A stretch of 61,944 nt of DNA from an uncultured Spirochaetaceae bacterium (GTDB taxonomy: Bacteria > Spirochaetota > Spirochaetia > DSM-27196 > PWMO01). The stretch lies in contig CAYPTH010000001.1 of assembly GCA_964413635.1 (NCBI GenBank), positions 18,249-80,192 on the forward strand. Reading direction: 5' to 3'. The position numbers were made by a program, and so were the translations under genes. This document shows positions 1 to 61,944 of this stretch, piece after piece. The notes under the pieces were generated by a model. The model had not been told where the DNA came from. It did no database searches and was given only the letters and a program-made list of their open reading frames with translations. Within the stretch, counting starts at the first letter, position 1. Every line of letters begins with the position of its first letter.

Positions 1-541
1 CGGCGTAGAACTCGTCCCGGAGAATGCCCATCTGTATGGACTCGTAGTATCGCCCGTTGCGGTAGACGCGAGCGCGCCGGCGCCCCTCTTCGATAAAGCC
101 GAGCCGGAGATAGAGCCGGTAGGCGCGCTCGTTGTACTCGTAGACCTCGAGCTCGACCTTGTTGAGGTTGATGCGATCGAAGGCGTATCCGAGAAGCAGG
201 CGGATGGCCTCCGCTCCGTAGCCCTTCCCTCGATTCTCCCGGCGCGGAACGACAATGGCGAGGGTTCCTGCACGCACGAACCAGTCGATTCCGGCGAGAT
301 CGATCTGGCCGATATAACCCTCATCCGTGCGGTCCGCGATCACGTAGTGGAAGGCGTCGCGATTCTCGTTGCGGAGGATGGAGTCCACAAACCCGTCGGA
401 CATGGGGGTGGTATGTCCGCGAATGAAGATGTTCGAAAGATGCTGCGTAACCTCCGGGTCGTTTACCCAGGCGTGAATCTCCGCCTTGTCGCTCTCGCGG
501 TACTCGCGCAATACAATGCTCCGGCCCACGATATGTGCCAT
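1..541 (-). CDS. GNAT family N-acetyltransferase (RimJ/RimL-like), C-terminus cut by window edge
   Basis: Absent from the ORF track because it is open at the window edge. My translation of the minus strand from ATG (541-539) gives MAHIVGRSIVLREYRESDKAEIHAWVNDPEVTQHL...IVVPRRENRGKGYGAEAIRLLLGYAFDRINLNKVELEVYEYNERAYRLYLRLGFIEEGRRR. It has an R-x-x-G-x-G acetyl-CoA loop (RGKGYG). Confidence 0.8.
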   Translation of the reverse strand, partial: MAHIVGRSIVLREYRESDKAEIHAWVNDPEVTQHLSNIFIRGHTTPMSDGFVDSILRNENRDAFHYVIADRTDEGYIGQIDLAGIDWFVRAGTLAIVVPRRENRGKGYGAEAIRLLLGYAFDRINLNKVELEVYEYNERAYRLYLRLGFIEEGRRRARVYRNGRYYESIQMGILRDEFYA

Positions 542-635
542 ACAACTCCTCATGTATCCTCGGGCGAATTGGTGACGGCTGCGCAGCAGAATCTGTAGCG
601 TCTAGGTATCCTTGATACTCAATAAGGAGGACACT

Positions 636-1026
636 ATGAGATCTTTTGCTATCAGCCCCCTTCTGATCCTACTCAGCACAGTCGCAATGGCGCAAGACGA
701 CAATTCCATGTCCTGAGTGGAGTAACGTCGGCGAGTTGTCACTTACAGGCGTTGGACCGCTCAACTTCGGTTGGGTTAGCCACAACGATGACGGTGAAGT
801 CAGCTCCGTACGCGGCATCAACATTGTCACCCTCGGATACGGTGCGAAACACTACTTCGGTGACGCCCAGGTAGGCAGCTTCAACGTCTACTGGGCCTGG
901 GGCACGTTCACCATTGTTCCCGCGTATCTGTTTCTCGGTGGTGACTACACTACCGAGAGTGGATTCTTCTTCGGTGTCGGCGAGGGAATTCCGTGGTTCC
1001 ACGCTGAAGGCGGATTCTACTTCTGA
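636..1026 (+). pseudogene. Frameshifted small secreted, beta-barrel-like protein (signal-peptide ORF 636..716 plus mature part in the +1 frame, 667/736..1026)
   Basis: RBS AAGGAGG (624-630), then ATG at 636: MRSFAISPLLILLSTVAMAQDDNSMS* is a signal peptide (AMA/Q) with no mature part. The +1 frame is open from 667 and runs into the 736..1026 ORF. That ORF is Gly/aromatic-rich and ends ...GIPWFHAEGGFYF (terminal Phe as in outer-membrane barrels). Confidence 0.5.
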
Positions 1027-1793
1027 CCAAACGTTCCGCGCGGCACACCTGCGCCGGCGCGCCCAATGTCGGTGCGCCCGGCCTCTTCATCGTCATGAAT
1101 CCAGGCAACGTTGGGAACGGTGTTCTGATTCCCACGAGTGGGATCATGATCCCAGTACTCCACCCCACCGAAATCCAGCCGGATCGAGGGCGCCAGAGCC
1201 TCCTGGGGGCAGACGTTGACGCAGGTCATGCAGAGAATGCACTCCGTCGACAGAATACGCGTCTTCGCAAAGAGGTAGTCCTTCACACGAATGTTCATGG
1301 GACACATCTCAATGCAGGTCTGACACCCCTCGGGGCAACACGCGGACGTGCCGTCCATCTTCACCAGGCTGAGCCTGCCGACGGCCTTCATGGGCACGCT
1401 GACGGGACACACGTACTTGCAGAAGGCGCGATGGTCCTTGAGCGCAAGAGCCAGAACAATGCCCAGGGCGTAGTAGATGCAGATCCCCAGAAGAAACCAG
1501 TAAACTCCCGCGGCACCGATGGTGCCTTGAAAGCCCAGCCCGAACCACAGTAAGGCCACCAGACCGCCACTGGCGAAGAAGTGGACGTATCGGAGCAGGC
1601 TCAATCGCTTGTCCCGGCGCCAGTAGCTGAAGGGATAGGGTAGCATGTCGAAGATCATTCCATACCAACACGCCCAGCCGCACCAGAGCCGGCCGAACAG
1701 CAGTGGACCAATGAGCTTTCCAATGAAGTAGTGAATGAGCACGAAGGGTGCCACACCCGACAGGACCGCGAAAAAGAGGCCCTCAATGGCCAT
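1017..1793 (-). CDS. Membrane-bound 4Fe-4S polyferredoxin, NapH/MauN/RdxA-like
   Basis: The ORF 1017..2045 is trimmed to the internal ATG (1793-1791, MAIEGLFFAV...) because upstream codons overlap the preceding gene. It has TM helices, two CX3CP-type motifs (WCGWACW, CKYVCP), and the clusters CPEGCQTCIEMCP and CILCMTCVNVCP. Confidence 0.75.
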   Translation of the reverse strand: MAIEGLFFAVLSGVAPFVLIHYFIGKLIGPLLFGRLWCGWACWYGMIFDMLPYPFSYWRRDKRLSLLRYVHFFASGGLVALLWFGLGFQGTIGAAGVYWFLLGICIYYALGIVLALALKDHRAFCKYVCPVSVPMKAVGRLSLVKMDGTSACCPEGCQTCIEMCPMNIRVKDYLFAKTRILSTECILCMTCVNVCPQEALAPSIRLDFGGVEYWDHDPTRGNQNTVPNVAWIHDDEEAGRTDIGRAGAGVPRGTFGQK

Positions 1794-1854
1794 GTTGCCG
1801 TGGTCACTCACCAGCTTGACGCCGGGCTTGGCAGGTGAACTCCGGAGTGGTCTT

Positions 1855-3714
1855 CTACAATCGGTCGAGGTAGATGAGCGCGGCTGCGTCCCACGCTTGT
1901 GGTCGACACGCCACGGGATACGGAATGGGTGGTCCGCTGCGACGAGGGTAGCCTGCAATGAGCTCAGGGAGGCGGTGGTCTTCTTGGCTCTCCGCCAAAT
2001 CGAATAGAGCGTCCCGAATCCGTCGCGCGTAATCGCGGAAACCATAGCGTGCGAACCCAGCCGCTATGAGCGCATTGTCGTGGGGCCAGACAGAACCGTT
2101 GTGGTAGCTCACCGGGTTGTACCGAGCCTCTTTGTTCCCGAGCGTGCGAATACCCCACCCTGACCAAAGCTCCGGCGAAACCAGCGTTTCCACCAAGCGC
2201 GCGGCCCGATCCGTTCGGACCGCCCCAGACCATAGCAAGTGACCCGCGTTCGAGCTCTTGACGCGAAGCGGCTGGTCGTCCCCGTCGAGGGCCATGGCGT
2301 AGGTCCCCCGTTCGTCCAGCCAGTAGTGCTCGTCAATGGCGGCGGCCAGATCTTCGGCCCTGCGCGCCCAATCCCGCGCCTTCTGGTCTTCTGCGAGAGC
2401 GCGGTAGAACCCTTCAGCCGCACGGAAGGCAGCGTAGCCGTAACCCTGGACCTCCACCGGCGCGATCGCCCCGGTGGCCAGTGTTCCGTTCGCGTGGCTC
2501 ATGGAGTCGTCGGAGTCTTTCCACGACTGGACGACGAGGCCTTGGCCCGGAGCGGCGCCTACGTATCGCAAGAAACGTCCGTCCGTCATGGCGTGGTCGA
2601 GGATCCATCTCAAGGCCGCCTCCCAGACCGGACGGAGCTCTCGCAAGAGCTGCTCGTTCCCGGTCTGTCGGTACAGCCGTTCCAGGAGCACAAGGAACAG
2701 CGGTGTCGCATCGATCGTGCCGTAGTACGGACTGTGGGGCACAACACCCAGCCGTGTGAGCTCCCCGAAACGCCGTTCGTGGGGTATCTTCCCGGGCTCC
2801 TCGGCGTGAAAGAGATCGACGCGACTCCCCTGCATGGCCGCCAACTCCTTGAGCGTCGCCTCTGCAAGTGCCGGGTGATGAGGCAACAAGAGATACGCGG
2901 TGATGATGGAGTCGCGCCCAAAGGTGGCGACGAACCAGGGAATTCCGGCGGCCGAGACCGGGCCGGCTGCGGTATTCAGAAGCAGCGCCCGCAGATCGTC
3001 GATTGCACGGGAGAGCACGAGAGCGCGCTGCCAATCTCTCGATGCGTCGGTCAACTCGGTCGGGAAACCCCTCCGCCACTCGTGGTAGCTATACGACGAC
3101 TGGTACGTAGCAACGCCGGTTTGCAGATCGGTTCTGACGTGCAGGGTCCTGCGCGCTCCCGCTTCGAGGGTGAACTCGAAGCTAAGGCATCCCCGCTCAA
3201 CCTGCGTCGGCGCTCCCTGCAAGGCGGTGATGGTAATCCCCATTTCCAAGTCGGCCGCGCTCACGTATCGAATGTCCAGGGCAGTCTCACGCTCCCGATT
3301 CGAAATCTCACCGCCGCCCCTGTGCTCGAATCCCCTCGCCTCAAACATGTCAATGAAGTCAGCAGCGATATGAAGGCGCAGATTGAGATCAGTTGACTGA
3401 GAATGGGTGTTTTCTACGGTAAGCACATCCTCGAGCAACGTGGGCCCGAGCCGCAATTCGCGGCTCACCCCAACACGTTGAGATGGTCCCTCGATGTGGG
3501 AGTAGTAGAAGAAGTAGCGGTCGGGACTGTCGGAATGCCGGACCAGCGTTTGGAAGCCGTCGCCGATCTGCCAGACGTAGCGATTCAAGAACCGCGTATC
3601 GTGGCTGTAGAGGCCGCGCTCTCCCCCGTCAATGGCGCCGTCGCCGTCCATGACGACGAAGGCGTAGTCCTCTTTCATTACCAGGTTACGACTCAGATTC
3701 GTTGGGTTGCTCAT
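1855..3714 (-). CDS. Glycogen-debranching-enzyme-like protein (GDE N-terminal domain + amylo-alpha-1,6-glucosidase-type (alpha/alpha)6 C-domain)
   Basis: 619-aa ORF. The N-terminus MKEDYAFVVMDGDGAI...GLYSHDTRFLNRY and the C-terminal ...YHNGSVWPHDNALIAAGFARYG...LPELIAG...ACRPQAWDAAA match the bacterial GDE_N_bis/GDE_C architecture as I recall it. Confidence 0.8.
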   Translation of the reverse strand: MSNPTNLSRNLVMKEDYAFVVMDGDGAIDGGERGLYSHDTRFLNRYVWQIGDGFQTLVRHSDSPDRYFFYYSHIEGPSQRVGVSRELRLGPTLLEDVLTVENTHSQSTDLNLRLHIAADFIDMFEARGFEHRGGGEISNRERETALDIRYVSAADLEMGITITALQGAPTQVERGCLSFEFTLEAGARRTLHVRTDLQTGVATYQSSYSYHEWRRGFPTELTDASRDWQRALVLSRAIDDLRALLLNTAAGPVSAAGIPWFVATFGRDSIITAYLLLPHHPALAEATLKELAAMQGSRVDLFHAEEPGKIPHERRFGELTRLGVVPHSPYYGTIDATPLFLVLLERLYRQTGNEQLLRELRPVWEAALRWILDHAMTDGRFLRYVGAAPGQGLVVQSWKDSDDSMSHANGTLATGAIAPVEVQGYGYAAFRAAEGFYRALAEDQKARDWARRAEDLAAAIDEHYWLDERGTYAMALDGDDQPLRVKSSNAGHLLWSGAVRTDRAARLVETLVSPELWSGWGIRTLGNKEARYNPVSYHNGSVWPHDNALIAAGFARYGFRDYARRIRDALFDLAESQEDHRLPELIAGYPRRSGPPIPYPVACRPQAWDAAALIYLDRL

Positions 3715-3803
3715 CTTTCGCTCGTACTGCTCTCTTTCATCTCAGAATCTAACCGCGTCGACTGCCCCACCGGCGGGACTTCACCCCCGGGGAGCGCTCG
3801 TCT

Positions 3804-5276
3804 CTACTCTTTGGAGCCACCGAAGGAGACCCCTTCCAGGAAGTAGCGTTGGAAGACCACGAAAATCACGACAATCGGGACGGCGCTGAGGATGGCTCCC
3901 GCCAGAATCAGCCCCCAGTCGCCGGCGGCGCCGTAGGTCTGCCGGAAGGAGAGCAGACCGATCGGCAGCGTCTTAATGTCCTCGGGACTGGTGAGGACAA
4001 TGAAGGGCCAGAAGAAGTCGTTCCACGCGCCCTGAAAGGTGAGGATGGTGACGGCGCCCAGGGCGGGGCGCGCCATGGGAAGAACGACCCGGGAGTAACG
4101 CTGCCATTGCGTCGCTCCGTCGATCATGGCCGCCTCTTCGACCTGTCGGGGAATCGACTCGAAGAACTGCTTCATGATGAAGACCTTGCTCGCCTCGATC
4201 ATGGCGGAGGCGCCGGCTCCGCCGATGATGACGCCCGCCATGGTATTCAGGAGGGAGTCCACCCCGAAGAGCTTCGTAAGTCCGAATATGCCGTCCCGAA
4301 TGACCAGATAGTTCGAGATGAAGGTTACCTGCGCCGGGACCATCTGACTGAAGAGGACCAGCATGAAGACGGCGGTCTTTCCGGGGAAGTTGAAGCGCGC
4401 CAGAGCGTAGCCCGCCATGGCCGCAAAGGCCAGGTTCGTGATGATTCGGGCTAACGCGTAGATCCCGGAGTTGAGGGTCCACGAGAAGAAGAGGCTGTTG
4501 CCGGTCGAGACGCTCCGCGCCTCCCGGAAAACCCGGACGTAGTTGTGGAGCATGTAGCCGATGAAGCCGGGGGCGACGGTATCGAAGGAGGCGACTCTTC
4601 CGCGCCGCTCCAGGCGGTGCGCGGTAATCGTCGACGAGACGTAGCGCTGGGTCGGTTCGTTGGTCACGTCCAGGGGCAGACGGTCGATCTCCGGGCCGTC
4701 GCCGACGTAGGAGATGGTGAAGCGGTAGGTCACGAAGGTTCCGGGGACCTCTTCGCGGGTCACCGTCCCCTCCTCCCGGACATCGATTACATGGCGACCA
4801 TCGCGACGGGCAACCTTCCGCACCGGGGAGACCTCCGCGTGATCGGCGGCGTACTCGATCTGCATGACCGCCCCCAGGCCGGCACCCGGACGCCGCCGGG
4901 GAACGACCGCCTCGGGCGCCGCGGGCTCCGTGCCCTGTGGGGCGAAGTACGTGATCTCAAAGGGGACCGCACCACCGGGGGCGAAGCCCCCGAGTATGGG
5001 GCCGCCCCCGCCGAGGCGCCCGAGGCGCGCGGCGTTCACCCAGTTGCGCGGGGAGAGTTGCGGAACCGCCAGAGAAGGCGGGTATTCCAGCGGATTGGTC
5101 TTGAGGCTGGAGACCGCCGCGAAGAGCAGCGGCCCCAGGAAGATGATGGCGAAGGCCAGCATTACCGTGTAGACAATGCCTGCCCGGGCCCATCGGCGGC
5201 GCGCCATCCACCGGTTGAGCTCTTCCCGGGAAATGTTGCGACCCGGCGTTGCCACGGATGCGATCGTGCCGCTCAT
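3804..5276 (-). CDS. Carbohydrate ABC transporter permease (MalG-like) with a large insertion in the first extracytoplasmic loop
   Basis: EAA loop ESIPRQVEEAAMIDGATQWQRYSRVVLPMARPAL. ATGA overlap with the upstream permease gene. 490 aa versus about 280 aa for typical members. Confidence 0.9.
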   Translation of the reverse strand: MSGTIASVATPGRNISREELNRWMARRRWARAGIVYTVMLAFAIIFLGPLLFAAVSSLKTNPLEYPPSLAVPQLSPRNWVNAARLGRLGGGGPILGGFAPGGAVPFEITYFAPQGTEPAAPEAVVPRRRPGAGLGAVMQIEYAADHAEVSPVRKVARRDGRHVIDVREEGTVTREEVPGTFVTYRFTISYVGDGPEIDRLPLDVTNEPTQRYVSSTITAHRLERRGRVASFDTVAPGFIGYMLHNYVRVFREARSVSTGNSLFFSWTLNSGIYALARIITNLAFAAMAGYALARFNFPGKTAVFMLVLFSQMVPAQVTFISNYLVIRDGIFGLTKLFGVDSLLNTMAGVIIGGAGASAMIEASKVFIMKQFFESIPRQVEEAAMIDGATQWQRYSRVVLPMARPALGAVTILTFQGAWNDFFWPFIVLTSPEDIKTLPIGLLSFRQTYGAAGDWGLILAGAILSAVPIVVIFVVFQRYFLEGVSFGGSKE

Positions 5277-6397
5277 CGTCGCACCTCCGAGGGGACGATC
5301 ACCCGTTGAATCATGACCACCGTCAGCGTGAAGAGCGCCAGAAATATCGCCGCAGCGGAGGCCAGCCCGACCTCAGGCAATTGCGCCCCCGGAAACATCC
5401 GGTTGTACACGAAGTACGCCAGAGTAATGCGGGAGCGAAGCGGCGCCGCGTCCCCGAAGATGGCGACCTGGTCAAACATCTGGAGGGTTCCGATCAGTCC
5501 GAGGGTCAAGACCAGAAAGAGCACCGGCTGCAGCGCGGGAATCGTGATGTGGAAGAACTTCTGCGCCGCCGTGGCACCATCAATCGATGCCGCCTCGTAG
5601 AAGGACGTCGGGACGTCCTGCAAGCCCGCCAGAAAGAGCAGCATCAGGGTGGGAATGGTAGTGAAGATGTTCTGGATCATGATGGCAATGAGCGGAATGG
5701 GCATTGCCAGCGCTTCGGGCTGCGCAGGAATCGTCTTCGCCGTCTGGAGCCAGACGAAGTCGATCGGCGCGACCTCCCGGGGTGTGACGACCCCGAGCAC
5801 CCCCAGGATACCCGACACAATCACCGCTCCCAGGAAGGAGACCACGAAGAGGGCCGGATCGAGCCACTTCGCCGGCAGCCCGCGGCGCCGTTCCCAGAGA
5901 ACCTGCCCGATCTGGAGAACTACTACGACTCCAATGAACAGCCCGATGACCGGGGCCCACCGGGAGCCCTGGGTGGCAATGTAGTTGATCAGCCCGCGGC
6001 GCTGGTACATCCACAGGAAGATCAGGGTAATGACGACGCTGCTGGCCACGCTGGGCATGTAGTAGGCCGCCCGGAAGAAGTGCAGCCCCCGAATGCGGGC
6101 GTTGAGCACACTCGCCATGATCAAGGCGCCGAGGGTCTGCAGGGCGGTAACGACAATGGTGAAAAGGATCGAGTTCCGGAGGGCGGTCAGGAAGTTCTGC
6201 TCCTGAAAGAGCGCAACGTAGTTCCGCAGACCAACCCAGGAGGGGTCGTTGAAGAGATTGTAGTCGGTGAAGCTGAAGACCACCGCCCGAACGCCGGCGT
6301 ACACGAAGAAGATCCCGAGGACAATGAGGAACGGCAGCAGGAAGAGATAGGGCGCAACCCCTTCCCCCCGCTGGAGCCCCCGAGCCTGTAGCTTCAT
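5273..6397 (-). CDS. Carbohydrate ABC transporter permease (MalF-like)
   Basis: Polytopic protein with EAA loop YEAASIDGATAAQKFFHITIPALQP. RBS AAGGAGG just upstream (complement of 6398-6409). Confidence 0.9.
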   Translation of the reverse strand: MKLQARGLQRGEGVAPYLFLLPFLIVLGIFFVYAGVRAVVFSFTDYNLFNDPSWVGLRNYVALFQEQNFLTALRNSILFTIVVTALQTLGALIMASVLNARIRGLHFFRAAYYMPSVASSVVITLIFLWMYQRRGLINYIATQGSRWAPVIGLFIGVVVVLQIGQVLWERRRGLPAKWLDPALFVVSFLGAVIVSGILGVLGVVTPREVAPIDFVWLQTAKTIPAQPEALAMPIPLIAIMIQNIFTTIPTLMLLFLAGLQDVPTSFYEAASIDGATAAQKFFHITIPALQPVLFLVLTLGLIGTLQMFDQVAIFGDAAPLRSRITLAYFVYNRMFPGAQLPEVGLASAAAIFLALFTLTVVMIQRVIVPSEVRR

Positions 6398-6433
6398 CCC
6401 ACACCTCCTTGTGCTGTGCCGCCGAACCGCACC

Positions 6434-6474
6434 CGCGCAGCGCGGCGCCCCGGAACGGGGCGCCTGACGCTGCG
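6434..6474 (-). promoter_or_regulatory. GC-rich intercistronic stem-loop between the solute-binding-protein and permease genes
   Basis: GCGCAGCG-c-GGCGCCCCG-gaa-CGGGGCGCC-tga-CGCTGCGC: a 9-bp inner stem plus an 8-bp outer stem. There is no U-tract, so it more likely acts as a partial terminator or mRNA stabiliser than as a full terminator. Confidence 0.45.
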
Positions 6475-6502
6475 CGATACGTTTTGCTCTGCGCGGTACG
6501 CC

Positions 6503-7795
6503 TTACTGCGCCCGATCTATCAAGGCGTCGATCTCCGCCTGGGCCGCCTCGAGAGCCGGCTCGAGATCCTGCTCACCCGACATGATCAGCGCCAGGGCGC
6601 TGTTGATGGGCTGGAACCAGTCCGTACCGACGCGCCCGAACTGATATCCCCGGACGTGACCCATGTCGGCGCCCTGGAACACGACGCGGTTCGCCGTCGC
6701 CTCCGGGGTGTCCTGATCGAAGAAGGGATTGTCCGCCAGGGATGCCCGACTTGGGATGGCAAGGCCCTCCTCCAGTACGAACTGCTGCGCCTCCTCGCTG
6801 GTCAGCGCCTCGAGGACCTCGACGGCCGCCTCCCGGTGCTCCGTGTCGGCGTTGATGCCGTAGGCGACGGTGTAGAGGAAGTTGCCCCGCTGCCCGGACG
6901 GGCCAACCGGCATATATGTGGTGCCGAATTGGATGTTCGGAGCTTCATTCCGAAGGAATCCAAGGATCCATGCCCCCTCGATCGCAATGCCGACCTGCTC
7001 CGTGGCGAAGGCGCCGCCGGTCCAGCCCTGTCCGAGGTCGCTCGGCTGCACCGCTGCCCCTTCTTTGACGAGACCGGTGTACCACTCGACGGCTTCCTGG
7101 AAGCGCGGATCGAGGAGAGCGGTCCGGCCCTCATCATCGAAGGGCTCCCACCCGGTGGCGAAGGCGAAGGCGCCGAAGCGATCGTACGTCGGCGGGAAGC
7201 TGATGCCGTAGACATCGTCCCCAAACTCCGATACCTGACGCACCTTCTCCGTCAGACTCTCCCAGGTTTCGTTCTCCGTGGGATACTCGACACCGGCCTC
7301 ATCGAAGAGGTCCATGTTGTAGTGGAGCGCAAGGGTGTTGAAGTCCTTGGCAATGCCGTAGACCTGGCCGTCGAAGGTGTACGCCTCTACCAAACTGTCG
7401 ATGAAGGGATCCGTATCGACGTAGTCGTCGAGAGGCAGCACCTTACCGGTCGCCACAATGCCGACGGCGGTCTCCACGGGAATGTAGAAGATGTCGGCTG
7501 CGGTGCCCGCGGAGAGGGCGTTGAAGAGAGCCGCGTTGTAGTCACCCTCGAGGGGCTCGTAGGTGACCTCGATGTTGCTGTCGGCAAGTCGATCCCGTAC
7601 GACCTCGTCGAGCAGGCGCGCCACGATGGCCGGGTCCTGTCCGCCGTAGCCCATAATGCGGATCTGGACGGGCTCCGCCTCCTCGGCAGCGCCGCCCTCC
7701 ATCTCGCCGCCTTCCTGCTGGCCGCCGGCAAAGGCCGGACCGGCCGCAACAAGAACCAGTGCAAGCAGCGCCACGAGTCGTTTGATGACGTTCAT
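6503..7795 (-). CDS. ABC transporter extracellular solute-binding protein (family 1, sugar)
   Basis: Signal peptide MNVIKRLVALLALVLVAAGPAFA. The 430-aa mature part has the typical CUT1 SBP composition. RBS AAAGGAGG sits at the complement of 7801-7808. It is the first gene of the transporter string. Confidence 0.85.
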   Translation of the reverse strand: MNVIKRLVALLALVLVAAGPAFAGGQQEGGEMEGGAAEEAEPVQIRIMGYGGQDPAIVARLLDEVVRDRLADSNIEVTYEPLEGDYNAALFNALSAGTAADIFYIPVETAVGIVATGKVLPLDDYVDTDPFIDSLVEAYTFDGQVYGIAKDFNTLALHYNMDLFDEAGVEYPTENETWESLTEKVRQVSEFGDDVYGISFPPTYDRFGAFAFATGWEPFDDEGRTALLDPRFQEAVEWYTGLVKEGAAVQPSDLGQGWTGGAFATEQVGIAIEGAWILGFLRNEAPNIQFGTTYMPVGPSGQRGNFLYTVAYGINADTEHREAAVEVLEALTSEEAQQFVLEEGLAIPSRASLADNPFFDQDTPEATANRVVFQGADMGHVRGYQFGRVGTDWFQPINSALALIMSGEQDLEPALEAAQAEIDALIDRAQ

Positions 7796-7806
7796 ATCGT
7801 CCTCCT

Positions 7807-7835
7807 TTGTGGAAATTATGTAACCGATTCCACAA
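7807..7835. promoter_or_regulatory. Candidate LacI-family operator / inverted repeat in front of the solute-binding-protein gene
   Basis: TTGTGGAA-N13-TTCCACAA inverted repeat. Embedded in it is TGTAACCGATTCCA (7819-7832), which resembles the TGTAAGCGGTTACA site at 8931. It lies between a TTGACA (complement of 7867-7872) and the RBS. Confidence 0.5.
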
Positions 7836-7868
7836 CTGGACTCAGAATGCCACCACTTCGGCGTGTTG

Positions 7869-8912
7869 TCAACGCTTTTCGTCTAAGGCGCGGGCCGTGG
7901 TATTTCGCGCAACAAGGTGCACCGGGATCAGCTCGTGTCGTACCGGCTTGCCGGCCATGGCCTCCTTGACGAGTTCGACGGAGGTGCCGGCCAGCAGGGC
8001 GATGTCCTGTCGGACCGTGGTGATGTCCTCCCCGAATTCAGGCAGGTCGTCGAAGCCGACAAGGGATACCTGGGAGGGGACCCGCAGATCCAGGTCTTCC
8101 AGCGCCGCCAGAGCTCCGACGGCCATTTCATCCGAGGCCGCGAAGATCGCCGTTGCGGACCCTCCCTCGCGGTAGTAGCGCATGGTACGCCGGTATGCGT
8201 CGAGGGCGGTGAACCGTCCGTCGAGGACGTGGTCGGCGGGAAGCTCCACGTCCGCCTCATCGAGAGCGCGGCGGAACCCGGCCAACCGATCCGTAGCGGC
8301 CTGCCCGGGTAGGAAACCGCTGAGATGCAGAATGCGCCGGTGCCCCAGGCGTACCAGGTGGCGCCCCGCCTGATAGCCGCCATCAATGTCGTCCGGGGCG
8401 ATCCACCGCACCCCCTCCCGATGTCCGACCAGGACGAAGGGAATCCGCTGCTCCATCAGGTACGGCACCCGGGTGTCGTCGTCGTGAGCGCCGAAGAGCA
8501 CCATGGCATCGGTGGTGTACCTCGGCAGCCCGTTGGCATCCGTCGGGATCTCTTCGAAGCGAAAGCCCTGCTCCTGCGTGGCCTCGGCGAGGTGCTCGAG
8601 GAAAAGCATGAAGAAGGGAATGAGTCGGCGGCTTCCGGCGCCGACGCTGAGCCCGATTATGGGTCCGGAGCCGCGGGAGAGCTCCCGGGCGACCAGGTCG
8701 GGCTCGTAGTTGAGCTCCTGCATGACCGACAGGACACGCTGCCGGGTGGTGGGCTTGACTGCACTGTGCCGGTTCAGGACTCGGCTCACGGTACCGGTCG
8801 AGACGCCGGCGTGCTGCGCCACATCCTTGATCGTCGTCCGCCTGACGGCGGGATTCGTGCGCTTTTCCTCGTCTCCGGGTCTCTGTTCAGCCATTGATGG
8901 TTTCTCGTGCAC
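7869..8912 (-). CDS. LacI family transcriptional regulator
   Basis: N-terminal HTH TIKDVAQHAGVSTGTVSRVLN followed by a periplasmic-binding-protein-like sugar-binding core. Confidence 0.9.
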   Translation of the reverse strand: MHEKPSMAEQRPGDEEKRTNPAVRRTTIKDVAQHAGVSTGTVSRVLNRHSAVKPTTRQRVLSVMQELNYEPDLVARELSRGSGPIIGLSVGAGSRRLIPFFMLFLEHLAEATQEQGFRFEEIPTDANGLPRYTTDAMVLFGAHDDDTRVPYLMEQRIPFVLVGHREGVRWIAPDDIDGGYQAGRHLVRLGHRRILHLSGFLPGQAATDRLAGFRRALDEADVELPADHVLDGRFTALDAYRRTMRYYREGGSATAIFAASDEMAVGALAALEDLDLRVPSQVSLVGFDDLPEFGEDITTVRQDIALLAGTSVELVKEAMAGKPVRHELIPVHLVARNTTARALDEKR

Positions 8913-8930
8913 CCGTTGAACCTTCGCGGG

Positions 8931-8944
8931 TGTAAGCGGTTACA
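8931..8944. promoter_or_regulatory. Candidate LacI-family operator (autoregulation), overlapping a TATGAT -10
   Basis: TGTAAGCGGTTACA is a near-perfect 14-bp palindrome of the TGTAA-CG-TTACA type. On the minus strand it directly follows TTGCGC-N16-TATGAT (complement of 8944-8971), upstream of the lacI-family start at 8912. Confidence 0.55.
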
Positions 8945-8974
8945 TCATATCGCATTTGACACGCTGCGCAAATA

Positions 8975-10249
8975 TCACTCAGGAGCTGCGTCAGGACGCC
9001 CGGTCGGAACGGTGTCGGGAGGACTCACTGCGGAGGCACCGAGATAGTTCCGGAACCGCTCAATGGCGTGGTAGACTCCATCTATTACCGCTGTCGAGAC
9101 GGCAGGTGCGGAATCGGACGATTCACCCTCCCACCAGACCCGGTGGATCCTCCACACGCCCGCGTCGAGACGAGAATCCACTCGTCCGACAAACCGGTCG
9201 CCGCACATGATGGGCAGAACGTAGTAGCCGTAGCGCCGGTCGGCGGCGGGCTTGTAGACCTCCCAGACGTAGTCGAAGTCGTATAGGTATCGAACGGCCT
9301 CGCGGTCCCAGAGCAACGCGTCCAGCGGCGCGAGGAAGCGTACAATGGGGGCCGCTTCAACGCCGGCAGTTCCGGCGCCGACACCCGAGATGCGCGCGGC
9401 GTCGCCCTCACGCGCGCCGTCTCGGTCGTGTCCAGCGATCTGCTCTCGGGTCGCATGAAAGCGGCGGCCGTCGACATCGATCTCGATCAGGCGCCCCTCT
9501 TCGACCAGCTCCGCAATGAGCTCACGCCGCTGTCCCGAGGTAATCTTCATGCTCCACAGGTCGCCGGGCGCGTTGGGGCGGAGTAGACCGACGGACTGGT
9601 GGCGACGCAGAACGAGCCACTTGAGGTTCTCTCGCATGGGAGGATCCGGCGCCTTCAAGAGCGGCTCGGGAATGACGCGCTCCGGGAGCGCGTAGACGTG
9701 TCGTCCCTTCAACCGGTGACTGGTGACAATGCGGCCTGTGAACCAGAGCGCCTTCAGGACGTGGTTTACCAAGCGCGGACCGTACCAGGAACCCTTGCGC
9801 GCGGCCCGGTCCTCCGCACCGGGAAGCGTCAAGTCCGCAAGGTCGTCGCCGGTAACCGCACCGCGCTCGGCCACGGCGGCATTGACGATCTCTGCCGCTT
9901 CACCGTACTGCTTGAAGACGCGCTTCTCCCACGTTGCCCGGTGCCACCGGTGGTAGACCCGGCGCCACGGCCAATCCCCGACGGGGCCCACGCCCGCCTG
10001 CTTGCCCCGGGCGTCGTAGTGGCGGGGGGAGCTGGCATCCCCCGCCCCGCCGTACACCCACGCCTCCCAGTCGTCCACACGGTACCCCGGGACGCGAGCC
10101 TGGAAGACCAGATCGATGTTCCTGCCCACCGGTTTGAGGGGATCGTATTGCACGCTGCCGAGGCGTTGGAAGCACTCCGGTATGGAGCGTGGTGTGAAGT
10201 GCACCGACGCCAGGAAGGCGCGTGCCCGGGCGGTGGACCAGCTGAGCAT
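8975..10249 (-). CDS. Winged-helix YcaQ/AlkZ-like protein (DUF1006; putative DNA crosslink glycosylase family)
   Basis: The ORF 8975..10504 is trimmed to the ATG at 10249 (MLSWSTARARAFL...). Motifs LGSVQYDPL, NIDLVFQARVPGY and ...RYGYYVLPIMCGDRFVGRVD are typical of this family. Confidence 0.7.
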   Translation of the reverse strand: MLSWSTARARAFLASVHFTPRSIPECFQRLGSVQYDPLKPVGRNIDLVFQARVPGYRVDDWEAWVYGGAGDASSPRHYDARGKQAGVGPVGDWPWRRVYHRWHRATWEKRVFKQYGEAAEIVNAAVAERGAVTGDDLADLTLPGAEDRAARKGSWYGPRLVNHVLKALWFTGRIVTSHRLKGRHVYALPERVIPEPLLKAPDPPMRENLKWLVLRRHQSVGLLRPNAPGDLWSMKITSGQRRELIAELVEEGRLIEIDVDGRRFHATREQIAGHDRDGAREGDAARISGVGAGTAGVEAAPIVRFLAPLDALLWDREAVRYLYDFDYVWEVYKPAADRRYGYYVLPIMCGDRFVGRVDSRLDAGVWRIHRVWWEGESSDSAPAVSTAVIDGVYHAIERFRNYLGASAVSPPDTVPTGRPDAAPE

Positions 10250-10362
10250 GCGGGACGGTACCGGTACGCTGCCGGATGCGTCAAGGGAGCCAATGCGTCC
10301 CGGCCCGCTCCGGCCGCCCGCCGACGCTCGCCCACCGCGGAACAAGATTGTATCTTCGACGA

Positions 10363-11277
10363 ATGATACGCCTTGTTCGATTTGCCGGAAGAGCTGTCGG
10401 CCCCGCAGGCACCCCCGCGACGGCGGTCGCACCAGCCCCCTCGCCGTGGATTCGCCGCGTAGGAGTCGGCCTGCTCGCTCTGTTGCTGGGTCTCGCCGCC
10501 ACAACCGCCACCGCCGCCACCGCCGAAACGATCGGAGAGTCCGTCGAAGGGCGACCGATCACCGTGGAACGGGTCGGCAGCGGCCCCGTTGATGTCCTGG
10601 TGGTCGGCGGCATCCACGGCGGCTACGAGCACAACTCCATCGTGCTGGCGCGCGAGCTTCTCGCGCACTACCGGGAGGCGCCGGAACGCCTGCCGGAGCG
10701 CTTCACCCTCCACGTGATTGACAACATGAATCCCGACGGGCTCCACCGCGTCACCGGAGGAGCTCCAATCGATCAGTTCGACTTTCGCAGCGCAAACGCC
10801 GTCCCCGGCCGCTTCAACGCCAACTGGGTGGATCTGAACCGCAACTGGGACGGTGACTGGCAACCGACGAGCTACTGGGGGAACCGGGAGGTCGACGCCG
10901 GAAGCGCTCCCTTCAGCGAGCCCGAAACCCGGGCCGTCCGCGACTACTTCCAAGGGATTGAGCCCGCAGTAAGCGTCTTCTTCCAGAGCGCAGCCGCGGG
11001 ACTGTGGTACAGCGGTGCCGAGGAGGAATGGGAGCCCGCCCGCCGCCTCGCCGAGGCGTATCACCGTGGCAGCGGCTACCGCTTGCCCGAACGCCGCGAC
11101 GACGACGAAGAGGTGGACGGCCCCGTCGACTACGAGATCACCGGCTCGGCGGATGACTACTTCCACGAGATCGGCCACCCCAACATCACCGTCGAGCTTA
11201 CCAACCACTGGGACATCGAGTGGGAGCGCAACCTGGCCGGATTCGAGGCGCTCCTTGCAGAGCTCTCGGCGGAATAG
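10363..11277 (+). CDS. Secreted M14 family zinc carboxypeptidase
   Basis: Start chosen at ATG 10363 (MIRLVRF..., Ala/Thr-rich signal peptide). Motifs are HGGYEHNS (HxxE zinc site), NMNPDG and VDLNRNW. Confidence 0.75.
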   Translation: MIRLVRFAGRAVGPAGTPATAVAPAPSPWIRRVGVGLLALLLGLAATTATAATAETIGESVEGRPITVERVGSGPVDVLVVGGIHGGYEHNSIVLARELLAHYREAPERLPERFTLHVIDNMNPDGLHRVTGGAPIDQFDFRSANAVPGRFNANWVDLNRNWDGDWQPTSYWGNREVDAGSAPFSEPETRAVRDYFQGIEPAVSVFFQSAAAGLWYSGAEEEWEPARRLAEAYHRGSGYRLPERRDDDEEVDGPVDYEITGSADDYFHEIGHPNITVELTNHWDIEWERNLAGFEALLAELSAE

Positions 11278-11357
11278 GCCCGCCGCCATGCGCCGCCGCT
11301 CGGTGCGGCCCCGCGCCGTCGGTAGCCGCGCGGCGGCGTTGCCCGCGGATGCGCACG

Positions 11358-11564
11358 CTACTCCAGCACCGCCTTCACCCGCCCCACCTCGCCCGTTTCC
11401 AGGCGAACCTTTATGCCGTGCGGATGGGTCGGGGAGTTGGTCAGAATGTCCCTGACGACACCCTCGGTCGTTTCACCGCTTCGCTGACGTTGCTTCTGCA
11501 CGATCTGCACTCGCGCACCGGGACGAATGCTGCTGCGCCTCGTCCCTTCCTCGTGATTACTCAT
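11358..11564 (-). CDS. YwbE family protein (DUF2196)
   Basis: 68 aa: ...GARVQIVQKQRQRSGETTEGVVRDILTNSPTHPHGIKVRLETGEVGRV. This is the family signature as I recall it. Confidence 0.7.
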   Translation of the reverse strand: MSNHEEGTRRSSIRPGARVQIVQKQRQRSGETTEGVVRDILTNSPTHPHGIKVRLETGEVGRVKAVLE

Positions 11565-11610
11565 GACGCCAGGGTAGCGAGAAAACGTCCTTCGTGACTA
11601 TCTTCAGCCC

Positions 11611-11922
11611 ATGAGTCGCGCCAATGGGAACGGTGGCAGTGATCAAGCGACAAGATGCGAGCTCTGCGGACGGGAGGCGAGCTTGAGCTTCCACCACCTG
11701 ATTCCGCGGAAGAACCACCGCAAGCGCCGTTTCAAGAGACAGTACGATACGCGGGAGCTCAAGAGCCGCGGACTGTGGCTGTGCCGGCTCTGTCACCGAC
11801 AGATCCACCGCTTCTACTCGGAGGACGAGCTCGGTACACGCCTGAACACCCGGGAAGCCCTCCTCGCCGAGCCGCAGATTCTGCGCTTTCTCGAGTGGGC
11901 GCGCAAACAGAGGAGTCGCTAA
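11611..11922 (+). CDS. Small HNH endonuclease-domain protein
   Basis: 103 aa with CELCG...HHLIPRKNH...LCRLCHRQIH (CxxC / HH / CxxH zinc-finger HNH layout). Confidence 0.7.
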   Translation: MSRANGNGGSDQATRCELCGREASLSFHHLIPRKNHRKRRFKRQYDTRELKSRGLWLCRLCHRQIHRFYSEDELGTRLNTREALLAEPQILRFLEWARKQRSR

Positions 11923-11924
11923 GC

Positions 11925-12554
11925 GTGCTCGAAGGCTACTGGGAATCGAGCTACCGCTCCGGCCGCGTCCCCTGGGATCCCGGTCCCTACGACCGGCACC
12001 TCCCGGATGTTCTCCACTCGCACTCACCGCCACCCGGTCCCGCCCTCGACATTGGCTGCGGCGAGGGAAAGAGCGCCATTTGGCTGGCGCGCCGCGGTTG
12101 GGACGTGCTCGGGATCGATGTCGCACCAACCGCCATTCACCGGGCACGCTCCCTCCGCGCCGAGGGGGAACGGCGCACCGGCACCCCGCTCCCCGGCCAA
12201 TGCCGGCTGGAGGTGGCTCGCTTCCCGGACGACCTGCCCCGGCTTGCGCCGGGGGTCGGCGGCTTTGCCTTCATCATGGAGCGCGGCCTCCTCCACCACA
12301 TGCGCTCCCGCCGCGATCATGAGCCCTTCCTGCGCGCCATTTCCGAGTGGCTCGCCCCGTCCGGGCTCTTCTACGCGCTTCTGGCCAAGAGCGAGGGGGC
12401 GCACCGCTTCGGCGGGCCACCCACCTGGGGCCACGACGAGGTCGAACGAGCCCTCTCAGCGCACATGGAAATCGTGGAGCTCCGGGGGAGTGTGTTCACC
12501 CCCGGCGAGGCGGGATCCATTCCGGCATGGGTAGTGGTGGCCAAGGGGAAGTGA
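11925..12554 (+). CDS. Class I SAM-dependent methyltransferase, TPMT/TehB-like
   Basis: GTG start at 11925, two nt after the HNH stop, with AGGAG at 11911-11915. Motifs: YWESSYRSGRVPWD followed by SAM motif I ALDIGCGEGKSAIWLARRGWDVLGIDV. The longer ORF from 11655 overlaps the HNH gene and is rejected. Confidence 0.75.
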   Translation: MLEGYWESSYRSGRVPWDPGPYDRHLPDVLHSHSPPPGPALDIGCGEGKSAIWLARRGWDVLGIDVAPTAIHRARSLRAEGERRTGTPLPGQCRLEVARFPDDLPRLAPGVGGFAFIMERGLLHHMRSRRDHEPFLRAISEWLAPSGLFYALLAKSEGAHRFGGPPTWGHDEVERALSAHMEIVELRGSVFTPGEAGSIPAWVVVAKGK

Positions 12555-12561
12555 GCCGCGT

Positions 12562-13032
12562 TTAGGACGGGACGCCGAAGCGGTGCCCAAACTCGGTGGG
12601 CGAGAGTGTGTCGATACCGGAAAACACTGCGAAGTCGTCAGGGTTCTCGGTAAGAAGCAATGCCACGTTATGGGTCGCCATGGTAGCCACAATGTTCGCG
12701 TCGTGAACACGCTTCCCGCTGACGTCCACGGACCCAAGCAATCGTAAGAGCTCGTCGGCCACCGTTTCAGATTCTTCAAGAAAGACGGCGCGCCGCCGGA
12801 ACGTGTTAACGTTGTGGACTGCGTCGGAAAGCCCCAACCCGAGACCGTTTGCCGAGAGCGGCCTCGTCGACGCGACAAGGTACTCTCGCAGGACTTGGCC
12901 GCTTATCGCCAGGTGCACGCCGGCGGTGAGAGCCTGAGGAAACACCGATTGGGCGGCCGTATGACTCGGGCGACCTCTGTCCGTGGCGGACAAGAGGATA
13001 TTCGTGTCCAGGAAGACGAGCTCACCGCTCAT
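12562..13032 (-). CDS. vapC: PIN-domain toxin, VapC-like
   Basis: MSGELVFLDTNILLSA... (acidic D at the N-terminus), then ...HDANIVATMATHNVALLLTENPDDF. The start overlaps the stop of the upstream antitoxin by 11 nt. Confidence 0.8.
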   Translation of the reverse strand: MSGELVFLDTNILLSATDRGRPSHTAAQSVFPQALTAGVHLAISGQVLREYLVASTRPLSANGLGLGLSDAVHNVNTFRRRAVFLEESETVADELLRLLGSVDVSGKRVHDANIVATMATHNVALLLTENPDDFAVFSGIDTLSPTEFGHRFGVPS

Positions 13033-13249
13033 CGGCGTAAAGGTCGTCTCGGTCGAAACGCCCCGTGGATCCCGCATCGACGGTTACCACGTCGAGAGGG
13101 TCCTCAGGCTCAAGCTCGGGGGCGCGTTTTGACGCATCCTCGAGAATGGCCTTCAGCTCGCCCTGCATTGATCGATGGTGGAGTTTCGCGAGACGTTGCA
13201 GACGCCGAAGGACCTCGGGATCCACATCCCGAATATGTATCGATTTCAT
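13022..13249 (-). CDS. Ribbon-helix-helix antitoxin (VapB/FitA-like)
   Basis: 75 aa: MKSIHIRDVDPEVLRRLQRLAKLHHRSMQGELKAILEDA... is a typical Arc/MetJ-type N-terminus. It pairs with the PIN gene. Confidence 0.75.
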   Translation of the reverse strand: MKSIHIRDVDPEVLRRLQRLAKLHHRSMQGELKAILEDASKRAPELEPEDPLDVVTVDAGSTGRFDRDDLYADER

Positions 13250-13251
13250 AG

Positions 13252-13270
13252 TGATAGCATAATGATAGCA
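13252..13270 (-). promoter_or_regulatory. 11-bp-phased direct repeat TGCTATCA x2 immediately upstream of the antitoxin start
   Basis: On the forward strand, tgatagca occurs at 13252-13259 and at 13263-13270. It lies in the 32-nt gap between the parC stop and the vapB-like ATG. This is a candidate antitoxin autoregulatory operator. Confidence 0.4.
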
Positions 13271-13281
13271 CAGGAAACCGG

Positions 13282-15198
13282 CTACTTCCTCTTTGGCCGC
13301 CCCAATCGCGCCTTCTTCAGGACTTTATCGGTGAGCTTCACCCCTTGGGACCGGACGCCCTTTATCTGGTAGTCCGCCACGGGAAACTCCTCCTCCACGA
13401 CGCGGTAGCGCCGGTTCGGATCGTAGTCGAGAACCGCCACGGCTTTCTGGTCGGTGGAGATATCGAGGAGCTTGCCTCCGTCCGGGACTAGATTGTAGCT
13501 CCGCCCCAGGATGAACTGCTCGATCCGGCAGCGCTTGAGATAGGTTTGGTCCTTCTCGTTCTTGTAGAGCACGGAGAAGACCTCCTTGGAGATCTCCTCC
13601 TTGTCGGCAAAGCCGCAGTAGTGCATCCCCTTGTCAACGAAGAGCTTCTCGGGAACATCAATGGCGGAGTAGGTGCCGCCCTTACGAACAACCACAATGC
13701 GGTCGTAGGGAGACACGTGGAAGAGGACACGCCCCGACTGCTGCCCGTAGCCGAGGTAGCCGGTCTTCTCATCGTAGCGCAAGGCGAGGTTGCGGTCGGC
13801 GGCTTCACGGACATCGACGCGGTCGAAGGAGGTGACTTCCGTGCGCCGTGGGTAGTTTTCCCCGTGCTTCTCGGACAGCGCCTCCAGGTAACCGATGGTG
13901 TAGGCGGTGATGTTTTTGAGATGCTTCGCGATCTCCTTGAGACGCTCCTCGATCTGGCGCATCTCCTCCCGCGCTTTGTTGATATCGTAGAGGGAGATCC
14001 TTCGGATGGGAATCTTCAAGAGACGTTCCACATCCTCCTCGGTGAGGGCTCGCGGAAGCTCCTTTGTGAAGGGCTCGAAGCCGGTGAAGACCGCCTCGAC
14101 CACCGCTTCCTGGGTCTCCATCTCCTCAATGCGCTTGTAGATCCGCTCCTCGACGAAGATGCGCTCCAAGGTCCGCGCCTGCAGCTTCTCCTTGAGGTTG
14201 TGCCGCTCGAGCTCGAGCTCACGCTTGAGAATCTCGACGAGGCGCTGGGCGTGGTACTGAATAATCTCGGTCACCGACATAATGGCGGGGCGGTTGTCTT
14301 TGATCACCAGCGGATTGACCGAGATCGATGTCTCGCAGTCGGTGAATGCGTAGAGGGCGTCGACGACCTCCTGGGAGTGGACGCCTCGGGCGAGCTTTAT
14401 CTCGATCTCCACCTCCTCGCTGGTGTAGTCGTAGATGCTCGCAATCTTCAGCTTCCCGCGCTTTGCCGCCGTTTCAATGGAGGCAATAAGACTCTCCGTC
14501 GTCGAGCCGAAGGGGAGCTCACGAATGACAATACGCTTGGGATCTTTGGTATCGAGCTTAGCGCGAACCAGGACCTTGCCGCGACCATCGTTGTATTCCT
14601 TCACATCGATGAATCCGCCGTGCTGGAAGTCCGGATAGAGCTCAACCGTCTCCCCGCGGAGCGCCGCGGCCATGGCTTGGAGAACCTCGTCGAAATTGTG
14701 GGGCAGAACCTTCGTGGACATGCCGACGGCAATGCCTTCGGCGCCGTGGACGAGCACGAGGGGCACCTTGGCCGGGAAGACCACCGGCTCGCGGTTGCGG
14801 CCGTCGTAGGAGTCGTCGTAGTCGGTTATCTGCGGATCGTGGAGGAGCTCCTTGGCCAGGGGGGTAATACGGCACTCGATGTAGCGGCTCGCCGAGGCCT
14901 CATCACCGGTGAGGACATTTCCGAAGTTTCCCTGCTTGTCGATGAGGAGGTCCTTATTGGCCAGGACAACCAGGGCCGAGTAGATGGATGCGTCGCCGTG
15001 GGGGTGGTAGCGCATGGCGTGGCCGACGACGTTGGCAACCTTGTGGAACTTGCCGTCGTCCATTTCGAAGAGGGAATGAAGAATGCGCCGCTGAACCGGC
15101 TTGAGGCCATCGTCCACGTGGGGAATGGCACGGTCCTTAATGACGTAAGAGGCGTACTCCAGGAAGTTCTTGTTGAAAACGGTCTTCGCGTAGGCCAT
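13282..15198 (-). CDS. parC: DNA topoisomerase IV subunit A (short form, 638 aa)
   Basis: YASYVIKDRAIPHVDDGLKPVQRRIL, HPHGD, and active-site Tyr context SASRYIECRI. TAATG overlap with parE. Confidence 0.85.
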   Translation of the reverse strand: MAYAKTVFNKNFLEYASYVIKDRAIPHVDDGLKPVQRRILHSLFEMDDGKFHKVANVVGHAMRYHPHGDASIYSALVVLANKDLLIDKQGNFGNVLTGDEASASRYIECRITPLAKELLHDPQITDYDDSYDGRNREPVVFPAKVPLVLVHGAEGIAVGMSTKVLPHNFDEVLQAMAAALRGETVELYPDFQHGGFIDVKEYNDGRGKVLVRAKLDTKDPKRIVIRELPFGSTTESLIASIETAAKRGKLKIASIYDYTSEEVEIEIKLARGVHSQEVVDALYAFTDCETSISVNPLVIKDNRPAIMSVTEIIQYHAQRLVEILKRELELERHNLKEKLQARTLERIFVEERIYKRIEEMETQEAVVEAVFTGFEPFTKELPRALTEEDVERLLKIPIRRISLYDINKAREEMRQIEERLKEIAKHLKNITAYTIGYLEALSEKHGENYPRRTEVTSFDRVDVREAADRNLALRYDEKTGYLGYGQQSGRVLFHVSPYDRIVVVRKGGTYSAIDVPEKLFVDKGMHYCGFADKEEISKEVFSVLYKNEKDQTYLKRCRIEQFILGRSYNLVPDGGKLLDISTDQKAVAVLDYDPNRRYRVVEEEFPVADYQIKGVRSQGVKLTDKVLKKARLGRPKRK

Positions 15199-17015
15199 TA
15201 GACCAAGTTCTCCATGATGTAGCTCTTTCGATCCGGCGTGTTCTTGCCCATGTAGAAACTCAGGGTGTCGTCGATCTGCTGGATCGACTTCACGCTCACC
15301 TTCACAATGCGCATGTCATTGCCAATGAAGCGGCCGAACTCATTCGGTGAAATCTCGCCGAGACCCTTGAAGCGGGTGACCTCGGGGTTGGAAATGCGCC
15401 GGCACGCCTCTTCGCGCTCCGATGGGCTGTAGCAGTACACCGTTTCCTTCTTGTTTCGCACCCGAAAGAGCGGCGTCTCGAGGATATACACCCGTCCGGA
15501 AACGACGAGCTCCTCGAAGAAGGTGAGAAAAAAGGTGAGCAAGAGGTTCCGAATATGAAAGCCGTCGTGGTCGGCGTCGGTGGCAATCACAATGCGCTCG
15601 TAGCGAAGCCCCTCGACGTCGTTCTCTATGCCGAGGGCCATCATCATGTTGTAGAGCTCTTCGTTGCGGTAGATGTCGGCGCGCTTCCGGGCGTACATGT
15701 TCTGCGGCTTTCCGCGAAGAGAGAAGATGGCCTGGGTGTAGGGATCGCGGCTCGAGACCATGGAGCCGCTGGCCGACTGCCCCTCGGTGATGAAGATCGT
15801 CGACTCCTCGCCACGCTTGTCCCCGCGGTGGTACTTACAGTCCTTGAGGTTGGGGATCTTGAGGGCAATCCGCTTTGCCGCTTCCTTGGCCTCCTTCTTC
15901 ACCGCGTTGAGCTCTTTGCGGAGCTTCTCGTTGTTGGCGATCTTCTGCTCGAGCTTCTTGGCGGCGCTCTGGTTCTTATGGAGAAAGTCGACCATGGCCG
16001 AACGCACGTCGTTCACGATCCAGCTTCGAATCTCCGTGTTCCCGAGTTTGTTCTTGGTCTGGCTCTCGAATACCGGGTTGAGGAGCTTCACGGAGACGGC
16101 GCCGGTCATGCCTTCGCGGACATCGATGCCCGAGTAGTTCTTCTTGAAGTACTCATTGACGCCCTTGAGAATACCCTCCCGGAAGGCGCTCTGGTGGGTT
16201 CCGCCGTCGGAGGTGTACTGGCCGTTGACGAAGGAGAAGTAGGTCTCTCCGTAGTTGTTCGTACTAGTAACGGCGAACTCCAGATGCTGACCCCGGTGGT
16301 GGGCAATGGGATAGACCGTGTCGTCGCCGACCTCGGAGTGGAGGAGATCGTAGAGGCCGTTCTTGGAGAGGAACTTCTTCTTGCCGAGATGAAGGGTGAG
16401 CCCGCTGTTGAGGTAGGCGTAGTTCCAGAGGCGCTGCTCAATGAACTCCTCATTGTACTCGTACTCGCCAAAGATCTCCGCATCGGGAATGAACTCGACG
16501 TAGGTGCCGTTTGGCTCCTTGCTTGTCTTGCCCTTGCGCTCCTTCTGCAGCTCGCCCTTTGAAAAGACCGCCTCGAAGTAGCTGTTGTCCCGGAAGGAGA
16601 CGACGCGGAAGTGCGAGGAGAGGGCGTTCACCGCCTTGGTACCGACGCCGTTCAAGCCCACGGAGAACTGAAAGACCTCGTCATTGTACTTGGCGCCCGT
16701 GTTGATGACCGAGACGCAATCAATGACCTTCCCCAGCGGAATGCCGCGCCCGTAATCCCGGACGATCACCTTTCCATTGTTGAGCTGGACGCGAATCGTG
16801 TTTCCGTGGCCCATGATGAACTCATCCACACTATTGTCGATGACTTCCTTGAGCAGGATGTAGATGCCGTCGTCCAGGTTGCTCCCGTCGCCGAGCCGGC
16901 CAATATACATGCCGGTCCGAAGACGAATGTGCTCCAGGGACGAGAGTGTCTTGACCTTACTCTCGTCGTAGGTGTGCGTGTTCTGCTTGGTACCCATGTT
17001 TCTCCCAGTTGCCAA
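15198..17015 (-). CDS. parE: DNA topoisomerase IV subunit B
   Basis: GHKL ATPase motifs (LKEVIDNSVDE, DYGRGIP, GLNGVGTKAVNALS), Toprim EGQSASGS, and IATDADHDGFHI. Confidence 0.9.
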   Translation of the reverse strand: MATGRNMGTKQNTHTYDESKVKTLSSLEHIRLRTGMYIGRLGDGSNLDDGIYILLKEVIDNSVDEFIMGHGNTIRVQLNNGKVIVRDYGRGIPLGKVIDCVSVINTGAKYNDEVFQFSVGLNGVGTKAVNALSSHFRVVSFRDNSYFEAVFSKGELQKERKGKTSKEPNGTYVEFIPDAEIFGEYEYNEEFIEQRLWNYAYLNSGLTLHLGKKKFLSKNGLYDLLHSEVGDDTVYPIAHHRGQHLEFAVTSTNNYGETYFSFVNGQYTSDGGTHQSAFREGILKGVNEYFKKNYSGIDVREGMTGAVSVKLLNPVFESQTKNKLGNTEIRSWIVNDVRSAMVDFLHKNQSAAKKLEQKIANNEKLRKELNAVKKEAKEAAKRIALKIPNLKDCKYHRGDKRGEESTIFITEGQSASGSMVSSRDPYTQAIFSLRGKPQNMYARKRADIYRNEELYNMMMALGIENDVEGLRYERIVIATDADHDGFHIRNLLLTFFLTFFEELVVSGRVYILETPLFRVRNKKETVYCYSPSEREEACRRISNPEVTRFKGLGEISPNEFGRFIGNDMRIVKVSVKSIQQIDDTLSFYMGKNTPDRKSYIMENLV

Positions 17016-17135
17016 TCATGTATGAATTTAGCCGATTTTCGCGCAGAGCGCCAGTGGTTCTTTCCCCGGTGCCGGCTTTCGTCCGCCACGCCGGGGGGGG
17101 TGGACTCACGGCGCAATTTGGCCGATACCTTTCCT

Positions 17136-18170
17136 GTGCGCGCACGTTACCGAATCAGCAAGGCCCTCACAAGCACCACCCGAACGGCCGCCGCTATCGC
17201 AATCGGGGTGTCGGTCCTTCTTCTCTCATCCTGCGCGACGGCGGAGCTTGAGCGGCTCGACGTCGCGCTTTCCGAAGCGCGCGCGGAGGTGAATGCGCTC
17301 TCCAGTCGCGTTGAAAAGCTCGAAAACCGAAACCGAGCGGCGAGGGAACGCGCCGCGACTCTCGAGAGAGAGCTCGAGCAAATGCAGGCACGTCTTTCGA
17401 CGGTCCTAGAGCTCACCGGAACCGAATCCCCGGAAGCGGCCGTTCAAGAGATAGAATCCCTCCTGCAAGAAGTCGAGTCCTTACGCGAGCTGATAGAGGA
17501 TCAAGCCTTCGCGCGGAGTCTCCTCGAAGCGCTTCCGGCGGCGCCGCGGAACGGTCCCGAAGCGGCTCCGTCGGACCCGCCGCCGGAGCCGGCGCGGCCC
17601 GAGGCGCCCGCGGAGTCGGCCGCGCCCGCCTCAGCGGGATTGGACCCACGCGTCCTCGCTGGATTCATCCAGGTGGATGAGATCCAAAGCACCTACATTG
17701 GAGAGGCAGATCCTCTACCCGAAGACCCGCGTCTCGCGGTAACGAGAGACACAAGCCGCCCGCGGATCTACCTCCCGCGGAGCCTTCGAGACCAAGAAAC
17801 GACAGTTGCGCCTGTGGTCTTCGACGGTGAGGACCCTCAACTGGCGATCATGGTCAAGGTCACCTATCCCGCCTCGGAAGCGCCGCTCTATCTCCAAAGT
17901 GTCGAGGTGACGGGCGCGGGCAATGCCGCTCAAGTCGCGCTACTCGAAGTGCGACGACAGACGACCGGTTCGCTCCGCATGGAAGAGGCAATCGTCACAA
18001 ACCCCGCTACCGTGCGTACCCTGACAACGCTGTTGATCGCCCACGACCCACCCCGCCTCGAGTTTCACGGCAACGCCAGATCGGTGCAAAAAAAGGCCCC
18101 GCAGGAGCTGCGGGGCGATGTGGCTGCCGTTGTCTACACCTTTCGCGCCCTCGGCGGTGAGGTGGATTAG
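17136..18170 (+). CDS. Coiled-coil lipoprotein, function unknown
   Basis: GTG start at 17136 chosen (an alternative ATG is at 17022). Lipobox-like VLLLSSC, then heptad-like ELERLDVALSEARAEVNALSSRVEKLENRN..., then a Pro/Ala/Glu linker and a ~170-aa C-domain. The 5-prime part of ORF 16611.. is antisense to parE and is rejected. Confidence 0.6.
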   Translation: MRARYRISKALTSTTRTAAAIAIGVSVLLLSSCATAELERLDVALSEARAEVNALSSRVEKLENRNRAARERAATLERELEQMQARLSTVLELTGTESPEAAVQEIESLLQEVESLRELIEDQAFARSLLEALPAAPRNGPEAAPSDPPPEPARPEAPAESAAPASAGLDPRVLAGFIQVDEIQSTYIGEADPLPEDPRLAVTRDTSRPRIYLPRSLRDQETTVAPVVFDGEDPQLAIMVKVTYPASEAPLYLQSVEVTGAGNAAQVALLEVRRQTTGSLRMEEAIVTNPATVRTLTTLLIAHDPPRLEFHGNARSVQKKAPQELRGDVAAVVYTFRALGGEVD

Positions 18171-18207
18171 ACCCCGAGGCGCCCGGCGGGCACCTCTTCT
18201 CGAGGTC

Positions 18208-20745
18208 CTATGCGCTCCCACTCGTCACCGGAAGCTGCTCTTGCTCTTTGTCTTTGTCTTTGTTTTTCTTCGACTGCTTGTTCCGGAAGCTAATCTTGCC
18301 GTTCCGCAAGGTCACTACCACGTGGCTCCCCTCGCCGAAGCGGCCGCGTAGCACCTCCATGGAGAGAGGATCCTCGATCTCCTTCTGGATGGTGCGGCGC
18401 AAGGGGCGCGCGCCAAACTTCACATCGAAGCCGCCATGGATAATGTGCTCCTTGGCGTTCTTCGTCACTTCGAGAACGATCTCCTTCTCGGCGAGGCGCT
18501 TCTGCACTTCTGCAAGAAGAATATCCAAGATGCGTCGCACCTCGCCTTCGGTAAGGCTGTGGAACACGACGGTTTCATCCACGCGGTTGAGGAACTCCGG
18601 CCTGAAGAGTCGGCGAAGCTCGTTCATCGCGCTGGACTTGATCTCCTTGTAGTCCATGAGCCCTTCGGCGGTCTGGAATCCGACCATGGACTCACGGGAG
18701 ATCTCCCGTGCACCGGCATTCGAGGTCATGATCATGACCGTATTCCGGAAGGACACGGTGTGTCCGAGGTTGTCCTGAAGCTGTCCCTCTTCGAGGACCT
18801 GCAGGAGAATGTTGAACACGTCCGGATGCGCCTTCTCGATCTCGTCCAAGAGAATGACGCTGTACGGCTTGCGTCGAATCTTTTCCGTGAGCAAGCCACC
18901 CTCGTCATAGCCGACGTAGCCCGGGGGCGCACCAACGAGTCTGGATACGTTGTGCTTCTCCATGAAATCCGACATGTCGATGCGGAGAAGCGCATCTTCG
19001 CTGCCGAAGAGAAACTCCGCCAAGGTCTTGGCGAGGAGCGACTTTCCAACGCCCGTGGGCCCGAGAAAGATAAAGGAACCCATTGGCCGGGCGGTTGAGC
19101 TCAGGCCGGTACGGGAGCGACGAATTGCCGAGGACACCGCCTGAATGGCCTGATCCTGCCCAATAACTTTCTTGTGGAGCTCCTTCTCGATATGCAGGAG
19201 CTTCTCCTGCTCGCTCTGTGCCAGCCGTGCCAGTGGAATACCCGTTATGTCTGAAAGCACGTGCTGAATGTCATCGGAATCGACCACATTCTGCTCCGTC
19301 TTCAGCGTGACCTTCCACTCGTTCTTCAGCTCCTCGACCTTCGTCTTGAGCTGTCGAACCTGGTCGCGAACGGCGGCGGCGCGCTCATAGTTCTGGGAGT
19401 TGACCAGAGAGAGTTTCTCCTGGTTGAGCTCCTCAATCTGTCGCTCGAGCTCGGCGAGCTCGGTTGGTCGCACGCTGTTGTGAATGCGCTTGCGCGAGCC
19501 GGCTTCATCGATCAAGTCGATAGCCTTGTCCGGCAGATATCGATCAGTGACGTAGCGGTTCGACAGCAGTGCCGCCACCTCGAGAGCGCCGGGGGTGTAG
19601 GTCACGTTGTGATGTTCCTCGTAGCTCTCCCGGATTCCCTTCAGGATCTCGATGGTCTCTTCTACCGCAGGCTCATCAACAAAGATGGTCTGAAAGCGGC
19701 GCTCGAGGGCCGCGTCCTTCTCAATGTACTTCTTGTACTCGTTGAGGGTCGTCGCACCAATGCACTGAATCTCGCCACGGGAGAGGGCGGGTTTCAGCAT
19801 GTTGGACGCATCAATTGCGCCCTCCGCACCGCCGGCGCCAATGATGGTATGGAGCTCGTCGATGAAGAGGACGACGTTCCCCGCGTTTATGATCTCCTTC
19901 ATGACGCGCTTCAAGCGCTCTTCGAACTCGCCGCGGTACTTGGTTCCGGCAATGAGCGATGCCAGATCGAGCGTAAGAACGCGCTTCCCGATCAGAACCT
20001 CCGGCGCCGTATTGTCGACGATCTTCTGGGCTAGACCTTCTACAATTGCAGTCTTTCCGACCCCTGGCTCTCCAATGAGAACGGGGTTGTTCTTCGTGCG
20101 TCGTGCAAGGATCTGAATGACACGATCGATCTCCTTCTGTCGCCCCACAACCGCATCTAGCTTCGTCTCACGAGCTTGTTGGGTGAGATCGCGGGCGAAT
20201 TCGTCCAGGGTGGGCGTCGTCTTCTTCGATGTTTGCGATCCCTGTCCGCTCTTGCGCTTCTGCTGAGGCAGTCGAGGCGCGCCTTGGCCGCCGCTTGCGC
20301 TCGCGCTCGTACCACTCAGCTCGCTGATGACCTCGCGAAGCGTATCAATGGTGATGTTGTTCTGCTGCAGAAACTTGGCGGTTTCGCCGTCATCCTCTCG
20401 CAGGCAGGCAAGCAGGAGATGCTCCGTGCCAATGTATTCGTGGCCGAGATTCCTGGCTTCCTCGGCCGAGTCTTCGAGGACCTTCTTGCCCCGTGGAGAC
20501 GGAGGCACGTCTCCGAGGATGAAACCTCCCCGTTTCTTTGGTATGGCTTTCTCGATCTCGAGCTGCATCTTGGCGGGGTCAATCATGACCTTTTCAAGGG
20601 CTTTATAGCCGAGACCGCCCCCCTCCTTCAGGAGGGCGAGCACAATGTGCTCCGGAAGAAGCTGATCCGAGTGAAACCGTTTCGCTTCGTCCTGAGCCAG
20701 GACCGTTAATACTTTCTGTGCTCGCTGGGTAAGTCCCTTGAACAT
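18208..20745 (-). CDS. clpC: ATP-dependent Clp protease ATP-binding subunit ClpC
   Basis: Two Clp_N repeats, Walker [16 protein letters not shown] and [15 protein letters not shown], and a UVR-like middle domain ([17 protein letters not shown]). The unusual Lys/Asp/Glu-rich tail is [15 protein letters not shown]. Confidence 0.92.
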
Positions 20746-20761
20746 GCATTTTCCTCCCGAG

Positions 20762-21820
20762 TCAACGAATTGACTCCAGTTGTTGTCTCAATAGTAGCGC
20801 CCGCCGCTCGTTTACCGTACTTCCTTTTCCACCTTTTCGACCGCCACTTCGACCGTGAGCAATCAGGGAGGGTTGCGATAAAAAGAACAACGATGTGATC
20901 TGCGGCAGACTCGGCGACTCGATCATCCCGGTTATTGCCGCGAGGCGAAGGCGAGAAACCAAATGAACCGCCTCTTCGCCACCTATCGCGCCGGTGTTCT
21001 TGAGGAACCCGATCGCCTCATCGATATTGCGGCGAATCTCGTCGCCTTGGGTCTCGAGAAGCGTATCTCGTGCCTCACGCTCATAATGTACCAACGCGGA
21101 AATGGGGGCTTCAAGTTTTTCGATCAGCTCGCTCTCGGCGTTGCCCAATGCGTGAGCGTTGCTCAGTAGCATCAAATCCCCCAGCGAAACACGACTACTC
21201 GCCGGAAAAATCTCGTACTTCACACCCTCGGCGTCAACAGTGTTGAACGCCTCTCCAAGCCCTCCCGTTTCCGCAAGGGCGGGCAGATGCAGCAGGGTGG
21301 TCGCGCGTAAACCCGTCCCCACATCCCGCATATCGGCAGTGAAGTAGCCCATCCGTAGCGAAACCGAGAAGACCATCTCCGAATCCAACACCTGCTCCAG
21401 CTCAGATACCCGCGTATAGAGGCGCTGCAGAGCCAGGCCGGGGGCAAGGCCCACAATGCGAATGTGATCCGTAGCGTTTACGTGAACCCGGAGCTCCCTG
21501 TCCTCGTTGAGATACAGGGTGTCACCACGTTCTTCCTCGGAGGCGTCAACCGCATTGGACTCAACGAGCATGCGCAACTGCTCTTCGGATAGCCGGTGCA
21601 CATCAATCCGGGTGAACCGCGCGTCCTGGTCATCGAGAATGCGACGGACCTCCTTCTCCACCCTGTTTCGCGCGTGGGCGTTCATGGAGCGCGGGAAGGG
21701 ATACTCCTCGATATTGCGAGCCAGACGCACCCGAGAGGAAATAACCACATCGCTCTCGGGCCCTTCCCCGGCGTACCAGTCGGGCAGCTTGAAAAGGTTC
21801 GAGTCAATCACGGAAGACAC
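20762..21820 (-). CDS. mcsB: Protein arginine kinase McsB (ATP:guanido phosphotransferase)
   Basis: VVISSRVRLARNIEEYPFP, then ...DHIRIV... and ...GTGLRATTLLHLPAL, characteristic of McsB. It sits directly between the mcsA-like gene and clpC. Confidence 0.85.
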   Translation of the reverse strand: MSSVIDSNLFKLPDWYAGEGPESDVVISSRVRLARNIEEYPFPRSMNAHARNRVEKEVRRILDDQDARFTRIDVHRLSEEQLRMLVESNAVDASEEERGDTLYLNEDRELRVHVNATDHIRIVGLAPGLALQRLYTRVSELEQVLDSEMVFSVSLRMGYFTADMRDVGTGLRATTLLHLPALAETGGLGEAFNTVDAEGVKYEIFPASSRVSLGDLMLLSNAHALGNAESELIEKLEAPISALVHYEREARDTLLETQGDEIRRNIDEAIGFLKNTGAIGGEEAVHLVSRLRLAAITGMIESPSLPQITSLFFLSQPSLIAHGRSGGRKGGKGSTVNERRALLLRQQLESIR

Positions 21821-22315
21821 TCACTCCTCGACACTCCAATGGAGCTCGTCCCGGTGCCGAATCTCATCGCGGATCCCGGCGGCGGCTTCGTAGTCCTCGT
21901 GCTCCAGGGCGCTGTTCAAGCGATCTCTCAGTCGCTCCCGTTCCAGGTAGGTCCACCGGAGCGGCTCCAAGCGCTTCGGCAGCGCCCCGAGGTGCCCGAC
22001 GGCCACGACACCCTCTCCGAGGATTGCGTTGAGCTCCCGGTGAAAGGTGACGTAGCAACTCGGGCACCCTACCCGCCCCGTCTTCCGGAGCTCCATGAGC
22101 GTTGTTCCGCAATCGGGGCAGGCGTCGTCCTGCCGTTGGGTGAATAGCTGGGAAAAGAGGTCGCGGTACCGAGGCTTCACGGCGGGCTTTCCAGACACCA
22201 CCCCGAGCTCGGCGGCGCAGGCCTCGCAGAGCCAGTAGCGGCGGACCTGGCTTCCCCAACGCTGGTCGAGTCGAATGGTTCCGCTATCACTACCGCAGCG
22301 ACTGCACACGTACAT
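21821..22315 (-). CDS. mcsA: McsA-like activator (four CxxC zinc-finger pairs + UVR motif)
   Basis: Start ATG at 22315 with GGGAGG RBS. Cys pairs: CSRC, CEAC, CPDC, CPSC. The C-terminal LEHEDYEAAAGIRDEI is a UvrB/C motif. The stop abuts the mcsB start. Confidence 0.75.
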   Translation of the reverse strand: MYVCSRCGSDSGTIRLDQRWGSQVRRYWLCEACAAELGVVSGKPAVKPRYRDLFSQLFTQRQDDACPDCGTTLMELRKTGRVGCPSCYVTFHRELNAILGEGVVAVGHLGALPKRLEPLRWTYLERERLRDRLNSALEHEDYEAAAGIRDEIRHRDELHWSVEE

Positions 22316-22389
22316 GCGAGACCTCCCTATCAGATTGTAGTCGGTACCAAGACGGATGTGATGTCCGATTGAATCCAGCTCTCGATCAG

Positions 22390-22418
22390 AATATAGCATC
22401 GCACCCGACAGGCGGCAA
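22390..22418 (-). promoter_or_regulatory. Candidate sigma70-type promoter for mcsA-mcsB-clpC
   Basis: The minus strand reads TTGCCG-N17-TATATT, about 75 nt upstream of the mcsA start, in the only sizeable gap (120 nt) of the gene string. Confidence 0.4.
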
Positions 22419-22435
22419 TGATCGCAGCGCCGTGA

Positions 22436-23773
22436 TCAGTGACGCCGCATGACCTCGAGAGGCTTGAGCCGCGCCGCCCGGCGAGCCGGAATAACCGCGG
22501 CCAAAATGGCCAAAACAACGGCGAAGGCCCAGACCGCGAGAAGCTGCCCCCCGCTGAGGGAAATCGGAATTGTCTCCAGGTAGAAATCGCGAGGCAAAAT
22601 ATCGACGGGCCGCACCGTCCCGTCGATAAACGGGGAGGCAACCCACAGGCCAATGCGCTGCACCGCCGATCCAAACCACTCGAGGGCCGTGAGCAGCTCA
22701 TTGATGTTCACCACAAGAACAACACCGACGGCGAGGCCGAAGGTCGCACCTATCCCCCCGGCGATGAAGCCGGCATAGAGAAATGCGTTGCGTACCCACC
22801 GTGGCTGCGCCCCGGTCGCCTTGAGAATGGCAATCTCGGACTGCTTCTCGAGGACGACGACCACCAAGCTCGAGGAAACGTTCACGACGGCGACTACGAC
22901 AATGAGTGCCATGATGAAACCCAGGAGGTTCTTGGTTGTGCGGAAGGAAACGTAGCGCGACTCTTCGAGCTCGTACCACGAGACGGTACGCCAGTCACTG
23001 CCGAGGGCGTCGCGAATCCGGCCGCGGAGGAGCCGCGATTCCTCGCTTCCATTCGGGGCGGTAAGGGGGTTCTGGAGATCGTAGGGAGCATCGATCTTGA
23101 TGCCGACCAGATCACGTGAAGAGCTCTCCGGCAGGATCGCCCGGCCGTCGCGGTGGGAGATGAAGATCCAGAGGCGATCGAGCTCCTGATAGCCGACGGA
23201 TGCGATCCCCCGAACCGTAAAGCGAGAGACGCGGGGAATGACGCGCTCGCCGACGCGTCCGCGTACCGTCAGGAGTCGCAGAGTATCTCCAACGGCCACA
23301 CCCAAGCGATCCGCTACGGCGCGTCCCACCACGGCGCCTCGCTCGCCGGAAAGATCAAACGCCCCCGCCTCCGTTGAGAAGTATCGCGAGAAGCCCTCGT
23401 CCCGACCGTACATGCCGGCGTCCACGGCCCGGACGCTCACCCCCAAGCGACCGGCGCCGGTGGAGGCAAGCGCGATCCCCTGCCGCTCCGGCCAGGCGTG
23501 CACGACGCCGGGAATGGCTCGAAGCCCCTCGGCGAGGGCTTGCGAATCCGCCTCGCCGGACCCGACGTGAATTGCCTGCAGGTGGTAGGTCGATGTCTCG
23601 AGAAAGCGGTCGGTTATGCCGCGGATCATGCCGTCGGAGACCTCGAGGACCAGAACAAGAGGCACGAGACTCAGCCCAATGCCCCAGACCGCGGAGCGGA
23701 TCCGCGAGGAGCTCGCGTGTCTCGGGCCAAAGAGATAGCGTAGCGCCAGGAAGAGGGCGGCTGCGCGATTCAT
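22436..23773 (-). CDS. ABC transporter permease, LolC/LolE (FtsX-like) family
   Basis: MacB/FtsX topology: TM1, a large periplasmic domain, and three C-terminal TMs (...ILKATGAQPRWVRNAFLYAGF...). Overlaps the ATPase gene by 4 nt. Confidence 0.85.
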   Translation of the reverse strand: MNRAAALFLALRYLFGPRHASSSRIRSAVWGIGLSLVPLVLVLEVSDGMIRGITDRFLETSTYHLQAIHVGSGEADSQALAEGLRAIPGVVHAWPERQGIALASTGAGRLGVSVRAVDAGMYGRDEGFSRYFSTEAGAFDLSGERGAVVGRAVADRLGVAVGDTLRLLTVRGRVGERVIPRVSRFTVRGIASVGYQELDRLWIFISHRDGRAILPESSSRDLVGIKIDAPYDLQNPLTAPNGSEESRLLRGRIRDALGSDWRTVSWYELEESRYVSFRTTKNLLGFIMALIVVVAVVNVSSSLVVVVLEKQSEIAILKATGAQPRWVRNAFLYAGFIAGGIGATFGLAVGVVLVVNINELLTALEWFGSAVQRIGLWVASPFIDGTVRPVDILPRDFYLETIPISLSGGQLLAVWAFAVVLAILAAVIPARRAARLKPLEVMRRH

Positions 23774-24450
23774 ACGCTGTGGAGAACCCCGTGCTCGAGT
23801 TTGAACTGCCGGTCGCCGCGAGCGGCGAGACGGGTGTCGTGGGTTACAAGGATAAGGGTCGTTCCGACGGTTCGTACCAAGTCAAAGAGCATGCCCTCGA
23901 CCTCGGCGGAGTGGTGCTCATCGAGATTCCCCGTGGGCTCGTCCGCGAGGATCAGTTGCGGGTCGTTCACCAGCGCACGGGCGACGGCAACGCGCTGCCG
24001 TTCGCCGCCGGATAGCTGGGCGGGAAAGTGACCCCGACGTGGAGCAAGGCCCACCTTCTCGAGAAGCTCGTCGGCACGCCGCAGCGCGGCGCCCCGTGCC
24101 GTGCCGGCCATGAAGGCGGGAAGCATGACGTTTTCCTGGGCGTTGAAGTCCTTCAGGAGGAAGTGGAACTGAAACACGAGCCCCAGCACGCTACTGCGGT
24201 ACTTGGTGAGCTGTCCCTCGGAGAGGGCCTCCACCTGATACCCACCGGCCAGGACGGTGCCGGCTGTCGGAAGCTCCAAGCCGCCGAGAATGTTGAGCAG
24301 CGTACTCTTCCCGGATCCGCTCTCCCCGGATATCGTCACGACTTCCCCGGAGCTCACCGTCAGATTCACGTCGGAGAGCACCACCACCTCTTCCTCGCCG
24401 CTTCGAAAGCGCTTTGCCACATGTTGTACATCTACAATCGCATTGCTCAT
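23770..24450 (-). CDS. ABC transporter ATP-binding protein, LolD-like
   Basis: GESGSGKST, LSGGERQRVAVARAL, LADEPTGNLD. Confidence 0.9.
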   Translation of the reverse strand: MSNAIVDVQHVAKRFRSGEEEVVVLSDVNLTVSSGEVVTISGESGSGKSTLLNILGGLELPTAGTVLAGGYQVEALSEGQLTKYRSSVLGLVFQFHFLLKDFNAQENVMLPAFMAGTARGAALRRADELLEKVGLAPRRGHFPAQLSGGERQRVAVARALVNDPQLILADEPTGNLDEHHSAEVEGMLFDLVRTVGTTLILVTHDTRLAARGDRQFKLEHGVLHSV

Positions 24451-25721
24451 TCGTTTCGCAAGACCTCCGCCGGCCGAATCCGAGAAACCCGCGTCGACGC
24501 CAGAAGTGCCGCGGCGCTTGCGCAGGCAAGGGCAAAGAGAAAAATGCCGATGATTTCGCCCACCACGATCTCGGCGGGAACTTCAGTGATGTAGAAATAG
24601 CGCGGTGAAAAGAGGGTAAAACCGGAGCTGGTCACCGTCCCGACCATCCGAGAGACCAGAGACAACACCCCGTTCACGAAGATTTCCGCGAGACGGAAGA
24701 TTCCGTTGACGTTGGTTGCAATCAACAGGCCGAGAGCAACACCGAGAACGCCCCCAACCAGACCAATGATCACCCCCTCGCCAATGAAGATGAGCTGTAT
24801 ACTCCGCGGAGGCGCGCCGAGCGCCTTGAGAATGGAGATCTCTTCGGCTCGCTCCACGACGCTTCGACGCAGCGATTGGAGCATGTTTCCCGCTACCACC
24901 AGAAAGATCAAGCCGATGAGCATGGTCATGAGGTTCTTCTCCAAGCGCAGCGCTCCGAAAATCGACCGATTGTAACTCCTCCAGGATGTGACCTTCGCAT
25001 CCCCACCGAGAGCCTGCTGCAAACGTGCCGCCACCACGGCATCGTTGTAGCGGTCGTGGAGCTTCACTCCGACGGTTGGCCGTCGCTGTGACCCAAGGGT
25101 ATCCGAGGCGGTGTCCAGGCTCACGAAGGCCCAGCCTCGATCGAAGTCCAAGTACCCGGAACGGAAGGAGCCGGTAACGGTGAGCTCGACGGTGGTCCCG
25201 CTTGCCAGATCGTCCCCTTCGAGGCTTATGAGCTCCACTGTGTCTCCCGGCGAGACGCCGAGCCCCCGTGCGAGCTCGTTACCGACGACAATGGAACGCT
25301 CGCTCTCGAGATCAAAGACGCCGGCCACCATGTCGAATGCGTTTCGGAATTCCGCGTCGTGACGCCCCACATCATTTGGGAGTGCACGCACGCGGATTGC
25401 CTGAAGATCGCGAAAGAAGCCGGTAGCAAGCACTTCCACGTCGAGGAAGGGAATGGCCGCCGCGACCCCCGCAGTTTGCCTGATCGTGGACGGCGCCGTG
25501 GACGGCGCCGTGGCCGGCTCGACTCGCAGGTGATAGGAGTCGATCTCCAAGATGTCCTCTATTGTCCCGAGCTGGAACCCATTCATTACGGACAGCACGG
25601 CAACGAGTGTCATGGCGCCGGCGGCGATACCAAGAACGGCAAAGATGGTTGTCGCGTTGCCCTTTTCCCGGCGGCGCGTCCGCACGTGTCTGCGAGCAAC
25701 AAAGAGGACCCAGCGTCGCAC
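24447..25721 (-). CDS. ABC transporter permease, LolC/LolE (FtsX-like) family
   Basis: GTG start at 25721. Same architecture as 22436..23773 (...ILKALGAPPRSIQLIFIGEG...). Confidence 0.85.
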   Translation of the reverse strand: MRRWVLFVARRHVRTRRREKGNATTIFAVLGIAAGAMTLVAVLSVMNGFQLGTIEDILEIDSYHLRVEPATAPSTAPSTIRQTAGVAAAIPFLDVEVLATGFFRDLQAIRVRALPNDVGRHDAEFRNAFDMVAGVFDLESERSIVVGNELARGLGVSPGDTVELISLEGDDLASGTTVELTVTGSFRSGYLDFDRGWAFVSLDTASDTLGSQRRPTVGVKLHDRYNDAVVAARLQQALGGDAKVTSWRSYNRSIFGALRLEKNLMTMLIGLIFLVVAGNMLQSLRRSVVERAEEISILKALGAPPRSIQLIFIGEGVIIGLVGGVLGVALGLLIATNVNGIFRLAEIFVNGVLSLVSRMVGTVTSSGFTLFSPRYFYITEVPAEIVVGEIIGIFLFALACASAAALLASTRVSRIRPAEVLRNE

Positions 25722-26812
25722 TAGTCGAGCTCCCGCGTTTCAACTACCGTGCCGTTCCGGATAATCTCTTCTCGGACGGCCGTTCCGCCCTCGTAGTAGA
25801 TACGGACAAAGACCTCTCCGTCTCGGTAGCGACGCTCGACGCGACTCCGTTCACCGGAGTACGCAATGCTTCGGGAAAGCTCGCCGTTCACGTACACCCG
25901 TTCCTCCGCCAACGTCTCGTCCACATAGGAGAAGGTATGCCGCTCCACGCGGCCGCGGGTCCGGACGATGCGTTCCCGCTTGCCCTCGGGGCCATAGCTG
26001 GTTTCGACTTCACGGACCAAACGGTCGTCCTCATAGACGAGCTCTTCAATGACACGACCTTCTCCGTCGTAGCGCTTCTCGCGGCGCTGCTCTTGCCGGG
26101 GCAGGGTCTCCACCGACTGTGTTGGGGTCCGGCTGTCGCCTTCGTAGCTGAGGCGCTCCTCTCGTACGACGGTATCGCCGCTCCATTCACGCTCGTACAC
26201 CGCGCGCTGCGCCTCATCGTAGCGAACCAGTCGTCCACCGCTGTCGGATTCAAAGCGCTCCTGAAGGACGTTCCCATTGACGACACTGTAACGCACAACT
26301 CGTTCATCACCATCCGCCCAGACTCGTTGCAATCGCCGCAGACCGGCCGACGGATAGTAGAACATGGCGTCCGTGTAGCGCTCATTGCCCTCGGGGCCGA
26401 GAACCCTCCGCTGCGCGAGCTTGCCATCTTCATACTCGTACCGAAGCTCACGGAGCAGTTCACCGTCTTCGTCGTACTCCCGCCGATAGGAGCGAAGCCC
26501 ATCGTCGGTGAATCCCTCCTCTCGCGCAAGCGTCCCGGATTCGAAGACGCGCTCGACGCGGAGGGCTCCGGAAGCGCCGCGCTCCTGCACGACGCGTTGG
26601 ATCACCTCGCCGTCTCGGTAGAGGCGGCGTTCGACCCGGCCGTCCTCTTCGCTTACGCGGAGGGCGTAGCCCTCGGTGGGGATCTCGGAGACAGCCAACT
26701 CCTCGAGCTCCATACCCAAGACGTTGGAACGGTAGACGGCTTGCCCCGACACGGCGGCGGGGATCACGAGACCCCACACTCCGAGGAGCAGGGCAAGACC
26801 GAAGCCCTTCAT
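25721..26812 (-). CDS. Secreted repeat protein (MORN-variant/YwqK-like short repeats)
   Basis: Signal peptide MKGFGLALLLGVWGLVIPAAVSG. Many degenerate ~20-25-aa repeats of the form E/R-x-Y-x-D-G-E-L/V (RLYRDGEVI, REYDEDGELL, YEYEDGKLA, KRYDGEGRVI, RRYRDGEVF). Confidence 0.6.
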   Translation of the reverse strand: MKGFGLALLLGVWGLVIPAAVSGQAVYRSNVLGMELEELAVSEIPTEGYALRVSEEDGRVERRLYRDGEVIQRVVQERGASGALRVERVFESGTLAREEGFTDDGLRSYRREYDEDGELLRELRYEYEDGKLAQRRVLGPEGNERYTDAMFYYPSAGLRRLQRVWADGDERVVRYSVVNGNVLQERFESDSGGRLVRYDEAQRAVYEREWSGDTVVREERLSYEGDSRTPTQSVETLPRQEQRREKRYDGEGRVIEELVYEDDRLVREVETSYGPEGKRERIVRTRGRVERHTFSYVDETLAEERVYVNGELSRSIAYSGERSRVERRYRDGEVFVRIYYEGGTAVREEIIRNGTVVETRELD

Positions 26813-27684
26813 GCATCCACTCCGGTGAGCTCTGCGACGTAGCGCTGCGAATCAAAGACTTCGAGGTCCTCGTAGCGCTCGCCTCGCCCCAAGAAAACGC
26901 AGGGAATACCCAGCTCCTTCGCGATTGCCAGGGCAATTCCCCCTTTCGCCGTTGAATCGTACTTGGCCATAATAATGGCATCCACCCCGACCGCATCGTT
27001 GAAGATCTCCGCCTGGCGCAGACCGTTTTGTCCCGTCGTTGCGTCTATCACCAAGTACTTGCGGTACGTTGCGTTCTCTCCACGGCTCTCGATGATTCGG
27101 TTCACCTTGCCAAGCTCGGCGACCAAGTTGGCCTTGGTATGCATGCGACCGGCGGTATCCGCAAGAACGAGGCGGTCGCGGTTGGCCTTGGCGCTCTCGA
27201 CCGCGTCGTACACCACCGCCCCGGGGTCCGCGCCGTGCTGTTGGCGGACCAAGCGCATCCCGAGACGCTCAGCGTGAACCGCCAGCTGATCAATTGCCGC
27301 CGCACGGAAGGTGTCCCCGGCCGCGAGGAGAATCCGAGATGTCTTGGCCTGCTCCCGATAGAAGGCGGCGAGCTTGGCGAGAGTGGTGGTCTTCCCGACG
27401 CCATTCACACCGAGAAGGGCAATGATGTTCAGCCCCGGGGCGAGCTCAGGATCCGCGGCCTTCGCATGGGGAAGTAAGCTCTCGGCAAGAGCTTGGCGGA
27501 GCGCATCCTCGCTCCGAAAGGAAGCGGCCCGTTCGCGAAGTGCGTCGACCGCTTCCATCGCGAGGCGAGCACCGACATCGGCTTCAATTAGCAGATCCTC
27601 GAGGTCTTCGAAAAACTCCTCGCCGACGCCACCGCCTCGGAATACAGATTGGATGCGTGTTGCGAGTCCTCGTTTTCTGTCCAT
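26809..27684 (-). CDS. ftsY: Signal recognition particle receptor FtsY (NG domain only)
   Basis: GVNGVGKTTTLAKLA, DTAGR, and DATTGQNG... are SRP-GTPase motifs. There is no acidic A-domain. Confidence 0.9.
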   Translation of the reverse strand: MDRKRGLATRIQSVFRGGGVGEEFFEDLEDLLIEADVGARLAMEAVDALRERAASFRSEDALRQALAESLLPHAKAADPELAPGLNIIALLGVNGVGKTTTLAKLAAFYREQAKTSRILLAAGDTFRAAAIDQLAVHAERLGMRLVRQQHGADPGAVVYDAVESAKANRDRLVLADTAGRMHTKANLVAELGKVNRIIESRGENATYRKYLVIDATTGQNGLRQAEIFNDAVGVDAIIMAKYDSTAKGGIALAIAKELGIPCVFLGRGERYEDLEVFDSQRYVAELTGVDA

Positions 27685-27695
27685 GGGTCTTCGTG

Positions 27696-29207
27696 TTACT
27701 CCTCGGGTTGATGCTTGTACTGACTCGCCTCGACGTAGCGCGCGAGCTGAATGGCGACGTTAACGAAGAGACCGGTGCTGACGAATAGACCGCCCCGGGA
27801 GATGTAGAAGTACACCGTCCCCTCCCTCGCCAGCCGATTGCTCTCGGCTTCGCCGACGCCCGGGACGGGGCCACCTTCATCCGGAAAGAGCGACAGGATG
27901 CTTTGGTAGAGACCGCCGAAGACGATCGGTACCGGCAGGGAAACCACGAATGCGCCCAGTGCGCCATAGAAGGTATCCCGCCGTTCCTCTACCAGGCCCG
28001 CCTGATCCACGACCGCCGGCACCAGACGCCGGTCGATCTGCCCCGGCGTCGCCGGGCCAACGGAACCGAAAGCATCATTGTAGCCCTCGGCGGTAATACG
28101 AAACGGGACGATCTGCGGCGGCCGCTCGATGCGAAGCGGCGTCGTTCCGCGCCACGTCGACTCCACGTAGACCGCCGCCCCCGGGGGGGTCGTACGTATG
28201 GATACTGTTCCACGCGCCGCCGTTTCCACCTCAATCGACACACTTCGGGACTCGAATCGGTCCAACTCGACGACCTGCTCCCCGGAAGCCCCCGAGGGAA
28301 GCACGACCCGGATCGCCCGGAGGCCCGGAGTGGTCCGCGAAAGCCGAGCCTCCCCAATACCAACGAACTGCCCGTCGACGTAGAGGGAGGCATCCTCGTT
28401 CGGCGAGCTCACGCTCAGACCTGCCCAGGGCCGACCGAGAGCGTATTCGACAATGCGATCACGAAGCTCCTGCGTTGCTTCAAGGGCGCGCGCCGGCCGT
28501 GTGATCACGCTATCGCTGAACACGGTCTCTTCCCGGAACCGGCCGTATACGCGCACCTCGATCTCCACGAAGCCATCCAAGTCGTGAATCACGCCCGAGA
28601 CCAGAGCGTCGAGGTCCTCTTGCTTCGACAGATGTCTGTGGTTCTGCGCCGCAGGAAGGAGACCGCCGACATCCCCTTTTACCGAGATCGCTTTCTCCGG
28701 TTTCACGTGGATCGACTGCAGCTCAATGCGCTCGACCCGCTCCAGATTCCGACGCGCCCCGAGCACCTTGTCTTCAGCCTGGGTTGTGGAGCGTGCCCCT
28801 TCCGAGCGATCACGCGCTTCGATTGCGTCGTCCAGCGCCGCTCCCGCCGCCAAGAGAGACTCCCGCTTCAGGTGGCGCCGATAGGCGGCGAGCTCTTCCT
28901 CGGAAAGCTTGTGCCTGCGAACGTCGCGTAGGTCCTCGCGAATGAGGAGGGGCACGGTTTGCGTGAGATAGCGCGCCTCCTCCGGGAGGTTTCGTCCATC
29001 GAGCTCGGCGACGCCGAGAACCCATTCCTCCCGTACGTCCACAGCTTGCAAGGACTCGGGAAGCTTCTCCTCTTCACGCTCCCCCGCTGCTACTGCGAGT
29101 GTTGCGCCGACAAGGAAGAGTGTGGCTGCGTTGTAGATGCATCGGCGCTGCTTCGGCACGACTATGCTTGGTCGCTCACGGGGCGGAGGACGAGGGGCCG
29201 ACCGCAT
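27696..29207 (-). CDS. PEGA-domain membrane protein
   Basis: Two PEGA-like units (SPNEDASLYVDGQFVG; TTPPGAAVYVESTWRGTTPLRI) and C-terminal TM helices. The ATG at 29207 overlaps the cheY-like gene by 32 nt; an in-frame GTG at 29159 is an alternative start. Confidence 0.7.
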   Translation of the reverse strand: MRSAPRPPPRERPSIVVPKQRRCIYNAATLFLVGATLAVAAGEREEEKLPESLQAVDVREEWVLGVAELDGRNLPEEARYLTQTVPLLIREDLRDVRRHKLSEEELAAYRRHLKRESLLAAGAALDDAIEARDRSEGARSTTQAEDKVLGARRNLERVERIELQSIHVKPEKAISVKGDVGGLLPAAQNHRHLSKQEDLDALVSGVIHDLDGFVEIEVRVYGRFREETVFSDSVITRPARALEATQELRDRIVEYALGRPWAGLSVSSPNEDASLYVDGQFVGIGEARLSRTTPGLRAIRVVLPSGASGEQVVELDRFESRSVSIEVETAARGTVSIRTTPPGAAVYVESTWRGTTPLRIERPPQIVPFRITAEGYNDAFGSVGPATPGQIDRRLVPAVVDQAGLVEERRDTFYGALGAFVVSLPVPIVFGGLYQSILSLFPDEGGPVPGVGEAESNRLAREGTVYFYISRGGLFVSTGLFVNVAIQLARYVEASQYKHQPEE

Positions 29208-29565
29208 CGGCCGCCTTTCCCACGGCGCTCACGATCCGTTCCTCCGCAAAAGGTTTGACAATGAAATCTCGCGCCCCGAGCAGGATCGCCCGGCGAATCA
29301 TCTCCTGCTCGCCGAGGGCGCTGCACATGACGACGCGTGCCCCCGGATCGATACGAAGGAGCCGCTCGAGGGTTTCGATACCATCCATTCCGGGCATAAC
29401 GATGTCGAGAACCACGACGTCGGGTTTCTGTTCTACGTACTGGAGAATCCCGTCGTAGCCGTCGCCGGACTCACCCATGATCTCGAAGTCATGGGCGGAG
29501 AGCGCCGACCGAATCTGGCGCCGCATCAGCGGCACATCATCTACAATCAGGACCCGTTTTCCCAT
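29176..29565 (-). CDS. Single-domain response regulator (CheY-like)
   Basis: LIVDDVPLMR, VVLDIVMPGMDG, DFIVKPF: the full phospho-acceptor set with no output domain. Confidence 0.9.
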   Translation of the reverse strand: MGKRVLIVDDVPLMRRQIRSALSAHDFEIMGESGDGYDGILQYVEQKPDVVVLDIVMPGMDGIETLERLLRIDPGARVVMCSALGEQEMIRRAILLGARDFIVKPFAEERIVSAVGKAADAVGPSSSAP

Positions 29566-29566
29566 C

Positions 29567-30686
29567 TCAGCTCGTTGACGACGCCGTATTCAAGGACCAG
29601 GTGTAGCGAAGATACTCCTCAATGAAGCGGTCAATGTCGCCGTCCATTACGGCCTGGACATTCCCCGTTTCCGCCTTCGTCCGATGGTCCTTCACCATGT
29701 TGTAGGGGTGGAATACGTAGGACCGAATCTGGTTGCCCCACGATATGTCCTTCTTCTCCGCTGCCGACTTCTCCTGTTCCTTCTCCTGCTCCCGCCGGTA
29801 GTACTCGTACAGTCGCGACTTCAGAACCTTCATTGCCGTCACCCGGTTCTTATGCTGGCTCCGCTCGTTCTGGCACTGTACGACGATCCCCGTCTCGAGG
29901 TGCGTGAGCCGAACCGCCGAGTCGGTCTTGTTGACGTGCTGACCACCGGCACCGCTCGCGCGGTAGGTATCGACACGGATATCTTCCGGCTTCACATCCA
30001 CCTCGATGTCGTCTTCAATGACCGGTGACACATATACCGAGGCGAAGGAGGTGTGCCGACGGCCTCCTGAATCGAAGGGCGAGATCCGCACCAAGCGGTG
30101 AATGCCGGACTCCGCCTTGAGGTAGCCGTGGGCGTAGGTGCCGTCAACTTGAAGCGTCACCGATTTGATGCCCCCTTCGGCCTCCTGCAGATCGAGCGTG
30201 CTGCTCTTGAACTCGTGGCGCTCGATCCAACGAGAGTACATCCGGAGGAGCATACTCACCCAATCGCAGGCCTCCGTACCGCCCGCACCGGAGTGGATCG
30301 TAAGAAAGGCGGAGTTGTTGTCGAACTCGTCGCTCAAGAGCTCCAGCACGTGCAGACGGTCGTAGCGCGCCCGCAGGCGTTCGAGACCCTTTCGGAGCTC
30401 CTCCTCCACCGACTCCTCGCCTTCCTCGAGGCCAAGCTCATAGAGCTGCCAGAGATCTTCCATCTCCTGCACCAGCTCCTGCCATGGCTCAATCCGATCA
30501 CGGAGTCGTTTTGCCTTGGACAAGGTCTTCTCGGCGTTCTCTCGATCATCCCAGAAATCCGGCGCCGCCGACTTCCCTTCCAGCTCCTCTATCTCACTGT
30601 GTAGCGATTCGACGTCAAAGACGCCTCCATGTATCGTAGATTTGGTTCTTCAACTCCTCCAAGGGAGCTCCAAGTTCTTGAAGCAT
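29567..30686 (-). CDS. prfB: Peptide chain release factor 2, expressed via a programmed +1 frameshift (complement join 29567..30616, 30618..30686)
   Basis: Frame 0 from ATG 30686 (RBS GGAGG) reads MLQELGAPLEELKNQIYDTWRRL, then TGA. The +1 frame continues DVESLHSEIEELEGKSAAPDFWDD...SKAKRL... into the 29567..30523 ORF, which carries the SPF and GGQ motifs. Confidence 0.93.
30614..30628 (-). other. RF2 autoregulatory +1 frameshift site
   Basis: The minus strand reads GGAGG-CGT-CTT-TGA-C. An SD-like element lies 3 nt before the CUU UGA C slippery/stop context, the same layout as the classical prfB site. Confidence 0.9.
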
Positions 30687-30818
30687 ATAGGCCTCCATGG
30701 TTGGTCTCTCGCAATATACTGTACATGCTGCCGGTTCCGCTACCGTCACCCGCATGTCGTCCGCTTGTGGCCCTCCACTGTAGACAGCGCTCAATGGCGC
30801 CGATTATAGTTGATAACT

Positions 30819-32117
30819 ATGGTACTCACCGGAGCGCTTCGTCACCTCCGCACTTTTCTCATGGTACTGCTCCTCACCGGCCTTCTCGGCCTCCCCGGGA
30901 TCTCGCAAGAAGCCGGCAACGGTGCTCAGCCTCCCGCGGAGGAGCAGGAAGCGATGAGCCCCTTCGTCTCCGGCCTGCGAGTCGCAATACGGGACCCCCG
31001 GGTGCGACTCACCTGGCGAGAGGAACACGACAATGTGGCGCTGCATCGCATCTATCGAGCCGGCGAGGAGATACGGGAGGAGAACTTTGACGAGGCGAAG
31101 CTCGTCGGCACCGTCGATGCCGGTACCGAAACCTTCGTGGACGTTCCCTCGGAAGAGGGAAGCTACTACTACGCCGTACTGGCCGAGACGAACGACGGTG
31201 AGCTGCGGAAGGTGTTTCTCCCCTTCCGCAATAAGACCACCCAAGCCGCCGAGATTAGCGCGGTGGCGGATCGTGTCGAGCCGCCGGCGGAGGTGATCTC
31301 CATCTCAGCCGAGCGGCGAGGGGACGAGATCCTGCTCCGCTTCCAAGCAAACCGCCCCAACCGCAATTTGGCGATCTTTCGATCAACGAAGGAGGTCGCG
31401 AGTTTGGACGACCTCGCCGTGGCAACACGGATCGACATTGTCGAAAGCGACCGACGCAGCTACACCGATTTTCCCGTACCCGGGATCTCGTATTTCTACG
31501 GAGCCTTCGATACCGAGGCCGTGGCGGAAGGAGAGATCTCCTTCGACGCCGGCCGCAACGTTTCATCCCAGCCGGTGCGAATTCCGATCGACGTGGCCAC
31601 GATGAGTCGCACGATCCCGGAAGAGCAACTGCCACGGCGGCGTCCGCTGCCCTTCCTCATGATTGACGAGACCTTGCGCGAGGGCCGAAGCCTCGCCCGC
31701 TCTCCCTTGCGGCTAACCGCTGCACGGCAGGAGTTGTCGGAAGAGACGGCATCCGCCGTTGAGGCCGCCCTCGGGCCCCTGCCGAGTCCCGCCGACCAAG
31801 CGCCGCCGAAATCCGTAATTCTCCCGGAGGAGCGCCTCACCGACCCGAAGGGACCGCGGTTCACTCTCAAGACCATCGCGGAGGGGCCCTTCGCCGCCGG
31901 ACGCTGGCAGGAGGCGGCGCGTCTTCTGGAGAACATGCTTACCATCTCGCTACCGGAAGACGTGGAGGCGCGGGTGCACTTCTATCTCGGCCAGGCGCGC
32001 TACTTCTCCGGCGACACCCGCCGCGCATTTCTGGAGTTCGTTCTGGCTCGTGAGGTGTACTTTCTCGAGACGAAGCCGTGGATCGATCGGGTTATCTTGG
32101 ATCTGAACGCATCTTGA
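30819..32117 (+). CDS. Secreted hypothetical protein with C-terminal TPR-like helices
   Basis: The ORF track starts at TTG 30810; I prefer ATG 30819 (MVLTGALRHLRTFLMVLLLTGLLGLPGISQ is a signal peptide). No catalytic motif recognised. Confidence 0.6.
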   Translation: MVLTGALRHLRTFLMVLLLTGLLGLPGISQEAGNGAQPPAEEQEAMSPFVSGLRVAIRDPRVRLTWREEHDNVALHRIYRAGEEIREENFDEAKLVGTVDAGTETFVDVPSEEGSYYYAVLAETNDGELRKVFLPFRNKTTQAAEISAVADRVEPPAEVISISAERRGDEILLRFQANRPNRNLAIFRSTKEVASLDDLAVATRIDIVESDRRSYTDFPVPGISYFYGAFDTEAVAEGEISFDAGRNVSSQPVRIPIDVATMSRTIPEEQLPRRRPLPFLMIDETLREGRSLARSPLRLTAARQELSEETASAVEAALGPLPSPADQAPPKSVILPEERLTDPKGPRFTLKTIAEGPFAAGRWQEAARLLENMLTISLPEDVEARVHFYLGQARYFSGDTRRAFLEFVLAREVYFLETKPWIDRVILDLNAS

Positions 32118-32291
32118 CGCGGCCCCGGCGGGGCAACCACATCCACCCCTCGCGCCGCGCGAGAGACCCCGCAACACCTTCCTCTTCCGGCGTAACGCAC
32201 GCTCCCTGCCGAGGGCGAGACCGCTATTCTTGTCCTGTACCGCGCAATCGTATCCGAGAATCCAAAAAGACCCTGACATGGAGGCGGAGGG

Positions 32292-34340
32292 CTAGAGGGT
32301 AGTGAGTTGAAGGGCGATCTCTACCTCGAGGCGGTCATCCGCATCCAGGGAGAGCTCCCATTGCGGCACAATGCAGGTTGCCTGGTATTCCGTGCGCAGT
32401 GTGCCGCCGGCCAAGAAGGTGGTTTCAATTGGAAATGTCCACACGCGCTCCGTGGCCGGCGCATTCACCCGTAAGCTTAGGTTGTGGACGAAATCACGGC
32501 ACACCACGGAGCTACCCCCGTCGAGGGCGACTCGGCTACAGTCAAGCTTCTCTTCCCCGCCGTCGGACTGCACGGCAAAGAAGGTTGTCAATGTCTGCTC
32601 CACCGGCGGCAGTGCGAGGTTGATCTCCGGAGCAAAGAGCCCAGCGAGCTTCGTGTCCCCGAGGTTCACAATGGCGTAGCGGACACGAAGGCCCGCTTGA
32701 TCGAAGAGATAGGTTTTGCGGATTTCGACCGGTGCCGCAACGCTGTCTTGCTGTAGCGTCCCGCGCCTTCGCAGGACCAAGCGATGGTCCTCTTTGTGCA
32801 CCGTCTCAGGCTCGTAGAGGCCGTGTACGAAATCACCGAGCTCTTCGTGACGGAGATCGACAAAGCGATCAACGGACTCGTCGCTGCGAAAGAAGTGATC
32901 AACGAAGCTGTTTCTCGGGTAGGAGTCATGGGGCTCCCCGTCCTTGTGGTAGGCCTCGGGGTGCCGAGTCATGGTGTCCTGATAGTTCCACGGCTTCGGC
33001 AGGTAGTCGAGCTCAAAGACGGCGCCGCCGACGGCGTGCACGTAGGCGTTCATCTCCTGTCCCTGAAAGAGGAACTCGTTCACTCCGTCCATGTCGAAGT
33101 CCACGGTAATGATGGATGGAATGAAGATCCCCTTCTCCCGGGTCACCTTCTCAGCCTCGATCAGTGAGGCGTAGACGCTTTTGCGAAGGTTGCTGGTATA
33201 GATGCCGCCGTTCGGAGTGTGCCAGTAGGCGTTGTGATTTTGCCCGCGCCATAACTCCTCTCGAGCCATGCGCTTGCGGTACTTGTCCCCACGAATCTGA
33301 TTCACGAGAACGTGGATGTACTGCATTTTCGAGTACAGCAGATTGCTCTCATGGTATTGCGTCAGGACGTGGCGGAAAAAGCCGCTGCCGTTGGTCCACG
33401 GCGCAGCCGCGGCTTCCACGGTGTCGACCGCTGCCTTCCCCGCTTTGCCGCGTCCATTTCCGCGGCGACTCTCGCCGGCGCGGCTGTGGACGTAGGGGTC
33501 CATCCACCGCGCAATGTGTCCATAAGGCGTCGTCGTGAAGTACCCCCGACCGTGCGGGCGGTTCGACTTCACGTAGCGGCCGGGGTGGAGCGTCTCGATC
33601 TGATCCCGGCGCTCTCTGACGAGCTCGAAGAAGCGCTGCAACCACTCGGCGTCCTCCTGGCTCCTGTCGGGATCCGCTCCGAGACGCTCTCCCTCAAACA
33701 TGAGAGAGACGACGGTGGGCTCGCCCTCCTCTCCGGCATCCACAATGCCTTGCACCAGCGACTCAGGCTTCTCCTGGAAAAGCGCCTCCGTGATCCCCGT
33801 GGAAACGGGAAACACCTCAACCGTCTTTCCCTCGTCTTCGGTAATGCAAGGCCCGTAGCGCGTCGCAGTCTCGTCGCAGCCACCGGAGGCAAACTGCACG
33901 TCATCCAAAAAGGTGTATTCGATTCCGCTGGACTTCAGGAGCGCCGGAAGTGCCGGGTCCCAGATGTGCTTGGTGATCCACGCGCCCCGGGGCCGGCGGC
34001 CGAAGTGTTTGCGGAGGTAGGTGGTCATCCGTTCGAGCTGACCGAGGCGGTCGCCTCGCGGGATGAGGGAAAAGACGGGATCGTAGAAGCCACCGCCAAG
34101 CAGCTCGACCTGTTTGCGCCCGGAAAGCTCGGCGAGGACGTCAATGAACTCGGAGTGGCGATGCTCGATCCACTGCAGGAGGTGGCCCGAGAAGTGGAGC
34201 GTGGCTCGCATGTGCGGCGCGTTGTACAACGCGCGAATGAACGGCTTGTAAGAGTTCTGGTATACGGTCTCAATGTCTTGGTCTTCGCTCCCGACAGGCT
34301 GAGAGTTCGTGGTACCAAATATGAGCCTAACTTTGGTCAT
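32292..34340 (-). CDS. GH57 family-like protein (alpha-amylase/4-alpha-glucanotransferase architecture) with non-canonical catalytic positions
   Basis: Recognisable GH57 conserved regions: SQP (aa 13-15), KQVELL (76-81), WITKHIW (121-127), MFEGERLG (214-221), NAYWH. 14-nt overlap with the rnfB stop. Confidence 0.75.
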   Translation of the reverse strand: MTKVRLIFGTTNSQPVGSEDQDIETVYQNSYKPFIRALYNAPHMRATLHFSGHLLQWIEHRHSEFIDVLAELSGRKQVELLGGGFYDPVFSLIPRGDRLGQLERMTTYLRKHFGRRPRGAWITKHIWDPALPALLKSSGIEYTFLDDVQFASGGCDETATRYGPCITEDEGKTVEVFPVSTGITEALFQEKPESLVQGIVDAGEEGEPTVVSLMFEGERLGADPDRSQEDAEWLQRFFELVRERRDQIETLHPGRYVKSNRPHGRGYFTTTPYGHIARWMDPYVHSRAGESRRGNGRGKAGKAAVDTVEAAAAPWTNGSGFFRHVLTQYHESNLLYSKMQYIHVLVNQIRGDKYRKRMAREELWRGQNHNAYWHTPNGGIYTSNLRKSVYASLIEAEKVTREKGIFIPSIITVDFDMDGVNEFLFQGQEMNAYVHAVGGAVFELDYLPKPWNYQDTMTRHPEAYHKDGEPHDSYPRNSFVDHFFRSDESVDRFVDLRHEELGDFVHGLYEPETVHKEDHRLVLRRRGTLQQDSVAAPVEIRKTYLFDQAGLRVRYAIVNLGDTKLAGLFAPEINLALPPVEQTLTTFFAVQSDGGEEKLDCSRVALDGGSSVVCRDFVHNLSLRVNAPATERVWTFPIETTFLAGGTLRTEYQATCIVPQWELSLDADDRLEVEIALQLTTL

Positions 34341-35244
34341 TCGCTTCCCGGTTGGCGGAGCGGTCGTCGGGAGACTGGTCGGAGGCCGCAGCAGCCGCAG
34401 TTTCGGATTCTACTGCCGCCGTCTCCGTTTGTAAAGCTTCGCCACGGGATTCGCCAACCTGAACAATGCACTTCGGGGGACACTTCTCGGCGCCGGCGGA
34501 TCGATCGCCGTTGTGTGAGAAATCGATGCGAGAGAGGTTATTATCGACCACATAACCTCCCTCAGGAGACTTCTTTTCGCAGATCTTGCAGGCAATGCAG
34601 CCCACTTTGCAGTACTTGCGCACGTTCTTTCCGGTATCGTGATTGTTACACGCAACAATGTAGTCCGCTGAATAGGGAACCCACTGCATGACGCCGGTGG
34701 GGCACACGTCAACGCACTTTCCGCATGAGATGCACACGTCTTTGTCGACCCAAACCTTACCCTCGCTGTCGTAGTCGATTGCATCAACCGGACAGACCTT
34801 GATACAGCTGCCGAGGCCGAGACAGCCCTCCTTGCACGCCATATTGCCACCGTAGAGTTGGTGAAGGGCGTTGCAGTCCCGGAGGCCCTGGTAATCGAAG
34901 AGCATGGTGGTAACATCGCTACCACCGCGGCAGTGGACCTGGGTCACCATCTTCTCGCTGGAAACATCGACCTCGACTCCCATGATTTGACCGAGCTTCT
35001 CGACGACGTCTGCGCCGCCGGGGCCACAGAGATCGAGGGCCTCTCCCTCCTTGGCAACCGCCTCCGCATAGGCGGCGCAGCCCGCATAGCCGCAGGCACC
35101 GCAGTTGAGCCCCGGCAAGACCTGCTCGACCTCCTCCACCTTCTCGTCCTTCTGCACGGCAAAGACGCGGGCGGCGAAGGCAAGGCCAACCCCAAAGAGC
35201 AGGCCGAGAATACCGAAAATTATGAACGCATATATGATGGTCAT
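34327..35244 (-). CDS. rnfB: Rnf electron transport complex subunit B
   Basis: N-terminal TM, LNCGACGYAGCAAYAEA cluster, and several CxxCxxCxxxCP ferredoxin motifs. Confidence 0.88.
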   Translation of the reverse strand: MTIIYAFIIFGILGLLFGVGLAFAARVFAVQKDEKVEEVEQVLPGLNCGACGYAGCAAYAEAVAKEGEALDLCGPGGADVVEKLGQIMGVEVDVSSEKMVTQVHCRGGSDVTTMLFDYQGLRDCNALHQLYGGNMACKEGCLGLGSCIKVCPVDAIDYDSEGKVWVDKDVCISCGKCVDVCPTGVMQWVPYSADYIVACNNHDTGKNVRKYCKVGCIACKICEKKSPEGGYVVDNNLSRIDFSHNGDRSAGAEKCPPKCIVQVGESRGEALQTETAAVESETAAAAASDQSPDDRSANREANDQS

Positions 35245-35268
35245 AGAGGACCTTCCTATCGAGTACGG

Positions 35269-35859
35269 TTAGCCGATCAGATTGCTCAAGAGCGCCTTGT
35301 CAAAGGCCATGAAGGCCATGGCCATGAGACCGCCGGTGATGAACGCAATCGGCGTGCCGCGGAAATGTTTCGGAACCCACTCTTTGTCGAGCTTCTCGCG
35401 AAGCGCCGACATCATGAAGAGTGCCAAGAGAAAGCCGAGACCCGCGGCAAAGCCGCCGACAAAGCTCTCGATCGGTCCGTACTCGTTCCGGACCGAGATG
35501 AGCGCAATGCCGAGAATGGCGCAGTTGGTCGTGATGAGGGGCAGGTAGATCCCGAGCGCCTTGTAAAGGGGCGGAGAAACCTTTTGTATCACCATCTCAA
35601 CCAGCTGAACCAGTCCCGCGATCACCAGAATGAAGGTTACCGTTTGGAGAAAGACGATGCCGAAGGGCACCAGAAGCAGCTCATAAATCGCCCAGGTTAC
35701 CAGGGAGGCAATAGACATGACGAAGGTGACGGCGAAGCCCATTCCCACGGCCGACTCGACGTTCTTCGAGACGCCGATGAAGGGACAGAGGCCCAAGAAC
35801 TGGGTGAGGATGAAATTGTTTATGAAAACGAAGGTGATGATGATTCCTACGTAGGTCAT
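35269..35859 (-). CDS. rnfA: Rnf electron transport complex subunit A
   Basis: Trimmed to the ATG at 35859 (RBS AGGAG). FLGLCPFIGVSK..., YLPLITTNCAILG: near-identical layout to E. coli RnfA. Confidence 0.9.
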   Translation of the reverse strand: MTYVGIIITFVFINNFILTQFLGLCPFIGVSKNVESAVGMGFAVTFVMSIASLVTWAIYELLLVPFGIVFLQTVTFILVIAGLVQLVEMVIQKVSPPLYKALGIYLPLITTNCAILGIALISVRNEYGPIESFVGGFAAGLGFLLALFMMSALREKLDKEWVPKHFRGTPIAFITGGLMAMAFMAFDKALLSNLIG

Positions 35860-35869
35860 GCTCTGCTCC

Positions 35870-36520
35870 TTAGGCCGCAGCCTGGCCCTCATCGGCCTTC
35901 GCCGCTCGTTTGGCCCGCCGCTCCTCGGCCCAATTGAATAGCGCCTTGAGATACCCGACCACCAACAGCGCTCCCGCCGCAAGGGCCATAATGCGCACCG
36001 GCGACTCGGAGAGGATCGGCAGCCGGATGGTGCCACCGAAGTTGCCGATGGCAATCAAGGTAATGGTGCCGGCTCCCAAGACCTCGCGCACGAGGGCGAT
36101 CGCCGTGAGTCCGAGGGTGAATCCGATACCCATGCCCAGTGCGTCCATGACGGAGCTACTCAAGGTGCTCCGGCTCGCGAAGGCTTCCGCCCGGCCCAGG
36201 ATCATGCAGTTCACGACGATCAGCTGCACGAACACCCCGAGACTCGCCGAAAGGCTCGGTGCGTAGGCTTGCATGGTGAGATCCACAATGGTGACGAAGC
36301 TCGCAATGATCACAATGTAGGAGGGTATGCGCACCTTCTTCGGAATGAAGTCCTTCAAGAGCGAAACCATGATATTCGACCCGAGAAGCACGAAAATGAC
36401 CCCCGCCCCCATTCCGAGGGCGTTTACAACCTGTGTGGAAACGGCGAGGGCGGGACAGAGGCCAAGTGCCATTACGAATATCGGGTTCTCTTTGAACAAA
36501 CCCTTTGTAAACTCTTTCAT
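35870..36520 (-). CDS. rnfE: Rnf electron transport complex subunit E
   Basis: ALGLCPALAVST..., LIVVNCMILGRAEAFAS. Confidence 0.9.
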   Translation of the reverse strand: MKEFTKGLFKENPIFVMALGLCPALAVSTQVVNALGMGAGVIFVLLGSNIMVSLLKDFIPKKVRIPSYIVIIASFVTIVDLTMQAYAPSLSASLGVFVQLIVVNCMILGRAEAFASRSTLSSSVMDALGMGIGFTLGLTAIALVREVLGAGTITLIAIGNFGGTIRLPILSESPVRIMALAAGALLVVGYLKALFNWAEERRAKRAAKADEGQAAA

Positions 36521-37065
36521 TCCAAAGCCTCCGAGTTTTCCAGGAAGTCCGATCCGGCCGCCAAGGCTTCACCAATACTGATGAAGGTGATTGTTGCGCC
36601 GGAAACGCTGTCGGCCTGTTCGGGAGGGAGCTGGTCGGGCCGTGTCGGGATCGGTTCCTCGTCGCCATGGCCGGTGTACTTCTCCATGTAGCCCGGTTCC
36701 TCGGCCTGCTTGCCCAGCCCCGGGGTCTCGTTGTTCCGCATGAGTCGCGCAGCAAAGACTTCACCGTCCGAGCGATACCCGGCGAGAATCCGCATGTCCC
36801 CGCCGTAGCCGGAGCCAATCAAATCGAGGACGTATGAGTCGCTCCCGGAGATGGGATAGTAGCCCTGCACCACCGGGTGGTCGTCGACGTTGCGCCGTTC
36901 CCCGACGGACTGATCTCCAACAATCTCGGAGAGGGTCCGGTTGAGCCGCTCAATGCGATTCTGCTCAATCACCGGCGCGGTCACTGCGTTCACCAGGGCA
37001 AGAATCAAGGCCGCGACCGTGCAGATGAGGGCCAGCTTTCCGCCGATTGCGAGTAAGCGTTGCAT
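36517..37065 (-). CDS. rnfG: Rnf electron transport complex subunit G (FMN-binding)
   Basis: N-terminal TM and the covalent-FMN motif DSVSGATIT. Confidence 0.85.
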   Translation of the reverse strand: MQRLLAIGGKLALICTVAALILALVNAVTAPVIEQNRIERLNRTLSEIVGDQSVGERRNVDDHPVVQGYYPISGSDSYVLDLIGSGYGGDMRILAGYRSDGEVFAARLMRNNETPGLGKQAEEPGYMEKYTGHGDEEPIPTRPDQLPPEQADSVSGATITFISIGEALAAGSDFLENSEALE

Positions 37066-38207
37066 CAGCTCTCCTGCCTGCTTCCCGTACCGTAGATGGT
37101 CGGCTTGACGTAGCGATCAATGATGGGCGCGGCAATGTTCATGAGCAGAATGGCCAGGGACACACCCTCCGGAAAGGAACCGTAGAAGCGGATCAGGAAG
37201 GTGAGCACGCCGGCACCGGCACCGTAGATGAGCATCCCCTTCGTCGTCATAGGCGAGGTAACCATGTCGGTGGCCATGAAGAAGATGCCGAGCATGAAAC
37301 CGCCGGCCAGAATGTGAAAGAGAACGTCGCCGGTAAAGAACCCGGTACCATAGACGCGTCCCCCAAAGATCCAGGTGAGAACGGCGAAGCTCAGGAAGTA
37401 GGAGGCCGGAATCTCCCAGGTGATGATCCGCTTGGCAAAGAGGTACACAGCGCCGACCATCAGCAGCAGCGCCGAAACCTCGCCGATGCAGCCGGGAATG
37501 TTGCCAAGCAGTGGATCGATGTATCCACCGGGCAGCGTAATCCCCAGCCCCTCGAGGACGTTCTCATTGAGCCAGCTCGTGACATTCCCGTCGGTAACGC
37601 TGCGCGGGTAGTTGATCCGTTGCAGATATGCGGCCGGCCGGCCGATGTCGCCGCCACTCGAAACAACGCCGGACTTCAGCGCGCCGAGGAGAGTTGCTCC
37701 CGAGGTGCCGTCCGCTACAGGAAGCGTGAAGGGCATCTTCCAGCTCGTCATCTCCCCCGTCCAAGAGAAGAAGACGAAGACACGCCCCGCCAAGGCTGGG
37801 TTCATCCAGTTATTGCCCAAGCCGCCAAAGGTCCACTTCACGACGCCAATGGCAAAGATGCTCGCCACAATGGGAACGTGAAAGGGAATCTCCGGGGGCA
37901 TGTTCATTCCGATGAGAATACCGGTGAGCACCGCGCTCCCGTCGAAGAGCGTCCGGCGGCTCATGGCGCGTGCGATGATCCACTCCGTCGCGACCGAGGC
38001 GAGGACGGACACAAGCAACACGGCAAGGGCGTACCATCCGAAGACGTACACTCCCCACGCGGATGCGGGAAGCAGACACGCAGTGACCGACCACATGATC
38101 CGGGGCGTCGATGCCTGATCGTGAAACTGGGGAGAGCTCGTTATCTCGAGGCGCTGCTCCACTTCTTCTCGGGGCAGCCGTGACACCTTGCTTGCTCGTT
38201 CACTCAC
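37065..38207 (-). CDS. rnfD: Rnf electron transport complex subunit D
   Basis: GTG start at 38207 forms a GTGA overlap with the rnfC stop. Polytopic protein with the motif DGTSGATLLG. Confidence 0.85.
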   Translation of the reverse strand: MSERASKVSRLPREEVEQRLEITSSPQFHDQASTPRIMWSVTACLLPASAWGVYVFGWYALAVLLVSVLASVATEWIIARAMSRRTLFDGSAVLTGILIGMNMPPEIPFHVPIVASIFAIGVVKWTFGGLGNNWMNPALAGRVFVFFSWTGEMTSWKMPFTLPVADGTSGATLLGALKSGVVSSGGDIGRPAAYLQRINYPRSVTDGNVTSWLNENVLEGLGITLPGGYIDPLLGNIPGCIGEVSALLLMVGAVYLFAKRIITWEIPASYFLSFAVLTWIFGGRVYGTGFFTGDVLFHILAGGFMLGIFFMATDMVTSPMTTKGMLIYGAGAGVLTFLIRFYGSFPEGVSLAILLMNIAAPIIDRYVKPTIYGTGSRQES

Positions 38208-39535
38208 GGTTTGACCTTCTTCTTTCGCGCCAGTCGTTTGCCGATTCGGATGCCTTGAACCAGGGGAATGTGAGCGGGGCAGATGTAGCTGCAGGCACCG
38301 CATTCAATACAGTCGTTGACGCCCAGATTCACCGCCTCCTTATACTCCTCGTGCTCAATGAGCTTGTACAGGAGCGTCGGCGTGAGGCCGGCAGGACAGG
38401 AGCGAACGCAGCGGCCGCAGTTGATGCACGGCGTTTGCGGCGCCTCGTTCACCTCTCGAGCGGTGAGAGCCAGAATGCCGGAGCTGCCCTTCGTGATCGG
38501 CGTGTCCATGTCGTACACGGCGAAGCCGGTCATGGGACCACCGGCAACGATCTTCTTCGGAACCTCGCGGAAGCCTCCGGCTTCTTCGAAGAGCTCACCA
38601 ATGCTAGTGCCGATGCGCACCTTGAAATTCGCCGGCCGCCGAACGGCGCCGCCGGAGACGGTAACGACCCGCTCGAGGAGGGGCTTATCGTGGACGACCG
38701 CCTCATGTATGGCGTGAAGCGTACCCGTATTAGAGACAATTACACCAATGTCGATCGGCAATCCGCCGGAGGGGACCTCCCGCCCGGTGATCGTCTCGAT
38801 GAGCTGCTTCTCACCCCCTTGGGGATACTTCTCCTCGAGAGCGATCACATCGATATCGAGATTCAAGGCACGGATGCGCTTCTTGAACTGGTCGATCGCA
38901 TCGGGTTTGTTGTCCTCAATGCCGATTGAGACCGAATCCGCGCCCAGGATCTTGCGGGCAATCTGAAGTCCCTCGAGGACTCCATCGGTCATCTCCATCA
39001 TCAGACGATGATCGGCTGAGAGGTACGGCTCGCACTCGGTCCCGTTGGCAATGAGATACTCCGCCTTCTTGCCCTTGGGGACACTGTACTTCACGTGGGT
39101 GGGGAAGGTAGCTCCGCCCATGCCGACGATCCCCTTGTCCTTGAGGATCTCGATAAGCTCCGCCGCCGATTTGTCGCTCCACTCCCGCCGCTCGCTCACC
39201 TTGCCGAGGCGGTCAAACTCGCCGGCGAGCTCAATGACGACGGCCTCACTCTGAATACCGTTGGGAAGGAAGATGTTTTTGATCTCCTTCACGGTACCGG
39301 GAATGGGTGCGTGTATGTTCGCGCTCACGAAGCCTGACGCAGCACCGATGAGCATCCCTTCGCGCACCTCGTCGCCCTGCGAGACCAGGGATTCGGCCGG
39401 CGCTCCAATGTGCTGTCGTAGTGGTACAATGCATTCCGAGGGAATAACGGCGTTCCAGATCTCCTGTGATCGCGTTTCTTCCTTGCGATCAAAGGGATGA
39501 ACTCCCCCTCGGGAGAAGGTCTTTGCGAAGATCAT
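38204..39535 (-). CDS. rnfC: Rnf electron transport complex subunit C
   Basis: GMGGATFPTHVK, SNTGTL, and two 4Fe-4S motifs (CINCGRCVRSCP, CIECGACSYICP). Confidence 0.9.
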   Translation of the reverse strand: MIFAKTFSRGGVHPFDRKEETRSQEIWNAVIPSECIVPLRQHIGAPAESLVSQGDEVREGMLIGAASGFVSANIHAPIPGTVKEIKNIFLPNGIQSEAVVIELAGEFDRLGKVSERREWSDKSAAELIEILKDKGIVGMGGATFPTHVKYSVPKGKKAEYLIANGTECEPYLSADHRLMMEMTDGVLEGLQIARKILGADSVSIGIEDNKPDAIDQFKKRIRALNLDIDVIALEEKYPQGGEKQLIETITGREVPSGGLPIDIGVIVSNTGTLHAIHEAVVHDKPLLERVVTVSGGAVRRPANFKVRIGTSIGELFEEAGGFREVPKKIVAGGPMTGFAVYDMDTPITKGSSGILALTAREVNEAPQTPCINCGRCVRSCPAGLTPTLLYKLIEHEEYKEAVNLGVNDCIECGACSYICPAHIPLVQGIRIGKRLARKKKVKP

Positions 39536-41085
39536 GCTCCCTGCCTTTGCGCCCGAAGGGCGACGTAGCTCACACCTTGCATAGCTCGCGGTCGCAAATA
39601 CCCTCGCGAAACGAGAAAGGGCATCAGGACAAGAAAAAGAAGTGCGCTATTCTGAATAAGATGTGACAGCGATGAGTATAAACCGGGATTAGAACGCATC
39701 TCAACCCCTACCGGACCGCCGTGCTTCACGAAAAGCGACGCCACATTGCTCGCCTCGACGTCTTGTACAAGGTCGGCCAGCCACTCCTCGTCGAAAGAGA
39801 GGACCACGCGATCACGTCGCGTGAGTTCCCCCGCCACCGTGTCGTAGGTCGAGAGAGACAAGGTCTCTGCGGTACGCGGCAGACCGTACTCTCGGCCGTA
39901 CATCATGCCCTCGTGGAAAGCCCTGTGGGCTACGTAGTCGGCGAGAGTTGGAGCTCGGCCACCCCGCGACCACACCTCTTCGAGGGTGGTAAAACTCACA
40001 CCGGCGCTTCCGGTGCCGAGGGGTTGGGGAATCGCCGGGGTGCCGTGAATCCCGCCGAGAAAGCCGAGCAGAATTGCCACGAGGCTGAAGCCCGTAAGCG
40101 CCAGGGAAGCGCGCCCGGCGACGCGACGGTTCCCCCCTACACCCGTCCGGCGGATCGGCACGGGAATGAAGAGACGGTGATCTGCTCCATTTGTGCGCAC
40201 ATAGGTCCACAGAAGAGCCGCCGCACCGACAATTGCCGTCACGACGGAAGCGCCCAGGAGAATCCAGAGTTGCTGAGGTCTCTCCACTGCGAACAGCGTT
40301 GCTCCAAGCACAACCCAACCGGCCATGAAGAGCGCGGTAATTCGCCTGCCGGAGGAGTAGTCATCGACCTGATGATAGAAGCCGGTGTAATGAAGGCGCT
40401 CCAGTGCCCCCGACAGCCAGAGGGCGAAACTGAAGAGTGTACCGACGGCAAGCAAGAATCCCGTCGCGCCACCCGCCAAGACAAAACACGTCCACGCCGG
40501 TGCCGCGAGAGCGGTGAAGAGGCGTACCCGCCGGAGCTTTGTCCCGAGATAGATCGCCGCTGCAAGGAAGAGGACGATGAAGACCGCGTTGCGCCCCACG
40601 CGCCATTCCACCATGCTCCATTGATCGGTCACGCCGGCGAGGGCGGCACGCGCTGCTCGGTGGCTGGGGAACACACCACGTTCCGTCGGTAGGTAGTAGA
40701 CGCCGTAGGCCGTGTTTCCGTCGGTCACGTGGAAAAGAGCGCTGATACGTCGCAAATAGGGATCGTAACGCGGGTCGAGCTGATCGAGTCGCTCACCGAG
40801 TTGACTCACGCGTACCCGGTCCATGCCGTCGTAGGCCTGTATTTGGACCGTGGCCGAGACCTCGGAGAGCACGTCCGTGAACCCCTCGGCCCGGAGCGCA
40901 TCAACCACTCGGGTGGGCGCAACGCTGCTCGAAACCAGAAGGGTGTAGTGGCCGTTCCACGCGGTGTCGATACCGGTGCGCACCGAGAGTACAGCGGTAA
41001 GCGCAAGAGCGGAGATGAACAGGATCAGGCAGAGGGCGAGAAGCGCCATCGCTTTCGTCCGTGGTTCGAATCGCATCCTTCTCAT
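39532..41085 (-). CDS. Polytopic membrane protein of unknown function, translationally coupled to rnfC
   Basis: 517 aa: an N-terminal TM, a ~150-aa extracytoplasmic domain, about 6 central TMs, a ~150-aa soluble domain and a final TM. 4-nt overlap with the rnfC start. Confidence 0.65.
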   Translation of the reverse strand: MRRMRFEPRTKAMALLALCLILFISALALTAVLSVRTGIDTAWNGHYTLLVSSSVAPTRVVDALRAEGFTDVLSEVSATVQIQAYDGMDRVRVSQLGERLDQLDPRYDPYLRRISALFHVTDGNTAYGVYYLPTERGVFPSHRAARAALAGVTDQWSMVEWRVGRNAVFIVLFLAAAIYLGTKLRRVRLFTALAAPAWTCFVLAGGATGFLLAVGTLFSFALWLSGALERLHYTGFYHQVDDYSSGRRITALFMAGWVVLGATLFAVERPQQLWILLGASVVTAIVGAAALLWTYVRTNGADHRLFIPVPIRRTGVGGNRRVAGRASLALTGFSLVAILLGFLGGIHGTPAIPQPLGTGSAGVSFTTLEEVWSRGGRAPTLADYVAHRAFHEGMMYGREYGLPRTAETLSLSTYDTVAGELTRRDRVVLSFDEEWLADLVQDVEASNVASLFVKHGGPVGVEMRSNPGLYSSLSHLIQNSALLFLVLMPFLVSRGYLRPRAMQGVSYVALRAQRQGA

Positions 41086-41093
41086 TCTCGGCG

Positions 41094-41573
41094 TCAGAGT
41101 AGACTGAAGGCCGTCGCGATGAAGAATCCCAGCAGCACTCCCACGGATACCTCGCTGGGAGTGTGGCCGTGCACTTCTTGTACCGGGGTGAAATCGATGT
41201 TGTAGCTCCGTTTGAGCTCGGTTCCGAGCCGATTGAGCTCCCTCGCCTGCATCCCCGCCGCGCGCCGTACACCCAGCGCGTCACGGATTACCAACATGCC
41301 GTAAAAGAGCGAGAGCGTGAATAGCGGATTGTTCACACCGCGGGAGAACGCGATGGCCGTCGCAATCGACGTGACGAGAGCGGAATGACTGGAGGGCATT
41401 CCACCAGTTCGCCACATGAGGCCGATGGCAACGTCCCGCGACACCTGTGAGCGGTTACGGAGCGCCTCAATGATCAGCTTCAAGAGCTGCGCCATGAACC
41501 AGCTAAAGAAGGCCGAGAGGAAGACGGTGCTGGTGAGGAACTGGTACATCTGACCCGCGGTGGGAGGCGCCAT
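41094..41573 (-). CDS. Divergent PAP2 family protein (DUF212, acid phosphatase/vanadium-haloperoxidase-related)
   Basis: GGMPSSHSALVTS..., IVIRDALGVRR..., GHTPSEV: the family signature as I recall it. Confidence 0.75.
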   Translation of the reverse strand: MAPPTAGQMYQFLTSTVFLSAFFSWFMAQLLKLIIEALRNRSQVSRDVAIGLMWRTGGMPSSHSALVTSIATAIAFSRGVNNPLFTLSLFYGMLVIRDALGVRRAAGMQARELNRLGTELKRSYNIDFTPVQEVHGHTPSEVSVGVLLGFFIATAFSLL

Positions 41574-41626
41574 TGCGACGTGAAGTGTGAGTTGCCGGCT
41601 TTTGCTTTGTCAAGCGCAGATCATTC

Positions 41627-42667
41627 GTGCAGACTGTGTTCAACATGCGCCAGGAAACCGCTTTCACCGCCGGTCCAAACGATGAGGATACGCGGCTTGA
41701 TCGCCTCCTCCGAAAGCTATTGAAGGACGTCCCGCTCAGCCACATCTACCGGATGATTCGGCGCGGCCAGGTCCGGGTCAACGGCAAGCGCGCAAAGACG
41801 GGAACCCGAATCCATGCGGGGGATGAGATCGCAGTCCCGAAACGCGAAGGAGCAGAGGCCGAGACGCAACAGGAGCCTCCTCGGATGGTGGGGAAGCGCA
41901 ATCCTTCCCTCGACGTCGTCTTTGAGAACAACGATATCCTAATTGTGAACAAGGCGCAGGGCGTGTTGACCCACGGACCGAGCTCAGTGGAGGAGATGGT
42001 ACGCGACTACCTGAGCGCCACCCTTCCGGCGGATCTCTCCTTTCGCCCAGGGCCGCTCCATCGCCTGGATCGCAACACCACCGGAGCCCTTGCGTTTTCC
42101 AAGAGTATCCACGGCGCCCGCGCCTTTTCCGAGGCCCTTCACGCCGGCCGAATCTCAAAGGTATACGTCACCGTCTTGACCGGTGCGATTGTCGAAACTA
42201 CCAGGTGGGATTTCCCCATTGCCCGTCGACACGAATCACGCACGAGCCGCTACGACCCTGACGGCAAACCGGCACGCACCTGGGTTTTTCCGGTGCGCGC
42301 CAAGGAGATCTCCAACGCGGACGGCACATCCTTCCCCGCCGGCCACTACACTCTAGCGGTCCTCCGCATAACAAGCGGTCGAACCCATCAGATCCGCGTC
42401 CACGCCGCGACCGCGGAAGCCCCGGTGGCCGGCGACACCAAGTATGGCGCACCCTCCCTCCGCGGCGGTATGATCCTTCACGCCTGGATGCTCACCGCTC
42501 ACGGTCACGACTCGCCCGCCGCCGACCTCCTGGGTCACTCGAGCGTGGAAGCACCGCTTCCCGCAGACGCAACGAGCCGGATCCGTGCCGCCTTCGGCGG
42601 CGACGTAATCACCACGGCACGAGAGCTCGCCAAGAACACCGCCGCCGGGCAGGCGCGCGCCGGGTGA
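41627..42667 (+). CDS. RluA family pseudouridine synthase with N-terminal S4 domain (RluC/RluD-like)
   Basis: S4 region RLDRLLRKLL...IRRGQVRVNGK, catalytic HRLDRNTTGAL, and GRTHQIRVH. GTG start at 41627 or ATG at 41645. Confidence 0.85.
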   Translation: MQTVFNMRQETAFTAGPNDEDTRLDRLLRKLLKDVPLSHIYRMIRRGQVRVNGKRAKTGTRIHAGDEIAVPKREGAEAETQQEPPRMVGKRNPSLDVVFENNDILIVNKAQGVLTHGPSSVEEMVRDYLSATLPADLSFRPGPLHRLDRNTTGALAFSKSIHGARAFSEALHAGRISKVYVTVLTGAIVETTRWDFPIARRHESRTSRYDPDGKPARTWVFPVRAKEISNADGTSFPAGHYTLAVLRITSGRTHQIRVHAATAEAPVAGDTKYGAPSLRGGMILHAWMLTAHGHDSPAADLLGHSSVEAPLPADATSRIRAAFGGDVITTARELAKNTAAGQARAG

Positions 42668-42735
42668 TCCCCCTCCCGCGCCTGCCCGGATCAGCAGTTC
42701 ACAAACCACGCGCTCGCACCGTACACTTCGGTCCT

Positions 42736-43608
42736 ATGAAGAAGTTCCTTCACCGGCTCGTTTGGCGCTTCCGAGGACTCCGTGTGTACGCTTTGGTCGG
42801 CAAGAGCGGGACGGGCAAGAGCTTTCGAGCGCGCCTGGTCATGGAGAAGTACAGCATCGACGTCATGATCGATGACGGGCTGGTGATTCGGGATCAGAAG
42901 ATTGTTGCAGGCCGGTCGGCCAAGCGCGAAAACTCCTACCTAACCGCGGTGAAGACGGCGCTCTTCACGGACAAAGAACACCGCAAGGAGGTCTTGGCAG
43001 CGCTCGAGCAGGAGAAAGCCAAGCGGGTCTTGGTCCTCGGCACCTCGAACCGCATGGTGGAGCGCATTGCAAGCACGCTCCAACTCCCGCCGCCGGTCAA
43101 GATCATCAACATTGAGGACATTGCAACGGCGGAGGAGATCGATACCGCCATCCACTATCGCAACGTCCAGGGCAGCCACATTATCCCGGTCCCTGCGATA
43201 GAGGTGAAGCGTAACTATCCGCAGGTCATGGGTGACTCCATTAAGATCCTCCTCAAGAAAGGCTTCGGATTCTTTAGGAGTCAGAACATCTACGAGAAGA
43301 CCGTGGTCCGGCCGGACTTCAGCAATAAGGGCAGCGTCACCATCTCAAAGGCGGCTCTGAGCCAGATGATCATGCACTGTGTGGACGAATACGCTCCGGA
43401 GACGCGTCTCCGAAAGGTCGTCGTCCGAAATGATGCCTCGAGTTACAAGCTCGATGTTTCCCTGGAGGTGCCCTACGGCAGCCATGTCGGCGGGGCCATG
43501 CAGGGGCTCCAGAGCTATATTATTGAGCATGTGGAGAGATATACGGGTATTATCATCAAAGAATTGAACATAGTCATCGATACTGTAGGAGACAGGAGGG
43601 GAAATTGA
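42736..43608 (+). CDS. P-loop NTPase fused to an Asp23/Gls24-like domain
   Basis: Start ATG at 42736 (MKKFLHRL...). Walker A VGKSGTGKS. The C-terminal ~110 aa (GSVTISKAALSQMIMHCV...LDVSLEVPYGSHVGGAMQGLQSYIIEHVERYTGIIIKELNIVIDTV) follows the Asp23 pattern. Confidence 0.65.
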   Translation: MKKFLHRLVWRFRGLRVYALVGKSGTGKSFRARLVMEKYSIDVMIDDGLVIRDQKIVAGRSAKRENSYLTAVKTALFTDKEHRKEVLAALEQEKAKRVLVLGTSNRMVERIASTLQLPPPVKIINIEDIATAEEIDTAIHYRNVQGSHIIPVPAIEVKRNYPQVMGDSIKILLKKGFGFFRSQNIYEKTVVRPDFSNKGSVTISKAALSQMIMHCVDEYAPETRLRKVVVRNDASSYKLDVSLEVPYGSHVGGAMQGLQSYIIEHVERYTGIIIKELNIVIDTVGDRRGN

Positions 43609-43631
43609 CGATGGGAGAAAGCTCCGGCGTT

Positions 43632-43674
43632 TGACGTCGGCAGAAACGGCGCCTACACTGACGTCGGTAAACGG
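43632..43674 (+). repeat. Imperfect direct repeat TGACGTCGG(c/t)A(g)AAACGG x2 upstream of the TPR-protein gene
   Basis: Copies at 43632-43649 and 43659-43674, 27 bp apart, ending 15 nt before the ATG at 43689. Confidence 0.5.
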
Positions 43675-43688
43675 AACGGAGGTCGGTA

Positions 43689-44879
43689 ATGAGGAAAGCT
43701 CTGGTCATTCTTCTCCTTGCATGCGTTGCGGTTCCCTTCGCTCTCGCGCAGGATTCAGGATTCAACGAGGTCGAAAGCGAGCACTATCGCGTCATGTCGC
43801 AGGTGAGCGTGAATCATGCGGCACGAACCGCATCCAAGCTCGAGGCAATGCTCGGGCTGTACAACAGCTACTTCCACTTTGATGTAGATGAGCTCGACAC
43901 GAAGCTTCGTGTCCGCATATTCAGTTCGAAGAGCGGATTCGACAGCTATCTCAATCGGGTAATCGGCGAGACGCGGGACGACTTCATATACCTCCACTAT
44001 CGCGATCTCTCACGGAGCGAGTTGGTTGGCTACAATCTCGAAGGCGAGGAATTCGACTTCGCGCTGACCCACCAGAACTTCGTCCAATACATCCGCGCCT
44101 TTGTTGCGAATCCGCCCCTGTGGCTCCGCGAAGGTTTTGCGGTCTTCTTCGAACAAGCCGAGTATGATGAGGACTTTGAACAGGTCGTCTACCGGGAGAA
44201 TCTCTCCTGGCTCGGAACGCTCAAAGAGCTGGTACAGGGAAGCAGCAGCCGCTCCCTCATTCCAATGGAACAGATGCTTGCCATCGACGTGGAGACCGCC
44301 CGGGAGCGCATCAACGTATTCTACCCACAGGCCTGGGGGATGATATCCTTTCTGGTCAACGCGGAGAATCGCGACATAAACCGGATTCTTTGGGATTCGA
44401 TCAGCGCCCTCCACCCGAGCGCCTCAATGGAGGAAAACGCGCGGCGTATCAACGAACGCGCATTGAAGTGGGTGGATCGGGAATTCCTCGGGGAAGCCTT
44501 CGTTGAGTACGTAAACGAGCGGAAGTCCTTCAAGGGCTTGGTCGAAGAGGGTATGGATCTCTACGCAGACGGGCAGCTGAATCCGGCGGAAGAGAATTTC
44601 GTAAAGGCTACCAAGCTCCGCGACGACAACTACATTCCTTTCTACTACTTGGGACTGATCAACTACGACAAGGGCAACTACGACCTTGCCGAGTTCTACT
44701 ATCAAGAGAGCTTGAGCCGCGGCGGGAACGAGACACTCACCTACTACGCCCTCGGAGTCAACGCCTTTGCGGCGAATCGATTCGACGCCGCCGCGAGCTT
44801 CCTCCAGCAGGTAACGGACGCAGGCGAGACAGAGTACCGCGAAGACGCCGAAGAGCTTCTCGCGAGGATCTCTTCCTAG
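43689..44879 (+). CDS. Secreted TPR-repeat protein (N-terminal region possibly DUF1570-like)
   Basis: Signal peptide MRKALVILLLACVAVPFALAQ. C-terminal TPR units (YYLGLINYDKGNYDLAEFYYQESL, YYALGVNAFAANRFDAAASFLQQV). Confidence 0.65.
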   Translation: MRKALVILLLACVAVPFALAQDSGFNEVESEHYRVMSQVSVNHAARTASKLEAMLGLYNSYFHFDVDELDTKLRVRIFSSKSGFDSYLNRVIGETRDDFIYLHYRDLSRSELVGYNLEGEEFDFALTHQNFVQYIRAFVANPPLWLREGFAVFFEQAEYDEDFEQVVYRENLSWLGTLKELVQGSSSRSLIPMEQMLAIDVETARERINVFYPQAWGMISFLVNAENRDINRILWDSISALHPSASMEENARRINERALKWVDREFLGEAFVEYVNERKSFKGLVEEGMDLYADGQLNPAEENFVKATKLRDDNYIPFYYLGLINYDKGNYDLAEFYYQESLSRGGNETLTYYALGVNAFAANRFDAAASFLQQVTDAGETEYREDAEELLARISS

Positions 44880-44889
44880 CCAGGATAGC

Positions 44890-44930
44890 GAGCGCGCTGG
44901 TCAGATCTGACCGGTGCGCTCGTATTTCTT
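44890..44930 (+). terminator. Candidate rho-independent terminator at the convergent junction
   Basis: GAGCGC-gct-GGTCA-GATC-TGACC-ggt-GCGCTC followed by gTATTTCTT. It overlaps the last codons of the minus-strand pcnB-like gene. Confidence 0.45.
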
Positions 44931-45962
44931 CCGCTTGCGAATCAGGTGAACGATCGCCTTTTCGACGACTCGGTTCGCCGGCGTGACAGGCCGAATGAGG
45001 TGCTTCACCTCGGTGAAGGCGCTCTTGAACGCAATTCGCGGGTGATTTGCCTGCTCGCTCATGGTAAAGAGAAAGTCCGCGGAGAGGTATGCAAGGGCCT
45101 TTTCCCGGCTTAGCTCTTCGTCCTTCGACTTCTCCTCGTCCAGGGCGGATAGGGAGGAAAGAAACCGCTTCCGGTACGTCGCGAAGGCGCGATCGTTGAG
45201 GAGATGGTTTATGCCCGGAAGCATGTAGCCGAAGAGATTGTAGCTCAAGAGCTCCTCCACGATCTGCCGCGAGTGCCCGGATGTGAAGATCTTGAACACC
45301 TCCTCGGTCATGCGCGAGGAGGACACATCTTCGAGTAGCTCCGCGGATTTCTTGATCTGTCGCTTCAGCGGCGGGACAATCCGGAAGCCACCGGCAGCAG
45401 CGTACTTCAACGCCCGAACCATGCGAACCGGGTCTTCCTCGAAGATACGATCCAGGGGGATCACCGGGCGGAGCCGCCGGTTGCGAATATCTTTGATACC
45501 ACCGACGTAGTCGAGGATGCTCTGTTCCTCGGAATCGTAATAGAGCGCGTTGCAGGTGAAGTCCCGGCGCTTCACGTCCTCTTCAATCCTTCCGTATACG
45601 TTCTTGAAGCCCTCGGCATCTTCCGCGCGAAAGGTCGACACTTCAAGGATTTTTTCCCGAAAGAAGATGTGAACCAAGCGGAACCGCTTGCCGATGATCC
45701 GGGAGTTTCGGAAGAGCTTTCGAATTTGATTGGGGGACGCATCGGTGGCAACATCGAAGTCTTTCGGTTGCTTTCCCAAGAGGAGATCTCGCACGGCACC
45801 TCCAACCACATACGCGCTGTGACCGTTGGACGTGAGACGCCGCATCACCTTGAGAGCATCCTGATCGATCCCTTTGCGATCGATTCCATGATCCTCTTTG
45901 GTGAAGATCTCTGCCTGTTTTACCGCTTTGCCCTTTTTCGTCGTGCTGTATCGAACGCGCAA
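44901..45962 (-). CDS. pcnB: Poly(A) polymerase I-like nucleotidyltransferase
   Basis: VVGGAVRDLLLGKQPKDFDVATDASPNQIRKLFRNSRIIGKRFRLVHIFF is close to the E. coli PcnB head domain, including the basic G-[KR]-[KR]-F-R-L-x-H element. Confidence 0.7.
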   Translation of the reverse strand: MRVRYSTTKKGKAVKQAEIFTKEDHGIDRKGIDQDALKVMRRLTSNGHSAYVVGGAVRDLLLGKQPKDFDVATDASPNQIRKLFRNSRIIGKRFRLVHIFFREKILEVSTFRAEDAEGFKNVYGRIEEDVKRRDFTCNALYYDSEEQSILDYVGGIKDIRNRRLRPVIPLDRIFEEDPVRMVRALKYAAAGGFRIVPPLKRQIKKSAELLEDVSSSRMTEEVFKIFTSGHSRQIVEELLSYNLFGYMLPGINHLLNDRAFATYRKRFLSSLSALDEEKSKDEELSREKALAYLSADFLFTMSEQANHPRIAFKSAFTEVKHLIRPVTPANRVVEKAIVHLIRKRKKYERTGQI

Positions 45963-46124
45963 GGTACTACATTTACTCCAGGAGAACGTGTTTGATTATT
46001 GCCGGGCAGCTTGGCCCTAGTAATACGCGATAGACCGGAAAAGGGTCAAGCGAGACACCCACGAAGTTCGCAGGGGTGATTATATTTGAAAGTACTAAAA
46101 CGCTGCCGAAAGGAGCATGTATAG

Positions 46125-46943
46125 ATGCGCCGGGTCCTGCCGATTGCCACGCTCTTCCTCATCTTCACGAGTACCGTCCTCCTCGCGGCGCCACAGGCCG
46201 AGCTGTGGCCTCGCTGGAGCAAGCACGACCCCTCGAGTACGCGAAGCGTCGATCACGAGGCGTGGGGAAGCTTTTTGGACGAGTACCTCCTCACCGACAC
46301 CGACTCCCGCGTGAACCTGCTTCGCTACGGCAGTGTCACGGAAGACGATGCTCAGGCTCTCGACCGCTATCTACAGCGCCTCCAGGAGGTTCCGGTATCC
46401 TCGCTGAACCGGGCGGAGCAACGCGCCTTCTGGATCAACCTGTACAACGCCTACACGGTGAAAGTGATCTTGGACCACTACCCCGTCGGGTCCATCCGTG
46501 ATATCGACATCTCCGGACTCTTCAGTAACGGACCCTGGGATGCGGAGCTGATGAGCGTTGAGGGAGTGGATATCACCCTAAATGACATCGAGCACCGAAT
46601 ACTGCGACCGATCTACCAAGACCCTCGGATCCACTACGCGGTGAACTGTGCAAGCATTGGCTGTCCGAATCTCCAGCCTGAGCCCTTCACGGCGGACAAC
46701 TACGAGCGCTTAATCAATCGTGGGGCGGCCTCCTACATCAACCATCCTCGGGGTGTGGACACCTCCTCGGAGCCCATTGTGCTGTCGAGCATTTATCAAT
46801 GGTTCACCGAGGATTTTGGCGGCAGCTTCGAGGGCGTGGTGGATCATCTGGGGAAACACGCGCGACCCGAGCTTGCCGCCTTCCTGAGAGACTATGAGGG
46901 GCGTGTCGACTACGACTACGACTGGTCGCTCAACGAACCGTGA
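46125..46943 (+). CDS. DUF547 domain protein (secreted)
   Basis: Signal peptide, then FWINLYNAYTVKVILDHYP and HYAVNCASIGCPNL, as in DUF547. Confidence 0.7.
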   Translation: MRRVLPIATLFLIFTSTVLLAAPQAELWPRWSKHDPSSTRSVDHEAWGSFLDEYLLTDTDSRVNLLRYGSVTEDDAQALDRYLQRLQEVPVSSLNRAEQRAFWINLYNAYTVKVILDHYPVGSIRDIDISGLFSNGPWDAELMSVEGVDITLNDIEHRILRPIYQDPRIHYAVNCASIGCPNLQPEPFTADNYERLINRGAASYINHPRGVDTSSEPIVLSSIYQWFTEDFGGSFEGVVDHLGKHARPELAAFLRDYEGRVDYDYDWSLNEP

Positions 46944-46975
46944 GCGTAATGGTGGCGCCGCAGCCGGCGCGGCGG

Positions 46976-48649
46976 CTACTGTGGCGGGAGAAGCGGTTTC
47001 TCGGTACGATCGAGAAGCGTCCGTCGAAAGAGGGCGGTAGTGAGCCTTGGGAATAGCGTGCCGAAGACCCCGAGGAGCTTGGCAGAGGTGCCCGGAACAA
47101 CGACGGCGGCGCGGTGCTCAACGGCGCTCACCACCTCCCGAGCTACCAGCTCGGGGCTACGACGTCTTCCCTCCCGGCTCCCCGGCGGACTGTAGCGCCG
47201 CGCGTGGGGCGTGCGAACCGGCCCCGGCATGACTGTGCAGATGTGCACCCCGTCTACGGCACAGTCCGGACGAATGCCTTCCGCGTACCCGACCAATCCC
47301 GCCTTTGTCGCAGTGTAGCTCGCCGCACCGGGATAGCCGGTACGCACACCGAGAGTCGAGAAGAACACCACGCTCGCTCCCCGTCGCAATGCCCGGGCCC
47401 CTTCCCGCTCCCGGAGGAGCTCTTCCGTAAGCAACAGCGGTGCGCGCAGATTTACCTCGTACACTGCGCGGTGCGCTGCAAGTGGAACCTCCCCGAAGCG
47501 CCCCACAGCGCTGATGCCGGCACAGTGAAATACCGCGTGTACACCGCCGCGGCTTCCGCCGCCCCACTCGCTGCGCAGAAACTCCGCGAAGGCCACGACC
47601 TCTTCCTCCCGGGAGAGATCAAGCGCGTAGTCCACCAATCCGGGTTCTTCGGTCGGGAGATCGGCAACAAGGACGTCGGCTCCCCGTGCCGCGAGGAGTT
47701 GCACTATTGCCTTCCCAATACCGCTTGCCCCTCCGGTAACCACGATGCGGGCATCCCTCCATCCGCCGAATGGTCGCGCGCGACGCAGAGCCGACGTCGC
47801 ACGGTGACGCCCGAAGAAGGTGCTTAGCCCTCCGACCGCGTAGACGAGGGTGTTGACTCTACCGGCGCTTCGTCGTCGCAATTGCCGTCGAGGGTTCGCC
47901 GCGGCGCGGCGCAGCAAGACGGCGGCGGCGGCGGCGACCCGCTCAGGCGCCGCGCCGCGGGGAGGGGAGTCCGCCGACAGCAGGCCGCTCTTGTAGTGCA
48001 TACCGGTTCGGGTGCTACCTGGCCGCAGCACGGCCACCGTCCTCCGCACCACCCGCCGGTGACCCGAGCCTTCCGCGGCGAGATTCCATGCGAAGGCCTC
48101 CACAGCGGCTTTTGAAGCGCCATAGCTTGCGAAGTTACGGCAGGGGTGGGAGGCCATGACGGACGAAACGAAGAGATGAACCATTACCCGGGGGGTGAGC
48201 TCTTGCCGTTCTTCCAGCGTGTGGGCCAGATGAATGGGGGCCCAGAGATTCACCTCCAACACGGCGAGAAAGATCTTCAGGTCGCCGGCGCCCGGGGGCG
48301 CCACCACACCCAGACCGGCGTTGTGCACGACCGCGCCAATCTTTTCTGGAAGGGAACGCAGCGCAGCGCCGTCACCTGAGTGCCACAGCCTTGAGAGATC
48401 GATTTGCCTGTAGTCGAGATTGTCGCGCTCCCCGCCGCTTCCGTCGTCGGCGGCAAAGGGCGCATCCCCCGGCGGGCGGCGGCCCACCGCGACCACGCGC
48501 CTTCCCTTCGCGGAAAGTGTCTCTGCGAGGGCGAGGCCGATACCGTCGGTCGCTCCGGTCACAAGGATCGATTCGATCGGACTCCCGGTTGGCTCGCTCT
48601 CACTCCTGCGCAGCATCAGCGGGACCGCCGACCTTGCGCTGGATCGCAC
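46976..48649 (-). CDS. Tandem short-chain dehydrogenase/reductase (two complete SDR domains in one 557-aa protein)
   Basis: Domain 1: VTGATDGIG ... YGASKAA. Domain 2: VTGGASGIG ... YTATKAG. An alternative start at 48616 still overlaps the upstream gene. Confidence 0.8.
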   Translation of the reverse strand: MRSSARSAVPLMLRRSESEPTGSPIESILVTGATDGIGLALAETLSAKGRRVVAVGRRPPGDAPFAADDGSGGERDNLDYRQIDLSRLWHSGDGAALRSLPEKIGAVVHNAGLGVVAPPGAGDLKIFLAVLEVNLWAPIHLAHTLEERQELTPRVMVHLFVSSVMASHPCRNFASYGASKAAVEAFAWNLAAEGSGHRRVVRRTVAVLRPGSTRTGMHYKSGLLSADSPPRGAAPERVAAAAAVLLRRAAANPRRQLRRRSAGRVNTLVYAVGGLSTFFGRHRATSALRRARPFGGWRDARIVVTGGASGIGKAIVQLLAARGADVLVADLPTEEPGLVDYALDLSREEEVVAFAEFLRSEWGGGSRGGVHAVFHCAGISAVGRFGEVPLAAHRAVYEVNLRAPLLLTEELLREREGARALRRGASVVFFSTLGVRTGYPGAASYTATKAGLVGYAEGIRPDCAVDGVHICTVMPGPVRTPHARRYSPPGSREGRRRSPELVAREVVSAVEHRAAVVVPGTSAKLLGVFGTLFPRLTTALFRRTLLDRTEKPLLPPQ

Positions 48650-49328
48650 GCCGCGCCACGCGGGTCACGTAGATGGTCACCGCAACGGTTGCCACCAGAC
48701 CCACACCGTAGAGCACCCACTCCCCGGTCGTACGCGCGCGCTCCTCGGCTCCAAGCACGGCGAGGCTCTCAATGAGTGAGCCAATGTAGACGTACATGAC
48801 GGTGCCTGGAAGCATGCCCGCCCAAGAGGCGAGCATGTAGGAGCCGACGCCGACCTTCGTCAAGGAGTAGATGTAGTTGGAGAGGTTAAAGGGAAAGAGC
48901 GGGCTCAGGCGCAGGAGAAAGATGATCTTCCCTCCCTCCTGGCCAATTGCATCGTCCACGGCGGAGAAGCGCTCACTCCGGCCGATCTGCTTGGAGACCC
49001 AATCCCGCATGAAATAGCGGCCCACCAAGAAGGCGGCGGTTGCACCGAGGACCGAACCGACGGACACGTAGATCGTTCCCCAGACAACACCAAAGACGGC
49101 GCCGGCACCAAGGGTGGGGATCGACCCGGGAACGAAGAGAACCGTCAGGACAATGTAGAGGGCAATGAATATTATGGGGCCGACGGCGCCGATACCGTCG
49201 ATCCAGTCCAGGGCAATACGAAGGTATCGCGGTACCTCGAGGTACCACCCGAGGAAGAGCAACACCACGGCTGCAACAATCAATCCAATGACCTTGACGG
49301 CTGAACCGGAAGAGGGCTTTTCAGGCAT
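48600..49328 (-). CDS. TVP38/TMEM64 (DedA-related) family membrane protein
   Basis: Five or six TMs with the VPGSIPTLGAGAVFG and LSPLFPFNLSNY motifs. Confidence 0.75.
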   Translation of the reverse strand: MPEKPSSGSAVKVIGLIVAAVVLLFLGWYLEVPRYLRIALDWIDGIGAVGPIIFIALYIVLTVLFVPGSIPTLGAGAVFGVVWGTIYVSVGSVLGATAAFLVGRYFMRDWVSKQIGRSERFSAVDDAIGQEGGKIIFLLRLSPLFPFNLSNYIYSLTKVGVGSYMLASWAGMLPGTVMYVYIGSLIESLAVLGAEERARTTGEWVLYGVGLVATVAVTIYVTRVARRAIQRKVGGPADAAQE

Positions 49329-50790
49329 GGTACGCTCCTTCAGTGGGTACGTCGCCGCGGTAGCCGTGGAGGAAGCGCAGGATCCTTCGGACTCGTTTGT
49401 TGAACAGCTTCGGCGCCATGAAGCCGGAGACGGCCTTCTTGTGCACCTCGCCGAGGCTCGGATATGGAAAGATCGGAGCCATGAGCTTGCTCACCTTCCA
49501 CTCACCGTTCACCGCAAAGAGCGACGGCAGGAGCAGGTCCGAGGCGTGGAGCGCCGCGATCTGCGTGCCGATGACCCGGCCCTTCTTGTCGAGGATGATC
49601 TTCATCTGACCACCGGGCTCTCCTTCCGCGTTTGCCCGGTCGTTCGAGTCGAGGGGCTGTCGAATGACATCATAGTCGAGCCCTGCCTCTCGGGCGCTCT
49701 GCTCGTTGTATCCAATCGAGGCGAGCTCCGGATCGGTATAGGTGACCCACGGAATGTTGCGATAGTTCATGCTTCCGCCCACCCGCAGGGCAATGCGACG
49801 AACCGCAACAGAGCCTTCGGCTCCGGCGACGTGGGTAAAGAGGTAGCGTCCGTTCACGTCACCGACGGCCAGAATGTGGCGCTGCGACGTACGGAGCTTG
49901 CTGTCGGTCGGTATGAAGCTTTTGTCGACTTGCACCCCTGCGGCTTCAAGCGCGAGGCCGTCGGTATTGCCCTTCCGACCGGCGGCGACGAGAATTTCAT
50001 CGCCCTCGAGGATCTCTTCGCTCCCCTCGTTGTCCAGGACAACCCGTTTCGTCGCGCCGTCTTGCTCGACCCGTGAAATCTTGACGCCCAGACGCAGGTC
50101 ACCCCCTTCGGCGACAATGCGATCGTGTACGATCTGCGTCATGTCGGCATCGTCCTTTGGCAGGATCTGGGGTGCGACGTCCAGAGTCGTAACCTTGCTG
50201 CCGAGACGCAGGAAGGCCTGGGTCATTTCCGTTCCAATTGGCCCGGCGCCAATGACCAGCAAGCGGTCGGGCCGTCTGCTCAAGCTGAACACATTCAGAT
50301 TCGTGATATAGCCGGTTTCCTCGAGCCCCGGAATGGGAAGGCCGCGAGGACTACTCCCCGTGGCAATCACAATCGACCGCGCGGAGATACGCTGAGAGTC
50401 GTTGACGACAATTTCGTGGGGGGAGGTGAATTTGGCGTCTCCCAGGTAGACCTCGGCGCCCATCTTCTCGAAGCGCTCGGGAGCGTCGTGGTGCGCAATG
50501 CCGGCGATCACGCTCTGGACGCGAGCGTTGACCTGCTGCATATCGGGTTCGGGAAGGCGCGCTTCGGGAAGACCGTAGCGCTGAAACTGCCGCGCCTGGT
50601 GGTAGACCGTTGCACTCTTGAGAAGAGCCTTGCTCGGCACGCAGCCGTAGTAGAGACAGTCGCCTCCGAGACGCTCCTTGTCGATGATAGCCGTCTTGAG
50701 ACCCAGTTGTGCGCACCCAACAGCGGTAACGAGACCGCCGGCGCCGCCGCCGAGTATGATCGCATCGTGAGAGTATCTAGCCATGAACAC
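49321..50790 (-). CDS. FAD-dependent pyridine nucleotide-disulfide oxidoreductase (dihydrolipoyl dehydrogenase / mercuric-reductase-like)
   Basis: GGGAGG FAD motif, redox-active GGDCLYYGCVPSK, NAD motif VIGAGPIGTE, and a C-terminal dimerisation domain. Confidence 0.85.
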   Translation of the reverse strand: MFMARYSHDAIILGGGAGGLVTAVGCAQLGLKTAIIDKERLGGDCLYYGCVPSKALLKSATVYHQARQFQRYGLPEARLPEPDMQQVNARVQSVIAGIAHHDAPERFEKMGAEVYLGDAKFTSPHEIVVNDSQRISARSIVIATGSSPRGLPIPGLEETGYITNLNVFSLSRRPDRLLVIGAGPIGTEMTQAFLRLGSKVTTLDVAPQILPKDDADMTQIVHDRIVAEGGDLRLGVKISRVEQDGATKRVVLDNEGSEEILEGDEILVAAGRKGNTDGLALEAAGVQVDKSFIPTDSKLRTSQRHILAVGDVNGRYLFTHVAGAEGSVAVRRIALRVGGSMNYRNIPWVTYTDPELASIGYNEQSAREAGLDYDVIRQPLDSNDRANAEGEPGGQMKIILDKKGRVIGTQIAALHASDLLLPSLFAVNGEWKVSKLMAPIFPYPSLGEVHKKAVSGFMAPKLFNKRVRRILRFLHGYRGDVPTEGAYHA

Positions 50791-50885
50791 GCTCCTTCCG
50801 AGTACCGCCCATTACGTCCCGCCAAATAATCGGAATACTTCCCCTGCGAGTCAATTCTTATTTCTGAATTATCGAATACGTTTTT

Positions 50886-50906
50886 GTCACGATATTTTGA
50901 CGTGAC
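50886..50906. promoter_or_regulatory. Inverted repeat GTCACG-N9-CGTGAC in the divergent promoter region
   Basis: It lies in the AT-richer 140-bp gap between the disulfide reductase operon and the MutS-like operon, about 25 nt upstream of the 50931 start. Confidence 0.35.
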
Positions 50907-50930
50907 CGTGCCTCCATAGTAACGTAAGGT

Positions 50931-52580
50931 GTGTCGAAACAAAGCACAATGAGTCTGCTAGGCGCGGATTCGGATACTCGCCGGATCTCGAAAGACGCGG
51001 TGCAGGATCTCGAGATAGACGTCCTCGTGGAAGCCTTTGCGGCCACACCCCAGGGGCGGCGGCTGGTCGAGCGCGCCCTCACACAACTGCCCCTCGATCC
51101 GGATGTCACTCGCTATCGTCAAGAGAGCTTTCGCTTTCTCCACGAACATCGGGAAGTTCGGGAGCGGCTGCGTGCAGTAATTCCCAAGATTCGTGAGCTC
51201 ACCGTCTTTAGCCACTCCCAGGGCGGCACCGATTCGCCGTTTCTCAGCGCGGTCTGGCGCATTGGTGAGTTGGACCTCTACGTGGAGTGCCTCGACGCAC
51301 TGCATGCTGCCTTCGACCTCGCGTCTCCACCCGCCTCCGCCGCTGGCCTCCGCGCCCTTCGCGACGCCGTTGCGGAGCGCCGGTCGGGCAACGCAGTGGA
51401 AGCCTTGCGCCGCGAGATCCCGCCTCTCAAGGAGGGATTGCGCAAGCGACGCAGCGTGACGATCGGCGTGAACCTGGACGACCGGCTCCGGCCGGTGGAG
51501 GCAAAGCTCGTATCCGTTCACGACCGGCCCTTTTCCGAGACGGGGCTCCTGACCGAGTTCTTTCGCAGTTTCCGGTCGGGCGAACAAAAACCGGTCTCCG
51601 CGCCGCTGCATCGAAGCCCTTCCGGGGGAAACGGACAGTCGGCGTACACAACGAAAATGCCCTTGAGTCCCCTCTTTCAGGACTTGGAGGGGATAATGCG
51701 GACGACCTCGAAGCGCATCCTCTCGAAGATCGAGTCCTTCCTGAGCGTAGAGACGCAGGTAATCCAGTCGCTCCCGGATGAATTGGAGTTCTTCATTGGC
51801 GCGGCCGATCTGGCCGATCGCCTCCACGCGGCGGGTCTGCCGACCTGCACCCCCACGCTGGATGCGACGACATCCCACACCCTCTCCGCCCGGGCAGTCT
51901 ACAACCTGCCCCTTGCCCTTCGCCGGCTAAATGAGGGCTCGCCCGACGGAGAGCCAGTGGTGACGAACGACATTGCCATGGGTCCGAACAAGCGGGGCGC
52001 GATCGTGACGGGGCCGAACCGCGGGGGCAAGACCACCTATCTCCAAGCGCTCGGTCAACTCCAGGTGCTGACGCAGGCGGGGCTGTTCGCGCCCGCCAAA
52101 GAAGCGACGGTGAGTCCAGTGGACTACGTGGCAACGCACTTTCCGCAGCGTGAGCACAGCGCCAGCGAGCTCGGCCGTTTCGGAGAGGAGGTTGCTCGGC
52201 TCTCCGAGATTTTCGACGAGCTCTCCTCCGACAGCTTCGTGATCCTGAACGAATCCTTTGCGAGCACGAATCCAAGCGAGGCGATTGCCTTTGGAAGTGA
52301 GGTACTCAAAGCCCTCGCCGACGCCGGGACCCGCGCCCTCGTCGCAACGCATCTCGTCGACATGGCTCGGACGGCCGAATCCATGGGCCACTACAGCGCC
52401 TTGACTGCGCAAGTAGAAACGACCGAACACGGAGCGGTACGGACATTCCGGATTGTTCCGGGCGTCCCCGAGAGCAGCAGCTACGCCTACGATTTGGTGA
52501 AGCAGGCCGGGATGACCTACGAGCAACTGAGCGAACGGCTCCAGCGGCGCGGCATACTCCCGAAGGAGACGGACTCGTGA
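50931..52580 (+). CDS. MutS-family ATPase lacking the mismatch-binding and nuclease domains (domain III/V-only MutS-related protein)
   Basis: GPNRGGKTTYLQALGQLQVLTQAG (MutS Walker A context), VILNESFASTNP (Walker B region, Asn in place of the usual Asp), and THL.... GTG start at 50931 or ATG at 50949. Confidence 0.75.
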   Translation: MSKQSTMSLLGADSDTRRISKDAVQDLEIDVLVEAFAATPQGRRLVERALTQLPLDPDVTRYRQESFRFLHEHREVRERLRAVIPKIRELTVFSHSQGGTDSPFLSAVWRIGELDLYVECLDALHAAFDLASPPASAAGLRALRDAVAERRSGNAVEALRREIPPLKEGLRKRRSVTIGVNLDDRLRPVEAKLVSVHDRPFSETGLLTEFFRSFRSGEQKPVSAPLHRSPSGGNGQSAYTTKMPLSPLFQDLEGIMRTTSKRILSKIESFLSVETQVIQSLPDELEFFIGAADLADRLHAAGLPTCTPTLDATTSHTLSARAVYNLPLALRRLNEGSPDGEPVVTNDIAMGPNKRGAIVTGPNRGGKTTYLQALGQLQVLTQAGLFAPAKEATVSPVDYVATHFPQREHSASELGRFGEEVARLSEIFDELSSDSFVILNESFASTNPSEAIAFGSEVLKALADAGTRALVATHLVDMARTAESMGHYSALTAQVETTEHGAVRTFRIVPGVPESSSYAYDLVKQAGMTYEQLSERLQRRGILPKETDS

Positions 52581-54424
52581 GGGGCCGCCGGGGTATGCGG
52601 CGAGGAAGACTATTGCTCGTCCCCGCGCTCACGCTCACGCTGGTTGCTGTTGCCGCCGCCCCCGTGGTGGCACAAGATATCGACGTCCGCGTATCCATCA
52701 CCTATGGATTCGACGGGCTCGGAAAACCCGGACGCTGGACGCCGGTCGTCGTCCGCCTGAGCAACTTCGGCGACGCCATCCGCGGCGAGCTTGCGGTGCG
52801 CAGCGTGCAGGGACAACGCACCTCCACGGAACGTTACCCCTTCGTCGTTCGAGAGGAGGTCCACATTGGCAAAGGCGTGAGCGAGGTGCTGCGCTACATT
52901 GTTCCGGTCGGCACTCCCGCCCTTCCCGTCGAGATCACACTTCGGAACGAAGACGGGATGATCTACCAGGAAGAGATCGATGCGACCTCCCGAATTGCTC
53001 CGGAGGCGCTCGTGGTAAGTCTTTCCGCCGATCGCAGTCTGGAATCTCTCCTCTCCTCGCCGGGGATTGAGACGGAGGGGATACGCCTCCGCGCCTCGGG
53101 GCCCATCGCGGTGGCGTATCCCCTTCCCGAGTTCCTCCCGGAGGCGTGGTATGGATACCACGGCGTCGACCTGCTCTTTCTTGCCGACGCCCCGCTCAAT
53201 CGCCTGTCCTCCCCCCAATGGACGGCAGTGCGTGACTGGGTAATCCGCGGGGGCGTGGTGATCGTGACCGATCCGCGGCCCGGCGCGCCGGAAAAAAAGC
53301 GCATAACATCTTTGTGGACCGAGGGGGACAGGACGGAGAAAGAGCTCGAGGGCGCCTTCACGACACGGAGGCTCGGTGCAGGTCGTATCCACCGCCTCGA
53401 TTTCCCAGCCCCCCGACTGACCGCCGGCGACGAAGCGGCGGCGACGGCGCGCAGAAGCATTCGTGAGTTGGCCCTCAGCCCCGCCCACGGCGCACTGCGC
53501 CCCACGCACCCCTCGCACCCCTCGCTTCCCGTCTTGGTTCGGCGGCAACCATTCAACGATCCAGTCAATCAGGCGATCCTCGACGGGCCGATCTACGACT
53601 ACCCGTCGCGGTGGCTCATAGCCTTGGCCCTCGCCGCCTACCTCGCCGCCTTTGCCGTTCTCATCCGGCTGATGCAGCGGGGAAACAGGAGCGTTGCCCC
53701 GGCGTTGATCGGCGTCCCCCTGGCCGTCGCCGGGGCGTTCTATCTCGTCCTCTCGGTTGCAAATCCCGCTCCGCGCCATGCGCTCATCGAGATTCAGCGG
53801 ATCGCCGGGGCTGCGGAAGCGCCTATCGCACACGTCGAGCGAGACGTCCTGGCTCTCGCCGCGGAGGGTCGCGCCTTTACGCTGTTTCCCCCGGAAGGTG
53901 CAGCTGTCATCCCCATTGAGGGCGAGGCGAATCACGTCCATCTGGCAGGGGGCAAGCGTATGTTGGAGACGGCCCTTCCCCGATGGCGCGAGGCGCACTA
54001 CTATTTGGCGGATCGTGCGCCAACTCCACTGCAGGTGAGGCTCATTGGAGACGCTCAGGGAGGAGCCGTCGAGCTCTCCAATAGGACCGGGCACCTCATA
54101 GAGGAGGCCTTCCTGGTCTTCAGTAGCAGCATATACGACATCGGAAGCGTAAGCCCCGGCCAAAACGTGGAGCGCAGCTACGACGCCGCTGCCCCCGTTT
54201 CCTGGGACGGAGCTCCTCCACGGATCAGGGAGGTCGTCGAGCTTCGGCAAGCGTCACTCGGCCCCGTTGGTAGCGCCGCGCAAGCGCAGGGATTGCTTAT
54301 TGCGATAGCCACGCAGCTGGCACCGGTCACGACCGCGCAGCCCCCCTTCGACGCACATCACAGCTTCGCGATCGCCGAAATCCAGATGCCCGTTCCGCGG
54401 GAGAGCGAGGAGGTCGCGCCGTGA
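52577..54424 (+). CDS. Hypothetical exported protein with two central TM helices
   Basis: GTGA overlap with the upstream gene. Signal peptide RGRLLLVPALTLTLVAVAAAPVVAQ. TM pair around WLIALALAAYLAAFAVLI and LIGVPLAVAGAFYLVLSV. No catalytic motif recognised. Confidence 0.7.
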   Translation: MRGRRGMRRGRLLLVPALTLTLVAVAAAPVVAQDIDVRVSITYGFDGLGKPGRWTPVVVRLSNFGDAIRGELAVRSVQGQRTSTERYPFVVREEVHIGKGVSEVLRYIVPVGTPALPVEITLRNEDGMIYQEEIDATSRIAPEALVVSLSADRSLESLLSSPGIETEGIRLRASGPIAVAYPLPEFLPEAWYGYHGVDLLFLADAPLNRLSSPQWTAVRDWVIRGGVVIVTDPRPGAPEKKRITSLWTEGDRTEKELEGAFTTRRLGAGRIHRLDFPAPRLTAGDEAAATARRSIRELALSPAHGALRPTHPSHPSLPVLVRRQPFNDPVNQAILDGPIYDYPSRWLIALALAAYLAAFAVLIRLMQRGNRSVAPALIGVPLAVAGAFYLVLSVANPAPRHALIEIQRIAGAAEAPIAHVERDVLALAAEGRAFTLFPPEGAAVIPIEGEANHVHLAGGKRMLETALPRWREAHYYLADRAPTPLQVRLIGDAQGGAVELSNRTGHLIEEAFLVFSSSIYDIGSVSPGQNVERSYDAAAPVSWDGAPPRIREVVELRQASLGPVGSAAQAQGLLIAIATQLAPVTTAQPPFDAHHSFAIAEIQMPVPRESEEVAP

Positions 54425-55224
54425 AGAATCCGCGCCGGCCGGGGGCTGAGCCGGGGGCTGAGCCGTGGGGGGAAAACACGCCGCGTATCTCGGCCTTTCT
54501 CCTCCACCTCTCCGTCTTTCTGACCCTGTTCGTGGTGATTCTGTGGCCCGCGTCGAGCTACGTTGCATTCTTCCGATACGGAAACGTTCCGATTGTGTAC
54601 GAGTTCGCCGCCTTCGTGCTGCCCTTGGCCCTTGCCATTGGAAGTGCATACCAGGGCGTTCTTACCACACCGCCGGGCGCCTCGTTGGACAGTTGGTCAT
54701 CCGACGGTGATGGGATTGAGGCTCGCGACCCCCGAAAGGGCCTGCCAAAGGGTCTGCCGAGTGGCCTGAGGCGCGTGCTCTGGGAGTTCTATGGCGCGGC
54801 GTGTCTTACCGCCGTGGCTGCTCCAATTGTGGTAATCGGCGGATCGGTCTCCCGCGCCCCTCTCGCAGCGAGCGCGGAGGTGCTGGCAATTCTCCTCTCA
54901 ACGGCTATTGTCTTCCGGCCCATCGGCGTGCTGACCCAAGGAATTACCCGGAATCGATCGCTTCAGTATGTCCTCATGTGGCTCTTTGTCATTGGCGCCT
55001 TCTACGCAACCGCCTACTGGCTCCCGGCGGCCAACCCCATTGTCGCGGTGACCAACGCGGCGCAGGCGACACGCATCGGTGGCGGCAGTATCTTCTTCGT
55101 GGAGCTCGAAGCGCACCGCCCACTGATGGCGCCGGTGTACCATCTGGGCTTTGCTGGATTCATGACGGCTTTGGTGGTATTTTCGGGATACGCGGCCCGC
55201 CATCGCGGAGGGGCAGAATCCTGA
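54421..55224 (+). CDS. Hypothetical polytopic membrane protein
   Basis: GTGA overlap with the upstream gene. At least 5 hydrophobic helices. No ABC-2 or other signature that I can name. Confidence 0.65.
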   Translation: MKNPRRPGAEPGAEPWGENTPRISAFLLHLSVFLTLFVVILWPASSYVAFFRYGNVPIVYEFAAFVLPLALAIGSAYQGVLTTPPGASLDSWSSDGDGIEARDPRKGLPKGLPSGLRRVLWEFYGAACLTAVAAPIVVIGGSVSRAPLAASAEVLAILLSTAIVFRPIGVLTQGITRNRSLQYVLMWLFVIGAFYATAYWLPAANPIVAVTNAAQATRIGGGSIFFVELEAHRPLMAPVYHLGFAGFMTALVVFSGYAARHRGGAES

Positions 55225-55301
55225 ACCGACGCAGCCAGTCTCCCAAATCCTTTCCGCTCGTAACGGCCCAACTCGCCCGGCATCTACGGCAAAACACCTT
55301 T

Positions 55302-56708
55302 GTGCGCCATGTCGTCCTCTACGAGGCGTACGCACTCCTGTGCATGGCCGCCCTGATGGCAGTGAGCGCATTCTCGCCCCTCGCCATTCCCGGTCTCGTC
55401 ATTTGGCTCATCCCATCCGGACTGGCGCTTCTGGGCGCGGTCGTACAAGCGGTGAGAGTTGATGCGCGACCTGAGCGGGTTCTGTGGGACGCCGACCTCG
55501 CGTACGGGTATCGCCATCTCCTCCCAACCGCCTTCGAGCTCTGGCGAGTCCGGAAACAGAGCGAGAAGGAGGGCAAGGATCACGAAGGATCCGACGTTGC
55601 TGACATCGTCATTGACCAGGGTCTTGCACAGGTGCAGTATCTGCGTCCGGAAACGGTCTATCCCCTTGCCCTGCCGCGCCGGCTCTACCTGCTTCCCCTG
55701 GGCGCGCTGGCGTGTTTGGTCATTCTTCTCGCCGCGCAGGGGATCAGCCGGGACGCCCCGCCAAACCCATGGGCCGGCTACATTGAGGAGTTGCGCAGCC
55801 AATCCGGGCGGATCGCCCGGCGTTCCGAAGCCCTCGGCGACGAGGAGGGAGCGCGGCTCGCGCAACAACTCGAAGAGCTGAGTGATACCTTGGAGAGCCG
55901 TCCCGAGCAGAAGGAGATCGAGCGGGAGCTGAACGAGCTTCTTCCGCGCCTCGAGAATCACATGCGGAGCCTCGGAGCCAGCGATCTGGTCGCCGGAGAA
56001 GAGGCGGGCCGCAACGAGCTAGAGGGCGAGGCCGAAACCACCGGCTCGCTTCGAGCGAGGCGCGTCGAGGACGGCTCGAGCGCCCCGGTGGATATCGGCG
56101 GGACCAGTGATGGGGAACCCGCCCCGGCCCGGGATGGCGCGGCCGCCGGGGACTCGACGCAGGAGCCGGAGGAAGATGGGACGGAGTCCGGCGGAGAAGG
56201 GGACGAAGGGGACGAAGGGGACGCAGAGGACTTGGGCAGGGAGCTTCGCTCCGCCCAGAACAACCTCCAGGAATTGGGAGAGCAACTGGCACAAGGGGAC
56301 GAGTCGAGATCCGATCGGTCCGACGACGCGGCGCCGCAGCCCGACGAGCAACCCGGCTCCGGGCGCAGCGGCGAGCGGGAGCAGGGCGGTTCATCCGTGC
56401 AAGGCACGAGCGACGAGGCGGGAATTGGCAGCACCCCGGACCTGGGAGAAGAACCGACGGCGCGCCTGAGCGAGATCATTCGAGAGATGACCGAGCTCCC
56501 GTCGAACGAGGAGCACAGCGCCTTTACGGAGCTCTTCTCCCGCGAGACCCCTGGTGAGCCCCGAACCTCCCTCGAGGAGCGCGCGGTGACCCCCGAGTTC
56601 CAGAGACAGATCGAGGCGGCTGTGGGCCGCAGCACGGTTCCTGCCGACATGCAGGGATACGTTCGAGACTACTTCCTGCGGATAGCCAGAGCGGCGGAGA
56701 TGGAGTAA
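55302..56708 (+). CDS. Membrane-anchored coiled-coil protein with a highly acidic disordered region
   Basis: The frame is open from 54801. The first canonical start after the upstream stop is GTG 55302 (a CTG at 55221 would give a CTGA overlap). Two or three TMs, then ELRSQSGRIARRSEALGDEEGARLAQQLEELSDTLE..., a D/E/G-rich tract, and a tail ending VPADMQGYVRDYFLRIA. Confidence 0.6.
   Translation: MRHVVLYEAYALLCMAALMAVSAFSPLAIPGLVIWLIPSGLALLGAVVQAVRVDARPERVLWDADLAYGYRHLLPTAFELWRVRKQSEKEGKDHEGSDVADIVIDQGLAQVQYLRPETVYPLALPRRLYLLPLGALACLVILLAAQGISRDAPPNPWAGYIEELRSQSGRIARRSEALGDEEGARLAQQLEELSDTLESRPEQKEIERELNELLPRLENHMRSLGASDLVAGEEAGRNELEGEAETTGSLRARRVEDGSSAPVDIGGTSDGEPAPARDGAAAGDSTQEPEEDGTESGGEGDEGDEGDAEDLGRELRSAQNNLQELGEQLAQGDESRSDRSDDAAPQPDEQPGSGRSGEREQGGSSVQGTSDEAGIGSTPDLGEEPTARLSEIIREMTELPSNEEHSAFTELFSRETPGEPRTSLEERAVTPEFQRQIEAAVGRSTVPADMQGYVRDYFLRIARAAEME
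56196..56222 (+). repeat. Tandem 9-bp repeat GAAGGGGAC x3 inside the acidic tract (encodes EGDEGDEGD)
   Basis: Three perfect units at 56196-56204, 56205-56213 and 56214-56222. Confidence 0.8.
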
Positions 56709-56711
56709 CGC

Positions 56712-57731
56712 ATGAACGATTCACCGAGTGGGAGCGTAGGCCAACAAACCGAGAAGCTTGCAGCGAGCTACCTCGACAAGTTGCGCAGCGCGCAGCGGCA
56801 GATCAGCCGCGTCATTGTGGGCCACAGCGAGCTGATAGAAGAAGTCTTTGCCTGCCTCCTCTCCGGCGGTCACGCGCTTTTAGAGGGAGTGCCGGGACTT
56901 GGAAAGACGATGCTGATTCGCGCCTTCGGCGAATCCCTGGATCTCACGGCAACTCGGGTGCAGTTTACCCCGGATCTCATGCCGGCGGATATTCTGGGCA
57001 CCAACACCCTGGTGCAGGACGATCTCGGCAATCAGCAGATAAGCTTCCGACAAGGCCCCATATTCACCCAGATTCTTCTGGCGGATGAGATCAACAGGGC
57101 GACGCCGAAGACGCAGTCCGCCCTGTTGGAAGCCATGCAGGAGCAGCGCGTAACGATCAGCGGCACCACCTACCCCTTGGAGCTGCCGTTCATCGTTCTG
57201 GCAACGCAGAACCCGCTCGAGCTCGAGGGAACGTACCCGCTTCCCGAGGCGCAACTCGACCGATTCTTCTTCAAGCTGCACGTGGGCTACCCCGACAACG
57301 CCGAGATGATGCAAATCCTCAACCGGACAACCGGCGCTGCGGTGCCGACCGTGGAACAGGCGCTATCCGGCGACGACATCGCCGAGATGCAGCACTTCGT
57401 GAGAACCCTGGTGGTTTCGGAAGACATAAAGCGCTACGCCGTGCGACTGGTCTTTGCGACTCACCCCGACCGAGCCGGGGCGCTCGAAGGGGTACGCAGC
57501 TTCGTCCGCTACGGTGCGAGCCCCCGGGGCGCCCAAAGCTTGGTCCTGGGGGGCAAGGTCTTTGCCCTTCTCGCGGGACGCTTTCACGTAGCCCCGGAGG
57601 ACATTCGTCGAGCCGCCTTTCCCAGCCTCCGTCACCGAGTCGTCCTCAACTTCCGCGGCGAAGCGGAAGGTCTGACCAGCGAGACCGTGGTGCAGAACAT
57701 TCTCGACACCGTCCCTGAGAAGGATGCATGA
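56712..57731 (+). CDS. MoxR family AAA+ ATPase
   Basis: GVPGLGKT, LLADEINRATPKTQSALLEAMQE, and FIVLATQNP... are the standard MoxR motifs. Confidence 0.92.
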   Translation: MNDSPSGSVGQQTEKLAASYLDKLRSAQRQISRVIVGHSELIEEVFACLLSGGHALLEGVPGLGKTMLIRAFGESLDLTATRVQFTPDLMPADILGTNTLVQDDLGNQQISFRQGPIFTQILLADEINRATPKTQSALLEAMQEQRVTISGTTYPLELPFIVLATQNPLELEGTYPLPEAQLDRFFFKLHVGYPDNAEMMQILNRTTGAAVPTVEQALSGDDIAEMQHFVRTLVVSEDIKRYAVRLVFATHPDRAGALEGVRSFVRYGASPRGAQSLVLGGKVFALLAGRFHVAPEDIRRAAFPSLRHRVVLNFRGEAEGLTSETVVQNILDTVPEKDA

Positions 57732-58633
57732 AGCGCGAGATCGATGAGGCCATTTTCGCGCCGGAGTTCCTAGCACTCCTCGAAGGCCTCACAATTCCAC
57801 TGACTCGCTCACCGCGCAACCCGATTCCCGGAGGTCATCTGAGTCGACGCCACGGCGCAAGTCTGGAGTTCTCCGAGCTTCGTCCCTATGAGCCGGGGGA
57901 GGACCTGCGTTCCGTGGACTGGAACGCGTACCTGCGCCTGCAGCGCCTCTTCGTCCGCCGTTTTCGCGCCGAGCGGAGCCAAGACGTGTACCTCATGCTC
58001 GACACCAGCCGTTCAATGGGCGTGGAAGACCGAAAGTTCGCATCTGCACGGCGACTGGCAGCTGCGTGCGGCTTTCTGGCAACTCGGCAGCTCGATCGGG
58101 TCACGCTCATGCCCTTCTCCGACGCAGTGAACGATCGCTTCGTGCAGACCCGCCGCGGAACCATTCCCGTTGAGCTCCTCGAGTACCTTTCGGGAGTCAC
58201 GTGCGCGGGGCAAACCTCCATCGGTTCCTGCGCCTTTGCGGTAGCGGAGCAGATCCGCCGTGGTGCATTGGTAATCTTCATCACCGACTTCTTGGACGAG
58301 CGTGGCCTCGAAGAGGGCTTGCGCGCCTTGGCCGTACGGAATGCGGACGTCGTCTTCTTTCACGTATACACCGGCGAGGAGGAGCACCCGGAGGCGCGGG
58401 GTCCCCTCACACTACAAGACGAGGAGACGCGGGAGCGCTACGAGATCACCGTGGATCGAGCCGCAGCCCGCGCCTACGCCGAGGCCTTCGGACGCTTTGC
58501 ATTGGAAACGCGCACTCTCATTGAAGGCTACGGCGCCCAGTACGTCCGAGCGCGCATCGATACGCCCCTCGAGGAGGTCCTCTTGAGCTTCATTGAGCCC
58601 AGGGAGTATCGATCCGCCGGGGGAGCACGGTAG
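57728..58633 (+). CDS. DUF58 domain protein (VWA-like, MoxR partner)
   Basis: ATGA overlap. GASLEFSELRPYEPGEDLRSVDWNAYLR and MIDAS-like LDTSRSM. Confidence 0.88.
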   Translation: MKREIDEAIFAPEFLALLEGLTIPLTRSPRNPIPGGHLSRRHGASLEFSELRPYEPGEDLRSVDWNAYLRLQRLFVRRFRAERSQDVYLMLDTSRSMGVEDRKFASARRLAAACGFLATRQLDRVTLMPFSDAVNDRFVQTRRGTIPVELLEYLSGVTCAGQTSIGSCAFAVAEQIRRGALVIFITDFLDERGLEEGLRALAVRNADVVFFHVYTGEEEHPEARGPLTLQDEETRERYEITVDRAAARAYAEAFGRFALETRTLIEGYGAQYVRARIDTPLEEVLLSFIEPREYRSAGGAR

Positions 58634-60444
58634 TGATCATCACGCAAACCCTGGGCCTTTGGCTCCTTGCGCTCGTTCCAATCATTGTCCTGGCCCATCT
58701 CCTCTTTCAACGCCGCCGGGTTCAGCCCGTCTCGTCAATCATGATCTGGAAGCGCTTGGGGGCAAGCAAGCGCCGTCGCCTCTGGATCAAGCGCGTCTTG
58801 AATTGGCACTTGCTTCTTCAAGTCCTCGCGGTGATTCTTGCAGCGCTCGCGCTCTCCCAGCCGACTCTACGATCCTCCCTGCCCACAGCCGCGGACCATC
58901 GCGTCCTGCTCGTGGATACCAGCGCGAGCATGGCGGCGAGGGACTCCTCGGGACTTCGTATTGCGTCGGCGCGCCGGACCGCCGTGGAGATTGTCCGCGG
59001 TTCCTCCCGCGCCACCGAATTCACCTTGATCGAGATGGGTGCCTCCCCACGCCTCGTCGGGACCTTCGACCGCGGCGACCCTCGCCTCATTGATGCGATC
59101 GAGACCGTGAGCGCCACCGACGAGGCGACCGACATTGTCGGAGCCCTCGACTTCGTCGAAACAATAACGCGTGAGGAGCGCAGCGCCGCGGTGGAGATCA
59201 TCACGGATGCCGCCTTCGCCCCGGCGGAGCTTGCCTTCGACCCGGAGCGCTATACCGTGCACGCCGTCGGGACTCCCGCGGATAACGCCGGAATCACCGC
59301 TTTCGAGATCCGGCGCACCCCCGACGATAGCGCCTACCAGCTCTTTGCGCGGATTGCCAACAATGGAAGCACCCGCGTGGACGCCACGGTACGACTCCTC
59401 GAGAACGGGAACCTCGTCACATCTCGCAACGTCTCGGCGGCGGGTGGCGGAACCACAACCGTCACGGCGGACCTTGTCGGCGCGGCCGGCGGACGAATGC
59501 TCCTGTCGCTAGACGTTGATGACGCGCTTGCCGCGGACAACCGCGCCTTCGCCGCCCTCTCCGGAACCCGGAGCATCGATGTAGCGCTCGTTGGCGAGGG
59601 CAACCACTTTCTCGCAAGCGCCCTGGCGGTCCATCCGAATGTACGTCTCACGCAATACCGCGAATACGGCCCGGAGATTGATGCCGATGTCCTTGTCCTC
59701 GATCGTCTCGAGGAAGTCCCCGTTGTCGAGGGACGCGTACTCGCCATTAACAGCACCGTTGCCGGCATTCACGTTCGACCCGCGGGCTTCATCGAAAACG
59801 TTGGGGACGTGGCGTGGTCCGACACGCATCCGGTGACCGCCGGAATCGACATGTCCGGAACCTTTCTGCGCATCGCTCGCCCCTACATTCTCGGCGCCGG
59901 CGCGCGGGCCATCCTGAACCGCGGGGCCCACGTCCTCGGCTACGTTGCCGACACACCGAGCGTCCGTGTTGTCGGATTCGGCTTCGATTTGCAACGGAGC
60001 AACGTGCCCCTGCACCCCGGCTTTCCCATGCTCATGCGGCGAGCCATTGAGTGGCTCTACCCGCACGGTGGAGAAGCAGAGAGTTGGCAGATCTCGGCGG
60101 GTGAGGTCGTACAGCTCGAGACGCTGCCGGGAACACCGGTACGAGTGACGCACCCCAATGGTGAGGTCTCCGCCTACACCGGCGACGAGCTTACCGTCCC
60201 CTTTGCGGAGACCAGCCACGTCGGCTTGTACGAGATCAACCGCGGCGACACTCGCTCCGCCCTGGCGGTGAACCTTCTCAGCGCGGAGGAGAGCGACTTG
60301 ACGCCCCGGTTTGCACCGCCGCAAGAGGTGACCCTCGATACTGCGGGGGAGCCACGAACTGGTCGCGACCTGTGGCGGCTTTTCCTGCTCCTGGCCGGAC
60401 TCCTCGTTCTCGCTGATTCCCTGCTATGGAGCCGACGGTCATGA
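58633..60444 (+). CDS. BatA-like protein: N-terminal double-TM aerotolerance-type domain + VWA domain + C-terminal TM
   Basis: GTG overlaps the TAG of DUF58. LWLLALVPIIVLAHLLFQRRR...SSIMIWK, VWA MIDAS LVDTSASM, and C-terminal LFLLLAGLLVLADSLLW. Confidence 0.8.
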   Translation: MIITQTLGLWLLALVPIIVLAHLLFQRRRVQPVSSIMIWKRLGASKRRRLWIKRVLNWHLLLQVLAVILAALALSQPTLRSSLPTAADHRVLLVDTSASMAARDSSGLRIASARRTAVEIVRGSSRATEFTLIEMGASPRLVGTFDRGDPRLIDAIETVSATDEATDIVGALDFVETITREERSAAVEIITDAAFAPAELAFDPERYTVHAVGTPADNAGITAFEIRRTPDDSAYQLFARIANNGSTRVDATVRLLENGNLVTSRNVSAAGGGTTTVTADLVGAAGGRMLLSLDVDDALAADNRAFAALSGTRSIDVALVGEGNHFLASALAVHPNVRLTQYREYGPEIDADVLVLDRLEEVPVVEGRVLAINSTVAGIHVRPAGFIENVGDVAWSDTHPVTAGIDMSGTFLRIARPYILGAGARAILNRGAHVLGYVADTPSVRVVGFGFDLQRSNVPLHPGFPMLMRRAIEWLYPHGGEAESWQISAGEVVQLETLPGTPVRVTHPNGEVSAYTGDELTVPFAETSHVGLYEINRGDTRSALAVNLLSAEESDLTPRFAPPQEVTLDTAGEPRTGRDLWRLFLLLAGLLVLADSLLWSRRS

Positions 60445-61944
60445 CGCTCTCCTTCGCAACACCGTGGCTTCTGATCGTCGCCGTGGGGCTCCTCCTCGCC
60501 GGCGGGCTCGCCCTGCTCCTCGAGCGCTCGCCCTACCGGACGCTGTCGGCGGGTCTCCGCGTCGGCGCGCTTGTCGCGATAGCCCTGGCCCTTGCCGGTC
60601 CTTCCGTGAGCGGCCGGGACCCCGGCATCCACACGATCTACCTGATAGACGCCTCGGCGAGCGTCTCGCAGGCGAGCAGGGACGAAGCGCTCACGCTGAT
60701 CTCCGCGTCCACGGAGGAGCTGTCTTCGCCGAATAGCGCCGGCGTCATGGGATTCGCCGGGGAGTCCCGAGTTCTTGTCGCCCGGACCTCTCGCAGCGCC
60801 GAGCTCCAGGCCGTCCTTGCAGACGCCGCCGCTTTCGAAGACACCCTCCGAAAAGGCGCAAGCAACCTTGCCGGGGCAATCGAGCACGCCGTAGCGGAGC
60901 TGCCGGAGTCCGGCGACCGGCGCATCGTCCTGGTCTCCGACGGCACGGAAACCGCCGGGAACGCCCGCGCGGCGGCAGCGTCGGCGAGGCGCCGCGGCGT
61001 TCGCCTCTCCACGGTCTTCACCGGCGATCCGGAGAGACGTGAAACCCGCATTGCCGAGTTGCGGGTTCCCGAACGAGTTGACGCGGGGGATGTCTTTGAA
61101 ATCTCCGTGGTGACCCAAAGCAGCGGGCCCGCACAGGGCACCCTTTACCTCTATCGTGACGGCGAATCTCTTGGGTCGGACCGGGTGGAGTTGAGCCGTG
61201 GGAGAAGTGTCTTCCGCTACCGAGACGAGTCGGAGGCGCCGGGAATCCACACCTACCGAGCGATCCTGGAAAGCGACGCGGATACCTTGTCCGAAAACAA
61301 TCGCGCCGCCGCGGCCCTGCGCGTCGGTAGCGGCACGCGGGTGCTGTACCTACGAGATTCGGAGCAGCCGCGTCCCTTCGAGCGCGCCCTGGCAACACAG
61401 GATATCCGCGTGGTCGGACGAAGCCCCAGTGAGCTCGGGGCGACCCTCACGGAGCTCTCCGCCTTCGAAGCGGTGGTGGTCGACAACGTGCCGGCGGCGC
61501 GCTTCTCCCTTTCGAGGATGAACGAGCTCGAGCGCTACGTCAGGCAGACCGGCGGCGGCTTGATCATGCTCGGCGGACCCGCTTCCTTCGGGGCGGGTGG
61601 CTACTTCCAGACCCCGGTGGAACAGCTACTGCCGGTCAGCATGGATGTGACCTCGACGGTGCGCGTGCCTACCCTCGCCATGCTCTTCGTCGTCGACAAG
61701 TCCGGGAGCATGGAAGCCTCCCCCGGCACGGGCGTCTCCAAGCTGGACGTCGTGAAGGAGGCGGTTCTCTCCTCCGTTGAGATCATGAATCCCTATCACC
61801 TAATTGGCCTGATCTCCTTCGACGCTTCGGTCGAGCGAACGGTACCGATCACCCGTGCCGCGCGACGAGAGGGGATAGCTCGCGACGTGGCGCGGCTCAG
61901 GAGTGGCGGAGGCACGGTTCTCGCCACTGCCATGGAGGAAGCCA
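60441..61944 (+). CDS. Membrane protein with two VWA domains and an intervening GATase1-like region (3-prime end beyond the window)
   Basis: Absent from the ORF track (open at the edge). My translation from ATG 60441 (ATGA overlap) gives MTLSFATPWLLIVAVGLLLAGGLALL...IYLIDASASVS...RIVLVSDGTET...GGGLIMLGGPASFG...LFVVDKSGSMEA... Confidence 0.8.
   Translation, partial: MTLSFATPWLLIVAVGLLLAGGLALLLERSPYRTLSAGLRVGALVAIALALAGPSVSGRDPGIHTIYLIDASASVSQASRDEALTLISASTEELSSPNSAGVMGFAGESRVLVARTSRSAELQAVLADAAAFEDTLRKGASNLAGAIEHAVAELPESGDRRIVLVSDGTETAGNARAAAASARRRGVRLSTVFTGDPERRETRIAELRVPERVDAGDVFEISVVTQSSGPAQGTLYLYRDGESLGSDRVELSRGRSVFRYRDESEAPGIHTYRAILESDADTLSENNRAAAALRVGSGTRVLYLRDSEQPRPFERALATQDIRVVGRSPSELGATLTELSAFEAVVVDNVPAARFSLSRMNELERYVRQTGGGLIMLGGPASFGAGGYFQTPVEQLLPVSMDVTSTVRVPTLAMLFVVDKSGSMEASPGTGVSKLDVVKEAVLSSVEIMNPYHLIGLISFDASVERTVPITRAARREGIARDVARLRSGGGTVLATAMEEA

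Follow-up and report, generated by a model that had tools for sequence, protein, structure and literature searches.

A GH57 4-alpha-glucanotransferase-like gene with substituted catalytic positions closes a spirochaete-specific Rnf operon

The rnf operon and its terminal gene

The window (the whole stretch of 61,944 nucleotides analysed here, from an uncultured Spirochaetaceae bacterium) carries on its minus strand a string of genes in the order DUF212, M517, rnfCDGEAB and a gene for a GH57 4-alpha-glucanotransferase-like (4AGT-like) protein, which is the last gene of the rnf operon (Table 1). The M517 stop overlaps the rnfC start. The AF2 model of M517 reached a pLDDT of 81.7, and a fold search returned only weak RND/AcrB-like matches (E about 5e-4, TM about 0.2). 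At the other end of the operon, rnfB and the GH57-like gene share 14 nt, as originally predicted: the rnfB TAG (34329-34327) falls within the opening 14 nt of the GH57-like gene, whose ATG is preceded at a distance of 4 nt by a Shine-Dalgarno-like GGGAAG. This overlap is not a chance arrangement, because the same -14 nt junction recurs in 11 related loci. A scan of positions 29000-41500 found no terminator between rnfB and the GH57-like gene; promoter and terminator counts stayed at shuffle level, with one plausible -35/-10 pair upstream of rnfC (39704-39675). Two small minus-strand ORFs (31950-32279 and 31496-31945) were considered as further operon genes and rejected as shadows of a conserved plus-strand gene for a 435-aa secreted protein. 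That convergent gene is itself a conserved neighbour in 70 loci, so local synteny is generally high among closer relatives.

Table 1. Genes, motifs and codons of the rnf/GH57-like locus, in window coordinates.
Feature	Position	Strand	Basis
GH57 4-alpha-glucanotransferase-like gene	32292..34340	-	open ORF, Pfam, 1K1W alignment, AF2/Foldseek
RGDK motif, residues 350-353, enlarged loop of helical subdomain	33282..33293	-	conservation in linked clade
Codon GAG, Glu216, acid/base position (Asp214 of TLGT, HDDGEKFG)	33693..33695	-	1K1W alignment
Codon AAG, Lys124, nucleophile position (Glu123 of TLGT, WLTERV)	33969..33971	-	1K1W alignment
RPRG motif, residues 116-119, loop before strand beta4	33984..33995	-	conservation in linked clade
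Codons Thr11-Asn12-Ser13, in place of His-x-His of conserved region 1 (HNHQP)	34302..34310	-	alignment
rnfB stop / GH57-like ATG overlap, 14 nt	34327..34340	-	recurs in related loci
rnfB (N-terminal TM, Fe-S domains, acidic Ala-rich tail)	34327..35244	-	PF04060, Fer4, TIGR01944
rnfA (listed ORF over-extended 5'; Rnf-Nqr domain from residue 69)	35269..36054	-	TIGR01943, 256 bits
rnfE	35870..36520	-	TIGR01948 / NF009070
rnfG (FMN_bind)	36517..37065	-	PF04205; TIGR01947 match below cut-off
rnfD	37065..38303	-	TIGR01946, 290 bits
rnfC	38204..39535	-	TIGR01945, 549 bits; in RnfC clade linked to the GH57-like gene
M517, 517-aa polytopic membrane protein, no Pfam family, head gene	39532..41085	-	conserved in rnf clusters linked to the GH57-like gene
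DUF212 (divergent PAP2) membrane protein, first gene of the string	41094..41573	-	PF02681, 2.4e-40

The terminal ORF is open and encodes a three-domain GH57 4-alpha-glucanotransferase homologue of 682 aa, in which Pfam recognized the GH57 domain (PF03065, 1.6e-32), the AmyA/4AGT middle domain (PF09094) and the C-terminal domain (PF09095); NCBIfam held no model matching it. The protein is predicted to be cytoplasmic, and a sequence scan found no transmembrane segment, signal peptide or other hydrophobic segment. The sole phmmer match in the PDB was the Thermococcus litoralis 4-alpha-glucanotransferase (TLGT; 1K1W, 2.5e-70). The AF2 model (pLDDT 86.9, pTM 0.87) superposed on the TLGT crystal structure 1K1X with TM scores of 0.83/0.89 (E 1e-58), and other GH57 structures ranked lower in Foldseek, bearing out the GH57 relationship first proposed by eye. 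In this comparison, the model shows a (beta/alpha)7-barrel followed by a helical bundle, which together with the significant PF03065 match places the protein in family GH57; residues 291-319 form a disordered insert. The gene is not a pseudogene, because its ORF is intact, 96 columns are invariant across 29 homologue sequences (41-72% identity) and the model is well folded and close to TLGT.

Active-site positions and clade-specific basic motifs

The five GH57 conserved regions aligned to TLGT in canonical order and spacing, with substitutions in regions 1, 3, 4 and 5. The motifs on which the original prediction was built (SQP 13-15, KQVELL 76-81, WITKHIW 121-127, MFEGERLG 214-221 and NAYWH 370-374) were located exactly in the translation, and the spacing it described as like that of the reference differs by a one-residue gap just before the E216/Asp214 position. 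Its central claim, that both catalytic positions are substituted, likewise stands: Lys124 falls on Glu123 of 1K1W and Glu216, a conservative substitution, on Asp214. No neighbouring carboxylate replaces the nucleophile, since the flanking residues are Thr123 and His125. A catalytic Schiff base at Lys124 was considered and rejected, as this position is Gln or Glu in the nearest orthologues. Beyond the dyad, the window protein has T11, S13 and D223 where 14/14 canonical spirochaetal homologues have His, His and Trp, the last being the Trp of the region-4 extension (GEKFGVW). It thus lacks what defines an active GH57 4-alpha-glucanotransferase (EC 2.4.1.25), namely the Glu nucleophile on beta4, the Asp acid/base on beta7, the His-x-His and the Trp. 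The missing region-5 Asp of TLGT was dropped as an argument, because canonical spirochaetal 4AGTs carry Cys at that column.

These losses are not peculiar to the window gene. Among the 84 rnf-linked homologues, none retains H11, H13, E and D together and only 15 retain E and D, whereas the 14 canonical homologues all have E at the nucleophile column and D at the acid/base column. The nucleophile column of the linked clade reads E50, Q11, G8, K3, R3, A3 and others, including S and Y, and the acid/base column E25, D20, P13, S8, N7, R4 and others; both vary at least as much as the median column. The original prediction missed this clade-wide loss of His11, His13 and the wider active site. Alignment and fold, which place Lys and Glu at the dyad positions, support its view of a probably non-hydrolytic homologue, and from these residues we infer that the window protein descends from a GH57 4-alpha-glucanotransferase and is catalytically dead.

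Two basic motifs are specific to the linked clade. RPRG is conserved in linked homologues (R116 in 82/84, R118 in 83/84) and unconserved in canonical ones, and the RGDK region (R350 79/84, G351 82/84, D352 84/84, K353 82/84, K356 83/84) is absent from canonical homologues and falls in a gap of the TLGT alignment. Both motifs are 94-100% conserved in linked homologues, the Treponema pallidum type included (IKGDKQRK, KRPRG). Two linked homologues (L055 and L076) still carry DDGEKFG/WVTERVW and already have both motifs. Because such intermediates combine the motifs and rnf linkage yet retain the catalytic dyad, they suggest that recruitment preceded catalytic decay, the direction from canonical to degenerate being drawn from family knowledge, since the GH57 tree is unrooted and holds Spirochaetota sequences only.

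Linkage to rnf across Spirochaetota and candidate roles

Lack of rnf linkage in related genomes had been named as grounds against the original prediction. Instead, the GH57-like gene sits immediately behind the last rnf gene in 84 Spirochaetota homologues across the class, including Treponema-type families and a 1.14-Mb T. pallidum-type genome. Among the nearest loci, it lies directly downstream of the last rnf gene on the same strand in about 70/80; junctions are ≤150 nt in 76/83 and overlapping in 21/83. The gene is thus encoded in the rnf operon at a conserved position, and gene order and overlaps in the 84 loci support the predicted co-expression with Rnf; co-transcription itself comes from literature on T. 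pallidum only (PMC4436053). None of the 14 homologues with an intact HxH/E/D site is rnf-linked, and no fusion with an Rnf subunit was found among the 120 closest homologues. Sixteen plain spirochaetal rnf clusters, including the second clusters of two genomes (G015 and G030), are without the GH57-like gene, M517 and DUF212, and a single branch (SH-aLRT 100) divides the RnfC of linked clusters from that of plain ones. DUF212 precedes the cluster in most linked loci, that of the T. pallidum type included; it was rejected as a module-specific marker because it occurs in 60/201 genomes of the phylum, among them families without the GH57-like gene. The linkage is broken in a Spirochaeta thermophila-type lineage, where the GH57-like gene lies 820 kb from the DUF212-rnf cluster, and in one clade that has DUF212, M517 and the GH57-like gene, or the latter alone, with rnfC elsewhere in the genome. 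Many Spirochaetota run Rnf without the GH57-like protein, so Rnf itself does not require it.

We propose that the GH57-like protein is most likely a non-catalytic partner of the spirochaete-type Rnf complex; that a dead 4AGT-like protein was drafted into a spirochaete-specific Rnf-type cluster in an accessory role seems to us slightly better than an even bet. This proposal builds on observed homology, fold, substitutions, a relaxed active site, new invariant motifs, operon position and a distinct RnfC lineage. The protein would be translated from a transcript shared with the rnf genes and, in the window genome, the 14-nt overlap would couple its translation to rnfB. Its fold and many framework residues would have been retained while the -1 subsite and catalytic dyad were free to drift, with constraint shifting to RPRG, K172, RGDK and K356. 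On the cytoplasmic side, these basic motifs may make up a binding surface through which the protein would associate, physically or functionally, with a putative partner; candidates are RnfB, RnfC and M517 within the complex, and ferredoxin or flavodoxin as acidic electron carriers. A bolder version, in which a spirochaete-specific Rnf supercomplex contains the dead GH57 as a stoichiometric cytoplasmic subunit alongside DUF212 and M517, its RPRG/RGDK surface docking ferredoxin/flavodoxin or anchoring RnfB/RnfC, is offered as a tentative and rather doubtful model. On this version, a glycosidase fold would have been exapted into a respiratory or ion-pumping machine, and the noncanonical Rnf of Treponema, T. 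pallidum included, would find an explanation.

The gene might instead have landed behind rnf in a spirochaetal (Spirochaetia) ancestor and stayed there, co-transcribed but with an unrelated job. Most bacteria run Rnf without a GH57-like protein, the two lineages that separated the gene from rnf did not lose it, and the unrelated convergent 435-aa gene is an equally stable neighbour. Adjacency has, however, outlasted remodelling of rnf itself (CDGEAB, CDGEA, CDEA, CD... and the very divergent Treponema type) and persists beside rnf-like genes even in the reduced 1.14-Mb genome; stop/start overlaps recur, and catalytic loss and motif gain coincide with the linked clade. We consider such an absence of functional coupling unlikely.

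We give equally little credence to a carbohydrate-binding sensor or regulator, in which the old cleft would bind alpha-glucan or maltooligosaccharide and tune Rnf, or a co-regulated task of its own, by carbon or storage status. The cleft framework is partly conserved in Spirochaetaceae-type members (E79 84/84, W127 83/84, W121 75/84, E218 66/84, W373 73/84), the C-terminal beta-sandwich domain is retained, and glgA, a phosphorylase-like gene and another GH57 gene are present in the window genome. Yet the whole -1 subsite (H11, H13, the dyad, W223 and the 183-189 loop) is relaxed, and Treponema-type members, which have lost the aromatic framework as well (FLEASA, AEQGVFFIS), keep RGDK and RPRG. 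Neither glgA nor glycogen phosphorylase is present in the T. pallidum-type genome, which still keeps the gene; retention of the GH57-like gene is independent of glycogen metabolism, which we count in favour of the accessory role. An enzyme of altered mechanism or substrate, using for example Glu216/Glu218 with another nucleophile or acting on a non-glucan, would fit the carboxylate at the acid/base position, the conserved E218 and E79 and the intact fold and cleft of the model. The spread of residues at both dyad columns speaks against it, as do Q at 124 in the closest relatives of the window protein and R at 216 in one of them, and the clade-specific invariant sites include no alternative acidic pair near the cleft. 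This we regard as highly improbable.

Many anaerobes rely on Rnf as their central energy-conserving ion pump, with a set of subunits that is taken to be fixed at six. Treponema, the uncultivable syphilis agent among them, is believed to draw its energy from a poorly understood 'noncanonical Rnf'. If an accessory role is confirmed, Rnf would gain a seventh conserved protein, encoded in its operon and descended from a dead glycosidase; together with the two membrane proteins, this would define a distinct spirochaetal Rnf type and give a concrete handle on the noncanonical Rnf of Treponema through its last gene, TP0147. The intermediates that join new motifs, rnf linkage and a catalytic dyad also make a clean case for pseudoenzyme evolution. 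Databases label these homologues 'alpha-amylase/4-alpha-glucanotransferase'; 4AGT-like proteins should not count as starch-active enzymes in spirochaete genomes.

Comparison with known systems

Over its full length, the window protein shares the fold of TLGT (PDB 1K1W/1K1X/1K1Y), with the five conserved regions equally spaced. They differ at H11, H13, E123, D214 and W221 of TLGT (T, S, K, E and D in the window protein), in the RGDK loop, which is enlarged in the window protein and corresponds to a gap in TLGT, and in the disordered insert. The six core subunits of canonical Rnf (rnfCDGEAB / rnfABCDGE; clostridia, Acetobacterium, Azotobacter, E. coli Rsx) are all matched in the window by NCBIfam and Pfam. 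To our knowledge, no GH57-like, DUF212 or M517-type component of canonical Rnf complexes has been described.

The catalytic substitutions alone are not new, because the window protein, as judged from its sequence, is a member of the published 4AGT-like group, a catalogued set of proteins, largely from spirochaetes, whose catalytic dyad is incomplete (Martinovicova & Janecek 2018, 3 Biotech 8:307, PMC6037648); the original prediction was unaware of this catalogue. Members of the group are bacterial, nearly all spirochaetal, three-domain 4AGT-type proteins of about 620-680 aa that miss one or both catalytic residues. The window protein shares this architecture, has TLGT as its only PDB match and is substituted at both dyad positions; its K/E combination is a rare variant within the clade (K at the nucleophile column in 3/84). 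Listed members are recognizable among our loci and fall in the same tree: TP0147 (O83182, in the supplement of PMC6037648), whose conserved regions match locus L106, T. denticola Q73MW1 (L093/L112) and S. thermophila E0RTG0 (L084/L085). PMC6037648 is a sequence catalogue without genomic context, mention of Rnf or the RPRG/RGDK motifs, and the searchable literature held no link between 4AGT-like proteins and Rnf. The new part is the genomic context, a dead GH57 as the conserved last gene of a spirochaete-specific Rnf operon.

A further related system is the 'noncanonical Rnf' operon of T. pallidum described by Deka et al. (2015, mBio, PMC4436053), who mention in passing that RT-PCR showed tp0147-tp0153 to be co-transcribed, took tp0153-tp0148 as the Rnf operon, with the unidentified genes tentatively regarded as an rnfBCDGEA set, and gave TP0147 no role. 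Our T. pallidum-type locus presents the same string as DUF212, RnfC-like, RnfD-like, three small membrane proteins and then the GH57-like gene as the last, overlapping gene, so that the counterpart of tp0153 is DUF212, not RnfB. Unlike that noncanonical Rnf, the window cluster combines its terminal GH57-like gene with fully canonical rnfCDGEAB subunits.

A GH57 fold with a substituted active site

The GH57-like gene behind rnfB encodes a complete archaeal-type 4-alpha-glucanotransferase/AmyA architecture (Pfam: GH57 catalytic domain PF03065, 1.6e-32; middle domain PF09094; C-terminal beta-sandwich PF09095), and the single match of its product among all PDB sequences was the Thermococcus litoralis 4-alpha-glucanotransferase (TLGT; 1K1W, 2.5e-70). 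Every motif named in the original prediction was found at the residue numbers it gave. The codons and a HMMER alignment to 1K1W also bore out the lysine and glutamate predicted at the catalytic positions: K124 lies opposite Glu123 of WLTERV, and E216, preceded by a one-residue gap, opposite Asp214 of HDDGEKFG. His11 and His13 of HNHQP are replaced by Thr and Ser. An AlphaFold2 model (alignment of 29 homologues, pLDDT 86.9, pTM 0.87; residues 291–319 form a disordered insert) superposed over its full length on the GH57 crystal structure 1K1X (TM 0.83/0.89), as the structural check called for. Neither a hydrophobic segment nor a conserved Cys cluster was found in the protein.

Features of the window (window numbering)
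Feature	Position	Strand	Remark
GH57-like gene	32292-34340	-	open ORF, 682 residues
K124 codon AAG	33969-33971	-	nucleophile position
E216 codon GAG	33693-33695	-	acid/base position
rnfB stop TAG	34329-34327	-	
RnfB C-terminal tail	34327-34430	-	acidic, Ala-rich, probably disordered, …TAAVESETAAAAASDQSPDDRSANREANDQS; final codons overlap GH57-like gene start
M517 gene	39532-41085	-	polytopic; without Pfam family; stop overlaps rnfC start
DUF212/divergent-PAP2 gene	41094-41573	-	PF02681, 2.4e-40
435-aa protein gene	30810-32117	+	convergent with GH57-like gene; no Pfam family
prfB ORF	29567-30523	-	318 aa only

The 120 closest database homologues share this architecture and belong to Spirochaetota wherever a name is given. 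Their nucleophile column reads E87 Q14 G8 R4 K2 A2, their acid/base column D45 E28 S12 P12 plus others, and the region-1 His is replaced by Ser/Thr almost throughout. Because this clade pattern matches the published "4-alpha-glucanotransferase-like" (4AGT-like) category (63 sequences with one or both catalytic residues missing, all bacterial and nearly all from spirochaetes; Martinovicova & Janecek 2018, PMC6037648), the window protein adds a member to an already known kind. The published table includes Treponema pallidum O83182, T. denticola Q73MW1, S. thermophila E0RTG0 and S. africana H9UHZ7; for the first three, identical or near-identical conserved-region strings occur in the fetched loci L106, L093/L112 and L084/L085.

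Linkage to rnf across Spirochaetota

In the window, rnfB is the nearest 5' gene, with rnfA, E, G, D and C further 5'. The predicted 14-nt overlap is exact: the rnfB TAG falls inside the opening 14 nt of the GH57-like ORF. A GGGAAG site precedes the ATG by 4 nt. We fetched 80 loci of the nearest relatives from species-representative genomes, added 30 loci from 201 sampled genomes of the phylum, and searched for Rnf subunits with tblastn and with profile HMMs derived from these loci. The predicted pairing with rnf is supported by 84 homologues whose gene immediately follows the final rnf gene in the same orientation (hereafter linked), a count that includes kin, since genomes were sampled and relatives are not independent data points. 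Clusters of the types rnfCDGEAB, rnfCDGEA and rnfCDEA precede it, as do more divergent sets. All Treponema-type family members sampled are linked, as is a 1.14-Mb genome (locus L106) whose GH57-like protein bears the TP0147 signature of T. pallidum; its order is DUF212, RnfC-like, RnfD-like, three small membrane proteins and a GH57-like gene overlapping its 5' neighbour. Among 83 measurable junctions, 21 overlap, 12 are spaced by 0–30 nt and 43 by 31–150 nt, and the −14 nt overlap is identical in 11.

Canonical spirochaetal homologues (H-x-H / E / D, DDGEKFG) were away from rnf in 14/14 cases; they stem from other classes of Spirochaetota and form one clade (SH-aLRT 100, unrooted ML tree). On the GH57 tree, which like the RnfC tree is a quick ML tree with no outgroup and with long branches, the linkage label requires 5 changes versus 22.7 with shuffled labels. 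Linkage is strong yet non-obligatory, because it is broken in loci L046 and L070 and in an S. thermophila-type genome, where the GH57-like gene lies 820 kb from the DUF212-rnf cluster at 531–534 kb. We conclude that the pairing with rnf is genuine, ancient and specific.

On the 3' side, the 435-aa protein carries a hydrophobic, signal-like segment at its N terminus, and its TPR matches, towards the C terminus, are weak. Its gene is the immediate 3' neighbour in 70 fetched loci and persists where the GH57-like gene is unlinked (L046, L056, L063, L070, L084, L085). The short prfB ORF matches the RF2 profile from position 48 on, which would fit the programmed +1 frameshift that prfB usually has near its 5' end.

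A distinct, extended rnf cluster

DUF212 and M517, a 517-aa membrane protein, both lie 5' of rnfC in nearly all linked loci, and M517 was also detected by HMM in Treponema-type loci. None of 16 plain rnf clusters contained the GH57-like gene, M517 or DUF212. Twelve of these came from families without a GH57-like gene. The remaining four sit in genomes with a GH57 homologue: two are the second clusters of G015 and G030, and two are from G165 and G011, where the intact 4AGT gene is located away from rnf. In the RnfC tree, one branch (SH-aLRT 100) divides the 71 linked sequences from the 16 plain ones; because G015 has a sequence on either side, the split reflects paralogy beyond species phylogeny. 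DUF212 is a non-specific marker, being more widespread (60/201 genomes).

G015 (L112, L125) and G030 (L126, 531–534 kb), of Treponema type and S. thermophila type, each carry two rnf clusters, one plain rnf(B)CDGEA and one divergent and headed by DUF212; the GH57-like family is associated only with the latter. In L046 (8057-12091) and L070 (8486-12082), DUF212, an M517-type gene and the GH57-like gene are direct neighbours, no rnf gene intervening, and rnfC is located elsewhere in these genomes; the trio may be a unit in its own right. M517 is predicted to begin with TM1 and an alpha/beta domain (46-158); four to five TM helices separate this from another alpha/beta domain (352-464), and a further TM lies at the C terminus (AF2 pLDDT 81.7). 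The Foldseek matches were weak and RND/AcrB-like (E about 5e-4, TM about 0.2), and D104, R106, D108, F118, H303, H387 and W435 are invariant. Three genomes of family f5 in the same class (G124, G173, G190; 1.0–1.5 Mb) contain DUF212 and lack a GH57-like gene, and their RnfC-like match is weak (E about 1e-25); this set may be a further reduced remnant of the cluster.

Shift of constraint and proposed role

We compared the 14 canonical homologues with the linked set (72 nearest; 12 Treponema-type tabulated apart). Canonical-invariant positions relaxed in the linked set span the whole active site (H11, H13, N18-D20, E124, R125, the 183-189 loop, D215, D216, K219, W223, P224, T226 and region 5), and constraint on the dyad and the −1 subsite is lost: position 124 is more variable than 48% of all columns, position 216 more than 66%. 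Of the linked homologues, 15/84 keep E and D, and 0/84 keep H11, H13, E and D together. This clade-wide loss supports, at sequence level, the predicted probably non-hydrolytic character. The linked clade has acquired near-invariant residues at positions that canonical enzymes do not conserve: E103, T106, R110, R116 and R118 (…FGxRPRG); D169, G171 and K172; Y336, K338, M339, N347, Q348, R350, G351, D352, K353 and K356 (LVNQIRGDKYRK, a loop enlarged versus TLGT); and a further group where the C-terminal domain begins. Conservation among linked homologues reaches 82/84 (R116, K353), 83/84 (R118, K356) and 84/84 (D352), and the motifs are kept in the most degenerate members, e.g. the T. pallidum type (IKGDKQRK, KRPRG), as well as in lineages whose rnf linkage was lost. 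Recruitment before catalytic decay is suggested by linked L055 and L076, because they retain WVTERVW and DDGEKFG/DNGEKFG with both gained motifs already present.

The best-supported reading of these comparisons is a non-catalytic pseudoenzyme working with the spirochaete-type Rnf cluster. It would be co-produced with the cluster, in the window by translational coupling to rnfB, and would probably act through a putative new basic surface. The homology, the fold, the relaxed dyad and −1 subsite, the gained motifs, the operon position and the specificity for one cluster lineage are shown directly; we infer a physical association with Rnf and a binding partner for the gained motifs. Three rival readings are less likely: an altered enzyme, a residual glucan-binding sensor and mere inherited synteny. 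The sensor reading would suit the window genome, which encodes glgA together with a phosphorylase-like gene and another GH57 gene that is probably a branching enzyme; the T. pallidum-type genome, in which neither glgA nor phosphorylase was found, keeps the GH57-like gene as the last in its rnf-like string, where it appears independent of glycogen metabolism.

In T. pallidum, tp0147-tp0153 were reported as co-transcribed (data not shown) and tp0153-tp0148 termed a noncanonical Rnf, with no role given to TP0147 (Deka et al. 2015, PMC4436053). In L106, the gene just 5' of the RnfC-like gene, at the tp0153 position, encodes a DUF212 protein and not RnfB (9122-9613, -), and no RnfB-like or RnfG-like ORF was recognised by Pfam in the rnf-like string. 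Full-text literature searches found no link between the 4AGT-like group and Rnf. Two points are absent from the searchable literature and can be tested by experiment: the protein's conserved place in a distinct, extended Rnf cluster, and the move of constraint to new motifs.

Follow-up and report, generated by a model that had tools for sequence, protein, structure and literature searches.

The window, i.e. the whole stretch of 61,944 nt that was analysed (contig CAYPTH010000001.1 of assembly GCA_964413635.1, from an uncultured Spirochaetaceae bacterium), contains at positions 50,931-61,944 a row of eight ORFs, A to H, that most probably consists of two independent units abutting by chance, namely gene A alone, which encodes a MutS-like ATPase, and an envelope module formed by genes B to H. 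The comparison of loci shows the gene content, the independence of A from B-H and the conservation of B-H, whereas the mechanism, the cellular role and the co-transcription given below are proposals. Judged from its neighbourhoods, A resides next to the system in one lineage of spirochaetes without belonging to it, and B-H, by its gene order, is a conserved operon of predicted envelope proteins found in several bacterial phyla. The module is of the Bat-like MoxR/VWA envelope type, in an extended form that has received little description.

Organisation of the locus

The + strand carries all eight ORFs, at the coordinates given by an earlier sequence-only reading of this DNA, and the compact gene row that it described was borne out, both by inspection of the sequence and by the same layout in every same-clade spirochaete relative found. 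The features of the region are the following.

49321-50790, - strand: Pyr_redox_2-type flavoprotein oxidoreductase gene, divergent from A; a conserved neighbour outside the module
50949-52580, + strand: gene A, MutS-related ATPase with domain V only (Pfam MutS_V); predicted resident neighbour, outside the conserved module
52577-54424, + strand: gene B, exported membrane-anchored protein (DUF4350/GldG-like; DUF7408-like); first module gene
54421-55224, + strand: gene C, polytopic membrane protein with 5-6 hydrophobic segments; no partner ATPase gene
55221-56708, + strand: gene D, membrane-anchored coiled-coil protein with an acidic low-complexity middle; start at CTG 55221 or GTG 55302
56712-57731, + strand: gene E, MoxR-type AAA+ ATPase (Pfam AAA_3, E 9e-60; AAA_lid_2, E 7e-16)
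57728-58633, + strand: gene F, DUF58 protein, VWA-like MoxR partner (Pfam DUF58, E 8e-32; DTSRS, of the form DxSxS)
58633-60444, + strand: gene G, BatA_N double transmembrane anchor plus VWA (VWA_2, E 5e-12; BatA, E 1e-8)
60441-61944, + strand: gene H, 5′ part, cut off by the end of the window; last module gene (501 of about 880 codons; Pfam VWA_2, VWA)

Genes A and B overlap at GTGA (52577-52580), with a Shine-Dalgarno sequence (AAGGAG) 7 nt 5′ of the GTG; an alternative ATG start of B lies at 52595. The B/C junction is also GTGA (54421-54424), a 3-nt gap separates D from E (from 56712), and the E/F, F/G and G/H junctions are ATGA (57728-57731), TAGTG (58631-58635) and ATGA (60441-60444), respectively. 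The C/D junction (55224/55302) had been called unclear, and comparison with relatives resolves it to two candidate start codons. In the relatives the D start overlaps the C stop codon (ATGA in L001 and L086, GTGA in L085), the window codon at this position is CTG (55221), and the stretch 55224-55301 is conserved at the protein level in the clade comparison, so that D starts at either CTG 55221 or GTG 55302. As a start, CTG 55221 would be non-canonical and would overlap the C stop codon.

The junctions are also tight in five further clade loci (62-89% identity of the MutS-like protein), where they range from a 4-nt overlap to a 6-nt gap, with gaps of up to 30 nt if alternative starts are used. 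In 6/6 clade loci of 62-100% identity, those named being the window, L085, L001, L005 and L086, A and B either overlap or are at most 6 nt apart (up to 30 nt if alternative starts are used), and this kept spacing is compatible with selection for co-expression. A scan of the locus, which is weak evidence, found no promoter-like site on the + strand, and the frequency of terminator-like sites was not above that of shuffled sequence. As far as the sequence tells, A is likely to be co-transcribed with B-H in this clade. Since the ribosome-binding site of B lies within the 3′ end of A, read-through from the A promoter probably transcribes the module; in that case the two units would be fused as an operon but would not depend on each other functionally.

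The MutS-like gene and its chromosomal neighbourhood

The earlier descriptions of A, B, C and D were upheld. In A, Pfam MutS_V matched residues 358-528 (E 7e-23), and in the PDB nothing but the ATPase domains of MutS2, MutS and MSH proteins matched (E about 1e-32), in alignments that span only residues about 337-526. The Walker A motif (GPNRGGKTT) and the THL motif, expected of a MutS family ATPase, are present, and the Walker B motif is N-E, not D-E, in 17/17 aligned members of the A family. MutS domain V is a member of the ABC ATPase superfamily. As a MutS1 mismatch-repair protein A was rejected, with no Pfam match to MutS_I, II, III or IV at E≤0.1 and NCBIfam MutS scores of 75-96 bits against cut-offs of 480-642. 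As a MutS2 it was rejected as well: no Smr match was obtained, A ends about 20 residues past domain V, and TIGR01069 scored 87 bits against a cut-off of 400. A protein 100% identical to A (P0001) begins at the ATG; an alternative GTG start at 50931 would give a product of 549 aa.

The sequence-only reading had proposed that a MutS-family ATPase heads, and might energise, an envelope operon, and this proposal failed a preset synteny test. We confirmed 593 relatives of the MutS-like protein and compared the best 80 species-level loci of these. MoxR or DUF58 was absent within 10 kb in 79 of the 80, and among these 80 loci B-H stood near the MutS-like gene only in L005, which belongs to the same clade (62% identity). 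Furthermore, ORF clustering of 84 loci revealed no neighbour of the MutS-like gene conserved across phyla. The divergent flavoprotein is 68-78% identical beside the MutS-like gene in L001-L003 and L005-L007, and its orthologue is of the Pyr_redox_2/Pyr_redox_dim type in L001, L003, L085 and L086.

In two sister spirochaetes, L003 and L007, whose MutS-like proteins are 41-44% identical to A, the flanks are kept on both sides, in the order Pyr_redox_2(-), MutS-like(+), Abhydrolase_2(-), methyltransferase(-), Dus(-), tRNA_Me_trans(-), HMG-CoA synthase(+). At a protein identity of 37-68%, these flanks are collinear with those of L093, from which they differ in lacking exactly B-H. By position, A is orthologous to the stand-alone genes in the module-free L003, L006 and L007, and B-H is a present/absent block that lies exactly between the stop codons of A and of the convergent Abhydrolase_2 gene; no integrase, tRNA gene or flanking repeats were found at this block. 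The idea that the MutS-like ATPase heads or energises the envelope operon is not supported, given the 79 loci without MoxR or DUF58, the lack of B-H in L003/L007 and its presence elsewhere without a MutS-like gene. The first unit would be A, a stand-alone MutS-family paralogue that occupies a conserved chromosomal position of its own, in divergent orientation to the Pyr_redox_2 gene.

The envelope module B-H

The downstream half had been read as MoxR, DUF58, BatA/VWA and double-VWA genes, in full agreement with the Pfam matches. The translation of E contains Walker A (GVPGLGKT) and Walker B (LLADEINR) motifs, and the protein is 54-62% identical to the MoxR of L088-L090. G (603 aa, MIDAS motif DTSAS) scored 35.8 bits with the BatA model, whose cut-off is 25.9, and it also has a beta-rich extension and, at the C-terminus, a third transmembrane segment in addition to the two of the anchor (1-27, 54-79 and 579-601). 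H, whose full-length orthologues have 878 aa in L093 and 858-969 aa in L088-L092, is composed of a double transmembrane anchor, a VWA domain, a GATase1_like domain (weak match) and a second VWA domain, in this order. In L093 the convergent Abhydrolase_2 gene directly follows the H orthologue, and the module ends there. The DxSxS MIDAS motif is intact in all four VWA-type domains (F, G and both domains of H), and E-H have the composition of a MoxR/VWA chaperone module, i.e. AAA_3 and AAA_lid_2 beside DUF58/VWA proteins with a MIDAS.

B has, from the N-terminus, a hydrophobic helix, a beta-sandwich, a flavodoxin-like alpha/beta domain, a transmembrane hairpin (344-396) and a C-terminal beta domain. 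It matched DUF4350 with E 9e-4 and 20 bits, under the Pfam cut-off of 30.4, and 6/6 clade B proteins matched this family weakly. The B family has at least 1,315 representative clusters at E≤1e-3, and in a sample of it 31/56 matched DUF4350 and 35/56 matched DUF7408, at a sub-threshold level (best DUF4350 E 4e-5). An AlphaFold2 model (pLDDT 90.2) predicts the alpha/beta domain at about 145-275 between beta-sandwiches, and a Foldseek comparison of this model with the PDB gave generic beta-sandwich matches only. Homologues of B occupy the same position in L088, L089, L091, L092, L095, L104, L107, L114 and L121. A gene row that unites B with MoxR and DUF58 is seen in the window and, beyond the clade, in 12 loci.

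Gene C had no Pfam or NCBIfam match and, judged by profile comparison, is probably a diverged ABC-2-type permease. C homologues were found in L088 (E 8e-7) and in L095, L104, L107, L114 and L121 (E 2e-8 to 2e-12), and in L091, L122, L134 and L136 the C slot is filled by ABC_tran and ABC2_membrane. An hhalign comparison of the C family (13 sequences) with the variant permeases (8 sequences) gave a probability of 86.5% (E 4.6e-6, 161 columns), and a smaller C alignment (8 versus 2 sequences) gave 1%. No ABC_tran gene is present among A-H; such a gene was detected only in the variant loci L091, L122, L134, L136, L142, L147 and L173. The D protein matched no Pfam family and belongs to an unnamed one. 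It combines transmembrane segments with a coiled coil, and a motif in its C-terminal part is conserved (VPADMQGYVRDYFLRI). In its middle, residues 201-400 in the numbering from codon 55221, each 50 residues include 12-16 D/E.

The row B-C-D-MoxR-DUF58-G-H was found without a MutS-like gene in L092 (Armatimonadota), on the long contigs L088 and L089, which carry no taxonomic assignment, and on four metagenome contigs; upstream of the rows of L088, L089 and L092 lie sbcCD, an MFS gene, or Zn_ribbon_8 plus AdoMet synthase. In L091 (Chloroflexota) the order is B-ABC_tran-ABC2-D-MoxR-DUF58-G-H, and the variant with an ABC ATPase and an ABC-2 permease was also observed on several metagenome contigs. 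The 79 metagenome loci that contain a G-like gene gave no MutS-like match. When enough upstream sequence was available, these loci contained MoxR and DUF58 (37/45), a D-like gene directly 5′ of MoxR (18/29), as do L088-L092, and B (7/22), the gene 5′ of B being clearly visible in only 8 loci outside the clade. The earlier view that B, C and D fall outside the MoxR picture was wrong, since in other phyla they accompany MoxR-DUF58-VWA as conserved partners.

It could be argued that in this clade A has come to serve as NTPase for the B-C half, which has no ATPase of its own, and that it would there replace the ABC_tran ATPase of the Chloroflexota-type variant, so that the eight genes are one operon. 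The tight A/B junction of the clade loci named above would fit such a capture, as would the location of ABC_tran and ABC2 exactly in the C position of the variant modules, the probable ABC-2 origin of C, and the fact that A is an ABC-fold ATPase adjoining the ATPase-less form of a module that elsewhere has an ABC ATPase. Non-repair roles of MutS paralogues are also known: A matches the NCBIfam KamC reactivase ATPase model, and MutS2 has been linked to plant ribosome quality control in a preprint. However, A is orthologous by position to the stand-alone genes of the module-free L003, L006 and L007, it keeps all family-invariant residues with no clade-specific feature seen, eight B-C-D modules elsewhere have no adjacent ATPase, and the ATPase gene of the variant lies between B and the permease, not 5′ of B. 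In addition, docking on a transmembrane domain is not known for any MutS-family protein. We consider this capture very improbable.

Even less credit can be given to a defence function, in which the MoxR-VWA genes, with or without A, would act against phages or cause abortive infection in an NTP-dependent manner, as a system of the MoxR-vWA ternary kind. MoxR-vWA conflict systems exist (PMC7159879), E has a weak Pfam bpMoxR match (E 1e-10), and B-H is present or absent between related genomes. Nevertheless, E fits AAA_3 (E 9e-60) far better than bpMoxR, PADLOC gave no significant match with the eight proteins (two matches only, E 0.004 and 0.009), and no effector domain (nuclease, protease, TIR or beta-propeller) was found. 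Moreover, 5/7 products of the module are exported or lie in a membrane, the block lacks the integrase, tRNA gene and repeats that were looked for, and the module is widespread and syntenic, in housekeeping contexts.

For B-H as an envelope module independent of A, we propose, by analogy with NorQ/NorD and RavA/ViaA, that the cytoplasmic MoxR AAA+ hexamer E would act with the DUF58 VWA-like adaptor F, and that both may remodel or assemble a membrane complex of the MIDAS-bearing anchored VWA proteins G and H. The same complex served by E/F would include B (GldG-like), C (ABC-2-permease-like) and D (coiled-coil). MoxR/VWA pairs are described as remodelling or metal-insertion chaperones in two reports (PMC9976466, PMC13036017), and a BatA/VWA protein is located in the inner membrane with its VWA domain in the periplasm (PMC5700661). 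By analogy with the related Bat and cmd operons, the module is likely to have a role in envelope protein assembly, secretion or maintenance; a point against this role is that bat deletion in Leptospira produced no phenotype (PMC3557215).

Comparison with known systems

By description, A resembles MutS3/MutS4 (Lin, Nei and Ma 2007, PMC2190696), which have a MutSac (domain V) ATPase near the C-terminus, no mismatch-binding or Smr domain, a patchy distribution and no described function. The Walker B 'NE' is a feature of the A family that counts as a difference from MutS3/MutS4. Besides, MutS4 genes are adjacent A/B pairs (PMC2190696), whereas gene A is single; no second MutS-like gene adjoined it in 84 loci, which argues against MutS4.

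The Bat operon, including Borrelia bb0170-bb0176 and Leptospira bat, is similar to the window module in having MoxR, DUF58, a BatA_N VWA gene and a further VWA gene on one strand. It also has BatC (TPR), BatD and BatE (SH3), which are not in B-H, whereas the window module has three extra conserved genes (B, C and D) 5′ of MoxR, and G and H, with their extra beta-rich and GATase1_like domains, reach two to three times the length of their Bat counterparts. It is unlikely that the locus is a classical Bat aerotolerance locus for oxidative-stress tolerance, with B, C and D as divergent equivalents of BatC, BatD and BatE, even though MoxR, DUF58 and BatA_N+VWA are in the Bat order, homologues have been reported across Spirochaetes (PMC3557215), and the divergent neighbour is a Pyr_redox_2 oxidoreductase. 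TPR (BatC), BatD and SH3 (BatE) matches were obtained with none of the eight proteins, the module stops after H, B, C and D lie 5′ and not 3′ of MoxR and are related to DUF4350/DUF7408 and ABC-2-like proteins, and the size of G (603 aa) and H (about 880 aa, with GATase1_like) far exceeds that of BatA and BatB. In Leptospira, bat deletion gave no phenotype and the oxidative role of the Bat proteins is unsupported (PMC3557215). Since profile searches put B, C and D in no classical Bat family, the locus is not simply the standard bat locus that the sequence-only reading had kept as an alternative.

For archaea, a complex predicted to act in secretion or membrane remodelling has been described, in which arCOG01314 (DUF4350/GldG-like) is linked with MoxR (COG0714) and vWA (Makarova et al. 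2015, PMC5898192). This complex is like the envelope module in that an exported, anchored protein is encoded with MoxR and vWA, its flavodoxin-like DUF4350 domain being a candidate one in B, and in that membrane and extracytoplasmic proteins predominate. These archaeal proteins have just one transmembrane segment, at the C-terminus, and S-layer/Ig-like partners, whereas B has an internal transmembrane hairpin, a DUF7408-like C-terminal domain, a sub-threshold DUF4350 match, and C, D, G and H as partners. By its putative DUF4350/GldG-like domain, B also resembles the auxiliary subunit of GldA/GldF/GldG-type ABC-2 transporters, and C is probably a diverged ABC-2 permease; the Chloroflexota-type variants are Gld-like in having a genuine ABC_tran ATPase and ABC2_membrane permease between B and D. 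The window module, in contrast to Gld transporters, has no ABC_tran gene, its C is shorter and fails the Pfam ABC-2 models, and the MoxR/VWA link seen in the module is not known as a feature of these transporters.

The cmd operon of Rhizobium leguminosarum, which we liken to the module by description only, has four genes, which we take to be MoxR, DUF58, a BatA_N-type membrane protein and a GATase1_like membrane protein, with no equivalents of B, C and D described. According to PMC5700661, which cites the operon, cmdA-D (RL3499-RL3502) and the Bat locus are one and the same conserved region of the genome, and mutants of cmd show defects of the envelope and of cell morphology. These envelope defects fit an envelope role for the module B-H.

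The eight-gene row and its junctions

The eight ORFs that the sequence-only reading had placed on the + strand were present at the coordinates it claimed, and the tight junctions it had reported between them were all confirmed by reading the sequence:

52577-52580, +, GTGA at the junction of A (MutS-like ATPase) and B (first of the three upstream envelope genes, B, C and D)
54421-54424, +, GTGA at the junction of B and C
3-nt gap before 56712, +, at the junction of D and E (MoxR AAA+)
57728-57731, +, ATGA at the junction of E and F (DUF58)
58631-58635, +, TAGTG at the junction of F and G (BatA_N and VWA)
60441-60444, +, ATGA at the junction of G and H (double VWA, cut by the window end)

An AAGGAG sequence lies 7 nt ahead of GTG 52577, the start of B. 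Because the B homologues begin at the counterpart of ATG 52595, the spacing between A and B is either -4 or +14 nt. A scan of the + strand inside the row for sigma-70 promoters and terminators revealed nothing above chance, and no Rfam match was obtained in the whole window. It is plausible that A is co-transcribed with B to H in this clade, i.e., in the window and the spirochaete relatives that share the eight-gene layout (L001/L002, L005, L085 and L086).

At the C/D junction (55218-55304), the start of D overlaps the stop of C in the relatives (ATGA in L001 and L086, GTGA in L085), and codon 55221 of the window is CTG where they have the D start codon. No in-frame ATG, GTG or TTG was found between 55080 and GTG 55302, and the latter reads GTA in L085, the closest relative. 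The stretch 55224-55301 encodes 27 residues that are conserved in the N-termini of D in L085, L001 and L005, and D would therefore begin at CTG 55221 or have been shifted to 55302; the comparison suggests that either CTG serves for initiation or the start codon shifted recently, with loss of the 27 conserved N-terminal residues. Whichever start holds, C and D are part of one tightly packed row.

Products of the genes B to H

The downstream half had been read as MoxR, DUF58, BatA_N/VWA and double VWA, and the Pfam/NCBIfam domains bore this out: E is an AAA_3 MoxR ATPase (E 9e-60) with intact Walker A and B motifs, F is a DUF58 protein, G carries BatA_N and VWA_2, and H combines two VWA domains with a weak GATase1_like match.

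In the upstream half, B gave a DUF4350 match below threshold in Pfam/NCBIfam. A word-index search for homologues of B retrieved 6 clade members only, and the wider family was reached by a full HMMER profile search, with 1,315 representative clusters at E<=1e-3, of which 230 also pass E<=1e-10; most are of 600-680 aa. Among 56 members of this family DUF7408 was detected in 35 and DUF4350 in 31, most of them under the Pfam thresholds. The B alignments have no stretch of 7-10 conserved residues. DUF4350 is described as GldG-like, with a flavodoxin fold (Makarova et al., PMC5898192). With 6 sequences the AlphaFold2 model of B was of poor quality (pLDDT 52); rebuilding it from 56 sequences yielded a confident model (pLDDT 90.2) with a beta-sandwich, an alpha/beta domain, a transmembrane hairpin and a C-terminal beta domain. 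An N-terminal hydrophobic helix and the hairpin, at residues 344-396, were recognized by hydropathy and in the AlphaFold2 model. When the model was compared with the PDB by Foldseek, no specific fold counterpart was found, only generic beta-sandwich matches (TM <= 0.22).

Neither C nor D had a match in Pfam/NCBIfam, where neither family has a model. C has 5-6 hydrophobic segments by hydropathy and occupies the slot that an ABC-2 permease takes in variant loci. By hhalign, C aligned with the permeases of these loci over 161 columns with 86.5% probability (E 4.6e-6), a score of the kind that transmembrane proteins inflate, and an earlier hhalign run against two ABC-2 permeases had given 1% probability. 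C is probably a diverged ABC-2 permease, and the hhalign match is suggestive only. By hydropathy, D has transmembrane segments at its N-terminus and a middle part that is strongly acidic. A C-terminal motif, [VI]P(.. or ...)Y...V[RK][RD]YF..[LI], located at 56609-56708 of the window, was present in the D-like protein of every locus examined (L088-L092 and ~18 metagenome loci), so that it crosses phyla in an otherwise low-complexity family. DUF4175, a candidate for D, was rejected, as its sole match had an E of 0.45 and the other D-like proteins had none.

Occurrence of the module and of the MutS-like gene

Pfam and NCBIfam recognized only MutS_V in A, at residues 358-528. A is identical (100%) to protein P0001 and 89% identical to P0002, a protein named 'Spirochaetes bacterium'. 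Among solved structures, the ATPase domain alone matched, to MutS2, MutS and MSH structures; the N-terminal ~340 residues had no match, and no Smr domain was found in A. The Walker B aspartate is replaced by asparagine in 17 of the 17 aligned members of the A family (alignment A1), with N440-E441 of A encoded at 52248-52253 (LLNES, as against LIDEL in MutS2), which suggests that ATP hydrolysis or Mg2+ coordination may be altered in this family.

Upstream of A (window 46125-50790; L001:1-9790) the gene order is collinear throughout the spirochaete group, whether the module is present or not, and comprises DUF212, pseudouridine synthase, Asp23-like, TPR, PolyA polymerase and Pyr_redox_2 genes. 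Clade members with the module have, in addition, DUF547, a double adh_short gene and VTT_dom, which were seen in these members alone and are missing from the sister spirochaete L003.

The eight-gene layout, together with the genes upstream of it, recurs in L001/L002, L005, L085 and L086, with MutS-like proteins of 62-89% identity. We surveyed MutS-like relatives, taking one genome per species; 593 were found, and the best 80 loci were inspected, from Spirochaetota, Chloroflexota, Ruminococcus and other Clostridia, Paenibacillus and Entotheonellaceae. Among these best 80 of 593, B to H were present only in L005, and neither MoxR nor DUF58 lay within 10 kb of the MutS-like gene in the other 79. 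When all ORFs of 84 loci were clustered, no neighbour was conserved past the spirochaete subgroup. The proposal that a MutS-family ATPase heads an envelope operon does not, with 79 of the best 80 loci devoid of MoxR/DUF58 within 10 kb, describe a conserved system, and among these 80 the association was confined to L005, of the same clade.

The decisive comparison on the membership of A is that of L093, which lies on the same contig as L001 and reaches beyond H, with L003 and L007, from two further spirochaete species in which the MutS-like protein has 41-44% identity to A. The order in L093 is Pyr_redox_2(-), MutS-like(+), B to H(+), Abhydrolase_2(-), methyltransferase(-), Dus(-), and further on a hypothetical gene(-), ADH(-), tRNA_Me_trans(-) and HMG-CoA synthase(+). 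In L003/L007 it is Pyr_redox_2(-), MutS-like(+), Abhydrolase_2(-), methyltransferase(-), Dus(-), followed by hypothetical(-), tRNA_Me_trans(-) and HMG-CoA synthase(+). The flanking proteins common to both are 37-68% identical, and the difference was scored as B to H alone, seven genes or ~10.6 kb, placed exactly between the stops of the MutS-like and Abhydrolase_2 genes. No direct or inverted repeats of at least 10 nt were found at the two borders of this block in L093, nor was an integrase or tRNA gene found there. A and B to H are evolutionarily independent, and most likely functionally independent too.

Furthermore, G homologues outside the clade led to the same seven-gene row without a MutS-like gene. 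The order B-C-D-MoxR-DUF58-G-H was found in L088 (G 34% identical), with divergent sbcCD ahead and the gene past H on the opposite strand, in L089 (G 30% identical), with an MFS gene ahead, and in L092 (Armatimonadota), with a Zn_ribbon_8 gene ahead. Window B matched its counterparts in L088 (E 2.5e-22), L089 (E 3.5e-18) and L092 (E 1.6e-6), and C and D matched those of L088 (E 8e-7 and 4e-7). In L091 (Chloroflexota) the row is B (810 aa, DUF4350+DUF7408)-ABC_tran-ABC2_membrane-D-MoxR-DUF58-G-H. The form of L090 (Verrucomicrobiota) is without B and C, and an ABC_tran/ABC2/GldG-like/DUF4340 transporter lies immediately 5' of Zn_ribbon_8-D-MoxR-DUF58-G. A metagenome scan by G alignment, annotated by purpose-built HMMs, added 80 loci, 79 of them with a scorable G-like gene. 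MoxR and DUF58 were present in 37 of the 45 loci with at least 2.2 kb upstream of G, D in 18 of the 29 with at least 4.2 kb, and B in 7 of the 22 with at least 7.5 kb; C accompanied B in four of these seven, and ABC_tran and ABC2 replaced it in three. Across the 79 loci there were 0 MutS-like matches, and the gene immediately upstream of B, seen in 8 loci outside the clade, was MutS-like in none.

Other variations of the module were observed. The ABC_tran and ABC2_membrane genes that stand for C, between a B-like and a D-like gene (L091:1688-8041), were also seen in L122, L134, L136, L142, L147, L156 and L173, and in L155 and L163 B is placed downstream of G, with ABC_tran after B in L155. In Verrucomicrobiota and Armatimonadota-type loci (L090:5755-6048, L092:3822-4097, L121:3750-4028), a small Zn_ribbon_8 (FmdB-like) gene stands directly ahead of the module; it is absent from the window. 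In three metagenome loci a second, divergent MoxR-DUF58 pair lies just upstream of the module (L104:641-2928, L130:2706-4577, L152:2224-4138).

The adjacency in this clade could also mean that a stand-alone MutS-family ATPase was captured to energise the ATPase-less GldG-like/ABC-2-like half of the module, so that a DNA-repair-family ATPase would work on a membrane complex; we consider this highly improbable. On this reading, for which adjacency is all that speaks, A would substitute non-orthologously for the ABC_tran ATPase of Chloroflexota-type modules. The locus is an extended, widespread and little-described variant of a Bat-like MoxR/VWA envelope module, adjoining a resident MutS paralogue.

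Predicted role of the module and its relation to known systems

What the loci establish is the parts list of the module and its conservation. From the cytoplasm, MoxR and DUF58 would act on a membrane complex; this may comprise the VWA proteins G and H with their MIDAS motifs, GldG-like B, ABC-2-like C and coiled-coil D, and by analogy the module might serve the assembly, secretion or maintenance of envelope proteins. The Borrelia BatA/VWA protein BB0173 is located in the inner membrane with its VWA domain in the periplasm (PMC5700661), and Rhizobium cmd mutants, as cited in that paper, show envelope defects. MoxR/VWA pairs are described as chaperones for remodelling or metal insertion (PMC9976466, PMC13036017). 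A role in oxidative stress is doubtful, since no such phenotype resulted from deletion of bat in Leptospira (PMC3557215). The suggestion of a conflict system found no support as regards defence, since PADLOC found nothing.

Since a DNA-repair-type ATPase and an envelope operon do not form a conserved system, the locus reveals no new role for MutS. A is similarly MutSac-only as the MutS3/MutS4 paralogues (PMC2190696), to which it is likened by description and whose function is unknown. The seven-gene MoxR-DUF58-VWA module is now linked to three conserved upstream partners, the DUF4350/DUF7408 family (at least 1,315 clusters), an ABC-2-like membrane protein and an unnamed coiled-coil family, and is spread over Spirochaetota, Armatimonadota and uncharacterised metagenome lineages, with a Chloroflexota variant that has a genuine ABC-2 transporter for C. 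In archaea, DUF4350 proteins are encoded beside a COG0714 MoxR ATPase and vWA proteins, for which a secretion or membrane-remodelling complex was predicted (PMC5898192). Through the seven-gene module, the poorly understood Bat/cmd-type MoxR systems are tied to GldG/ABC-2-type envelope machinery, with concrete partners named.
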